Assembly (NCBI RefSeq): GCF_963921235.1 | Contig: NC_086097.1 | Span: forward strand, 47,742,001 to 47,806,000 | Reading direction: 5' to 3' | Source of the DNA: Mobula hypostoma | Taxonomy: Eukaryota | Length of the DNA stretch: 64,000 nt | In this document: one piece after another, positions 1-64,000 of the stretch | Numbering within the stretch: position 1 is the stretch's first letter | Layout of the letters: every line of letters starts with the position of its first letter | The notes under the pieces: generated by a model | What the model saw: only the letters and a program-made list of their open reading frames with translations | What the model was told of the DNA's origin: nothing | Database searches by the model: none | Program-made: the position numbers and the translations under genes

Positions 1-102
1 AAGCAATGGGCTAACTTGAAACCAAACAGAGTTAAACTTAAAATCACGTCCTCAATCCCGACCTCCATTAAAACAGTGAAAAAAAAACAAGAAGGGTAAA
101 TA

Positions 103-2194
103 TTACATTAAATGAAAATATCGAATAAAAGGTCCCCAAATCTGTTCAAATTTAAATGAAGAGTCATGAAGGTTACTTCTAATTTTCTCCAGATTCAAAC
201 ATAAAATCGTCTGAGAAAACCAAAAAAAGGTAGTTGGAGCATTAAGCTCTTTCCAATGTTGTAAAATACATCTTTTCGCCATTAAAGTAAGAAATGCAAT
301 CATTCTACGGGCTGAAGGGGAAAGATTACTAGAAATTTTAGGTAGTCCAAAGATAGCAGTAATAGGGTGAGGAGAGATATCTATATTTAATACCTTAGAA
401 ATAATATTGAAAATATCTCTCCAAAAAGTTTCCAAAGTAGGGCAAGACCAAAACATATGAGTTAAAGAGGCTATCTGCCCCGAACATCTATCACAGAAAG
501 GATTAATATGCGAGTAAAAACGCGCTAACTTATCTTTGGACATATGTGCTCTATGCACCACTTTAAATTGAATTAGGGAATGTTTAGCACAAATAGAAGA
601 AGTATTAACTAATTGTAAAATCTGCCCCCAATCATCCACAGAAATGGTAAGCCCCAATTCCTGTTCCCAATCTACCCTAATCTTATCAAATGGAGCTTTC
701 CTGAGTTTCATAATAATATTATAAATCATAGCCGATGCACCTTTCTGACATGGATTAAGGTTAATTATCGAATCTAAAATATATATAGGAGGAAGCATTG
801 GAAAAGAAGGAAGTATAGTACTTAGAAAATTTCTAACTTGTAAATATCTAAAAAAATGTATTCTTGATAGGTTATATTTATTAGATAATTGTTCAAAAGA
901 CATAAGGGAACCATCTAAAAATAAATCCAAAAACCGTAAAATACCCTTAGTCTTCCAAGTTTGAAAAGCGCGATCCGTAAAAGAGGGAGGAAAAAATATG
1001 TTACCTAAAATAGGAATCGCTAACCCGAATTGATTAAGATCAAAAAATTTTCTGAATTGAAACCAAATACGCAAAGCATATTTAACGATCGGGTTAGAAA
1101 CCTGCTTAAGGCGTTTCGAATCAAAAGGAAGAGATGAACCTAAAATAGAACCAAGTGTATAACCCTGAACAGATTGTAATTCCAATGCTACCCATTTAGG
1201 AATAGATAGTATATCCCGGTCAAGTAACCAAAATTTCATATGTCGAATATTAATAGCCCAATAATAAAATCTAAAGTTAGGTAATGCTAAACCTCCATCT
1301 CTCTTAGCTTTCTGTAAATGTATTTTACCCAGTCTCGGATTCTTATTCTGCCAAATAAATGAAGAAATTTTAGAGTCGACTTTATCAAAAAAAGATTTAG
1401 GAACGAAAATTGGTAATGCCTGAAACACATATAAAAATTTTGGCAAAAAAAACATCTTAACTGCATTAATACGACCAATCAAAGTTAAATATAAAGGAAA
1501 CCATTTAGATGAAAGTTGAGTAATATGGTCTATTAATGGTAAAAAGTTAGTCTTAAATAAATCTTTATGTTTACAAGTAATTTTAATCCCAAGATATGAA
1601 AGGTAATTATTAATCAATTTAAATGGAAATTTATAATATAAGGGAAGATGTTTATTAATCGGAAAAAGTTCACTCTTACTAAGATTTAATTTATAACCTG
1701 AGAAAAGACCAAATTGTGCTAATAACTCTAAAACAGCAGGAATAGATCTCTCAGGATTAGAAATATATAAAAGTAAATCATCAGCATAGAGTGATAATTT
1801 ATGGGACTTTAATCCCCGAGTTATCCCAGTAATATTTGAAGATTCTCGAATAGCAATTGCAAGAGGTTCTAATGCAATATCAAATAATAGGGGACTAAGA
1901 GGACAGCCTTGTCGAGTACCACGAAAGAGAGGGAAAAAAGGTGAGTTTAAAGAGTTAGTACGAACCGAGGCTACAGGGGAGTGATATAACAGTTTAATCC
2001 AGGATATAAATTTCAGGCTAAAATTAAACATTTCAAGCACCTTAAATAAATAAGGCCATTCTACTCTATCAAAAGCTTTCTCGGCATCTAAAGAAATAAC
2101 ACACTCAGGAACATTTTGTGAGGGAGTATAAACGATATTTAACAATGTACGAATATTATAAAAAGAGTAACGACCTTTAATAAAACCCGTTTGG
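103..2194 (-). CDS. Host L1 ORF2p, C-terminal part (interrupted by nested L1)
   Basis: Open frame QTGFIKGRYS...RYFHLM, about 6 aa different from the same part of ORF 3970-7746. Confidence 0.9.
2179..2194 (+). repeat. Left target-site duplication AATAAAACCCGTTTGG
   Basis: Identical 16-mer at 8102-8117; site context TTT/AATAAAA resembles the L1 endonuclease consensus TT/AAAA. Confidence 0.95.
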
Positions 2195-2351
2195 AGGAGA
2201 CTTCCGGTAGCGCTCATGGAGTGAAGTCGCGTTCTTGACTCGCTCCATTACCTCTGAGTTTTTTCTCTCTATGGTCAGCTATACTTTAATTAACTATTAA
2301 GGCATCAATTTTTACAATACTTTGAATTAAACTGAATTCTCTGACAATTGG

Positions 2352-3251
2352 ATGGAACTTAGATCTGCTATGTCTAAGAACGGGAAAGACGGCAAGGATG
2401 GTAAACCTCCGGTTAAACCGAAAGCTACGGATCTCCCTCCGACTGAATCACCGGTGACTTTGGAAGCTATATCGGAGTTAATTCAGAGGGAAATTTCAAC
2501 CTCTGTTAGGGAGATGATTCGTACAGAAATTATGGGCTTTGTTAAAGACCTGATTCATATGGAAATCTCAACTAAGTTCCAGAAAATTGCCGATTTAATT
2601 GATAAGATGCAAACATGTATTGCGGAACATCAGTCGGCTATATCTGGTCTTCAAAAATCCGCGCAACAAAGTGAGCTTAAGATGGGGAAAGTCGAAGAAA
2701 CAATTAATGTAATGAAGAAGAAACTTGACTTTTTGACTTTTAAAAACTCTGACTTGGAATCTAGAATGCGACGGCAGAATTTACGAATGATTGGCGTCAG
2801 GGAAGCCGTGGAAGCTAACAACCCTATGAAATATTTCTCTCAACTTTTAAAAGATGCATTCCCTACTGTATTTCCTGACCAACCACCGCTACTGGATCGT
2901 GTTCACAGAATCCCATCATACTCGTCTAGGTCAGATAGACCTAGGCATGTTATCTTACGTTTTCATTACTTTCAAGATAAGGAGAGACTGTTTCGATTCG
3001 CTCGATCTAAAGGTTTCATTGATTTTTCGGATCTTAAGTTCCGATTCGTGGAAGATTTCAGTAAACCAATCTGGGACCAACGGGTCCGTTACAGATCCGT
3101 GATGTCGGAATTCTATAAGATGGATTTAAGACCAGCGCTGCTGTACCCTGCACGTCTAAGGATTCGCATGTTAGATGGAGCTCTTCGTTTTTTTGATTCT
3201 CCATCGGATGCCCAGAGTTATCTGGATCAACTTTCATCTTCAACATCTTAA
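2352..3251 (+). CDS. L1 ORF1p (coiled coil, RRM, CTD; Transposase_22-like)
   Basis: 299 aa; motifs DLESRMRRQNLRMIGVRE, DRVHRI, PRHVILRF, LLYPARLRI typical of vertebrate L1 ORF1p. Confidence 0.95.
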   Translation: MELRSAMSKNGKDGKDGKPPVKPKATDLPPTESPVTLEAISELIQREISTSVREMIRTEIMGFVKDLIHMEISTKFQKIADLIDKMQTCIAEHQSAISGLQKSAQQSELKMGKVEETINVMKKKLDFLTFKNSDLESRMRRQNLRMIGVREAVEANNPMKYFSQLLKDAFPTVFPDQPPLLDRVHRIPSYSSRSDRPRHVILRFHYFQDKERLFRFARSKGFIDFSDLKFRFVEDFSKPIWDQRVRYRSVMSEFYKMDLRPALLYPARLRIRMLDGALRFFDSPSDAQSYLDQLSSSTS

Positions 3252-3969
3252 TTGCCTTTTTTTAATTTTCTCCGTTGATCGGAGGCTGTGAATTGGTTGG
3301 TTTTAACTTTTCTGTGCCCTATTTGGGCAGAAAAGTTTACTTTCGATTTCTTAATATGGCTGCTAAACTTTCTTTTTAACTGCGTCATTTCTTTCTTTTC
3401 CCAGGGGATTCTGGGTGGTTACTTCCCTTTTGTCATCTTACGTATTTCCTGTGCGGCCTTAAATTTTGTAGTTTTTTTTAAATTTTATTCTGTTTTGCTT
3501 TTTATAATCATTTTATGTTAATAATCCTATTTTTTTTGTTGCTGTGTCTATTCATGAGTTTGAGGTTTATTGTGGTTTTTTTTAATATATACTTTCCGGC
3601 TTTTGTTCTGTTCTGTGTGTATTTTAATTGAGTTAACTTTTTTTTACTTATTTTTTACTGTTTTACAATTAGCTGATCCTTTTCATATTTATACCTTTTT
3701 TTTAGGGAGCGTATACCGGAAGTCATGGGGGTAGTTTTAGCGCTTGCTTCTTTCTGGCGGGTCTGCTTTAGATTTCGCCTTGGGGTCCTGGGGTGGGGGG
3801 CGGTGGGAGGGGCTTCACGTTTTAGTTTGTTTCTCTTTGGGCTATATACATTATTGAAGTATTGGTTACGTCCTTTTCCCCGGTATCTTTTGTATGTTCT
3901 GTTTCCTCTCCGGGTCTGTGGGTCGCGCCTATTGTCAATCCTCCTTGTTATGGGTTGACTTTAGGATTT

Positions 3970-6900
3970 ATGGAGTCTATTATTAATTTTGTCTCCTGGA
4001 ATACTAATGGTCTTAATCATCCTATTAAAAGGAAAAAAGTTTTTAAAGTGTTCCGGAGACTTAAAGCACAAATTTTATTTTTACAAGAGACCCATGTACG
4101 GAGGGGGGACAGACTACGTTTTTTCAAATTTTGGAAGGGACAACAATTTCATTCGAACTCCAATGCTAAGATTCGAGGCGTCTCTATCTTTATAGACTCC
4201 TCAGTTACTTTTATACAACAGGATATTATCTCTGATCCGAATGGTAGATTTTTATTGGTTAGTGGTTTATTATTTAATAAAAAAGTAGTTTTGGTTAATG
4301 TTTATGCTCCTAATATGGATTGTCCGGAATTTTATAAATCATTGTTTGATCAGTTTCCGAATTTGAACGAGTTTTCATTGATTTGGGGCGGAGATCTTAA
4401 TACCTGTTTATCTCCAGCTTTGGACCGTTCGGCTCCTTTACGGACTTTACCTAATAAATCTGCAAATTTGATTAATTTTTTCCTTTCTGATTCTGGGTCG
4501 ACGGACATTTGGCGTTTCCTGCATCCTCAGGAAAAAGATTTTTCCTTCTTTTCACATGTTCATCATTCCTATTCAAGAATTGATTATTTTTTCATTGATT
4601 CTCGTCTCATTTCTTCAGTGATTAAATGTGATTATGATTCTATAACCATTTCGGATCATGCTCCACTTAAGCTTTCTATTAAAATTATGGCCAATATACC
4701 AAACAATAGACAATGGCGTTTTAATTCGCTGTTGCTTCAGGACTCGGACTTTGTTAATTTTATGAATGAACAGATTGAGCTTTTTTTTACAATTAACCAT
4801 ACAGAAGATATTTCGGTTAACACTCTTTGGGACACTTTTAAAGCCTATATTCGGGGTCAGATTATTTCGTATTCCGTTGCTTTGAGGAAGAAACAGAAGC
4901 AGGAGGAGATGGTAATTGTGGACAAGATTAAAGAAATTGATAAGAAATATGTTATGGCTCCTTCTGAGGAGCTATACAAACAAAGAACTGAACTTCAAAT
5001 GGAACACAGTTTACTACTCTCGTCCTCGATTGTAAACCAATTAAAGAAAACAAGAAGTGATTTTTATGTTCACAGTGATAAAATTGGCAAGCTGCTGGCT
5101 AATCAATTGAAATCTAATTATGTTAAATCTCAAATCAATCAGATTTATAACCAAAATGATCGATTGATATTGGATCATGTGGGGATTAATCAAACCTTTT
5201 GTGATTTTTATTCTTCTTTATACCAATCAGAGTCTCCTCGAGATTCTAAATATATGAATGATTTTTTAGATAAGTTAGACTTCCCTCTGATTTCACAGGA
5301 TATGTCTTCTTTATTAGATACTTCCATTACAATGGATGAGATTAAGAATGTTATTTTTTCTATGAATCTGGGGAAAGCTCCTGGCCCTGATGGGTTTACC
5401 GTTGAATTTTATAAATGTTTTGCTTCTTTATTGATTCCTTGGCTCTATAAGGTTTTTGAGGCTTCTTTGAAACTTGGTAAACTTCCGGAATCTTTTAATA
5501 GAGCATCAATTTCTTTAATACTAAAGAAGGATAAAGACCCTGCTCAATGTGCATCTTATAGACCAATATCTTTATTAAATGTTGATTCTAAAGTTTTTTC
5601 TAAGTTATTAGCAAATAGACTAGAAAAAGTACTCCCTTCTATTATTTCGGAAGACCAAACGGGTTTTATTAAAGGTCGTTACTCTTTTTATAATATTCGT
5701 ACATTGTTAAATATCGTTTATACTCCCTCACAAAATGTTCCTGAGTGTGTTATTTCTTTAGATGCCGAGAAAGCTTTTGATAGAGTAGAATGGCCTTATT
5801 TATTTAAGGTGCTTGAAATGTTTAATTTTAGCTTGAAATTTATATCCTGGATTAAACTGTTATATTACTCCCCTGTAGCCTCGGTTCGTACTAACTCCTT
5901 AAACTCACCTTTTTTTCCTCTCTTTCGTGGTACTCGACAAGGCTGTCCTCTTAGTCCCCTATTATTTGATATTGCATTAGAACCTCTTGCAATTGCTATT
6001 CGAGAATCTTTAAATATTACTGGGATAACTCGGGGATTAAAGTCCCATAAATTATCACTCTATGCTGATGATTTACTTTTATATATTTCTAATCCTGAGA
6101 GATCCATTCCTGCTGTTTTAGAGTTATTAGCACAATTTGGTCTTTTCTCAGGTTATAAATTAAATCTTAGTAAGAGTGAACTTTTTCCGATTAATAAACA
6201 TCTTCCCTTATATTATAAATTTCCATTTAAATTGATTAATAATTACTTTTCATATCTTGGGATTAAAATTACTTGTAAACATAAAGATTTATTTAAGACT
6301 AACTTTTTACCATTAATAGACCATATTACTCAACTTTCATCTAAATGGTTTCCCTTATATTTAACTTTGATTGGTCGTATTAATGCAGTTAAGATGTTTT
6401 TTTTGCCAAAATTTTTATATGTGTTTCAGGCATTACCAATTTTCGTTCCTAAATCTTTTTTTGATAAAGTTGACTCTAAAATTTCTTCATTTATTTGGCA
6501 GAACAAGAATCCGAGACTGGGTAAAATACATTTACAGAAAGCTAAGAGAGATGGAGGTTTAGCATTACCTAACTTTAGATTTTATTATTGGGCTATTAAT
6601 ATTCGACATATGAAATTTTGGTTACTTGATCGGGACATACTATTTATTCCTAAATGGGTAGCATTGGAATTACAATCTGTTCAGGGTTATACACTTGGTT
6701 CTATTTTAGGTTCCTCTCTTCCTTTTGATTCGAAACGTCTTAAGCAGGTCTCTAACCCGATAGTTAAATATGCTTTGCGCATTTGGTTTCAATTCAGAAA
6801 ATTTTTTGATCTTAATCAATTTGGGTTAGCGATTCCTATTTTAGGTAACATATTTTTTCCTCCCTCTTTTACGGATCGCGCTTTTCAAACTTGGAAGACT

Positions 6901-7746
6901 AAGGGTATTTTACGGTTTTTGGATTTATTTTTAGATGGTTCCCTTATGTCTTTTGAACAATTATCTAACAAATATAACTTATCAAGAATACATTTTTTTA
7001 GATATTTACAAGTTAGAAATTTCCTAAGTACTATACTTACTTCCTTTCCAATGCTTCCTCCTATATATATTTTAGATTCGATAATTAACCTTAATCCATG
7101 TCAGAAAGGTGCATCGGCTATGATTTATAATATTATTATGAAACTTAGGAAAGCTCCATTTGATAAGATTAGGGTAGATTGGGAACAGGAATTGGGGCTT
7201 ACCATTTCTGTGGATGATTGGGGGCAGATTTTACAATTAGTTAATACTTCCTCTATTTGTGCTAAACATTCCCTAATTCAATTTAAAGTGGTTCATAGAG
7301 CACATATGTCCAAAGATAAGTTAGCGCGTTTTTACTCGCATATTAATCCTTTCTGTGATAGATGTTCGGGGCAGATAGCCTCTTTAACTCATATGTTTTG
7401 GTCTTGCCCTACTTTGGAAACTTTTTGGAGAGATATTTTCAATATTATTTCTAAGGTATTAAATATAGATATCTCTCCTCACCCTATTACTGCTATCTTT
7501 GGACTACCTAAAATTTCTAGTAATCTTTCCCCTTCAGCCCGTAGAATGATTGCATTTCTTACTTTAATGGCGAAAAGATGTATTTTACAACATTGGAAAG
7601 AGCTTAATGCTCCAACTACCTTTTTTTGGTTTTCTCAGACGATTTTATGTTTGAATCTGGAGAAAATTAGAAGTAACCTTTATGATTCTTCATTTAAATT
7701 TGAACAGATTTGGGGACCTTTTATTCGATATTTTCATTTAATGTAA
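3970..7746 (+). CDS. L1 ORF2p (endonuclease, reverse transcriptase, CCHC), 1258 aa from ATG 3970
   Basis: EN motifs SWNTNG, LQETH, GGDLN, SRIDY, SDH; RT motifs KAPGPDGF, YRPISLL, DAEKAFD, QGCPLSP, YADD; CDRC-X8-H-X4-C. Confidence 0.97.
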   Translation: MESIINFVSWNTNGLNHPIKRKKVFKVFRRLKAQILFLQETHVRRGDRLRFFKFWKGQQFHSNSNAKIRGVSIFIDSSVTFIQQDIISDPNGRFLLVSGLLFNKKVVLVNVYAPNMDCPEFYKSLFDQFPNLNEFSLIWGGDLNTCLSPALDRSAPLRTLPNKSANLINFFLSDSGSTDIWRFLHPQEKDFSFFSHVHHSYSRIDYFFIDSRLISSVIKCDYDSITISDHAPLKLSIKIMANIPNNRQWRFNSLLLQDSDFVNFMNEQIELFFTINHTEDISVNTLWDTFKAYIRGQIISYSVALRKKQKQEEMVIVDKIKEIDKKYVMAPSEELYKQRTELQMEHSLLLSSSIVNQLKKTRSDFYVHSDKIGKLLANQLKSNYVKSQINQIYNQNDRLILDHVGINQTFCDFYSSLYQSESPRDSKYMNDFLDKLDFPLISQDMSSLLDTSITMDEIKNVIFSMNLGKAPGPDGFTVEFYKCFASLLIPWLYKVFEASLKLGKLPESFNRASISLILKKDKDPAQCASYRPISLLNVDSKVFSKLLANRLEKVLPSIISEDQTGFIKGRYSFYNIRTLLNIVYTPSQNVPECVISLDAEKAFDRVEWPYLFKVLEMFNFSLKFISWIKLLYYSPVASVRTNSLNSPFFPLFRGTRQGCPLSPLLFDIALEPLAIAIRESLNITGITRGLKSHKLSLYADDLLLYISNPERSIPAVLELLAQFGLFSGYKLNLSKSELFPINKHLPLYYKFPFKLINNYFSYLGIKITCKHKDLFKTNFLPLIDHITQLSSKWFPLYLTLIGRINAVKMFFLPKFLYVFQALPIFVPKSFFDKVDSKISSFIWQNKNPRLGKIHLQKAKRDGGLALPNFRFYYWAINIRHMKFWLLDRDILFIPKWVALELQSVQGYTLGSILGSSLPFDSKRLKQVSNPIVKYALRIWFQFRKFFDLNQFGLAIPILGNIFFPPSFTDRAFQTWKTKGILRFLDLFLDGSLMSFEQLSNKYNLSRIHFFRYLQVRNFLSTILTSFPMLPPIYILDSIINLNPCQKGASAMIYNIIMKLRKAPFDKIRVDWEQELGLTISVDDWGQILQLVNTSSICAKHSLIQFKVVHRAHMSKDKLARFYSHINPFCDRCSGQIASLTHMFWSCPTLETFWRDIFNIISKVLNIDISPHPITAIFGLPKISSNLSPSARRMIAFLTLMAKRCILQHWKELNAPTTFFWFSQTILCLNLEKIRSNLYDSSFKFEQIWGPFIRYFHLM

Positions 7747-8078
7747 TATTTACCCTTCTTGTTTTCTCTTCACTGTTTTAATGGAGGTCGGGATTGAGGA
7801 CGTGATTTTAAGTTTAACTCTGTTTGGTTTCAAGTTAGCCCATTGCTTTGCTTTGCTTTTAGTTAGTTGCACGGTGGGTTTTTTTTTTGGGGTTTTTTTT
7901 TTCTTTTTTTCCATTGATATATATAAAATCTAGTATACTATTATGTTATCTTGGTTTCTTATGCTTAAATTACATTGTTTGTAGTATTTTCTTTTTGGTA
8001 TTGTTATCTTTTGGAATTTTATTATACTTTAACATTGTATTAATGTTTATATGGCTTACCTTTTTTGTATACTTACTC

Positions 8079-8101
8079 AATAAAAAGATTTAAAAAGAAA
8101 G
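8079..8101 (+). terminator. L1 polyadenylation signal and short AAAAAGAAAG tail
   Basis: AATAAA at 8079-8084 followed by AAGATTTAAAAAGAAAG and then the right TSD. Confidence 0.8.
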
Positions 8102-8117
8102 AATAAAACCCGTTTGG
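8102..8117 (+). repeat. Right target-site duplication AATAAAACCCGTTTGG
   Basis: Identical to 2179-2194. Confidence 0.95.
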
Positions 8118-9802
8118 TCTTCCGAAATAATAGAAGGAAGTACTTTTTCTAGTCTATTTGCTAATAACTTAGAAAAGACTTTAGAATCAACATTTAATAA
8201 AGATATTGGTCTATAAGATGCACATTGAGCAGGATCTTTATCCTTCTTTAGTATTAAAGAAATTGATGCTCTATTAAAAGATTCCGGAAGTTTACCAAGT
8301 TTCAAAGAAGTCTCAAAAACCTTATAGAGCCAGGGAATCAATAAAGAAGCAAAACATTTATAAAATTCAACGGTAAACCCATCAGGGCCAGGAGCTTTCC
8401 CCAGATTCATAGAAAAAATAACATTCTTAATCTCATCCATTGTAATGGAAGTATCTAATAAAGAAGACATATCCTGTGAAATCTGAGGAAAGTCTAACTT
8501 ATCTAGAAAATCATTCATATATTTAGAATCTCGAGGAGACTCTGATTGATATAAAGAAGAATAAAAATCACAAAAGGTATGATTAATCCCCACATGATCC
8601 AATATCAATCGATCATTTTGGTTATAAATCTGATTGATTTGAGATTTAACATAATTAGATTTCAATTGATTAGCCAGCAGCTTGCCAATTTTATCACTGT
8701 GAACATAAAAATCACTTCTTGTTTTCTTTAATTGGTTTACAATCGAGGACGAGAGTAGTAAACTGTGTTCCATTTGAAGTTCAGTTCTTTGTTTGTATAG
8801 CTCCTCAGAAGGAGCCATAACATATTTCTTATCAATTTCTTTAATCTTGTCCACAATTGCCATCTCCTCCTGCTTCTGTTTCTTCCTCAAAGCAACGGAA
8901 TACGAAATAATCTGACCCCGAATATAGGCTTTAAAAGTGTCCCAAAGAGTGTTAACCGAAATATCTTCTGTATGGTTAATTATAAAAAAAAGCTCAATCT
9001 GTTCATTCATAAAATTAACAAAGTCCGAGTCCTGAAGCAACAGCGAATTAAAACGCCATTGTCTATTGTTTGGTATATTGGCCATAATTTTAATAGAAAG
9101 CTTAAGTGGAGCATGATCCGAAATGGTTATAGAGTCATAATCACATTTAATCACTGAAGGAATGAGACGAGAATCAATAAAAAAATAATCAATTCTTGAA
9201 TAGGAATGATGAACATGTGAAAAAAAGGAAAAATCTTTTTCCTGAGGATGCAGAAAACGCCAAATATCCGTCGACCCAGAATCAGAAAGGAAAAAATTAA
9301 TCAAATTTGCAGATTTATTAGGTAAAGTCCGTAAAGGAGCTGAACGGTCCAAAGCTGGAGATAAACAGGTATTAAGATCTCCGCCCCAAATCAATGAAAA
9401 CTCGTTCAAATTCGGAAACTGATCAAACAATGATTTATAAAATTCCGGACAATCCATATTAGGAGCATAAACATTAACCAAAACTACTTTTTTATTAAAT
9501 AGTAAACCACTAACCAATAAAAATCTACCATTCGGATCAGAGATAATATCCTGTTGTATAAAAGTAACTGAGGAATCTATAAAAATAGAGACGCCTCGAA
9601 TCTTAGCATTGGAGTTCGAATGAAATTGTTGTCCCTTCCAGAATTTGAAAAAACGTAGTCTGTCCCCCCTCCGTACATGGGTCTCTTGTAAAAATAAAAT
9701 TTGTGCTTTAAGTCTCCGGAACACTTTAAAAACTTTTTTTCTTTTAATAGGATGATTAAGACCATTAGTATTCCAGGAGACAAAATTAATAATAGACTCC
9801 AT
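8102..9802 (-). CDS. Host L1 ORF2p, N-terminal part (EN domain to SEDQTGFI), interrupted
   Basis: ATG at 9802 (MESIINF); open up to the TSD; joins in frame with 103-2194 once the insert and one TSD copy are removed. Confidence 0.9.
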
Positions 9803-10525
9803 AAATCCTAAAGTCAACCCACAACAGGGAGGATTGACAATAGGCGCGACCCACAAACCCGGAGAGGGAACAGAACATACAAAAGATACCGGGGAAAAGG
9901 ACGCAACCAGTACTTCAATAATGTATATAGCCCAAAGAAAAACAAACTAAAACGTGAAGCCCCTCCCGCCACCCCCCAGCCCAAGACCCCAAGGCAAAAT
10001 CTAAAGCAGACCCGCCAGAAAGAAGCAAGCGCTAAAACTACCCCCATGACTTCCGGTATACGCTCCCTAAAAAAAAGGTATAAATATGAAAAGGATCAGC
10101 TAATTGTAAAACAGTAAAAAAATAAGTAAAAAAAAGTTAGCTCAATTAGAATACACACAGAACAGAACAAAAGCCGGAAAATATATATTTAAAAAAAACC
10201 ACAATATACCTCAAACTCATGAATAGACACAGCAACAAAAAAAAATAGGATTATTAACATAAAGTGATTATAAAAAGCAAAACAGAATAAAATTTAAACA
10301 AAAACTACAAAATTTAAGGCCGCACAGGAAATACGTAAGATGACAAAAGGGAAGTAACCACCCAGAATCCCCTGGGAAAAGAAAGAAATGACGCAGTTAA
10401 AAAGAAAGTTTAGTAGCCATATTAAGAAATCGAAAGTAAACTTTTCTGCCCAAATAGGGCACAGAAAAGTTAAAACCAACCAATTCACAGCCTCCGATCG
10501 ACGGAGAAAATTAAAAAGAAAGCAA

Positions 10526-11425
10526 TTAAGATGTTGGAGATGAAAGTTGATCCAGATAACTCTGGGCATCCGATGGAGAATCAAAAAAACGAAGGGCTCC
10601 ATCTGACATGCGAATCCTTAGACGTGCAGGGTACAGCAGCGCTGGTCTTAAATCCCTCTTATAGAATTCCGACATCACGGATCTGTAACGGACCCGTTGG
10701 TCCCAGATTTGTTTACTGAAATCTTCCACGAATCGGAACTTAAGATCCGAAAAATCAATGAAACCTTTAGATCGAGCGAATCGAAACAGTTTCTCCTTGT
10801 CTTGAAAGTAATGAAAACGTAAAATAACATGCCTAGGTCTATCTGACCTAGACGAGTATGATGGGATTCTGTGAACACGATCCAGTAGCGGTGGTTGGTC
10901 AGGAAATACAGTAGGGAATGCATCTTTTAAAAGTTGGGAGAAATATTTCATGGGGTTGTTACCTTCAGCGGCTTCCCTCACGCCAATCATTCGTAAATTC
11001 TGCCGTCGCATTCTAGATTCCAAGTCAGAGTTTTTAAAAGTCAAAAAGTCAAGTTTCTTCTTCATTACATTAATTGTTTCTTCGATTTTCCCCATCTTAA
11101 GCTCACTTTGTTGCGCGGATTTTTGAAGATCAGATATAGCCGACTGATGTTCCGCAATACATGTTTGCATCTTATCAATTAAATCGGCAATTTTCTGGAA
11201 ATTAGTTGAGATTTCCGTATGAATCAGGTCTTTAACAAAGCCCGCAATTTCCGTACGAATCATCTCCCTAACAGAGGTTGAAATTTCCCTCTGAATTAAC
11301 TCCGCTATCGCTTTCAAAGTCACCGGTGATTCAGTCGGAGGGAGATCCGTAGCTTTCGGTTTAACCGGAGGTTTACCATCCTTGCCGTCTTTCTCGTTCT
11401 TAGACATAGCAGATCTAAGTTCCAT
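10526..11425 (-). CDS. Host L1 ORF1p
   Basis: 299-aa intact ORF, 15 substitutions relative to 2352-3251. Confidence 0.95.
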   Translation of the reverse strand: MELRSAMSKNEKDGKDGKPPVKPKATDLPPTESPVTLKAIAELIQREISTSVREMIRTEIAGFVKDLIHTEISTNFQKIADLIDKMQTCIAEHQSAISDLQKSAQQSELKMGKIEETINVMKKKLDFLTFKNSDLESRMRRQNLRMIGVREAAEGNNPMKYFSQLLKDAFPTVFPDQPPLLDRVHRIPSYSSRSDRPRHVILRFHYFQDKEKLFRFARSKGFIDFSDLKFRFVEDFSKQIWDQRVRYRSVMSEFYKRDLRPALLYPARLRIRMSDGALRFFDSPSDAQSYLDQLSSPTS

Positions 11426-11582
11426 CCAGTTATCGGAGAATTCAGTTTAATTCAAAGTATTGTAAGAGTTGATGCCTTAATGGTTAATTAAAGTATAGCT
11501 GACCATAGAGAAAAAAAACTCAGAGGTAATGGAGCGAGTCAAGAACGCGACTTCACTCCATGAGCGCTACCGGAAGTCTCCC

Positions 11583-12733
11583 GATTTTAGTAAGGCATTT
11601 GACATGTCCTTCGTGGTTGGCTCATCTGGAAGATTAAGCTGCATGGGATCATTGTGAATTCGCCATTGGGATTCATTACTGGTTTACGCATGGAAGATAG
11701 AGGGTAGAGGTCAAAGGATTTTATTCTAGCAGGAGGTCTGTGATTAGTGTTCTGCAGGGATCTGTACTGGGACCGCTGCTGTTTGTGATGTATATAAATG
11801 ACCCTGGTGAAAATGGAAATGGGTGAATCAGTAAGTTTACAGATGATATGAAGATTGGTGGTTTTATGAATAGCGTAGATGACTGGCAAAGAATATAGTG
11901 GGATAGACAGTTGATCAGTTGCAGGTATGGGCAGAGAGATGACAGATGCAGTTTAAGCTGGCCAAATGTGAAGTGTGGAACCTTGGTAGGTCAAATGCAA
12001 AGAGACAATACACTGTTAATGGTGCGACTCTTAGAATTATTTATAAGCTGAAGGATCTTGGGGTCCAAGTTCTTGGCTTCCTGAAAATGGCTACACAGGT
12101 TGATTGGGTGGTTGAGAAGGCATATGGCAGGTTTGTGTTCATTAGTGAGGCAGTGAGTTCAAAAGTCAGGAAGTGATTCTATGGGTGAGCCGGTTATGAA
12201 TCCAGTTTTATAAAACTAGTTAGGCCGCATTTGAAGTATTGCATACAATTCTGGTCCCCCTATCCGTAGGACAGATGTTGAGGCTTTGGAGAGAGTGCAG
12301 AAGAGGTTTACCAGGATGCTGCCTGGATTAGAGAGCATGTGCTGATGGGTGGTCAGACAAAGGTTTATAAGATGATGAAAGGCATAGATAGAGTAGACAG
12401 ACAGTATCTTTTCCCCAGAGTTGAAGTGTCTAATGCCAGAGGGCATGTACTTACGGTGGGGGGGGGTGATTTTAAAGGAGATGTGAGAGCATGTTTGTTT
12501 TTTTTACACAAAGCGTGGTGGGTGCCAGGAATGCACTGCCTGGATAGTGGTAGAGGCAGATACATTAGTGACTTAAGATCGGCACGTGACCGTGAAGAAA
12601 ATGGAGGAATGTGCACATTCTGTATGCATAAAGATTTGTTTAGTTGGCTATTTGATCACTAATTTTATTTTGGTTTGGCACAACATTGTGGGCCAGAAGA
12701 TCTGTTCCTGTGCTGTACTGTTGTATGTTCCAT
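11583..12733 (+). mobile_element. Degraded CR1 LINE, 3' part (RT to 3' tail), abutting the host L1 5' end
   Basis: Starts GATTTTAGTAAGGCATTTGAC (DFSKAFD); later remnants of RPHLEYCVQFWSP and LERVQKRFTRMLPG; CR1-type end cctgtgctgtactgttgtatgttc. Confidence 0.85.
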
Positions 12734-15518
12734 TGTAGATGTCTACATTGAAGTTAATGAGAGAACATATCACATTACTGACCTGTGTAAAGACTTTAGA
12801 AAATCAGGAAATTAATCATTCATCGCAGAATCCTCAGTAGTTAAATTGCTTTTGTAGTCACATGCCTAGCTTTGTTTACCTTTGCTGATTGCTAGGACGT
12901 TGATGGTGTAGGATTCAAGGCTAATAAAATATGTTGCACATCAGTAGGTGGTAACTAAAAACAAAGATGTACCAGATAAAAGGACTGCTATTTTTAAAGA
13001 AAATTAAACCTTGAAAGCATTGCCTGTGTAGAAGTCACCCAGCAGATGAATGTCTCGAATACAATGCACATTTTAAGATCTAGAGTCATAAAGTCATTGG
13101 AAAGTACAGCACAGAAACAGGTCCTTTGGACCATCTAGTCTGTGTCAAACCATTTAAATTGACTATTCCTATCGACCTTCACTGGGACAATAGCCCTCCA
13201 TACTCCCACTATCCATGTCTCTCTCCAAATTTCTCTTTAATGTTGAAATTGCACTCGCATGCCCACTAGCGCTGGTAGCTCGTTCCACACTTTCATGACC
13301 CTGTAAATGAAAAGGTTTCCCCTCATGTTCCCCTTAAACTTCTCACCTTTAACTTCTCACCTTTCACCCTTAAGCCATGACCTGTAGTTGCTGTTCCACC
13401 CAACCTCAGTGGGCAAACGCTGCTTACATTTCCCCTATCTATACCCCTCATAATTTTGAATACCTCTGTCAAATCTCCCTTCCGTCTTCTACTTTCCAAA
13501 GAACAAAGTACTAACCTATTCAATTTTATAATTCAGGTCCTCCAGTTTCAGCAACATCCTTGTAAGTTGTCTCTGTACTTTTTCAGCCTTATTTGCATCT
13601 TGTAGGTGGGTGACCAAAACTGCACACTATATTCCTAATTAAGCCTCACCAATGTTTTATACAACTCCCAACATAATATCCCATTTCCTGTACTCAATAC
13701 TTCGATTTGTGAAAGTCAGTGTACCAAAAACTTTCTTTATGACCCTTTCTTCCTGTGATGCCAGTATCAATTAAATGTGTACCTCTATTCCCAGATCCCT
13801 TTGTTCTACCGCATTCCTCGGTTCCTTATTGTTCACTGTTTATGGCCTAGCTTGGTTGATCTTGCTGAAGTGCAACAACTCACACTTGTCTACATTAAAT
13901 TCCATCTGCTATTTTTTTCAGCCCATTTTTCTAGCTGGTCTGGTCCAGAACCATCTGCAAGCTCTGATAGTCTTCCTCACTGTCCACCACACTTGTAATC
14001 TTGGTGACATTTGCAAATTTGCTGATCGAGTTAATCACATTATCATTGAGATCATTGATATTGATCCCAAACTACAACAGACACAGCACTCCACTAGTCA
14101 CAGGCCTCCAGTCAGAGAGGCACCCATCTACTATCATTCTCTGGCTTTTCCCGCAAAACCAATGTCTAATCCAATTTACTACCTCATATTGTATGCAGAG
14201 TGACTGAACCTTCTTGACCAACTTTTCATGCAGGACCTTGTCAAATGCTTTGCTAAAGTTCATGTAAACAATGTCTACTGCCTTGCCTTCATGAACTTTC
14301 TAGGTAGGTTCCTCAAAACTCTTAAGATTGGTTAGACATGACCTACCATGCACAAAGCCATGCTGACTATCCCTAATCAATCCCTGTCTATCCATATACT
14401 TGTATGTCTGGTCTCTTAGAATACCTTCCAGTAACTTTCCCATGACTGGTGTCAGGCTCACTGGTCTATAATTTCCTGGATTTTTTTTTTTTTTTTTGAG
14501 CCTTTCTTAAACAGTGGAACAACAATGGCTATTCTCCAATCCCCTGGTACCTCACCTGTCGCTAAGGATGATTTAAATATCTCTGCTAGGGCCCCTGCAA
14601 TTTCTGCACTTGCCTCCCACAGTGTCCAAGAGAACACCTTATCTGGCCCTGGGAATTTATCAACCCTAATTTGCCTCAAGATAGCAAACACCTCCTCCTC
14701 TGTCACCTGTACAAGGTCCAAGAATTTGATGCTGCTTTTCCTCACTTTTATAGACTCTGTCTGTTTCATGAGTAAGTACAGAAGTAAAGAAGTCACTTAA
14801 GATCTCCTCCATCTATTTTGACTGCACAGTTGGATTACCCTTCTGGTCGTCCAAAGGACCACTTTAGTCCGTTGCAATCCTTTTGCTCGTAATATATCTG
14901 CAGAATCCCTTAGGATTCTCCTTCACCTTGTCTTCTAGAGCAACCTCATGCCTTCTTATAGCCCTACTGATTTTCCTTAAGTGTTCTCTTGCAATTCTTG
15001 TACTCCATAAGTACCTCATTTCTTCCTTCCTGCCTCTACCTGCTATGTACCTCCCTTTTTTCCCTCAACCAGGGCCTCAATATCTTGAAAACCAAGGTTC
15101 CCTACACCTGTTAATCTTTACCTTTTATTCTGACAGGCACAAACAAGCTTTGTGCTCTCAAAATGTCACTTTTGAAGGCCTCCCACTTGCCAGAAAATGG
15201 TCTGCCCCAATCCACACTTGCAAATCCTTTCTGATACCATCAACATTGGCTTTTTTTTTCCCAATTTAGATTCTCAACTGACCAGCAGATCAGACCTACC
15301 TTTTTCCATATTTACTTTGCATATAATGATCATAATGTCATCAGTTTCAAAGTGCTCCCATACACAAACTTCTGTCACCTGCCCTGTCTCATTCCCTGAT
15401 AGATCAAGTATTGTACACTCACTTGGTGGGACTTGTATGTGCTGATTAAGGAAATTTTCCTGCAGACATTTGACAAACTCTCTCCCAACTAGCCCTTTTA
15501 CAGTATGTCAGTCTCAGT

Positions 15519-17830
15519 GAAGTCAAGTTTAAATATATACATGTATACTGTCAAATGAGACAGGGTTTCGTTGGGCCAGGGTGTAAAGCATGCTAGTGCA
15601 CAACACACATGTAACACACAATAACTTAAAGTAAAAATTAAATCTGCAAATTAATTCTGCATAGATAAATGAAGTAAAGCACTATTTAAATATTGCAGGG
15701 TACAGTACAAATTATCAGGTGACACTTCAAATGCGATGCAGCGGGGTGTTCAGAAGTCTAATGGCCTGAGGGAAGAAGTTGTTTCCCATATTGACCTTTC
15801 TGTCAGTATGCAATGGAGTCTCCTGCCTGATGGTAGGATATCAAAGAGGATACTGCATGGATGAGTGGGATCCTTGATAATACTTAGGGCCCTGTGAATG
15901 CATCATTCCTGTTGAATGTCCCCAGTGGATGGTAGGGATACTCCTATGATCCTGTCAGCTGTTTTCACAGTCCTTTGTGGAACCTGTTGGTATGATGCTC
16001 CTGTAAAATTTAGTTAAGTTGGGGGGGGGCCTCAATCTCGGGATGTGGAGGCACTACTGTGTTTTCTTATTCAGGGAGGTGATATTGAGGGGCCAGGTGA
16101 GGTCGTTCCTGATAAGAACCCCTAGGAACTTGGTGCACTTAACTCTCTCTATGGAGGAGAAGTATATGCAGCGAGGACGATGGTTTATCTGCACCTTCCT
16201 AAAGTCCACAATCAGTTCCTTGGTTGTCTTCACGTACAGACTGGTGCTGTTGTTATCACATCAGTCCACCAGCCCCTTCACCACTTCTCTGTATTCCTAC
16301 TTATTATTGTTGTTGCTGAGGCCAACCACTGTGTGTCATCCTCAAACTTGAAACAGTTTGAGCTGAATGCTGCAACACATTCATGCGTCAGCAGTGTTAA
16401 CAGCAGCGGCTAAGCACACAGCCCTGGGGAGTGTCTAGAGTGTAATGACCGAGAGACATTGTTCTCCACGTGGGCAACCGTGGTCTTTCTGTTAAGGTCA
16501 AGACCCAGTTACAGAGGGAGGCATTCAGACCCAGTGAGGACTATTTCCCCACCATTTTCTGGGGCATGATGGTGTTAAATGCTCAACTGAAGTCTATAAA
16601 CAGTTACCTAGTATATAAGACCCCATTTTCCAGGTGGGACAGGACACAGTAAAAGATAGTGGCTGTGGCATCATCAGTGGATCGATATTTGAGCAATAAA
16701 CAAACTGGAAAGGATCCAATATAGCCTAGAGTAAGGCTTGAATGCTCTCCATGACCAACAACTCAAAGCATTTCATAATGGTTCACGTTAATGCCACAGG
16801 ATGATAGTCATTTAGACAGATTGCTGTTGCCATTGTTAGCACTGGAATGGTTGTTGCTGCATTAGAAACTGAAGGGATGATGGACTGTTCCAAAGAGATG
16901 TTGAATATATCCATCAGCACCTCTCTTAGCTGGGCTGCGCAGTCTTTCAGAACTCAATCTGGTACTGTATATTATTGGGCCCTTCAGCTAAGCGTGGGTT
17001 GATCCTGGCCAAGGTGTTCCTCACCTCAGTTTCTGGGGTGTCTGTTCCTCTGAGGTAGATGGGTGCCTTCCTTGCCAGCACCTTGTTATGTGCATCAAGG
17101 TTGGCATAGAGGACATTCACCCTGTAGAGGAGTGAAACATCCTAGGTGCTGATGTGCAGAGCAGACTTATCTTATGAATTCCCTACTGCAAATGCCTCGT
17201 GCCACTGGTATCGCAGAAATGGGTGTCTATTCTCAGAGAATGCTCCTGTTTCGCCTTCCTGATGGAGTGAGATAGCACAGTTCTTGCTTCCTTGAGAGCT
17301 GTCATGTCCCCTGATCTAAAGGAGGCATTGTGATCCCTCAGCCATGCATGGACCCCTGCAGTAAGCCATGGCTTCTGGTTTGTCCTCACATGATGTGTTT
17401 CGTGTTGCTAACATGCTCTGTACACTTCTCTATGTAGCTGGTCACAGAACACATATTCCTCGATGTGGTTGCCATATGTAGCAGACTCCATGAACGTTCT
17501 CCAGTTTGTTTTTTTCAAAGAGTCCTGCAGAGTTGAGATAGCCCCCTCAGGCCAAGTTTTCACCACCGTTAGAACTGGTTTGGCCTGTTTAATCAGTGGT
17601 TTGTATGCTGGAATCAACATAACATAGCTAATCTGAGAGCCCAATGTGGGGTCAGAGTACTGCTTTTTATGCACTTGGTATGTTAGTATATTTCCAGTTT
17701 ATTTTCAACTCTTGATAGCAAAACTAGTAAACTGGTGGAATTTAAGTAGGACTGTTTTTAGGGTTGAGTAGTTGAAGTCACCAGCAACAATGATGATACC
17801 ATCAGGGTGTTTAGTTTGAAAGTCACTGTA
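15519..17830 (-). mobile_element. Degraded Rex1/Babar-like LINE nested in CR1
   Basis: NQKPWLTAGV...FRSGD and [14 protein letters not shown] motifs; RT remnants; 3' tail next to AGTCAA, which also occurs at the other junction. Confidence 0.75.
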
Positions 17831-18449
17831 GAGTCAATATTTGCAAAGTAACCTTCTATGACACACTTATGTTTCCTGCAGCAGTCTGTGATCTCTCTGC
17901 GGATTTGTTCCTCTAAATCCCGTGGACTATTAAGTGGTCTGTAACATATAGCCCCATTAATGTGGTTAGACCTTTCTTGTTCCTCAGTTCCACCTATAAC
18001 ACTTCATGAGTTCCTCAGTCTGTCCTCCCTAAACACTACTGTGAGATTTTCCCTGACTACTAATTGCATCCCTCCTCCTTTAATCCCTCTTGCTGTGTCA
18101 CACCTAAGACAGCGGAACCCCAGAATAATGAGTTGCCAGTCCTGCCTCTCCTGCAACTAAGTCTTACAAATAATTCCATATATTGGTCCATGCCCAGAGT
18201 TCATCTGCCTTTCCTATGATACTTCTTGCATTGAAATATGTGCAGCTCAGGACATTAGTCACACCATGCTCAACCTTTTGATTCCTGACTTTGTTTGAGA
18301 TCTTAACAACATCTATCTCCACAACCTCTTCACTATCTGTTCTGGCACTCTGGTTTCCATCACCCTGCAACCCTAATTTAAATCCTCCCTCCATGCTGCA
18401 CCAGCCTTCCAGTTCAGGTGCAAACCGTCTCTTCTGTACAGGTCTCATT

Positions 18450-21400
18450 TCAGCCTGATGCAGCTGAAAAGCTCAACTGCTTCTAAGGTCAGTCCAGTCA
18501 ATAAAGATGTCTTAATACATTTAAACAAACTATCGCTGCTTAGAACTGACAGAAACAATACCAATTGGGGACGGATTCCTCATAGGATTCCACGCAGGAT
18601 ACATGGCTGCTGGTCAGGGCTACAAGTGTGTTTAAGGAAACGGCTTTAAACTCCCAATACCGACTACATATCTTGCTGGCAAATGTGCATCCTCTGGTAA
18701 ATAAAATTGATGATCTCAGCTAGGGTGCTGAATCAGAGGGACATTAGAACTGCATGTGTCCTTTGTTTCATGGAATCCTGGTTAACCCCTTCTGTACCGG
18801 ATACAGTGATTCAGATCGACGGGTTTACTATACACCGTCAGGATAGATCTATAGAGACTCTCAAAAGCAGAGGTGGAAGAGTATGCCTCATGACCAACCC
18901 TTCTTGGTGCACAAATATATCAGTGCTGTCCCAATTCTGCTCACCAGACCTGGAATATCTAGCAGTTAAGTGCTGTCCATTTTATTTACCACGGGAGATT
19001 TCTGGGATAATTTTGGTAGCGGTATACATTTCACCTCAGGCCAGTATCATTCATGCTTTAGATGATCTGAGCAATGAGATCAACATGCACGAAACAGCGC
19101 ACCCTCATACCTTTACCATTGTTTTGGGGGATTTTAATCAGGCTTGTCTGAAAAAATCACTAAAGCAATTACCATCACCAGATCTCTTGCAATATCAGAG
19201 GAAACAACACACTGGACCATCGTTACATCACCATCAAGAATGCCTACTGTGCTATTTCACGCCCTCACTTTGGGAAGTCTGATCACCTGGCTGTACTTCT
19301 ATTCCCTGAATATAGGCAGAGACTGAAGAATGCAGCACCTGTAGTGGGGACCAAGAAGGTTTGGACAAGAGAAGCACAGGAGCGATTACAAGACTACTTT
19401 GAATCGGTGGACTGGACTGTATTCAGGGATTCATCTTTGAAACTGGATGAGTATGCTGTAGTTGTTACTGATTAAAACCTGTGTGGATAAGTGTGTGCCT
19501 ACAAAGACTTGCTGTACATTCCCAAATCAAAAGCCTTGGATGAACCAGGAGGTACCCATCTACTGAAGGCTAGATCTGTGGCATTTAAGTCTGGCAATCC
19601 AGGTAGGTACCAGAAAACCAGGTATGATTTGCGAAGGGCTATTTCAAGGGTGAAGGGACAATTTTGAACGAGGTTGGAGGTGACATCGGATGCAGGGTAA
19701 CTCTGGCAGGGTTTGCAAGACATTACTTCCTATAAAGCGAAACCCAATAGCATGAATGGCAGCAATGTTTCACTACCAGATAAACTCAGCACCTTCTAAG
19801 CCCGCTTTGAAAGAGAGAATATAACTACAGCTGTGAAGATCCTTGCTGTACCTGGTGACCCTGTGATCTCTTATCTCAGAGGCCAATGTTAGGCTATCTT
19901 TAAAGAGGGTGAACCCTTGCAAGGCAGAAGGACCCGATGGAGTACCTGAGAAGGCTCTGAAAACTTGTGTCAACCAACTGGCGGAAGTATTCAAGGATAT
20001 TTTCAGCCTTTCTCTGCTACGGGTGGAAGTTCCCTCTTGCTTCAAAAAGGCAACAATTATACCAGTGACTAAGAAGAATAATGTGAGCTGCCTTAATACC
20101 TATCATCCGGTAGGACTCACATCGACAGTCATGAAATGCTTTGAGAGGTTGATCATGACTGGACTGAACTCCTGCCTCAGCAAGGACCTGGACCCATTTC
20201 AATTTGCCTATTGCCACAATAGGTCAACGGCAGATGCAATCTCAATGGCTCTTCACACAGTTTTAGACCACCTGGACAACACAAACTCCTATGTTAGGAT
20301 GCTATTCATGGACTATAGCTCAGCATTTATAACACCGTCATTCCCACAGTCCTGATTGAGAAGTTACAGAACCTGGGCCTCAGTACCTCTCTCTGCAGTT
20401 GGATCCTGGACTTCCTAAATGGAAGACCACTATCTGTGCGGATTGGTGATAACATATCCTCCTCGCTGATGATCAATACTGCTGCACTTCGGGTGTGTGC
20501 TTAGCCCACTACTCTAATCTACTCTATATCCATGATTGTGTGGCCAGGTGTAGCTCAAATACTATCTATAAATTTGCTGATGATACAACTATTGTTGGTA
20601 GAATTTCAGATGGAGACGAGGGCATAGAGGAGTGAGATATGCCAATTAATGGAGTGGTGTTGCAGCAACAACCAGCAACCCAACATCAGTAAGATGAAAG
20701 AGCTGATTGTGAACTTCAGGAAGGGTAAGATGAAGGAACACATACCAGTGCTCATAAGAGGGATCAGAAGTGGAGAGAGTGAGCAGTTTCAAGTTCCTGG
20801 GTGTCAAGAGCTCTGAGGACCTAACCTGGTCCCAACATATCGATGCAGTTATAAAGAAGGCAAGACAGCAACTATACTTCACTGGGAGTTTGAAGAGATT
20901 TCTTATGTCAACAAATACACTCAAAAACTTCTATAGATGTACCGTGGAGAGCATTCTGACAGGCTGCATCATTGTCAGCTTTGGGGGGGCGGGCGGGGTG
21001 TTGGGCTACTGCACAGGGCAGAAAGAAGCTGCAGAGGATTGTAAATTTAGTCAGCTCTGTTATAGCGTGAATTGAATCACCGGTGGGGGCGGGGAGAGAG
21101 AGAGTTACCAATAGATACAAAGCAGCTTCTTTATTTGACAAAGCAAGGTTCAGCAGGCATCATACGGACGGAGACGCTTTTGGTGGAAAGGTCTGTTAGC
21201 CCAATGTGGGCTCTATTTGCTAAGCACAAAGGGCAATCCATACTTACAAGGTATAGACAATGCTTTCTTTTGAAGCTACATACAAAACATCACACTTTCT
21301 GACTTCATCCATTCCTCCTGACGCCAGCATGTCTGGGCTGGTATTCACAGCCTTTAGGAATGCAAGTTAAATCCACAGTACATTTATTTGGTATCTTATG

Positions 21401-21760
21401 TGCTAACATAGAGGACAATTCATATTTACAAAGTATAGATAATGCTGTCTTTGAAACTACCTGTAAACTTCACACTTCTATCCCAGAGGCACCACCAGCG
21501 TCTGGGCTAGTACTCCTGTATTCACAGCTTTTAGGAATAGCATTGTTACAAATGAACTGGGTTCACAGCTTTTAGGAAATGCATTGTTATGAACTCAATC
21601 CACAGTATTTTGTCAGAGGACAGAAGACTGGTGGCCAAAGAGTAAATGAATCATCTACCAAAAAACTCACTCTAACAAGCTCCATCTTTGATTGCATTGA
21701 ACTGCTGATGCTAAGTTTACAAATTTCATGACACATGCTGGTGATAATAAACCTGATTCT
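18450..21760 (+). mobile_element. Degraded Rex1/Babar LINE (EN and RT) nested in CR1, containing a solo LTR
   Basis: CVLCFMESWL, RGGRVCLM, CPFYLPRE, GDFNQA, KAEGPDGVP, DYSSAF; tail gataataaacctgattctga. Confidence 0.85.
21058..21677 (-). mobile_element. Solo LTR (620 bp), 5-bp TSD AGCTC
   Basis: TGTTA...TAACA ends; AGCTC at 21053-21057 and 21678-21682; empty site cagctccatc seen in a related LINE at about 45021; strand inferred from TTTATT near 21130. Confidence 0.85.
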
Positions 21761-22096
21761 GAGGTCAAATGTTCCCTTGGAGAGAGCCGAATGATCCAAA
21801 AATCTGATGCCCACCCTACCTTCTACAACAACTCCTTAGCCACATGCTTATCTTCTTATGTTTGTCCTCACAAGCAAGTGCCATGGGTAGTAATCCTAGG
21901 ATCACAACCCTTGAGGTCCTGCCCTTTAACTTAGCGTCTGACTCCTTGAGCTCATTTTGCAGAACCTCATCACTTTTCCTACTTGTGTTATTGGTACTTG
22001 CATAGACCATGACCTTTGGCCCACTTAAGAATGCTGAGGACTCAGTCTGAGATGTCCCAAGATCTGGCGCCCAGGAGACAATATACCACCCAGGAA

Positions 22097-22685
22097 CACA
22101 AAATACTCTGCAGATGCTGGGGTCAAAGCAACACTCACAACACACTGGACGAACCTCAGCAGGTCAGGCAGCATCCGTGGAAACGATCAGTCAACGTTTC
22201 AGACCGGAACCCTTCGTCAGGACTGAAGAGGGAAGGGGCAGAGGCCCTATAAAGAAGGTGGGGGGAGGGTGGGAAGGAAAAGGCTGGTAGGTTCCAGGTG
22301 AAAAACCAGTAAGGGGAAAGATAAAGGGGTGGGGGAGGGGAAACAGGGAGGTGATAGGCAGGAAAGGTGAAGAAGGAATAGGGGAAAACACAATGGGTAG
22401 TAGAAGTAGGCGGAACCATGAGGGAGGTGATAGGCAGCTGGGGGAGGGGGCCGAATGAAACGGGGATAGGGGAAGGGAGGGGGAGGGAATTACCGGAAGT
22501 TGAAGAACTCTATGTTCATACCAAGGGGCTGGAGACTACCTAGACAGTATATGAGGTGTTGCTCCTCCAACCTGAGTTTAGCCTCATCATGGCAGTAGAG
22601 GAGGCCATGTATGGACATATCTGAATGGGAATGTGAAGCAGAGTTGAAGTGGGTGGTAATGGGGAGATCCTGTCTGTACAAGGAT
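22097..22685 (-). mobile_element. 5'-truncated Penelope-like element (GIY-YIG C-terminus and terminal repeat), 13-bp TSD
   Basis: HFNSASHSHSDM...RLEEQHLIYCLGSLQPLGMNIEF; TACCACCCAGGAA at 22084-22096 and 22686-22698. Confidence 0.85.
22188..22225 (-). ncRNA. Minimal type I hammerhead-ribozyme-like motif in the Penelope terminal repeat
   Basis: Minus strand CAGUC CUGACGA AGGGUUCCGGUCU GAAA CG UU GACUG: stem I CAGUC/GACUG, conserved core, weak G-U-rich stem II. Confidence 0.55.
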
Positions 22686-24261
22686 TACCACCCAGGAATC
22701 TTTCACTTGTCTACAGCACCTCTAGTGAATCCCCTGTCACCACAATTCACCTCTTCTCCACACTTCCCTTCTGAGTCACAGACTCAGTGCCAGAGGCCTG
22801 ACCGCTGTGACTTTCCTCTGCTCGGTCAATTCCACCCCCCCCCCCCCCCCGCCGGTATATTCCTGTTGCTGGGAGGATGACCACAGGGTTGCTCTGCACT
22901 GGCTATCCTTTCTCCTTCCTGAGTTTCACTCAGTTTCCTGTAACTACTTGGATGTAACTACCTCTCCTCATGTCATATCTATCACCCCCTCAGCTTTCCG
23001 AATGATCTGGAGTTCATCCAGTTCCAGCTCCAGCTTCCTAACGCAGCTTGTTAGAGGCTGCAGCTGGATGTACTTCTTGCAGGTGTCGTCGTCAGGGACA
23101 TTGGAGGTCTCCCTGCCTTCCCATTCAACATTGATGAGCATTCAACTATCCTGCCTGTCAATCCCACTCTTCTAATCCAATACATAAAAAGAAGGAAAAC
23201 AATAAATAAACTGGGGGCGTGGAATCTACCTACAGCTTTTTGCTTTCTGTCACTCAAACCTCTCCTCGCGGAAGCCTCAAAATCCCCACTCAAACACTGT
23301 CCAGTCTAATGATCGCTGCTCTGCTTTCCCCTTCCTTGTTTTAATTTGTTCTTGCCAATTAATCCCGATCACTGATTGGCTACTGCTCAAAACACCAAAC
23401 TGCCATGAGTTGATGCCATGTGTACTCATTTGGTGAGCTTGACTGAGCTAAGTCTTCTCACGGTTTGGATCTCTGATTGACCGCTACAGTGGTATTTAAC
23501 GTGCTGAAGTAAGATATTTAGCTTGACTAATCTCTGCAAACTGGAGCTTTTATACCACATATAAATTTTCTTATAGAGGGATTGTAAGTTTTGTATATCA
23601 TGAAAATGCCATGAAATAATTAAGGCTGATAGAACTTTGTGTATCTTGAGGTGACAAGAAGATAGAAATTATCTTTAAGCTTTTTCCATGTCATAACTAA
23701 ATTATAATTAGGATTACAGACACCCCTGCATTAAAGCATGAAGTTGCATTCCAGGAAAGGAATCGGTAACACAAAGCCATTCCATCTATGCCTTCATTAA
23801 GAAATGCATATTGATAAAATAAAATATGTACTTATTTATTTGTCTACATTTTTCACTTAAATTCAATGAGAACAAATTTCATTCTGTATTTTATATTTTT
23901 TGGAAATGATTTATGAATTCTGTTACTTAAATTGCCATAGCATAAGGTTGCCTGTACCTTGGGAAAGTTCTCCAACCAGATCTTTGAAGGGCATATTGAC
24001 TTTGCAGAAAATGCAGTTTAGATTTACAAGAATACTATCTATAGTTATTAGCAAAATCCATTTTTATTTCTTACATTCATTTTAAAATGAGAAGGTATTA
24101 GTCAGATATTATGTGCAGGTATGCCCCTTGCCAATATATTTTAATGTGCTTGGATTTCTCTGTGTTATTATGTAATAAAGTAATGTCATATATTGGTTAA
24201 TGTTAAGTAATTATTTTGTTGCAGAAGTGATTTCTAATTTTTTTTTTGTTCTTCAAATAAG

Positions 24262-24384
24262 GTTGGATTAGGAAAGCAAGTTGGTACCAACACACAACTC
24301 ATGTATGTGACAACAGGCGTTCTTCTTCAAAAAATTATCAATGCAAAATGCTTGACTGAATTTACACACATCATCATTGATGAA
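24262..24384 (+). CDS. TDRD9: TDRD9 exon: VGLGKQVGTNTQLMYVTTGVLLQKIINAKCLTEFTHIIIDE
   Basis: aag acceptor, gtaggg donor; motif Ib and start of the DEVH box. Confidence 0.95.
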
Positions 24385-26576
24385 GTAGGGTATATTTAAT
24401 CAACTTTTTCATCCTTTATTTACAAAGCATGAATTTGTGTGTGTGTTATTTTCACTTGTACCTTTACAAATTCCTATTTTTTTCAGTAAATGAATAATTG
24501 TAATCTTTTATATAGCTATCATAATAATAACATGTAAAAAGTTTGCTAGAGGAGGCGGCCACAAAGCTGCTTTAAATAAGTCTGCTATTGATCTGACCTT
24601 GGCCTTTACTACCTCCTCCAGCATGCCTCATTCATCTGTTGCCTCAGATCCATTTTTCTTGTTCACAGATGTTTTCACTGATACAGCTTTTGCAGCTCCT
24701 GAGAAGTAAGAATTCCACAGATCCTAGCCCTTCTAAAAGGAGAAATTCCTTCCTTGTCTCAAATTGAATAGAGAAGAACTGATTCTAAAATGATTGTTTC
24801 TAAATCTTTATCTCCTTATGAGGAGATATCTTCTCAGTATCTTCCTTGTCAAGCTCTTTGGAATCTTGCTTCAAGAGGGCCATCTCTTACTTAGTGCAGG
24901 GATAATATTCTAACCACCCTTCCCCACAACCCAAGGAGCCTGGAACCAGGGAATCATGTTCTCATTATAAGTGGGCTGTTATTTCTCTCTGAGATGAGAA
25001 GAGTATTTTTCCTATGTACCATAGTGAATCTTTGGAATTCTTCATTCAAGAGAGACGAGGATTTTAATTGCTGAGTAAACATAATACATTGATTTTATAG
25101 CTTTATACATGTTCAGGGTATCAGTAAAATCAGTACAGTAAAGTGGTACTGAAGTAAAAGATGTTGATGAATGACAGCAAGGGGGTCAAATAGCACATGC
25201 CTGCTTCTATTATAGTTATGGTTGATTATAGTTTAATGCTAGGTCACCCTGACTTCTTCAAAATAAATGATTTTTTTAATGAAATACTTATAATGTTCAG
25301 TTTTAATCAGTTAATGGTAACTATTTTCCTTTGTATAGTGTGTTAAAGGGCTATAAAGTTAATGTTTTGCAATTTGCTTCTGAGCTTTTCATTAGCTAAT
25401 GTCAAATTAGATGCTTCAGTTATTTAAACATGTGGAAAGGGTGTTTCCTTCTGTGGGAAAATCTAGCACTAGGATCATTTTCTACTAGTGGGAACAGTCG
25501 TCTTGATTCATTAAAGATAGATCAGCTTTTTTGAGGAGTGAATTCCCTTCCTCAAAGTTTTGTGACAAAAGTAGCTGAAGATAAACAAGTGGGTGAACGG
25601 CTACTTTGGAGTTGAGGTAATGATCAGATTACTCACTTAAATGGCGGAGCAGGTTGGAGGGCCTTTTGGATCTCTGTTCAATTACTGATTCTTGGGATTT
25701 CTTCCAGGAGTCAAGAATGACAAGCTGTCTGAATTCCAAGATTTCGGTTCATTTTAGAGTGCAAACAAATATGCACGTACTAAGCAAATGAAAAGAGCTG
25801 AAAAACAACGCTCAGAGGGAAATTAATGTTAAGGGGTGTAAGACAAAGGAATAAAAGATGGTGCTTCTGAAAAATCTATCACTTTTATAGATGACGTAAA
25901 GAAAATTCCTTAGATTGTGATTAATAGGTTATGTAATTAAAACAATTGCATCACTTGGGCTATGTGTTAATACTGAGGCAATCAGGAAGGTGATAAGGCA
26001 GTAGTTTAACTGCTATAGCACTTCCATTGGGTGTTTTTGTTAAGGAATTAAAAATCTTATTACAAGTATTATTTTAAAGATCAGTGGTTTCCAACAAGTC
26101 ATATTAGCTCAGCCTTGCTTCTGCTCCATATGTTTACGTGTAAATTGGCGTTGGCCAAATTGAGTTTTGGGATAGGATTTGTCCTTATTAGTAACCATTC
26201 ACCATTGTTGAACATAAAATAATTTTGCTAAATCTTTCCACTCAGTGAGAGTGACTAACCTGGAGTAAAGCACTTTTAGGGGTTCTGGCATATTTAAACC
26301 CATGCAAGAGTCTTTAGGAAATTTGACAGGAAAAAGCGAAACTAATTCATTTTCTGATGAGCGCACTCCAATTTTCTGGTGCTTATAAGCAAAATATGTG
26401 TACTGCAGAAATAAGTTTGGAATCAATATTTTGGATTCAAATGTTATTGAGTAGGTAGATGTTGCTTTGCATTGTTGAAAGCAATCAGTACAAAAGTAAT
26501 CTGTTATCATATAAGGCAGGTTTGATAGTAATAGTAAACATTAACCTTTTTGATTAATTGGTGTAATTGTGTCTAG

Positions 26577-26657
26577 GTTCATGAGCGTAGTGAAGAAATG
26601 GACTTTTTGTTGTTGATTGTTCGTAAGCTGCTACGTACTAATTCACGGTTGGTTAAG
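26577..26657 (+). CDS. TDRD9: TDRD9 exon: VHERSEEMDFLLLIVRKLLRTNSRLVK
   Basis: tag/gtgaga; completes DEVH. Confidence 0.95.
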
Positions 26658-27169
26658 GTGAGATGATATTATATACCCCATGGATAACATCAATGCTGCA
26701 TCTATTCAAAAGATAGCTCTTACAAGAATTGGAATGTATATGTTCCAAATAGATTAGCTTGGGAGCAAAAGAATGTACATAATCCTTAAGGATCTGTTTT
26801 CCATCTTCCTTTCTCTCAGGTTTGTTTGCCAGACTTTACTGGATTATGGAATAAATTAATTTTGTTTGTGGCATGTCATAACTCACTATATAGTAATGTT
26901 TACATAAGTACAGCAAGAGTACAAACACAGAAAAAGACTTGTAAAGTTGAATTTGGCTCTGTATGAAAGCATCTATTTGTCCTACTCTCCCTCCATAGAG
27001 CCATACAGATTCATTCTTTCCACGTGCCTATCTTGCTCTCTTTATTGAAACTTTCACTAATCACCTTTATTATGTGGCCTCTAGTTCTTGAATCCTCTAC
27101 CAATGGGTACAGTATTTGTACTGATGGAAACAGTATCAGTATGCACCATAATTATAAATACAAAACAAA

Positions 27170-27980
27170 AACAAAGGATATTGGAAGCGGTCAAACTTGT
27201 GCACCAATGCCTCTACTTTCTCAGGAAGTTAAAAGAACTTTGTATGTACCTGTTGTCCCTCACCAATTTTTATCGATGCACCATAGAAAGCATCTATCTG
27301 GATGCATTATGGCATGGTATGGCAGCTTCTCTGTCCAAGATGACAAGAAACTGCGGAGAGTTGTAGGCACAGCTTCGTATGTCGCAAAAAAACTTGCATC
27401 CCTTCCATGGACTCTGTCTACATTTCTCACTGCCTTAGTAATCAGCCAGCATAATTGTAGACCTTGACCATCCTGGATATTCTCTCTTCTCTCCTGAAAA
27501 ACATGTACCACCTTGGCTCAAGGGCAGTTTCTATTCTAGACATAAGAAATTCTATAGATGCTAGAAATCTTTAGCAACACACACAATGCTGGAGAAATTC
27601 AACAGCTCAGGTAGCATCTACGGAGAGGAATAAACAGTTAATGATTTAAACCAAGACCTTGGTAAATGTCTCGGTTTAAAATGTTGACTCCTTATTTCCT
27701 TCGAGAGATGCTGGCTAACTTGCTGAGTTCCTCCAACGTTATTTGTGTGCATCTTCTCTTCTGTTATAAGTCTGTTGAATGAGCAATCTACCTTGTCATG
27801 GTCATGACCTAGCACCTTGTTGTCTGCCTGCACTGCATTATATAATCTGCATTCTGTTATTACCTTTCATTGTACTGCCTCAGTGTACTGATATGATGAA
27901 ATAATCTGCATGGATGGCATGCAGTGTAAATATTTTCACTGTATCTCATTATATGTGACAATAATAAATGAATTTACCAA
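27170..27980 (+). mobile_element. Degraded Rex1-like 3' fragment interrupted by a Penelope-derived hairpin repeat (about 27545-27755)
   Basis: LYFLRKLK, LTNFYRCTIES, GCIMAWYG; internal inverted arms tgctggagaaattcaacagc / gctgagttcctccaacg. Confidence 0.6.
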
Positions 27981-28284
27981 ACACTAGATTGAGCTGTACC
28001 AGTAGGGAGAGAAACTATGATAACAATCCTTTTGTAACTTTGAGGGATGGTGGGTTGTGGAGAGAACTAAGTATATCTGATTAACTGTAGATTATTTGGA
28101 AAAACAAGCATTTGGAGACTGAAAGAAAAGCAAAAAAATTGGAACAGAAATGTACATCCATTTCCATGGGTTTGGTGGATGCTTAACCCGAAATTATTAA
28201 GTCCCATTGACTATAATGTAACAAGACCAAAGATGAGGTGCTGTTACAGCCAGTACTCTCTTTGTGCAGAGCAAAACAGAGACT

Positions 28285-28893
<609 letters not shown>

Positions 28894-29226
28894 TGTGCAA
28901 ATGAATTGCTCCTTTGCCTAGAAGGACTGTTTAGATCCCTGGATATTGGGAAGGGATGAGGAAAAAATGGCAAATATGGCAACTGGAATTGTGTGAGAAA
29001 GCTCTGAGGGGGAAAAATGAATAATTGTTGGTGATGGAAAAGTAGATTTGGAAGTTGTGGAAGAAGAATGCCTTTCAGAATTCTAAAAGTGAAGGGTAAG
29101 ATGTGTCTGCTGATGGATTTTCTATTATTTTAGTTATTCTATAAAACATTTTTGGATTTATCTGTTATGTCTATCATGGAGATTTGGTTCCAAGCTATGA
29201 AATCAATGTTTTTCTAATTATTTCAG

Positions 29227-29388
29227 GTGGTCTTAATGTCTGCAACCATTAATTGTATGGAGTTTGCCAACTACTTTGCAGTGCCATTCCGGAATAGCCT
29301 GACCCCAGCATATGTATTTGAGGTGGAAGGAACCCCACACAGCATTGATGAATATTATCTTGATGATATTCAACATCTTCACTGCCCA
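29227..29388 (+). CDS. TDRD9: TDRD9 exon: VVLMSATINCMEFANYF...DDIQHLHCP
   Basis: tttcag/gtgaga; motif III SAT. Confidence 0.93.
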
Positions 29389-29729
29389 GTGAGATTATTT
29401 CAAAATAAAATATTGAATATTTTAGTAAAAGGACAATCTTTATGCAAAATATAACTTTTCTTTCATTGACATTCTGATATGTAATCACAGTGAACAGCAT
29501 AGTTTGGTGAAAAAACATGTTTTAATCTTGATTATGCAGTTATGCTTGACTGGAGTTCTAATAATCTATAGGATGATGCCTCAATTTGACAAGATGGTTT
29601 TAAGTGCAAACCTTTTGTGTATGTATATGGCTGTATTTAATGAATTTGTGTCTGATTTATAGAAGCTTGCCTTGTAGGCTTCTGTAGTCTGCTGACTAAG
29701 CAAATTTTAGATAATTTTGTTAGATTATT

Positions 29730-31952
29730 TCTTCAGCGGTTTGATTGGGGCACAACTGCGCCAGCGTGTGGATGTCAGCCAGTTGGAACAGTGAGAAGAG
29801 TTTAAAAGGAGACAGCTTTATAGAGCGGGCAACAGAGTTGGGGGAGACAGAGTAGAAAAGCTTTGGCTCAGCGGGGCTTCGGCAATAAGGGGTCAAGGCG
29901 AGGTAGGTTATCTGTGTAGAATACAGACGGAAAATATGTATGTGAGGCCGGTGTTCTGTGCTCAGTGTCAGATGTGGGGAGTCCTGGAGATTTCCAGCCT
30001 CCTGGATGGCCACATCTGTGCCAGGTGCATGGACTGTGTTAGGGAACTGGAGATGCAGCTCGATGACCTTCGTCTGGTCAGGGAAAGTGAGAAGGTGATA
30101 GGAGCGACAGGCAGATAGTCGCGCTGGGGCCTGGGGAGACAGATAAGTGGGTAACAGGAGAGGGAAGGATAGGAGTCAGAGGCTAGAGAGCACCCCTGTG
30201 GCTGTACCCCTTGACAATAAGTACTCCTGCTTGAGTACTGTTGTGGGAGACAGCCTACCTGGGGGAAGCAACAGTAGCTGCGCCCCTGGCACAGAGTCTG
30301 GCCCTGTGGCTCAGAAAGGTATGAAAAGGAAGAGGATGGCAGCAGTGATAGGGGACTCTATAGTTAGGGGGTCAGACAGGCAATTCTGTGGACGCAGGAA
30401 AGAAGCATGGACGGTAGTTTGCCACCCAGGTGCCAGGGTCTGGGATGTTTCTGATCGAGTCCATGATATCTTGAAGTGAGAAGGAGAACAGCCAGAGGTC
30501 ATGGTACATATTGATACCAACAACATAGGTAGGAAAAGGGAAGAGATCCTGAAAACAGACTTCAGGGAGTTAGGAAGGAGGTTGAGAAGCAGGACCTCAA
30601 AGGTAGTCATCTCGGGATTACTGCCTGCGCCACGTGACAGTGAGTATAGGAATAGAGTGAGGTGGAGGATAAATATGTGGCTGAGGGATTGGAGCAGAGG
30701 GCAGGGATTCAGATTTCTGGATTATTGGGACCTCTTTTGGGGCAAGAGTGACCTGTACAAAAGGATGGGTTGCACTTGAATCCCAGGGGGACCAATATCC
30801 TGGCGGGGAGGTTTGCTAAGGCTTTTGGGGAGAGTTTAAACTAGGTTTGCTTGGGGGGGGGGGAGGGAGGTGGTGGGAACCAAACTGAAGAGACAGAGGA
30901 AGAGATGGTTCGCTCACAAATAGAGAAAGCTTGGAGACAGTGCGATAGGCAGGTGATAGAGAAGGGACTTGCTCAGACCGATGGTTTGAGATGTGTCTGT
31001 TTTAATGCAAGGAGTATTATGAACAAAGCAGATGAGCTTAGAGTGTGGATCAGTACTTGGAGCTATGATGTGGTGGCCATTACAGAGACTTGGATGGCTC
31101 AGGGGCAGGAATGGTTACTTTGAGTGCCAGGCTTTAGATGTTTCAGAAAGGACAGGGAGGGAGGCAAAAGAGGTAGTGACCAGAGATAGTGTCACGGCTG
31201 CGGAAATGGAGTAAGACATGGAGGGATTGTCTATGGAGTCTTTGTGGGTGGAAGTTAGGAACAGGAAGAGGTCAATAACTCTACTGGGTGTTTTTTATAG
31301 ACCACCCAATAGTAAAAGGGACATAGAAGAGCAGGTAGAGAGATAGATTCTGCAAAGGTGTAATAATAACAGGGTTGTCGTGGTGGGAGATTTTCATTTC
31401 CCAAATATCGATTGGCATGTCCCTAGAGTGAGGAGTTTAGATGGGGTGAAGTTTATTAGGTGTATTCAAGAAGGATTCTTGACACAATATGTAGATAAGC
31501 CTACGAGAGGAGAGGCTGTACTTGATCTGGTATTGGGAAATGAACCTGGTCAGGTGTCCGATCTCCCAGTGGGAGAGTATTTTGGAGATGGTGATCATAA
31601 TTCTATCTCCTTTACAATAGCATTGGAGAGGGATAGGAACAGACACATTAGGAAAGCGTTTAATTGGAGTAAGGGGAAATATGAGTCTGCCAGGAAGAAA
31701 CTTGGAAGCATAAATTGGGAATAGATATTCTCAGGGAAATGTACGGAAGAAATGTGGCAGATATTCAGGGGATATTTACGTGGAGTTCTGCATAGGTACA
31801 TTCCAGTGAGACAGGGAAAGGATGGTAGGGTACAGGAACCATGGTGTACAAAGGCTGTTGTAAATCTAGTCAAGAAGAACAGCAGAGCTTACGAAAGGTT
31901 CAAAAAACTAGGTAATGATAGAGATCTCGAAGATTATAAGGCTAGCAGGAAG
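29730..31952 (+). mobile_element. CR1 LINE 5' part (ORF1 zinc finger and SGNH esterase, ORF2 EN), 3'-truncated and degraded
   Basis: CAQCQMW...HICARC, VIGDSIVRG, RTSKVVISGLLP, CFNARSIMNKADEL, GDFHFPNIDW. Confidence 0.88.
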
Positions 31953-32395
31953 AACAAAAATAAAAGGACCCATTATAATAAAACAGTCAAATGTGCACAA
32001 AGGTGGAGCTCAGATCTGCCAAAATCTGGAGGTGTCCAGGTACACACGGCACCAGCTCCTATTCACTGATCACCAGTTGAACTTTCCATCTTAGACTCCA
32101 TTGAATCGCGCATTCCAGTTGGATCGAATCCTACGGCTGGTTCTCTCAATCTTCTCTCATCTCCTGCCAAAAAGGGCCTCAACCCCTTTATTGTTCATCA
32201 CAAAACCTCTCCACCCAGTTTTCTCTAGAACCTTCTCCCAATTCCACCATCCTGATTGGCTGACCCAACATTCGTAAGCTGAACATCACAACCCTTATAT
32301 TTAGCAGTATCCCAAACACTGCCAGCAGAGCACCCTGCTTCTACAAAAAACTATGAAATGAAATGTCTCACAGCATCAGCAGTAAAATCTTAACA
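31953..32395. mobile_element. Partial LTR related to 32728-33633
   Basis: Shared blocks aaaagg.cccatt...aaacagtc.aatgtgca, attggct and agcagt.aaa.ctta. Confidence 0.55.
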
Positions 32396-32727
32396 GTAAG
32401 ATCGAAACAAAGCAGGAAATTTCTTAGTCATTCATGGAGACTAATGAAGCACTAGACATCTTCAGAATGGTTAAAGTTAAATACAATTTGATCTGACAAC
32501 TTGTATACTGAACTTGAGACAATGTGCAGAAATCAGATTGAGATTTTAAAGTAGTCAAAGGGAAAGAGGTCTGCTGAACTTTGGTATTCAACAAGATGTC
32601 TTTCAATTTGTAGTTTAAACAAATTTATTGTCTTGATAGGTAATTAAGTTTTTGATATGTCTATTTTTGGTACAGGAGCATAATGGTTAAGTTGCTGTAT
32701 CTAGACTAATAGCACATAATGTATCTC

Positions 32728-33633
32728 TGTGATCCTTGGTTCGGTTAGCGGCTTAATCTAGGGAATGATAGCCCCCGGCCCGGCCAAACTTAAAAAATCT
32801 CGTTTGGGTGGATGCTGTGCGATGTGTCCCCTGTTACAAATCAGTACCATGAAGTAACAAACAGTACACAATATGCAATTAAATGATTGAGCTTTATAAT
32901 TCTTAATTTGACTATATGGTTAGTAAAGAAACAAAAAAAAGAAAAGGGCCCATTCTCATGAAACAGTCTAATGTGCAAACGTTGAGCTCAGAGTGTCGTT
33001 CATTTGTTCCTGTCGTCCTCCTCTGAGCATTGCCGACCCTTGCTCCTGAGTCCACTCCGTCTGGCGGTCTACCAATTCTGTCTATTCACGTCCTCTCTCT
33101 TCGTTGCTCCGCATGAAAAGACCACAAAATCCCTCTCCCAGACACACAAGAAAGAACAACATTCCGCTCATTGGCTAACATGCCCCATTAAGGTAAGGCA
33201 TCCGTTAGTCTTGCGAGACCATGGATCTGCGCCTGGAAAGTCTTCACTCTCCAGGGCGCAGGCCTGGGCAAGGGCCTTGGGGTATGGAAGACTGGCAGTT
33301 GCCCATGCTGCAAGTCTCCCCTCTCCACGACACCGATGTTGTCCAAGGGCAAGGGCCGATACAGCTTGGCACCGGTGTTGTTGCAGAGCAATGTGTGGTT
33401 AAGTGCCTTGCTCAAGGGAACAACACTCTGCCTCGGCTGGGGCTTGAACTCACGACCTTCAGGTCGCTAGTCGAATGCCTTAACCACTTGGCCACGTGCC
33501 CACATACCATGCCCCATTATGTCTAGTCATAACCCAAACATTGCTGCTACAGAGAAACCATTACTTTAGTCTTAGCAGTGAAACATTATTGAGATGCCAT
33601 TACGTTAGCAGTGAAACCTTACAGCGTATTACA
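32728..33633. mobile_element. Solo LTR carrying a SINE insertion
   Basis: TGTGAT...ATTACA ends; flanks TCTC/TTTC (4-bp TSD with one mismatch). Confidence 0.65.
33191..33507 (-). mobile_element. tRNA-derived SINE with CORE-like segment, 12-bp TSD
   Basis: A box TGGCCAAGTGG, B box GTTCAAGCC, ccttgagcaaggcacttaacc; CATGCCCCATTA at 33179-33190 and 33508-33519. Confidence 0.9.
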
Positions 33634-33993
33634 TTTCTATCATAGAAGTTCAAATTCTTATTTTAAACATAAATCCTTAAATTCAATTTCTGAAACTAAC
33701 TGGTTGAATAATAAATCTAATGAAATAAAACTACATCTTACTGGATTTGTTTTGCCATGATGATATTTCACCATCTTTAACTTTCTTCAAAGGCCCAGTA
33801 AGACTCTTGAGTGAATAAGAATGTGTCCCCCTTTACTATCTTATTCAAAGAAACCAGGAATGGCCAGTAAATACAGATTATCAACAATGCCTATATTTCA
33901 TAGATTTGCTTTCTTTATATGCATAAAGTCAATTTGCATTGTTTGATGTATTCTTAGTTACAGAATAATGATTCTTCTATACTTGAATCCTAG

Positions 33994-34097
33994 GTTGTAC
34001 CTCAATTTACCAATGATCCAAAAATTGTTCCTGAAGTCTATACTATAGCTGAAACTCTGATCCTCTATTTTGATGAGTTAGAAAATGAACAAAGCGA
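33994..34097 (+). CDS. TDRD9: TDRD9 exon: VVPQFTNDPKIVPEVYTIAETLILYFDELENEQS
   Basis: tag/gtaagt; phase fits neighbours; weaker similarity to the linker region. Confidence 0.85.
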
Positions 34098-34259
34098 GTA
34101 AGTGACAGCCAGGAATTAATTTATTTTTTGTTCTTACTTTTAGCTGTTTTGGTATTTTGGCAATTACCTCTTTATCAGTGAGTGCATGTAATTATGTACA
34201 TCAATTTATAGCTGGGGCAAATATTAATATGCATATATTAACATATCATTTAATTCTAG

Positions 34260-34312
34260 TAGGTTGACAGGAATGAACTTGAACCGTGGCAGTGTATTGG
34301 TATTTTTGCCAG
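34260..34312 (+). CDS. TDRD9: TDRD9 exon: RLTGMNLNRGSVLVFLPG (alternative start 34263)
   Basis: TAGTAG acceptor, gtacga donor; motif IV. Confidence 0.9.
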
Positions 34313-34879
34313 GTACGACTTTGTATATTAAGACTCAAGTAATGTGCTACACAAAACTTATTCCTTCTTCATGAGTCAAAGACATATCTTGGGGACTAAT
34401 GCTCAATGCTTCAAATGTATTAATTTTAAACTGCACTGGTAAAGATAGTTATTAATACAAGTAAGAATTATTTGTTTTCCATAAGCCATTCTTGGATTGT
34501 TGTAGAATTAACTTATATCTTGGTTCAGAAACCAGCAAAGCATCGAATGACTAAGGTGGTTGTGGATTAATCGTGCTAGAATCTGCCTTCTAACATAAGG
34601 GAAATGTGGTTTGACTGCTGTTCCTGTTACCTGAACTGAACTACATCATGTTGATGGTTTGCTTGTTCTCCCCCTGCTCCCCCCCCCAAACCGCAGCTTC
34701 ACTTCAGCAAATTTTATTACATTAAAATGTGTGCATGCGTTATGACACTTTTTTTCCCCAATGTAGTGGTTGTAAGCCAAAATGATTTTAAATGCAGCTT
34801 TGTCCATGCTTCTATAATAGGATGGCTGTAGTATCAAATTACAGATGTTTCTTTCTGACTGATTTAATTTTGCTAGTTA

Positions 34880-36510
34880 TAGAACATAAAGCAGTACATG
34901 ACTAGACAAGGTATTCAGCCCATGATGTTATGTAGATCTTGATGCCAATTTATACTAAATGTTTTGCTGTGTATCATCCATATTCCACCATTCATTTTGT
35001 ATTACTGCGTCTCTTAAAAAGCCTCTTAAACGTCACCAAGCTTCCCGTTTCCACTATTACTCTGATAACACATTCCAGGTACAAACCATATTCTGCATAT
35101 TTAAACAAAAAACTTGACTTTCACATCACCTTTAAATTCCCAACCACAGCTTCTGCCCCAACCTTAAAAGTATATCTTCTGGTGTTCAACTTTTCTATCT
35201 CTGTCTTTCATAATTTTAGATACCTCGATCGGTGTCCCCCTCTGCCTTTGTCACTCTGGAGAAAATAACCCAAACTTGTCCAACCTTTCCTGAGAACTGA
35301 ACCCTCTAATCCAGGCAGCATCCTGGTAAACTTTTGCACCCTCTCCACAGTCTCCATCCGATACTGGGGTGACCAGAATTGCAAGCAATATGCTAGGTGC
35401 CATCTGACTAAAGTTTTGTAGAGCTGTAGCATGAATTCCTTGCTCTTATACTGAACACCCCTACCAAAGAAGGCAAGCAAGTTTTACACTTTCTTTACCA
35501 CCTTATCCACTCATGTAGCCATCTTCAGTGAATTATTGATCTGCACCCTAACATCCCTCTGTACCTCAAATCTATTAAAGAGTCTACTGTTAATTGTATG
35601 CTCTCTCCTTTCATTTGATATCCCATAGCACCAACTCTCATACTTACCAAGATGAAATTCCGCTCGCCTTTTCTCTCTGCATATCTGTAACTGATCTATA
35701 TCCTGCTGTATTCTGTGATGGCCCTTCGTTCCAAAGCTCCACCAGTTTTGGTGTCATTCAGAAACTTAATAATCCGCATGTCTACAGTTTCATGCAGGTC
35801 ATAGAAACATAGAAAACCTACAGCACCATACAGGCCCTTTGGCCCACAAAGTTGTGCTGAACATGTCCCTACTTTAGAGATTGCTAGGGTTACCCATAGT
35901 CCTCTATTTTTCTGAGCTCCATGTACCTATCCAAAAGTCTCTTAAAAGACCCTATCGTATCTGCGTCCACCACCATTGCTGGCAGCCCATTCCACACACT
36001 CACTACTCTCTGTGTAAAGAAGCTTACCCCTGACAACTCCTTTGTACCTACTCCCAAGCACCTTAAACCTGTGCCCTTTCGTGGCAGCCATTTCAGCCCT
36101 GGGAAGAAGCCTCTGACTATCCACATGATCAATGCCTCTCATCATCTTATACACCTGTATCAGGTCACCTCTCATCCTCCATCGCTCCAAGGAGAAAAGG
36201 CCAAGTTTACTCAACCTATTCTCATAAGGCATGCTCCCCAATCCAGGCAACATCCTTGTAAATCTCCTTTGCACCCTTTCTATGGTTTCCACATCCTTCC
36301 TGTATTGAGTCATTGATGAATATCACAAACAACTGCTGTCCCAGCACCAAATCTTGTGGAACACCACTAGTTATAATAACCAGAATAATCCTTATTCTCT
36401 TCTATGGCAAAGCAGTTCCAAATCCAAATATGCAATTCGACTGGATTCCATGCATCTCTGTCCTCAGTATCAATCTACCATGAGGGATCTTACCAAATGG
36501 CTGTTTTAAT
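34880..36510 (-). mobile_element. Degraded CR1 3' part with a younger CR1 3' fragment nested at about 35801-36308
   Basis: LQLYKTLVRWHLAYCLQFWSPQY; nested copy IERVQRRFTRMLPG with atagaaacatagaa tail; GTCAT at both junctions. Confidence 0.8.
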
Positions 36511-36729
36511 GTTGTTAATTACTATAATTGAAGCACCTTTGGCTGTTAACATATGAAGTATTTTATTGAAATACCAGAATAGTTTGCATATTTCCATCAA
36601 TTCCTCATTTTGCTATTTTACACAGAAAAATGAAATATGAAATGATGTAAAAGTAATAGGTTGTCTTAATGTATGTTCTGTCTCACACTGGTCATTCTTC
36701 ATCATTCTCTTCATCTCTATTGTCTTAAG

Positions 36730-36784
36730 GTTTGGCAGAAATAAATTACATGTACATGGCCCTGATGTCAATGGTTCAAAGGAG
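36730..36784 (+). CDS. TDRD9: TDRD9 exon: GLAEINYMYMALMSMVQRR
   Basis: aag/gtaggc; phases 1 and 2 fit. Confidence 0.9.
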
Positions 36785-37204
36785 GTAGGCAGTTATTTCT
36801 ACATATTGTCTATCAGGAAAGAAAACCCTCTTATAAATTCAGCATCAAGACTCAAACACTTGTTGCTTGCTCAACAACTGTATTCTGTAAAGTTTAGAAG
36901 AACCTTTAGGGTTGCCTGCTTTAGAGGCTGTATGGAAAAATGCAGGTATTTGTAAACATTATGATGCTAATGGCATGATTTTCTGTTATGTTCCATTCTT
37001 TGTAGGCAACAGAGACAATCTAGTAATGGGGAAACATGACAGCATTTTAAATTTATTTTTGAACATTGCTCTTGTGGTCACTAAAATGGCTTATTGCTGT
37101 AGTGATCTCCTAGAATGTTTTTGCACAATCAATTTGGGAAAGTAAGTTACTGAGCCCTACTGCACAGAAGGCTATTGTTTGGTGTTTTTTTTTGTGTGCC
37201 CTTG

Positions 37205-40200
37205 CTGGGTCATAGTCATAGAACAATACAGGCCCTTTGGTGCATCTAGTCTGTGCTGCACACTTATGCTGCCTAATCCTATCAACCTGCACCCCAACTG
37301 TAGCCCTCTATACCCCTCTCATCCATGTACCTATCTGAATTTCTCTTAAATGTAGAAATCAAACCCAAATCCATCGGTTCCTGGCAGCTTGTTCCACATG
37401 CTCACCAACCTCTCAGTGAAGAGGTTCCTCCTAACATTCGCCATAAACATTTCACCTCCACCCTTAACCTATGAAATCCTAGTTCTAGTTCATTCAATCT
37501 CAGTAGAGAAAACAGCTGCTTGCATTTATCCTATCTGCTGTATATCATTCATAATTTTATATACCTCTATCAAATCTCCCCTCATTCTTCTACAGTCCAG
37601 GGAATCAAGTTATAACCTATTCAACCTTTCCTTGTAACTCAAGTTCTCAAGTGCGGCAGTATCCTGGTAAATTTGCTCTGCACTCATTCAATCTTATTGG
37701 CATCTTTCCTGTGCTCCATGGTTCAGATCAAAGGGCTCATTTTGGTTCAGAATGGTGTTGCTTCTATTGTTTCCATGATTTAAGGGTTTTCCCCCCTTTT
37801 GTCTGTGCAAAGGATATCGGTCTTTATTTTGTTTTTTTTAAATTGGGTTCTTTTGGGTTTCTTGCTTTGGCTGTCTGCAAGCAAACAAACATCAAGGTTG
37901 TATAATTTATACATTCTTTAGCAATGTACTTTGAACTTGACCAGAACTGCACACAATACTCCAAGTTGGGGCTCATCAATGTCTTGTGTATAACTTCAAC
38001 GTACCATCCCAACTCCTGTATTCAGTACTGTACTTTATAAAGGCCAATGTGCCAAATGCTGTTTATGATCCAATTTGCATTTGACACCACTCTCAAGGAA
38101 CCGTGGGTTTGTACTCCCAGATCGTTCTGTTCTACTGCACTCCTCAGTGCCCTAACTCTCATTGTGCAAGTGTTACCCTGGTTTGTCCTCCCAAAGTGCA
38201 ACATATCTCACTTAACTGTATTAAATTCCATCTGCCATTTTTCAACCCATTTTTCCAGCTGGTCCAGATCCCGCTGCAAGATTTGATAGCCACCTTTGCT
38301 GTCTGCTACACCCTTAATCTTGGTGTCATCCACAACTGTGCTGATCCAGTTTACTACTTTGATGAACAACAAAATGGACCCAGCATTCCTACTCCACTAG
38401 TCAAAAGCCACCAGTCAGAGAGGCAGTCATCTACTACCACTCTTTGGCTTCTCTAGCGACGCTAATGTCTGGTTCAGTTTACTACCTCATCCTGAATGCC
38501 AAGCAACTTAACCTCGTTTAACACCCTTCCATGCAAGACCTTTTCAAAAGTCTTGCTAAAGTCCACATAGACAATATCCACTGCCTTCATCAATTTTTCA
38601 GGTAACTTCCTCGAAAAACTCGAGACACAACCTACCACACACAAAGTCGTGTTGACTATTCCTAGTTGGTTTTTGTCTATCCAAATACTTCTGTATCAGG
38701 TCTTCCAATAACTCACCCAGTACTGACATCAGGCTCACTGGCAGATTATTTCGTGACTTATTCTTAGAGTCTTTCTTAATTAACAAAACAACTTTAGGTA
38801 TCCTCCAATCCTCCGGCACCTCACCCATGACTAAAGACATTTTAATTACCTCTGCTAGCCCCCTTGTAATTTCTCCACTAGCCTCCCACAGTGAGGGAAC
38901 ATCTTGTCAGGCCCTGGGAATTTATCCATCCTAATTTGTCTCAAGTCAGCAAGCACCTCTTCCTCTGTTATCTATATATGGGCTATGACCTCACTGCTGT
39001 TTGGTCTCAGTTGCATATACTGTATCTGTTTCCTGAGTAAATACAGGTGCAAAAAATTCATTTAAGATGTTCCCCATCACTTTCAGCTCCATACATAGAT
39101 CACCACTTTAATCTTAAAGCAGTTTAATTTTGTCCCTTGCTATCCTTTTGCTCTTAATTTTTCTGTAGAAGCCTCTGAGATTCTCCTCTAAGCTTATGCC
39201 TTCTTTTAACCTTCTTGATTTAGTTACCTTGTATTTCTTGTACTCCTCAAGTAAATTATTTGCTCCTTCCTGCTTGCACCTCCTTCTATTTCTTAACCAG
39301 TGCCTCAGTATCTTTCAAAAGCCACAGTTCTCTAAATATGTTGTCTTGCCTTTTATTCTGACAAATACATACAAACTCTATGCTCTCAGAATTTCACTTT
39401 TGATGGCCTCCCACTTACCAACCACACCTGTGCCAAAAACAACCTGTCCAAATCCTCATTTCTGTTAACATCTAAATTGTCCTTTCTCCAGTTTAGAATC
39501 TCAACTTAAGGACCAGACCTATCCTTCTCCATAATTATCTTGAAGCTTATGGCATTATGATCACTAGATCCAAAGCATTTCCCTACATATTCTTCTGTCA
39601 CCTGCCCTGTCTAATTCCCCAATAGATCCAGTATCACACTCTCTCTAGTTGCTGTCTCTGTATATTAAGGAAACTTTGCAGAACACATTTGACAAAACTC
39701 TATGCCATACAGCCCTTTTACAGTATCTAAGTCCCAATCAATGTGTGGAAAGTCACAATTACCTACTTTCCGAACTTTTTTTTTTGAACTGTCTACGTTG
39801 TCCTTTGCTCCTTTAAATTATTCTGACTATTGGGTGGTATATAATATAATCCCATTAACGTGGACATCCCTTTCTTATTCCTTATTTTCACTATATAGCC
39901 TCAGTAGACGAGTTCTCCAGTCTGTCCTGTCTGAGCTCCGCCATTTGTTTTTCCCTGACTAGTAATGCCATGTTCCCCTTTTAATCCCTCCTGCTCTATC
40001 ATGTCTAAAGCATGGTACATTGAGCTGCTAGTCCTGCCCCTCCTGCAATCAAGTCTCTCTAATAGCTACAATGTCATAATTCACACATTGATCCATGTTC
40101 TAAGCTCATTTGCTTTTTCTACAATACTTACACTGAAGTACACCTAATTTAGAACATGATTTCCACCATATTCAACCTCTCAATTCCTTTCTTTCTCTAC

Positions 40201-40395
40201 CCACTTATCAATATCTTTTCCCACAACCACTCCACTATCTGCTCTAGCACTCTGGTTCCCATCCCTCTGCAACTCTAATTTAAACTATCCAGTGTAGCAT
40301 TAGTGAACCTTCCTGCAAGGATATTACTCCCCTTCCAGTTCAGGTGCAAATGGTCACATCTGTACAGGTCCCACCTTCCTAATGATCCAAAGACA
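37205..40395 (-). mobile_element. Degraded CR1 ORF2 and 3' tail, with a short + strand LINE tail inserted at about 37710-37938
   Basis: PNLEYCVQFWS, GEVPEDWRIPKV, EN remnants; colinear with the CR1 at 13081-18449. Confidence 0.8.
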
Positions 40396-41221
40396 TTAAA
40401 CAAATGTCAAATTGATTTCGATTGTCAGTTATTTGGTGTAAGACGAGACAAATTTCATAGATGTAAATTTTTTTCTGAAAGTTATTTCCTGTTAGAGTTT
40501 TTACTTTACTCTTTAAAGCATGTTTTGAGTAAAATATGATTAAGGAATTTTCTTATTCCTTTTATTGTCCTGTTAAAATTTGCCAGAGTGTGATAATTTA
40601 GTGTTGTTTCTGTATTATAATTTAGTAGTGTTCTGTAGATGGCACTCTAATAGAAGTTTTAAATAATAACAATGTTTGTATTTAAAGCAGTAGCAACTAT
40701 TCATCTACAAATTTATTTTTAAACATACTATATACAGAACACACTGACAGTTAAATAGTTGGAAATCCAATTTGCAAAGAGCTAAATTTATTCTCATGCA
40801 TTGAAAATACCTTATTAAATTCATAAATTTTCAGCTTGGTGTGAATCCCTTTGGCATTTTACTTCTGCTAGTTTCACAGGAGTCAATTTTATCAGTTACT
40901 CATTACCATAATCATTTACAGAATTCACAAACTAATTTAAATATTGTGAAAATTTGTCAGGTTTTTTTCCCCAACACTTCAAGACCAGCTGGACTTGCAC
41001 TTAGCTGTAAATTATATTCCTAGTATTTGCTTCAACCTGATAAAATAGTTAGGCTTTATAGCAAAATTTTATATAGGCAAAGTAAAACTGCAGAATTCCC
41101 AAGAACTTGGACTGCTAATTTGCCTTAGAAGTGTACCTACGACAATAAAGAACATAAAATTTTCTTAAGATGCATTCTTTTTCTTGTAAAAGCTGTCAAA
41201 AGTACGATTTTCTGATTATAG

Positions 41222-41306
41222 GCTACATGTATATCCGCTACACTCAAGTGTGACCTTTGAAGAACAAAGTAATGTATTCCTAACCCCTGTACCGGGCTAT
41301 AGAAAG
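41222..41306 (+). CDS. TDRD9: TDRD9 exon: LHVYPLHSSVTFEEQSNVFLTPVPGYRK
   Basis: tag/gtgaga; PLHS motif IVa. Confidence 0.95.
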
Positions 41307-41588
41307 GTGAGAGTGCCAATGTGCTTTGTGAAATTTGCAACAAGAAAATATTATCAGAAAATTCTATTAAAATAACATTTGTCTTTATGACTAACTGAAC
41401 TTTAAGCTATTATTTGTTCATCTTGATAGGTTTTTACTTTGCTAGTAGTGTGCTGTTTATTGGTTTCCTTTTGTAAATTGCCTTATTGTCTGGATTTATT
41501 CTGCTATAAGATTGTTGTAGAAATGGTGAATTTCTGATTTGTATATATTTTGCATTGAATCATTATTCAATTCTTCTTTTCAAAACAG

Positions 41589-41646
41589 ATTATTTTGTCA
41601 ACATGTATTGCTGAAAGCTCCGTCACAGTTCCAGATGTTAAATACG
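41589..41646 (+). CDS. TDRD9: TDRD9 exon: IILSTCIAESSVTVPDVKY
   Basis: cag/gtaggg; motif V. Confidence 0.95.
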
Positions 41647-42505
41647 GTAGGGCTTCATTATGTCTTGATCATTATGGAACTTTGCTAGCTATGACTAAAT
41701 TTTGAATCATTAGAAAATAAGGGGATCTTCACTTCTAATATAGATAAGGCACAGTTTTTTTCTTAGTATATTGAGTCTTTGGGGCTCTCTTCTTCAAGGA
41801 ATGGCAGAAGCATTCCATTGAATATTTGTAAGGTAGAAGTTGATAGATTCCTGATGGGCAAGAGAATGAAAGATTACTGTATGTAGAAAAGAATGTGGAG
41901 ATGAGCTTGGGAATGGATCTGCTGTGATCCCATTCAAATGGTAGAGCATTCTCTGAGTACAAGTAATATATTCCTATTCCAAATTGTGTACGTTCATATA
42001 TGACAGTTCTTAATTTAAATTTCAAAACTGTTAGAAGGACATATACTTAGATTTCATAGTTTGCCAGTGAACAAAAAGCCCATTGTTCCCATGCCAGCCA
42101 AAAATAAGGCAAGTCTGTCCTACATCGCCTTTCTGTCCTTGGGCTTGTGACTTAGAAAGATGTGATAACCTAGGAAGTAGAACCAGGAATAGGCCATTCA
42201 GTGTGATCATGCAGGTTTTTCAAATATGTACCCTGTTCCTGCTTCGAAACCATAATTCTTGATCCCTCTAGAAAGAATGCTAACACCACCATCAAGAATG
42301 CCTACCATGCTATTCCACGCCCTCACTTTGGAAAGTCTAATCACCTGGCTGTACTTCTACTCTCTGAGTAAAGACAGAGATTAAGACTGCAGCACCAGTA
42401 TTGAGGACCAAGAAAGTATGGACAAGGGACACACAGCAGCACTTACAGGATTGCTTTGAATTGGTGGGCTGGACTGTATTCAGGGATTCATCTTCAAATC
42501 TAGAT

Positions 42506-43552
42506 TTGACAGGGGACTGTCTTGTCTCCCTTTCTCTTCACCATTTACACCTCGGACTTCAACTACTGCACAGAGTCTTGTCATCTTCAGAAGTTTTCGG
42601 ATGACTCTGCCATAGTTGGATGCATCAGCAAGGGAGATGAAGTTGAGTACAGGGCTGCGGTAGAAAACTTTGTCACATGTTGTGAACAGAATTATCTGCA
42701 GCTTTATGTGAAAAAGACTAAGGAGCTGGTGGTAGACCTGAGGAGCGCTAAGGTACCAGTGACCCCTGTTTCCATCCAGGGGGTCAGTGTGGACGTGGTG
42801 GAGGATTACAAGTACCTGGGGATACGAATTAACAATAAACTGGACTGGTCAGAGAACACTGAGGCTGTCTACAAGAAGAGTCAGAGCCGTCTCTACTTCC
42901 TGAGGAGACTGAGGTCCTTTAACATCTGCCGGATGATGCTGAGGATGTTCTACGAGTCTGTGGTGGCCAGTGCTATCATGTTTGTGTTATCATGTTTGCT
43001 GTTGTGTGCTGGGGCAGCAGGCTGAGGGTAGCAGACACCAACAGAATCAACAAACTCATTCGTAAGGCCAGTGATGTTGTGGGGATAGAACTGGACTCTC
43101 TCACGGTGGTGTCTGAAAAGAGGATGCTGTCTAAGTTGCATGCCATCTTGGTCAATGTCTCCCATCCACTACATAATGTACTGGTTGGGCACAGGAGTAC
43201 ATTTAGCCAGAGACTCATTCCTCCGAGATGCAGCACAGAGCGTCATAGGAAGTCATTCCTGCCTGTGGCCATCAAACTTTACAACTCCTCCCTTGGAGGG
43301 TCAGACACCCTGAGCCAATAGGCTGGTTCTGGACTTATTTCATAATTTACTGGCATAATTTACATATTACTATTTAACTACTTATTACTGTTTTCTACTA
43401 CTATTCTATTACTATTCATTATTTCTATGACTATTACTTTTTACTATTTACTAATGGTAATGTTACTATTACTATTTCTATTACCATTTATTATTTATGG
43501 TGCAACTGTAACAAAAACCAATTTCCCCCGGGATCAATAAAGTATAACTATG
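42506..43552 (+). mobile_element. Younger Rex1/Babar-clade LINE 3' fragment
   Basis: GTVLSPFLFTIYTSDF...KFSDDSAIVG...YKYLG...RLYFLRRLRSF; tail cccgggatcaataaagt; (TAC/TAT)-rich low-complexity 3' UTR. Confidence 0.85.
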
Positions 43553-44258
43553 AGATGAGCATGCACACCTGTTACCAACTTCATTAAAACCTGTGTGGAT
43601 GAGTATGTGTCTACGAACACTTGCTGTACATTCCCAAACCAAAAGTCATGGATGAACCAGGAGATATGTAATCTGCTGAGGGCTAAATTTGTTACATTTG
43701 AGTCTAGTGACCCAGGTCTGTACAAGAAAACGAAGTATGACTTGCAGAGGGCCAAACCCGAGCAAGACTGAAGGCAACATCGGATGCATGTCAACTCTGG
43801 CAGGGTTTGCAGGACATTACTTTCTACAAAGCAAACCCAATAGTCAGGATGCTGTTCATTGACTACAGCTCAGTGTTTAACACCATCATTCCCACAGTCC
43901 TGATTAATCGGCTACAGAACTTGGGCCTCTGTACCTCTCTCTGCAATTGGATCCTTGTCCTGCTAACCTGTGCAGATTGGTGATAACATCTCCTTGCTGA
44001 TGATCAACACTAGCTTAGCCCACTGCTCTACTCTCTCTACACCCATGACTGTGTGGCTAGGCATAGCTCAAATGCCATCTATAAATTTACTGAGATTTAA
44101 CCATTGTTGGTAGAATCGCGGATGGAGATGAGAGGGTGTACCAGCTAAATGAGTGGAGTCGCAGCAACAACCTTGCTGTCAACATCAGTAAGACCAAAGA
44201 GCTGATTGTGGGCTTCAGGAAGTGTAAGATGAAGGAACGCGAACCAATCCTCAGGAGG

Positions 44259-44742
44259 TCCAGAATCAGGTTTATTATCACCGGCATGTGTCGTGAAATT
44301 TGTTAACTTAGCAGCAGCAGTTCAATGCAATACATAATACAGAAGGGGGGAAAAAAAATCACTAAATCAATTATGGTATATGTATATTGAATAGATTAAA
44401 AATTGTGCAAAAATACAAATAATATATACTAAATTGTGAGGTAGTGTTCATGAGTTCAATATCCATTTAGGAATCGGATGGCAGAGGGGAAGAAGCTGCT
44501 CCTGAATCCCTGAGTGTGTGCCTTAGGCTTCTGTATACCTGATAGTAACAGTGAGAAAAGGGCATGCCCTGGGTGCTAGTGGTCCTTAATAATGGACGCT
44601 GCCTTTCTGAGACATCGCTCCTTGAAGATGTCCTGGTACTTTGTAGGACGCGACAAGATAGAGCTGACTAAATTTACAACCCTCTGCAGCTTTTTTCGGT
44701 TCTGTGCAGTAGCCTCCTCCATACCAGACAGTGATGCAGCCT
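44259..44742 (-). mobile_element. Rex1-like LINE 3' fragment inserted antisense
   Basis: Begins with reverse complement of the tail gataataaacctgattctg; TCAGAA-like sequence at both junctions. Confidence 0.75.
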
Positions 44743-46549
44743 GTCAGAAGTGGAGAGAGAGAGAGAGCAACTTTAAGTTCTTGGGTGTCAAGATCTCTGA
44801 GGATCTAACCTGGTCCTAACATATCAATGCAGCAATAAAGGAGGCAAGACAGTGACTATTTTTCATTAAGAGTTTGAGGAGATTTGGTTTGTCACCTAAA
44901 ACACTTGAAAACTTCTATAGCTGTATGGTGGAGAGTGTCCTGACAGGCTGCATCACTGTCTGGTATGGGGAGGGCTACTGCACAGGATCAAAAGAAGGCA
45001 CAGAAAGTTGTAAAATTAGGCAGCTCCATCTTGGGTGCTGGCCTCCGTAGTATCCAAGACATCTTCAAGGAGCTGTGCCTTAGAAAGGTGGTCCATTATT
45101 AAGAACCCCCATCACCCAGGGCTTCTCATTGTTACCGTCATGAAGGAGGTGCAGAAGCCTGAAAGTACACACTCAGCAATTCAAAAACCGCTTTTTCCTC
45201 TCTGCCATACAATTCCTAAATGGACATTGAACTCATGAACACTACCTCACTTCTTTATTTTTTAATATATATAATTTCTGCTTTTGCACTATTTTTAATC
45301 TATTCAATATACATATACTTTAATTGATTTACTTATTTATCTAAGTTAACAAATTTCATGACACATTCAGATCTGTCAGGAGGAAAGAAGCGTCAGTATT
45401 TTGACCTGAAACATTGAAAATTCTCCACCCCATCCTACTTTGCTTGACCTGCAGATTCATCCCACAGATAGTCTTTTGCTCCAGATTCCAGCTTCTGTAG
45501 TCTCTTGTGTCTCCAAATCTGGTTCAGATTTATATCTTACTTATCAGAACTCAGACCATTTATCGAGTAGCAGGTGATCCAAGCACATTAGTATGGTTTC
45601 ATACAATTTGAGGGTACCTTGGAATACTTGAAAGCACACCACATTAATATGTCAGAAGATTTCAATCTCAGGACTGAGAAGAGTGAAGATGGAAGTATCT
45701 TTTGTAGTATATAGTTTCAACAATTTTTTCTGTAGTTCTGAACTTCCAGCATTTCAAAGTAGGAACTGCAGTCTTTGCTTCCATCAAGAATCCAAATTGT
45801 CATGCAGATTTAAGAAGCAAAAATTACACTTACTATTTTATTTATAGAGAATTTATCTTTAAAGACCAAGGTTATATTTGATATTTTTGGGGAGGGGTCT
45901 CTTCTCATGTAAAATCTTCTCAAATTCATTTTGTTTGATTTTTCATAAACTTGATTGAATGGGAGGTGTTTCAGATGTATACAAATTTGAGCGTGGGACA
46001 CATCTGGATAGGTGTGTAAGGATTTTTTCAGGTTATTGTATCCTTCACTTTCTTATGACTGGTTTCACTTACATTGAAGCATCATCTATGAGTTGTCTTT
46101 GGACTTGAATGCAGCATCTATGTTAGATAGGCCAGCAAGACAATTATCTCTGTGTTTCTGCAGTTTGCTGTGGCTTTCTGCAAAGAGAAAAACATAAGTG
46201 TATGATATTGCTAAAAAAGTAAGAAAAAACTCAGCTAAATTACTTGTCCAAGAGTCTGTTTGAATCTTGTTAATTCTTGTATGATCCAGTAGAGTGTTAC
46301 AGCAGGTTTAAGTCATAACTACATATCTTCATTTTCAATTCAAGCTGCCCATATATGCAAAAAGTCATTAAAATACTAGCTAGTCTTTAAAATACTAGTT
46401 GTACTAGTGCAGTTTTGATTGGGATATTTCTTAAAATACCCTCATTAATTTGATTTTGAAACATTAATGATGTATTTCTATCTGACAATCAGTTTGCTAA
46501 AAGTAACAAATACTATTTCTTGTGTTTATATTTTTCCATTGATGGCTAG

Positions 46550-46654
46550 TGATAGATTTTTGTTTAACTCGGATTCTGGTTTGTGATGAAGACACAAACT
46601 ACCAAAGCCTTCGCTTAAGCTGGGCATCAAAGATGAGTTGTAATCAGAGGAAAG
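46550..46654 (+). CDS. TDRD9: TDRD9 exon: VIDFCLTRILVCDEDTNYQSLRLSWASKMSCNQRKG
   Basis: tag/gtaaga; leads into motif VI. Confidence 0.95.
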
Positions 46655-47229
46655 GTAAGAAATGGTGCAGAATGCATTTATTGAATAGCAACACACAAAA
46701 ATGCTGGAAAAACTGAGCAGGCCAGGCAGCATTTATAGAAAAAGATGAACAGTCAACATTTCGGGCCAAATATATTGACCAGAAACTTGACTGAACTAGC
46801 TGGAAAAATGTTAAAGCTATGTGCTGGTCAGCAGCTAGCAAACTGCAGGAAATGACTTGCATCCTGACTCCTGAAGCACTTCCACAATTTGCAGGACATT
46901 TTAAGAAATTTTCTCCATGTGGTTGCATGAGTACAGCTGGACAATTAGTTCACTTGATTGATGGCAAATCCACATCTCCAAATGTTCAATCTATCCATCC
47001 TCACACCAGTGTTACTGTATGTATTATTTATGAAATGTACAATAGCTACTGACTGAGACTATTTCTATAGCACCTTCCAGAACCATGATCTTTGCCACCA
47101 AGAAACACAATGGCCTTGTGCATGGGACAATCCCACCTGAAGCTTTTCCTTAAAATATCACACCTCCACTTGAAAGTATTTCTTTATTGACATTTGGTCT
47201 AAAATCCCTTTACAACAACGCAGAAGGAA

Positions 47230-49308
47230 TTACAGAGGCATGAGAGAGAAGCCTGCCCAGGTGGATTGGAGGAAGATACTGGCGGGGATGATGGCAGAGC
47301 AGAGATGAGTTTCTGGGTATAGTTCACAAGGCGCAGGATAGATATGTCCCATAGGAAGACGTTCTCAAATGGCAGTGGTAGGCAATTGTGGCCAACAAAG
47401 GAAGTTAAGAGCTGCATAAAAGACAAGGAAAGGGCATATATGATAGCAGAAGTAAATGGGAAGTTGGATGATTCGGAAGCTTTTAAAATCTAACAAAAGG
47501 CAACTAAAAAGCTATAAGAAGGGAAAAGATGAAATAGGAGGGCAAACTAGCAGGATACCAGAAGAATTTTCAGTTATATAAAGAGTAAAAGGGAGGTGAG
47601 AGTTGATATTGGACCACTGGTGAGGTGGTAATTGGGGACGAAGAAATAGCAGATGGAATTAATAGGTACTTTGCATCTCTCTTCACTGTGGAAGACACTA
47701 GCAGTGTGCCAATGGTCCATGAGTGTCAGCAAGCTGGAGTGAGTGCCATTGCTATTATAAAGGAAAAAGTACTAGGCAAGCTGGAACATCTTAAGGTGGA
47801 TAAGTCACCTGGTCCAGATGGATTACATCCAAGAGTCCAGAGAGAGGTTGCTGAAAAGATAAAGGATCTTTCAAGAATCACTTGACTCTGGCATGGTCCC
47901 AGAGGACTGAAAGATTGTAAATATCACTCCACTCTAAAAGAAAGGAAGTTATAGGCCATTTAGCCTAACCTCAGTGGTTGGGACAGTGTTGGATTCTATT
48001 ATTAAAGGAACTTGGAGACTCATGATAAAATAAGTCAAAATCCGCATGGTTTCTGTAACAGGAAATCTTGCCTGACAAATCTGTTAGATTTCTTCGAGGG
48101 ACTAACAAGCAGGATGGACAAAGGAGAGGCAGTGGATGTCACTTACTTGGGTTTTCAGAAGGCATTTGGTAAGGTGCCACACATGAGGATGGTTAACACG
48201 ATAAATTCCTAAGGTGTTACAGGAAATGTACTGGCATGGATAGCAGAATGGCTGACAGGCAGGAGGCAGTGAATGGGAATAAAAGGGGCCTTTTCTGGTT
48301 GGGTGCTAATGACCAGTAGTGTTCCTCAGGGGTCAATATTGGGACCGGTGCTTTTCACATTGTTTGTCAATGACTTAGATAATGGAATTGATGGCTTTGT
48401 GGCAAAGTTTGTGGATGATACGAAGATAGATGGAGGGCTAGGTAGTGCTGAGGAAGCAATGCGATTGCAGCAGGACTTTGACAAATTGGAAGAATGGGCA
48501 AAAATGGCAGATGGAGTACAGTGTTGGGAAATGTGTGATAATGCATTTTGGTAAAAGGAACAATAATGCGGTCTATTATCTAAAGGGGAAAAGGTTCAAA
48601 CATCAGAGGTGCAGAGTGACTTGGGAATCCTCGTGCAAGATTCCCAAAATGTTAATTTACAGGTTTGAGTCTGTGGTAAAGAAGACAAATGCAATATTGG
48701 CATTTATTTCAAGGGGAATAGAATACAAAATCAAGAAGATAATTCTGAGCCTTTATAAGTCACTAGTCTGGCCGCACTTGGAGTATTGCCAACGGTTTTG
48801 GGCAGCATATCTCAGAAGTGATGTTTTATCATTGGAGAGAGTCCAGAGGAAGTTCACGAGGATGATTCCGGGAATGAAGGGGTTAATGATGAGGAGCATT
48901 TGGCAGCTTTGGGCCTGTGCTCAGTGGAGTTTAGAAGAATGCACAGGGATCTCAATGAAACCTACCGAATGTTGAAAGGACTAGATAAGATGGATGTGGA
49001 GAGGATGTTTTCTCTGGTGAGGGTATGTAGAACTAGAGGGCACAGCCTCAAAATTGAACGAGGTAAGGAGAATTTTTTTAGCCAGAGAGTAGTAAGTCTG
49101 TGGAATATTCTGCCGCAGTGTGCGGCAGAGGCCAAGTCTGTGGGTATGTTTAAGGTGGAAGTTGATCATTTCCTGATTGATCAGGGCATCAAAGGATATG
49201 GTAAGTAGGCAGGTGTATGGGGTTGAATCGGATCTGGGATCAGCAATGATGGAATGGCAGAGCAGACTCTGAGTTGGATGGCTTAATTCTGCTCCTATGT
49301 CTTATGGT
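47230..49308 (+). mobile_element. Degraded CR1 LINE (ORF2 RT to 3' tail)
   Basis: VDKSPGPDGLHPRV, SCLTNLLDFFE, VPQGSILGPVLF, KFVDDTK; tail ttctgctcctatgtcttatggt. Confidence 0.88.
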
Positions 49309-49984
49309 TTAACACAGGGAGTACTTCAATGAGTAAGGCTGTAGCTTCAAAACAATGTAAACTGAATGGCAATGAGGTGCAGACTTAAATGCTGGGTTCA
49401 GTGATGTTTATTATAAGTAAAGAAATGCAAAACAAATGTATAACTTGGTGAGTTTACAGCCTTTCAAATATTTCCGTTCATATTTGTTAGGAATTATTTA
49501 TGTGAATGGAATAAAAAGAAATTGTATAATAAGGCAAATTGCAGGGCTTGCATTGTAACCATCATATGGATTGTGAATGAGCGCAAGGACAAAGAGACAA
49601 CGTTCTCAAAGCTTCCTACAGCACTTTACAGCAATTCTTTACATTTATAGTATAGTTTACATTTATATATAAAGTAGGACCTCACAATTATGAAATAAGG
49701 TTAGTGGCTAATTAAGCAGTATGTTGTTATGTGAGTATATTATTACTAATTAAGTGATGGCTGAGCAGTCTTCAAATGGTTAAAACTCAGCTCATCCAAA
49801 TGGGAAGAGTGGAGCATTTGTATGACCAGTATGCATTTAAAAAAGGCAACAGAAAAACGTCTCTACAGCTTGAATTTGAAGAACTTAATTATTATCCAAA
49901 TTATGAACAGTTGCATTTTTGTAAAGAGGATTTGCCATATACCCTTTTCCCTTTCTTAGCAAACTTTATTTATACAACAAATAG

Positions 49985-50082
49985 GGCGTGCTGGTCGTGT
50001 TTCAAAAGGATACTGCTATCGGTTAGTGACACGTGATTTCTGGATACACCATATTCCTGATCAAGGAATACCAGAGATGCAG
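49985..50082 (+). CDS. TDRD9: TDRD9 exon: RAGRVSKGYCYRLVTRDFWIHHIPDQGIPEMQ
   Basis: tag/gtaaat; motif VI. Confidence 0.95.
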
Positions 50083-50366
50083 GTAAATGTCTCTCAGTCC
50101 AAGCAATACCCGACTTAATGCTACATCTTTGCTTTTGCTTCAAACTGAGACTGCTTTATGCATTATTACTTGGATAATATGGATATATCAAGCATACATT
50201 TATATATAAAAAGTAAAATTGTATTTTTCATTGTTTGAGATGCCTTTCAAGCCTTTTCGGTGCTTGTGTGTATATTTACAATATAAATTAGTAAATGCAA
50301 AACAAGTTATCAATGCTACTGATTTACAAATAGAACATAAATGTCTGTTTTTTTAAAATTTCTCAG

Positions 50367-50498
50367 CGTTGCCCTTTAAGCAGTACTATACTCAAAGTAA
50401 AATTGCTGAATATGGGAGAACCGAGAGTTCTGTTGGCTTCTGCTCTGTCTCCACCTAATCTAAAGGAGATTGAACGTACAGTCCTGCTACTAAAAGAG
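50367..50498 (+). CDS. TDRD9: TDRD9 exon: RCPLSSTILKVKLLNMGEPRVLLASALSPPNLKEIERTVLLLKE
   Basis: cag acceptor; non-canonical GCAAGT donor. Confidence 0.9.
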
Positions 50499-50675
50499 GC
50501 AAGTAGTTGACCAGTTCTCCAAAAATAGATCCTTTGCAGGAATTCTCTGTACATTGAAACACTGACATTTTATAAAGGATTAGCTTCAGTAGAAAATAAT
50601 TACCATTTATTTGTGGCACTTTTTCAAATGTAAAAAAAACACTAATTGAGCTGTTCTGACTATTTCTTTATCAAG

Positions 50676-50838
50676 GTGGGAGCACTATCTGTTGAATTGA
50701 AAGGAACAGTGAACCCATATGATGGAGATCTAACTTTCTTAGGAAGAGTACTGGCATATTTGCCTGTGGATCTCCAGTTAGGAAAACTTGTAGTTTTAGG
50801 ACATGTTTTCGGCTGTTTAGAAGAGTGCCTTATTATTG
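50676..50838 (+). CDS. TDRD9: TDRD9 exon: VGALSVELKG...GHVFGCLEECLII
   Basis: aag/gtaagt; HA2 domain LTFLGRVLAYLPV. Confidence 0.95.
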
Positions 50839-50934
50839 GTAAGTATACAGAAAAATAGGAGTGACAATGCTTAAAAATATTCCAAGTCATTTCATAGGAG
50901 TTTGTTATAAATAAATACAAATTTTCTTTTCCAG

Positions 50935-50998
50935 CTGCAGCTCTTTCACTGAAAAACTTCTTTGTAACACCATATAAACAGCCCCTTGAAGGATACCG
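50935..50998 (+). CDS. TDRD9: TDRD9 exon: AAALSLKNFFVTPYKQPLEGYR
   Basis: cag/gtacag. Confidence 0.93.
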
Positions 50999-51579
50999 GT
51001 ACAGTTGAATTTCTTTTTAGAAGATGAAGTGGGGTGGACAAGGGAAAGGGGAAAGGGAAAATGAAAAGGGAAACAAATTATTCAAGAGTGCTCAGACTTC
51101 ATTTCCATTACCAAAAATCTTTATGATCTTTGGTATTAAGTCTGAATATCTACTTGGCTGCTTATGCAGTCTTCAATCATGATGATGTACTGAGCCAAAC
51201 TTCCTTTTAAGTGTACCAGTTGAACATTTCTTTCATGGTCTTTTGGTACATGGAGCTTAGAAAAATAGAGGGCTATGAGTAACCCTAGGTAATTTCTAAA
51301 GTAAGAACGTGTTTGGCACAGCATTGTGGGCTGAAGGGCCTGTATTGTGCTGTAGGTTTTCTATGTTCCTTTGGCCCCAATATCCACTCCCCTGATCTTC
51401 AAGCTCATGAGTGTCATGTTTAGCATACTGTATCTCCAATTGCACTGATGACAATAGTTAGGATATCCTGTCAGGATCATCTATTGAGCCATATGGGTAG
51501 AACTTGGGATGAAGAGAGAATTGGTCACTTTGGAACAATATTAATAGCATTCCAATATCAGCAAGAGTTAGAACAGATA

Positions 51580-52366
51580 CAGTACTGTGCAAAAATCTTA
51601 TGCACATATATATAGTTAGGATACCTAAGACTTTTGCACAATACTGTATCTGCACTGTGCTGCTGCGGCAAGAAAGATATGACGTGAGTAATGATGAACC
51701 TGATTCTGATATGGGTCTCTATTGTGAACTGAAAGTGAGAAGGGTTGGGAAAGGGAAATCATGGTTGGGAAAAGGGGAAGAGAGAGGGGAGGATGTGGGA
51801 AGCATCAGAGAGACATTCTGTAATGATCAATAAACAACTGATCATTGGAATCAAATGACCTTGCCTGGTGTCTCAGTGCTGGGAGTGTCTGTACCCAAGC
51901 CATCCCCCATCCCTGGCACACCTTCTCTGCTACCTGTCCCACACCTCTCCAACTGCGCCATTCTAAACATTCTTCGCTCCCGCTAGATTTACACACTCGC
52001 TTTCTGTTCCACATTGACAAATACAGTACTGTGCAAAAGTCTTGGGCACACTAAATATAGACATAGCAGCACAAAGCTTTATAGTACAGTCAACCCAGGT
52101 GCAATTCTCATTGCTGCTTGTAAGGAGTTTGAATGTTCTCCCCATGACCATGTGGGTTTCTGGGTGCGCCGGTTTCCTTCAATGGTCCAAAGACCTACTA
52201 GTTAGTAGTTTAAGTGGTTATTGAAAATTGTCCAGTGATTAGGTTAGGATTAAATTGGGGGATTGCTGGGCGGTGTAGCTTGAAGGGCTAGAAGAGCCTA
52301 TTTCACGCTGTTTGTCAATTAAATAATAAATAAATAATGTGTGCCTAAGACTTTTGCACAGTGCTG
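51580..52366. mobile_element. Composite Tc1-like non-autonomous element: two mini-palindromic units (51580-51646, 52024-52366) around unrelated sequence
   Basis: Four copies of TIR CAGTACTGTGCAAAAGTCTT(A/G)GGCA, each bounded by TA. Confidence 0.75.
52062..52337 (+). mobile_element. Degraded V-SINE/HE1-like SINE
   Basis: ggagtttgaatgttctccccatgaccatgtgggtttc...ccggtttcct...tccaaagac central domain; (TAAA)n tail. Confidence 0.7.
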
Positions 52367-52890
52367 TAAGCAAATAGCAGGAATATGTAAGAGCAATTGG
52401 GCTATAGTAGTGGGGCTTTAACTTTCCCAATATTGACTACTAATCAACTCCTCCACACCATTAACCACCACTACTTTATCATTTCCTGTCAGTCGTTTTA
52501 TGTCTAGACGCTCCTGTAACTAGCATCACTTTATGGACATACAAGATTGTGTATATACATTGATTTTGTATATTATTATTGTTTTGTGCTGCATTGGGTG
52601 CAGAGTAGCAATTATTTCGTTCTCCTTTACACATGTATACTGGAAATGACATTAAAGAATCTTGAATCTTGATTGCCTAATGCAAGAGACTTAGAATGGG
52701 TGGAAGCACACATCCAGCCACTTTTTAAAAAATAATACTGATAGCTTCTGTCTCTAGCACACCAAAGATTTTAAATTTATACCCTTAAAGTATTTAATGC
52801 ATGACCTGAGGGAAATGGACCCTTCTGCTTTTCTAGGCCCCTCATAATTTTATGCATCACTGTTTTGTGTAGCTATTTACATCCATTAAT

Positions 52891-53062
52891 AAACACGAAA
52901 TGCTGGAGGAACTGAGCAAACCAGGCAGCATCTATGAAGGGTCTTGGCCTGAAATGTCGACTTTTTTTTTTATTTGACTCTTTTCCATAGATGCTGCCTG
53001 GTCTGCTGAGTTCCTCCAGCATTTTGTGTGTATCACTTTGTTTCTACATCTGCAGATTTTCT
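52891..53062. repeat. Penelope-derived hairpin repeat
   Basis: Arms aaatgctggaggaactgagcaaaccaggcagcatctatg / catagatgctgcctggtctgctgagttcctccagcattt around a degenerate hammerhead core. Confidence 0.7.
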
Positions 53063-53653
53063 TTTATTTACATACATTAATTGTGGTCTAGGTGTGCCTG
53101 ACAGTTTCTTTCTTTCATCTTTTTTTTCCCAACTGCTTTTTTAAAAAAATATCCCTTGTTGATGAAAGAGATGTGCATTCTCTGTCAGTGATAAAACTTT
53201 ATTTTGAAACAAAACAGATGAGGTTAAACCATGAAACTCCATGAAATTTCATATTCAACTGCATGAAATTGCCTTTGGCAAAATATTGACTTCCAGAGTT
53301 TTGGAAATGTTTGAGGAAATTTTTAAAACAAATGTAGTAGAAAACATTAGATGTAATTCAGGGGATACTTTTGATTGTTTTGTCACTTCAAAATAGAAGA
53401 CTTTTAGTAAGTGGGTGGTTGGGGAAAGACCTTAACAACATTTTTCAAATAAGTCTCAGGACAGTGAATCCTAGGTTGCATAAATAGTAGCAAATCTTCA
53501 CTAAACAGTATGTGATAAAAATGTGTGAGCAAGCAGCTGAGCATTGCCAACTGTATGCACATCAATGCAAGGATTTTAATGTGTTTAATTGTGAACACAA
53601 ATGCCTGCTCTACAAGAATCTTAGTGCTCTAATTATAATTTGTGTTTGTGTAG

Positions 53654-53717
53654 GAATAAAATGGAGTATTGTGATGGAACATTAAGTGATTGCATAGCAC
53701 TTGTAAATGCATTCAAG
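53654..53717 (+). CDS. TDRD9: TDRD9 exon: NKMEYCDGTLSDCIALVNAFK
   Basis: tag/gtaatg. Confidence 0.93.
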
Positions 53718-54945
53718 GTAATGAATAATCAATTGCGGTAAGTGAAAACTTGAGAACTTCATGTAATGAAGTAAAAAGATTTTTTGGAAATATTACATCA
53801 GACTGGATTAGAGGTGAGGCTAATCACGTGATTTGCATTAGAAGTATTGTACAAGAAATTGGTGTACTTGTTTGAAGGAGCAGAGGAAACTGTAGAATTT
53901 TGAGTATTTTCTTGAGAAAAATACAGAAGATGGAAAAAAATTTCATACAAAATTAGGTGCATGTAATCAATATTTAATATACAAGGTTTGTCTAGGAGAT
54001 TACTCATTCATTCACAAGTAAAATACTACAGGTGCACAATGTATAGTGTTACTATACACTATACACTGTTTTATATGAAATAAAAACAGAGACTCAGGAA
54101 TCAACACCTATGGAAAGAAGAACAGTTTTTAAATTGCAGAAAAACTATTTTCTTGTGGACAGAAAGGCGGGGTGTTGTAGAGGGAATAAATATGGAAATG
54201 TTTATGATCACCAGAAGGGGTTAAGTGATGAAATAATGATGATGCTGTGTGAAGGAGGATGGTCTAGACCAGTCTTGAAATGTCTGTGGCAAGGAGATAC
54301 ATAATGAATGCTGCAAATTTGAAGTAAAATAAATTTATGGTGAGGAAGATGTAGACTTAAAGTGAAAGACTGTTGAATTGAATATGGTAGAAACATAAAT
54401 TTATTTTTTACTCAGCATTATGATCATAAAGGTCAATTTAATTCGATCTATAATGTCAATGTAATTGTGAATACAGTCAACCTAAGAAAAATACCTTATG
54501 ACAAGAATAAAGAATTTCGGAGCAGTATGGGCCCCTTGGTCCCTCAAACCCACCCTCTTCAATACAATCATGAAGGATCAACACACTAAAAAAGTCACAG
54601 GTGTGACCATTTCATCTACATGGAATTATTTGATCAGAGCTGTGGCAACACGACAACCATTGCTCTGTTGGAAAGAGAGAAGAAAGTTGGTGTGAGTTAG
54701 TTACCCTGTTCTCTATTAAGTATTGTTGCTGTATGTAAATATATGTAAATGGCTGTTCACTTTAGATTTTGCCTCCAAACCCAGCCATAATTGCCACTTT
54801 GTCAACTTTACCATTTTCCCAAGGTGTCAGTACTAAAGTCAACTCCAATCATCCCTTCTGAATCCATCTTCTGCATTCCACAGTGTGATCCATTTTAACA
54901 TTTGGTTGCACATTCATTAACCTTTTGCTTTAAATTTTGTCATAG

Positions 54946-54990
54946 GCATGGCAGACTTGCAGAGAACAAGGACAGCTCAGATGTCCCAGG
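54946..54990 (+). CDS. TDRD9: TDRD9 exon: AWQTCREQGQLRCPR
   Basis: tag/gttggt; matches TWKACRQTGELRYPK-like segment. Confidence 0.88.
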
Positions 54991-55507
54991 GTTGGTGTAC
55001 TTGTTTTCCTTGTCTTGCAAATTTCAAGCCAAACTGTATTAATGCATTATGTTCGATCTGATGTGAATTGTTAGACTAATTACATTTATACTTTATAATG
55101 TTTACTTGCCAATAATTAGAGCATTGGTAGACCTAAATTATCTGAATAAAATTAAGTTAAGAACAAGCTTGGCCCACCACCTTTTATTCAGCTTTCTAAT
55201 CAAGCATGAACTGAAGGGAATGGTGTGACATGATTCACACAAATGCTATACAGGACTGTCTCCAGTAGTTAAGGTTGCCTTCTTTTTGCCCTTCAGTAGT
55301 ACCACTGTTAACATTTGTGCCTATAACCTTAAACCCACACCCTGCCTCACCCCACAGGAAGTAGAATTCAATTAAGAGTTTAGATACTAGGCACTCTCTG
55401 AGATGTCTTGTCTAGATATCCCTAAAATTATTCTATTATTAAAGGTGAAGTCAATGTTAGAACACTTGCTGCTTGTGTAGATACATAAAACCATAGTGAA
55501 GTGCTCA

Positions 55508-55825
55508 TCAGGGGTGATTGATAAGTTTGTAGCCTAAGGTAGAAGGAGATGAGTTATTAACTTCAAACTTTCTGCATAATCACTCAGAGTTGACCTGCAT
55601 GTGCATGTGTCGAGAGCTGTATAACTCATCTCCCTTTACCTTAGGCCACGAACTTATCAATCACCCATCTGTGGACACTTTCTGGAGGTCCAAGATCTGT
55701 ATGCTCCACGACCGCTGGACTAAGTGTGTAAATGTAGGAGGGGACTAAGTTGAAAAATAAATGTGCTAGGTTTTCTGAAATTGACTCCTTCTACCCTAGG
55801 CCCCGAACATATCAATCACCCCTTG
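55508..55825 (+). mobile_element. Mariner-derived MITE with an extra internal TIR
   Basis: TIR aggggtgattgataagtt..gcctaaggtagaaggag at left, inverted at about 55621-55666 and 55783-55825, TA after; remnant LHDRWTKCVNVGGD*VEK*. Confidence 0.85.
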
Positions 55826-55829
55826 TACT

Positions 55830-57215
55830 TGTACATCAGATTTTAGCTTCTCCCTCTCAAACTGCAGGGTGAATTCTATTATATTATGACCATTGCCTTT
55901 GAAGTATTCCTTTATGTTCAGTTCCATAATCAAATCTGGGTCTTTACACAATTCGCAATCCAGAATTGCCTTTTTCCTAGTGGGCTCAACTACAATCTGC
56001 TCTAAAATGTCATCTTATAGGCATTCTACAAATCCTGTCTTTTGGGATCCAGCACCAACATGATTTTCCCAATCTACCTGCATATTGAAATCTCCTATTG
56101 TGATTTGCACCCAACATCTATGTTACTGTTCGGAGGCCTCCGAACAGGATCCCATCAGGATCTTTTTACCCTTGTAGTTTCTTAATTCTACCCAGAAGGA
56201 TTCTACATCTTTCAATCCTATGTCACCTCTTTCTAAGAATTTGATTTCAATTTTTTTTGGAATAGAGCCACTACACCTCCTCTGTCCTTCTGTCCTTCCG
56301 ATACAATTTATCCTTTGATGTTAAACTCCTGATTTTCTTTCAACTGTGTCTCAGTCTGTATTCATCACCCTTTTCATTTATGCCCCAGTGTTACTGGAAG
56401 TTAAGTTCTTATCCCTTTCTAAAGTTTTTAAAAAGTCTTTATTTATTTTAGAGAGTTTAGTAATCTCTCCTTCAATCTCCTTTCTTTTTACTTTATCCTC
56501 ACTTTTCCAAACTATTGACACACTTCAACCCATCCCCTGGCTACAATTTTGCCCTATCACCTGCCTATCCTTCCTCATGGTCTCACTACAAGCTGCATCT
56601 ACTTGCATAACAAATGCCCCATCTTCAACCCTATCACCTTGGTTCCCATCTCCCTACCAAATTAGTTTAAATCCTCCCCAACAGTTCTAGCAAACCTGCT
56701 CACAAGGAAGTTGATTCCCCTTGGGTTCAGGTGTAACTCGTCCTTTTTTTTTACAGGTCATACCTTTCCTAGGAGAGATCACAATGATTCAGAAATCTGA
56801 AACCCTGCACCAATTTCTCACCCCATGCATTTATCTTCTAAATCATCCTACTCTTATCGTCAGTGGACCATGGCAAGGCAGCAATCTAAAGATTGTTACT
56901 CTTGAAGTCTTGCTTTTCAGCTTTCTACCCAACTGTCTATATTTTCCCTTCAGGACCGCAACCCTTTTCCTCCTTATGTCATTGAAACCAGTATGTACCA
57001 TGACTTTCCAGCTGTTCACCCTCCCATTTTTGAATGCTGTGGACCAGATCTGAGACGTCACTGACCTTGGCACCTGGGAGGCAACATACCATCTGGGTGT
57101 CTTTTTCACGACCACAGAATTTCCATCTGGTCCCTTAACTATGGAATCCTCTATCACTACTACACTCCTCTTCCCTCTACCTCACAGAGCCAGACTCAGT
57201 GCTGGAGACAAACCA
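55830..57215 (-). mobile_element. Degraded CR1 5' part (ORF1 esterase and EN)
   Basis: IEDSIVKG, LGRKLKSKTSRVTIFRLLP; EN remnants. Confidence 0.75.
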
Positions 57216-57755
57216 TAGTGTCTTTCTTTACTAGTTAGCTAACATTATACCATTTTCTGTACAAGGACCTCATAATTGCTGCATTTGAAGGATAAGTCCC
57301 CAAAAATGTCATTCAACCTAATTTGGAGGTTTTTTGCTCTCTCCTTGTGATCCATTTGGCTCGCAATTGAAGGTGAAGGAAGATTTGATGAAAATGGGAT
57401 TTTTTTAATTAACATGTATCTGAAAGCACGGCAAATAAGATGTAAACAACTGATTTGTCCTGTTATAATGTACTTATATGACATATTTTTGTTTCTGAAA
57501 TCTCAAGTTGTTGATTGTGAATTTTATATTTCGTGAACCTTGACAGTGCTATTCTCAATATTATACAATTTAGTCTTAAATTATTTTGAAGGTGATTCAG
57601 GTAAAATATTTGCCCTGACTAGGTTCTCTGCCATATTAATTTCATTTAATCTGTTTTTCCAATTCCAATCCATAATTACCTATTTTACAATGTTAAATAT
57701 TGTATTTATGATTGTGTATGATGTCACCAAATTTTAACTTCTTGTTGTAACACAG

Positions 57756-57809
57756 GCTGAGTTGGAATGGGGAAAAACAAATTACATCCAGATAAAAAGA
57801 ATAAAGGAG
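57756..57809 (+). CDS. TDRD9: TDRD9 exon: AELEWGKTNYIQIKRIKE
   Basis: cag/gtgagt. Confidence 0.93.
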
Positions 57810-58929
57810 GTGAGTTTGTTGTGTACCATTAAATTGTAATAAGGTGTTCATGAAGGATTGTTTGCTATTAATTGTGTAGCTCTATTCTTCTACTACTAAG
57901 AATCCACTTCTGATCTTTTGGGTCATTTGTAACCTTTACCTCAATTATAAGTCTCCTCAACTTCCTCAAAGTCTTTTTAGCAGAAGGAAAACTTGAATTT
58001 TGTTAATCTACTGACAGGCCAACTGTGATATTAAGATCACAGGTTGATGAATTGGATATCTAATCATGGAAATGAGAGAAAAATGGGAATTATCTTTTCA
58101 TCGTGCGCATTTTGCTGAAGCACGACAAGGGCTGCAGAGTTCTCAACGGAAAACTCTTCGAAGATTCAAGCTTGATTATGAAAGACTTCTGTTGCACCAT
58201 AGAGAATAATAATGTTTGTCCAAGGTGACAAAACTTCAAGATAGTAGACCACTCTTGATCTTTAGATCTTCCAGGCACTTAAACCTATGTGGACAAAATT
58301 ACTGAATAGATTTGCCACCCTGCCAATCTAATTTTAAAAAAGTTATAAGAACTTGTAGAGTAAACAAAATTATTAGTATTTTTTACTTTAGAACTGTTGG
58401 TGATTAAGATAATGCAGGTAATAAAAGCACATAATTTTTTTTCAAAAGCAGCTACTTACTTTGCAGTCCTCTGTATTGTTTTGCCACATGGTTCATCCAA
58501 AGACTATTCAACCATTGTGGATAAAATAACCAGTGCTCAGTCAAAATCAGTGACTAGGACTTCTCTTAAAGTACTACTCAGACGACTCAATCCAACCTTG
58601 ATAGGATAGAAATTTAATTTTGGTGACTAACACTAAGTAAATATAAAGATAATGCTAAACAATTGTATTCCTCTCTGTTCAGTTCCACTGGAAAAAATAT
58701 GTAGAAGAGCCATAAGCCATTCCAGATAATTTGTTAGGGATTTAATCTTTGTAGCTAACAAGGGGTTTCTCCTAAGGTGCTGCAAAAACTTAATATATTC
58801 ATTGTGAAGCTTAAATATTGAGTGCAATAAAATAACAATTGTTTCCAAAATTTATTGGGGGCTGTAAAGTGATGGGCAGGTATTGAATTTGGCTTTACTG
58901 ACTGAATCTGCAAAATGTAAACCAATGGA

Positions 58930-59288
58930 TGAAATCAAACAAGAATGAAGAGATTGCTCAATGTAAAAATCGTATCGACTAAAAGGTGGCGGTGACTAAT
59001 ACTGGAGGACATCTGTTTTAGATGAGTTAAAGATACTTTAGGGGAAATATCAGAAGGGTTTTTTTTACACAGTTGTGGGCAGCTGGAATGCACCATCGGG
59101 CATGGTAGTAGAGGCTGATGTAATAGGAACATTTGAGTGACTTAGATAGGCACATGGATGTAAGGAAAATGGAGGGTTATGGGCTATTAGAAGGGAAGGG
59201 TTGTATTGATCACGGAGTGGGTTTATATAGGTTGGCAAAACATTGTGGGTTAGAAGGCGTGTACTGTGCTGTACTGTTGTATGTTGTG
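58930..59288 (+). mobile_element. CR1 3' fragment
   Basis: ttagataggcacatggatg...gtactgtgctgtactgttgtatgtt tail. Confidence 0.7.
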
Positions 59289-59591
59289 GACTAAGGTGGA
59301 GTGAGAAGAACAGGAGTTTTCAGAATAATTTCCACTTTATTAAAAGAAAAAAATAACTTGGCTGTTGAAGCGAAGTGTGGTTCTGAGGAGGTTAAGAAAT
59401 ATTGAGACCTTTTTGGAGATGCTAATTAAATTAAAATGAATATAAACTAAAAACATGATCATTGTGAATGTTTTTGAAATGACAAATAGTAAGTTCCAGT
59501 GGCTTTATATCACTTGAAAATGCATTCTTTGTATGCCAGATAGCACTAATAGTTATGGAGTCACACAACATGGAAACAGTCCATGCTGACC

Positions 59592-60390
59592 AAGTTCAAA
59601 GTAAATTTTATAATCAGAGTACATGTACATCACAACATACAACCTAAGATTCATTTCCCTATGGGAATACTCAGCAAATCTATAGAATAGTTACTATAAC
59701 AGGGTCAATGAAAGAGTGCAGAAGACCACAAACTGCACAAATGCAAATATAAATAAGTAATAAATAAAGAGATAAAGGGTCCTTAAAGTGAGATAATTGA
59801 TTGTGGGAACATCTCAATTGATGGGCAAGTGAATGTAGTTATCCCTTTTTGTTCAGGAGTCTGATAGTTGAGCGGTAGTAATTGCTCTTGAACTGGTGGT
59901 GCAAGTCCTGAGGCTCTTGTACTTTCTACCTGATGGTGGCAGTGAGAAAAGAGCATGGCCTAGGTGGCGAGGATCTCTGATGATGGATGCTGCTTTCCTA
60001 CAACAGCATTTCATGTAGATGTGCTCAATGATTGGGAGGCTTTTACCCCTGATATACTGGGCCAAATCCACTACCTTTTGTAGGATTTTCCATTCAAAAG
60101 CATTGGTGTTTCCATACCAGGCTGTGCTACAGCTAGTCAATACACCTTCCACTACACATCTATAGAAGTTTGTCAGAGTTATTGATGTCATGTCAAAACT
60201 CAGCAGACTCCTAAGGAAGTAGTGTCACTGTTGTGCTTTCTTCGTAATTGCACTTGATGCTGGATCCAGGACAGGTCCACTGAAATAGTAACACCCAGGA
60301 ATTTAAAGTTGCCAGTCCTCTCCACCTCTGATCCTCCAATGAGGACTGGCTCATGGACCTCTAGTTTCCCTCTCATGAAGTCTACGATCT
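59592..60390 (-). mobile_element. Rex1-like LINE 3' fragment
   Basis: LTNFYRCVVEGVLTSCSTAWYGN, FKFLGVTIS, HALFSLPPSGRKY. Confidence 0.8.
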
Positions 60391-60439
60391 CATTACCCTC
60401 TGAACTTTTCCTGTCTATGTACCTGCCCAAGTGCATTTA

Positions 60440-60740
60440 CTGCCCAAGTTGAAGTTGGAGGCAAGTTTAGGAAAATTGTCAAACTCATTATAGGTGCAGG
60501 AAGCAATGCCAATGCAGTAGTCACTGTTTTTTTTAGAAAAAATTGGGGAGTGTTTACATTGTAGGTTTGGAATTTGGCCTGCTCTATGTAGATAGCAAAA
60601 TGGCAGGCATAGCTGGAGAAGACGTGAGTGTCGTGCCCGTGACTACACTTTGGATTTGGAGAAAGTGGGTGGAGATGAAAGAGAAATTCTTGAGGGTAAG
60701 AACCAGTTCTACCGACAGAGAAGTGTGGTGAGTTAGTTGG
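60440..60740 (-). mobile_element. Penelope-like RT fragment
   Basis: ELVLTLKNFSFISTHFLQIQSVVTGT resembles PLE RT LVLTLNNFSF...QxxGVAMGT. Confidence 0.65.
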
Positions 60741-61103
60741 ACATTTGATAAATAATTTGTTAAGCACAATGTTGTGGGTTGAAGGGCCTGTTCCTGTGCT
60801 ATACTGTTCTATGGTCTTTAATCACCCTACACCTGTGCAGTAGTCATTGATACAGATCACCGCACACTTTGACTTGAAAGCTTTTCTTCAGAATCTCTGG
60901 TACTGACTTGAGATCCTACCAGGTGATTAGAAAAAAGAGATTGATCTTATAACTGAGGTTTTAAATACTGGAAAGAGGGGAGAGGTGTATTAAACTCATT
61001 TTACAATCTAGTCAGTGAAAAGGCTGAAGAAGATCAAGAGATGATAGGAAGCTTAGCATTTATCCCCTAGCTGGCAGCCTCCTGGAATCAAATGTGACTT
61101 AAG

Positions 61104-62445
61104 ATCATAAGATTTAGAAGCGGAATTAGGCCATTTGGCCCATCAAGTCTGCTCTGCCATTTCATAATGATTGGTGTAACGAAGGCCCGTCACTGACTAC
61201 GGATGGCACATGGCGCACTCGGTAAAACACTCATCCCCAGCGGTAATGGTGACTGGGTCTAAACCAGAGCTGCTGCATGGAGCTGTCTCATATAGAGGCA
61301 GCAGCAACCTGCACAGGTGTGCTGATGGTGGAGGATACCATCTTTAAATGGATAATTGCGTTAATTAGCTTTTGGTTGGTCTAGGGGGAGGGACTTAGCA
61401 GTTATAAGCCTCGGGTTACTAAGGCTTTGGGGTTAGTTTTCTTTTGTGTTTAGTCTGAGGGTAGCTGTATATGTTTTTCCAGTTTTTGTCCTGTTTTGAG
61501 GTAAATAAAAGCACCTCAATCTAGTTTTGCAACTCAAGCAATCTTGTTACTTTTCTTAAACAATTGACCCACAGTTTTTTGTGACAGTTGGTCCATTTTA
61601 CCTCTGAGCCCTGAAGTCCTGCCTTTCCCTCATATCCCTTCATGCCCTAACCAATCAAGAATATATCAACCTCTACTTTAAGTGTACATGAAGACTTGGT
61701 TACTACAGTTGCTTGTGGTTACAAATTTCACAGATTTGCTACTCTCTGGCTAAAGAAATTCCTCCTCATCTCTGTTCTGAATATATGCCCCCCTATTCTG
61801 AGGCTGTGGCCTCTGATCTTCGACTCTCCCACCATAGGAAACATCCATTCCATCGATGCCTTTCACCTTTTGATAGATTTCATTTAGGTCCTCCCTCATT
61901 CTTCTGAACTTCAGTGAATACAGGCCCAGAGCCATCCAAAGCTCTTCAAGTGACAAGCCATTCAAACCTGGAATCACTTTTGTGAACCTCCTTTGAACCC
62001 ACTCCAGTTTCAGCATATCCTTTCGAAGATAAGAGGCCCAAAACTGCTCACAATACTCTGAGAGGCCTCACCAGTGCTTTATAAACTCACAACATTACAT
62101 CTTTGCTTTTATATTCTAGTCCTCTTGAAATGAATACTCTCATCACATTTACTTTCCTCACCACAAACTCAGCCTGCATACTAACCCTTAAGGAATTCTT
62201 CACAAGTTTTTCTGTGCCTCAGAATTTTGTATTTTCTCTCCATTTAGAAAACACACAATCTTTTCTTTTATCAAAGTGCATGACCCTACACTTCCTGCCA
62301 CTTCTTTGCCCATTCTCCTAATCTAAGTCCTTCTGTACCCTCTCTACTTCCTCAAATCTACCTGCCTTTCCACCTATCTTGATACCGTCTGCAAACTTTA
62401 CAACAAAGCCATCAATTCCATCATCCAAATCATTAACATAATGTA
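61104..62445 (-). mobile_element. CR1 3' part interrupted by a solo LTR
   Basis: LEWVQRRFTKVIPG; tail reverse complement cataagatttagaagcggaattaggcc. Confidence 0.8.
61175..61586 (+). mobile_element. Solo LTR (412 bp)
   Basis: TGTAAC...GTGACA ends; TATAA near 61403, AATAAA near 61504; flanks ATTGG/GTTGG; CR1 continues across it. Confidence 0.8.
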
Positions 62446-62449
62446 AACT

Positions 62450-63208
62450 TGAAATGCACTTTGATAGAAAAAATAAAGATGTAGACTATTTTCTAAACAG
62501 GGAGCAAATTTAGAAATCAGCGATGCAAAGGGACTTGGGAGTCCTCATCCAGGATTCCCTAAAGGTTAACTTGCAGGTTGAGTCAGTGATAAGGAAGGAA
62601 AATACAGTGTTAGCATTCATTTCGAGAGGACTAGAATATAATAGCAAGGATGTAATGCTGAGGCTTTATAAGGCATTGGTCAGACCAGACTTAGAATATT
62701 GTGAACAGTTTTGGATCCCTTTAGTTAAGAAAGGATGCGCTGGCATTGAAGAGGGTCGAGAAGATTTTCACAGGAATAATCCCTGGAATGAAAATGTTAA
62801 TGTATGAGGAGTGTTTGGTGGCTCTGTGCTGTACTGGAGTTTAGAAGAATGAATGAGAATCTCATTGAAACTTATTTAATATTGAAAACCCTAGATAGAG
62901 TGGACCTGGAAAGGGTGTTTCCTATGGTGGGGAAGTCTAGTACCAGAGGGCACAGCCTCAGAATAGAGGGACGGCCCTTTATAACAGAAATTAGTAATTT
63001 CTTTAGCCAGAGGGTAGTGAATTTGTAGAATTCAATGCCACAAATTGCTGTGGAGGATGGGTTGATGGGTTCTTGATTAGTGAGGGCATCAAAGGTTATG
63101 GGGAGGAGTCAGGGGACTGGGGTTGACGGGTTATAAAATAGCCCTGATGGAATGGCAACGCCAACTCGATGGACTGAATGACATAGTTCTGCTCCTATGT
63201 CTTGTGTT
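62450..63208 (+). mobile_element. CR1 3' part
   Basis: QRDLGVLIQDSLKV...LRLYKALVRPDLEYCEQFW; tail ttctgctcctatgtctt. Confidence 0.82.
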
Positions 63209-63869
63209 CTACCAACTTTTATACTCAGTACCCTGACTTGTGAATGCAAGTGTGCCAAAAAGCTGTCACACTCTGTCTGTCAGGGACTCCACGTAAAGGA
63301 AGCCATGTATTTGTATTCCAAGGTCTCTCTGACCTACAACACTCCCCTAAGCCTGCCATGCTACCAGGATTTGACCTTTCAAAGTGTAACACCTCACACT
63401 TAAACATGCTTCCAATATTTATTATGTGTATTAAGTGTTTGACCTTTTGAAAAGCAAATCTGGTTTTCTTTTTGGCCAAACTGCACTCAAATTTAATGTT
63501 TTCTCCATATTGGCTATGATAGATATGGAATTGGATGTTGGGTATATCTGAGAAAAATGCTAAAAAGGCAGCAAAGAAGGAATCCTGCTTTCAAGGAGAT
63601 TACTTATTTGAGGCAATGCAAATGTATCAGATTTAAGATCCATTCACTACAATTATTCTGATTTTACCATTAAGGGTAGTATTTATAATTAGAATGTTGA
63701 CCCATAAACTAAGTCATGAATTTAAAGCTGAAGCTATGCAGTGATCTTAAGTGCTGTATCCTTGGACTGAACACAAAATGTATCACTGTGGCATGAAAAG
63801 AAATTGCTATTAAAATTCCCCAAGAAAGTCTTGAAACTGATGCCCTGAATTTGAAGACTCTTCTAATTC

Positions 63870-64000
63870 AGGATCTCTTGTGCAGTTGGATCCTGGATTT
63901 CCTCACTTGTAGACCCCGTAGTTCAGATTGGCAAAAACATCTCCTCCACAGGGATGTGTGCTTAGCCTCCTTCTCTACTTGCTTTACACCTATGATTGTG
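63870..64000 (+). mobile_element. Rex1-like RT fragment running off the window
   Basis: tgcagttggatcctggatttcct...ggatgtgtgcttagcc matches about 20395-20505. Confidence 0.6.

Follow-up and report, generated by a model that had tools for sequence, protein, structure and literature searches.

How did two closely related L1 elements come to lie one inside the other, in opposite orientation, in the genome of Mobula hypostoma, and what does this nest say about the family to which both belong? We analysed a stretch of 64,000 nucleotides (the window; RefSeq assembly GCF_963921235.1, contig NC_086097.1, positions 47,742,001 to 47,806,000), with the nest at its left end. Three successive retrotransposition events, of a CR1-type LINE, of a host L1 and of an inner L1, very probably explain the structure. 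The nested insertion is ordinary; the unusual feature is the 3' end of the family.

Anatomy of the nest

Features of the nested locus (positions in the window)
Feature	Position	Strand	Details
Host L1, 3' part	1..2194	-	ORF2 from QTGFIKGRYS to stop at 103-105, then start of 3' UTR; 31 mismatches in 2,194 against inner L1, gapless
Left copy of inner L1's 16-bp TSD	2179..2194	+	exact match
Full-length inner L1 (5,907 bp)	2195..8101	+	start (AG)GAGACTTCCGG
Inner 5' UTR, short, 155 bp	2197..2351	+	start motif GACTTCCGG
Inner ORF1, 299 aa	2352..3251	+	L1 RBD-like domain (Transposase_22), Pfam E 8.8e-10
Inner inter-ORF spacer, T-rich, 718 bp	3252..3969	+	G-quadruplex-like tract from 3782
Inner ORF2, 1,258 aa	3970..7746	+	APE endonuclease, reverse transcriptase (YADD), C-terminal Cys/His motif
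Inner 3' UTR, T-rich	7747..8091	+	AATAAA at 8079-8084
Inner tail AAAAAGAAAG	8092..8101	+	GAAA repeat, without poly(A) tract
Right copy of inner L1's 16-bp TSD	8102..8117	+	exact match
Host L1, 5' part	8102..11582	-	5' end GGGAGACTTCC at 11582; ORF2 from ATG 9802 to ...SEDQTGFI
Host ORF1	10526-11425	-	299 aa, open
Right copy of host's 6-bp TSD, GATTTT	11583..11588	+	left copy at G000:C1:47741897-47741902
Old, decayed CR1-type LINE, 3' part of RT (DFSKAFD...)	11583..12705	+	many stops; right boundary approximate; repeat family D12

Both ORFs of the inner element are open and contain the catalytic motifs. ORF2 is collinear with human L1 ORF2p over residues 4-1231 (E 1.3e-185, 622 bits; at most 87 bits for R2 proteins), and its endonuclease and reverse transcriptase motifs are conserved with that protein (PDB 8sxt and related). 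Transposase_22 exceeds the Pfam cut-off in ORF1 of both inner and host L1, and the named matches of the inner ORF1, including the best one, are fish LINE-1 ORF1 proteins. Judged by its ORF1 and ORF2 types, the element is a member of the L1 clade (vertebrate LINE-1), the ORF2 comparison having been made with human L1 ORF2p and R2. The short 5' UTR starting with GACTTCCGG and the long, T-rich inter-ORF spacer mark it as a fish-type L1. Indeed, zebrafish L1 starts with GGACTTCCGGTT and measures 5,794 +/- 404 in length, with a 5' UTR of 165 +/- 42, an ORF1 of 877 +/- 70 and an ORF2 of 3,773 (Boissinot and Sookdeo 2016; PMC5381506), and fish L1 has spacers of 311-730 bp (PMC5381506). The element described here is similar (5.9 kb; 5' UTR 155, ORF1 900, spacer 718, ORF2 3,777), as are its start motif, its T-rich spacer and 3' UTR and its terminal AATAAA. 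Its ORF2 composition (T 39%, A 29%), however, differs from the 31% T and 33% A given for fish L1 (PMC7140322).

A preliminary description, made from the letters of the window, had proposed that an intact L1 lies antisense in an intact sister L1, flanked by a perfect 16-bp target site duplication (TSD). The insertion and its TSD were confirmed. The TSD (AATAAAACCCGTTTGG) is exact, is not extendable on either side, and has no further occurrence on the window's + strand; the reverse complement seen at 5655 represents this very site in ORF2 of the inner copy. Aligned to the inner L1, the host halves cover positions 2196-5670 and 5655-7848, so that they overlap by the 16 bp of the TSD alone, with no gap within the ORFs. 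Excision of the inner L1 with one TSD copy restores, as predicted, an uninterrupted host ORF2 with no stop across the site, and both ORF1s are open from ATG as had been claimed. The 5' part of the host differs from the inner L1 by 76 mismatches in 3,475 positions and five one-base gaps, all in the spacer. Read across the insertion site, host and inner ORF2 differ in 41 silent and 12 replacement codons (pN/pS 0.078), a ratio that indicates selection in the active lineage. Searched against the 3.48-Gb assembly, the 5' and the 3' pattern of the inner junctions gave one match each, and an insertion hot spot at this particular nucleotide was rejected for this reason.

Three other points of the preliminary description needed correction. 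The host is not intact: its 3' UTR lacks 173 nt and stops at an internal ATATATAAAA that is followed by a short A-rich tail. The tail of the inner L1 is not A-rich in the sense of poly(A), but a GAAA repeat, which is the norm for the family. Finally, the target site is not strictly of the TT/AAAA type: the top strand at the left junction reads ...CCTTT|AATAAAA, which places the bottom-strand nick at TATT/AA, and the consensus for the family reads TT|RARA, with 13 of 23 sites having G at +1. The exact TSD and the family-typical 5' end and tail at the junctions support an origin of the inner insertion by target-primed reverse transcription (TPRT).

The third tier, a LINE interrupted by the host L1, was also upheld. 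We take this LINE to be of the CR1 type from its motifs. Its 5' part lies in the DNA fetched from upstream of the window; the left piece ends with ...VDVVHLDF, the right piece starts with DFSKAFD, and the sequence continues across the 6-bp TSD GATTTT, present on both sides of the host, with no loss. The host 3' tail, its TSD and the rest of the CR1 had been expected upstream: the TSD and the CR1 were found there, whereas a complete host 3' end was absent. Furthermore, the two halves align, at 74% and 71%, to an uninterrupted CR1 paralog in L012, where they overlap by ~5 nt. The alignment of one contig from a related organism (B) starts at 11583, where the TSD begins, and leaves 34 letters beyond this point unaligned, which looks like the empty CR1 site. 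Pfam matches were found in 7 of the 74 scanned open frames (out of 134 of at least 75 aa) in the 11.6-64 kb region, and all are compatible with LINE pieces.

Order of the insertions

The proposed sequence of events would start with the insertion of the CR1-type LINE and its decay. TPRT would then have placed the copy of an L1 RNA with a 3' UTR 173 nt short, most likely through premature polyadenylation, at GATTTT/AG within the CR1, producing the 6-bp TSD. Much later, an RNP of the currently amplifying sub-lineage would have nicked the sense strand of the host ORF2 at TATT/AA and, with its RNA primed at the GAAA-repeat end, copied the whole 5.9 kb, leaving the 16-bp TSD, a split host ORF2 and an intact inner copy. 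The relative ages are clear: the inner L1 has no private substitution among 23 copies, whereas at 15 positions the host differs both from the inner L1 and from all three relatives. Both host halves are closer to the same relatives than these relatives are to the inner copy; for example, copy L028 differs from the host at 20 of 3,457 and 7 of 2,228 positions, and from the inner L1 at 76 and 28.

An assembly error, or inversion or recombination between two neighbouring copies, could also place inverted L1 arms side by side. The region does contain inverted arms of 2.2 and 3.5 kb with 98-99% identity, and over a thousand similar copies exist in the genome. Moreover, when Logan contigs (four sets, two samples) were aligned over 8030-12400, contigs of other copies dominated, and none of the 32 aligned pieces listed (69,344 further ones exist) spanned 8101/8102. 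A loose contig end at 8102 was discarded as evidence for the locus, as it equals the uninterrupted ORF2 of any copy. However, neither process yields a 16-bp duplication precisely at the family 5' end and tail and at an endonuclease-type site; the host halves come from one sub-lineage, the outer TSD closes, and three other nests have identical anatomy. We therefore regard such an origin as highly improbable, and retain successive insertion.

A different question is how the host lost its 3' end. The site of the early end (near 7928 in inner coordinates) is common to the host and two other copies (L093 and L100), and all three have A-rich tails. A subfamily trait was rejected, as the exact host junction was unique in the search; a looser pattern gave five matches (reversed control, one), three of which end there while two are point variants that run on. 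Instead of premature polyadenylation, the RNA may have been primed internally, the GATTTT end of the target pairing with AAAAUC in the RNA, followed by slippage. This is a described L1 route (PMC4859970). In line with it, the host TSD, which reads AAAATC in the orientation of the element, is identical to the 6 nt with which the element would continue, the TSD of L093 (AAAGAATCTGCC) likewise contains AATCT, and no canonical poly(A) signal (AATAAA or ATTAAA) is present 10-30 nt upstream of the cut. On the other hand, L100 ends at the same place, yet its flank is GAATG, and L093 and L100 carry TT followed by 10-13 A that are absent from the template and resemble added poly(A). Internal priming is thus a real possibility, if the lesser one, and premature polyadenylation remains our preferred explanation for this step. 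The choice concerns the host 3' end alone and leaves the nest unaffected.

Frequency of nesting

Three further nests of a full-length copy in a full-length copy are located on the contig of the window (C1). The four C1 nests have TSDs of 16, 17, 13 and 12 bp, three of the four are antisense, and their number exceeds the 0.078 expected from the 83 5' ends on C1, which speaks against simple chance there. Could the family prefer its own full-length copies, because these are open, transcribed loci or because the RNP is tethered by RNA:DNA homology? Apart from this excess, the contrast of C1 with C2, C5 and C9, calculated without the window pair, points in that direction (Fisher P 0.0007, post hoc), as does copy L007, which lies antisense within an older, 74%-identical L1. 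However, 340 5' ends on C2, C5, C9, C12, C18, C21 and C22 contained no nest (0.26 expected), so that genome-wide self-targeting is unsupported; at the C1 rate, 5.5 nests would be expected on C2, C5 and C9 alone. Note that the lists outside C1 omit one class of 5' ends (168 of 1,021), and those of C21 and C22 a second one, so some nests were possibly missed. The idea arose from four nests in the first 100 5' ends and was not replicated in 323 further ends. For all 423 ends, with the window excluded, three nests correspond to an 8.9-fold excess (95% CI 1.8-26), with P 0.005 under uniform placement and P 0.08 if a threefold background boost is allowed.

Furthermore, none of the 22 close sisters of the inner L1 lies within a host of the same family, and none of 32 sampled 3' flanks lies within L1. 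The four insertion points (about 1840, 3015, 3310 and 3465 of the element) all differ, which argues against a hot spot within the element, and site-specific, Tx1-like behaviour was not seen in these nests and flanks. The density of target motifs is raised 1.2- to 1.9-fold within the element, and pairs separated by 12-100 kb are about twice as frequent as expected (14 versus 6.6), which offers another explanation for the excess. A preference for own copies is therefore improbable; the inner site was probably hit by chance, aided by the modestly denser motifs and by local clustering of insertions.

Nesting of L1 in L1 is known and abundant. In humans, 21,559 sense and 9,899 antisense cases are given in Table 3 of Levy et al. 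2010 (PMC2836564). As there, a younger L1 splits an older one, but here both partners are young and nearly full length, and the prevailing orientation is antisense rather than sense, although in small numbers; this bias fits the purine runs on the antisense strand of the T-rich element. With three more nests on C1 and about 0.9 expected genome-wide by uniform chance, the interest of the nest itself is limited: it provides an order in time for three insertions, and it has put out of action a single copy among about a thousand. Hairpin RNA could arise from the long inverted arms, but this is doubtful because the loop contains eight AATAAA and four ATTAAA on the host strand.

A young family with GAAA tails

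The family matters more than the nest, as it comprises many intact, near-identical copies whose 3' ends and targets suggest priming on a GAAA repeat. It had been described as young and probably active, and the assembly agrees with this. In total, 1,021 exact 5' ends were found. Besides the inner L1, 22 near-identical full-length copies exist elsewhere, 1-12 substitutions apart, and 20 of these 22 keep both ORFs. The nearest sister (L003) equals the inner copy except for one added substitution in 5.9 kb, which fits the inner copy being its parent or sibling. Of 40 sampled 5' ends, 34 reach a normal 3' end, while in five L1 sequence is missing where the 3' end would be expected. The family is thus large, young and probably active, and the inner copy may well be active at the present day. 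No transduced copy of its 3' flank, which would mark it as a source element, was found in the assembly.

In the assembly, 2,140 family 3' ends are of the GAAA type versus 32 with A10. No A-run over 8 was present in 31 of 32 systematically sampled tails, and the longest A-run was 5 in 28 of 29. TSDs measured 10-19 bp in all 29 copies, and target sites had T at -2 in 19 of 23 cases and T at -1 in 17 of 23. Hence, the variable TSDs at pyrimidine/purine (TT|RR-type) endonuclease sites that characterize the L1 clade are present; of the clade's AATAAA and poly(A) tail, the former is present and the latter is missing. By its tail, the element is classed as a variant within the L1 clade in which a GAAA-type tail replaces poly(A). 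In 27 of 29 copies, among them all 13 that start with G, the TSD opens with the base that the GAAA register would call for next, which suggests that the family probably primes on the repeat. When the first six bases of the TSD are considered, agreement with the GAAA register (3.9) does not differ significantly from agreement with poly(A) (3.5; P 0.12), and pairing is thus shown for the terminal base or two only.

L2/UnaL2, CR1 and RTE LINEs have short tandem-repeat tails, generated through template slippage. The variable number of short repeats and the target in register are alike here; those elements, however, belong to other clades, whereas ORF1 and ORF2 of this family are of the L1 type. 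Priming on poly(A) at T-rich nicks is described for human L1 in PMC3812793, whereas the present family accepts TT|GARA and TT|AARA equally readily and probably primes in the register of the GAAA repeat. L1 ends with AATAAA and a poly-A tail in all species studied in PMC5381506, unlike the GAAA tails found here. It is conceivable, and we propose it only tentatively, that this lineage has moved off poly(A), with an encoded GAAA repeat as primer site extended by slippage, an endonuclease accepting G at +1 and several hundred near-identical full-length copies. In titles and abstract openings, which is weak evidence as most subscription papers lie outside the search, no description of GAAA-tailed L1 or of L1 nests in cartilaginous fish was found. 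If the family does move independently of poly(A), and if this is undescribed, it would be a natural exception to the rule that L1 requires poly(A). It makes the generality of this dependence, and the co-evolution of endonuclease preference with the tail, testable. Very few full-length L1 progenitors are reported in fish and reptiles (PMC5381506); the full-length load found here differs from this and bears on whether long L1s are purged from non-mammalian genomes.

A three-tier nest

The nest in the window, an inner L1 within a host L1 of the same family within a CR1-type LINE, is real, cleanly preserved and a product of known chemistry. In the coordinates of the 3.48-Gb assembly, the window is G000:C1:47742001-47806000. 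The inner copy is flanked, as had been described, by a perfect 16-bp target-site duplication (TSD), an exact direct repeat which cannot be extended further and does not occur a third time on the plus strand of the window. Its flanks are the two halves of a single minus-strand sister L1. One half aligns with 5655-7848 of the inner copy over 2,194 bases (31 mismatches, no gaps) and the other with 2196-5670 over 3,475 bases (76 mismatches and five one-base gaps, every gap in the spacer); on the inner copy, the two alignments share precisely those 16 bp that were duplicated. The inner ORF1 (299 aa, Transposase_22) and the host ORF1 are both open, and the host ORF2 runs stop-free across the insertion site, in agreement with the preliminary description; it differs from the inner ORF2 in 41 silent and 12 replacement codons. 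The inner ORF2 is open as well (1,258 aa, with endonuclease, reverse transcriptase (RT) and a Cys/His motif), and its alignment with human L1 ORF2p spans residues 4-1231. Among the public contig pieces listed for 8030-12400, none spanned the inner junction at 8101/8102. Both host halves are close to the same three relatives, which implies one element of origin and thus counts against misassembly: over roughly 3,457 compared bases these relatives differ from one half at 20-21 positions and from the inner copy at 76-81, and over roughly 2,228 bases they differ from the other half at 7-10 and from the inner copy at 28-29. At 15 positions the host differs from the inner copy and all three relatives.

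The proposed outermost tier was borne out when the DNA upstream was fetched, since CR1-type sequence continues past the host 3' end. The reading frame ends in VDVVHLDF to the left of the host and resumes with DFSKAFD to the right, a 6-bp TSD (GATTTT) is common to both sides, and an uninterrupted paralog at another locus of the assembly (L012) matches both halves with an overlap of ~5 nt. Its motifs suggest that this LINE is a CR1. The host itself is not intact, contrary to what had been stated: its 3' end lies 173 nt short, at an internal ATATATAAAA, after which comes a short tail that is rich in A and interrupted by T. This internal 3' UTR site is a recurrent alternative 3' end, used also by two independent copies (L093 and L100, with TT plus 10-13 A). 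For human L1, 3'-truncation has been described via premature polyadenylation or internal priming (PMC4859970); for the host, premature polyadenylation is the favoured explanation, internal priming being a serious but lesser candidate. In locus L027, a 49-nt AG...GT-bounded stretch with one open frame, which stops about 290 nt short of the 3' junction of the host, was noted by eye only as a possible small exon.

Sub-lineages and substitution pattern

The youngest sub-lineage seen includes the inner copy; the host is a member of an older one. The 22 best-scoring other copies lie 1-12 substitutions from the inner copy, which has no private substitution. Both ORFs are kept in 20 of these 22, a fraction that overstates family-wide intactness because the copies were picked for similarity. 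Locus L003 is identical to the inner copy except for one substitution and also carries the rarest variants found in that copy; it is either a sibling or an offspring, there being no transduction to decide. Young family copies also lie in or beside older diverged L1s (64% ORF2 identity in the flank of L007, 26-39% protein identity in the flanks of L022; L044 likewise, by eye only), so that several L1 lineages coexist in the Mobula hypostoma genome.

In one contig of the related organism B, the alignment begins at 11583, the first host TSD base, and leaves 34 letters over, as would be expected if the host L1 were absent there; this is a single contig. Two sequencing runs of organism B (X5, X7) cover ORF2 well over 8030-12400 and leave the spacer almost uncovered at 92% likeness, which suggests that organism B has a diverged sister family and that this sub-lineage was amplified once the two had separated, contig depth being a weak measure. 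Position 11623 is C in the window and T in all four runs (1-2 contigs each, mostly near contig ends), which could reflect a private change or an allelic difference.

Counted on the sense strand, the silent transitions that separate the host ORF2 from the inner ORF2 comprise 36 C/T versus 2 A/G changes, with 847 and 458 available sites (P 1.7e-5). Within the set of the 23 youngest copies, private changes show the same lean (19 versus 4). As mutation in resting DNA is expected to be strand-symmetric, most of the differences probably arose in the cycle of transcription and reverse transcription. Errors or editing in this cycle may have left the bias and the T-rich ORF2 as their signature. Singletons in lizard and fish L1 are reported to be most often C-to-T and G-to-A, and T-to-C changes to be numerous in frog L1 (PMC7140322).

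The family and its GAAA tail

On its proteins and architecture the family is an L1; as it lacks the poly(A) tail, it was set down as an L1 variant. Its architecture agrees with that reported for fish L1, i.e., about 5.8 kb, a short 5' UTR starting GGACTTCCGG, a spacer of 311-730 bp and a T-rich 3' UTR (PMC5381506). It differs in tail type and full-length copy load, as the same source describes poly-A tails for every species it covered and, for fish and reptiles, very few progenitors of full length. The 3.48-Gb assembly contains 1,021 exact copies of a 30-nt 5' end. Among 40 systematically picked 5' ends on contigs C5 and C9, the 3' end was at the expected place in 32; two were slightly shorter older copies, one ended at the internal site used by the host, and five were untraced.

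The A-rich tail, previously cited as a hallmark of target-primed reverse transcription, proved to be of GAAA type: AAAAAGAAA comes after the family 3' end in 2,140 cases and ten A in 32, and 31/32 sampled tails lack any run of more than 8 A. The target-site consensus is TT/RARA, with G at +1 in 13/23, and the first TSD base is in GAAA register in 27/29 copies (13/13 G-starts, 14/14 A-starts). Over six bases, the advantage of this register over poly(A) lacked significance (P 0.12), and pairing is therefore shown for the terminal part only. In the simplest reading, the encoded GAAA repeat would pair with the nicked DNA end, and the repeat number would vary through slippage. The inner-copy junction (GAAAG/AATAAAA) conforms to the family pattern. 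This priming and the full-length load may well matter more than the nest itself. At three loci (L095, L096, L097) the extreme 5' end of the element meets internal element sequence head to head; such joins resemble twin-priming 5' inversions.

Frequency of nesting

The first 100 listed 5' ends contained three further close pairs, all full-length nests (one sense, two antisense). All four known family nests lie on C1, where uniform placement predicts 0.078. When the list was extended to eight contigs and 423 ends, the 340 listed ends outside C1 yielded no nest (expected 0.26); lists outside C1 are without one 5'-end class (168 of 1,021) except in the first 60 Mb of C2, a second class is likewise missing for C21 and C22, and the lists take in only parts of C18 and C22. 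Excluding the window, 3 nests among 423 ends are an 8.9-fold excess (CI 1.8-26), with P 0.08 under a threefold background boost. In target-motif density the element exceeds 121 kb of flanking DNA by a factor of 1.2-1.9, and 5'-end pairs separated by 12-100 kb occur at about double the frequency that uniform placement predicts. None of the 22 close sisters of the inner copy has a same-family host (one is inside an older L1), and L1 is absent from all 32 sampled 3' flanks. Given the 0/340, the P of 0.08, the 0/22 and the 0/32, genome-wide self-targeting of the family is unsupported. Human L1-in-L1 nests are reported as common (21,559 sense, 9,899 antisense; PMC2836564).

Coordinates of features in the window and at loci elsewhere in the assembly (G000, assembly; C1 etc., its contigs)
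Feature	Location	TSD	Remarks
Inner copy, plus strand	window 2195-8101	16 bp (2179-2194, 8102-8117)	
Inner ORF2	window 3970-7746		39% T
G-quadruplex-like tract	window 3782-3807		inter-ORF spacer, about 190 nt before ORF2 start
Second ACTTCCGG-type motif	window 3716		in reverse
Decayed LINE pieces	window 18701-21072, 30480-31721, 42510-43022, 48273-48551		endonuclease, RT, ALKBH8_N-like, GDSL-esterase Pfam hits
Nest (L031-L041)	G000:C1:29403585-29415424	17 bp	same family
Nest (L031-L041)	G000:C1:168775062-168784006	13 bp	same family
Nest (L031-L041)	G000:C1:175553807-175561521	12 bp	host about 94% identical, itself adjoining a 74%-identical older L1 on the 5' side
L003	G000:C67:39386888-39392792		
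L027 stretch	L027 7561-7610		
L044	G000:C2:52.76 Mb		
L093	G000:C9:199.85 Mb		
L095	G000:C1:21.74 Mb		junction at element position about 1520
L096	G000:C1:26.86 Mb		junction at about 1215
L097	G000:C1:163.94 Mb		junction at about 1484
L100	G000:C80:33.85 Mb		

The remaining window holds many old repeats and short inverted repeats.
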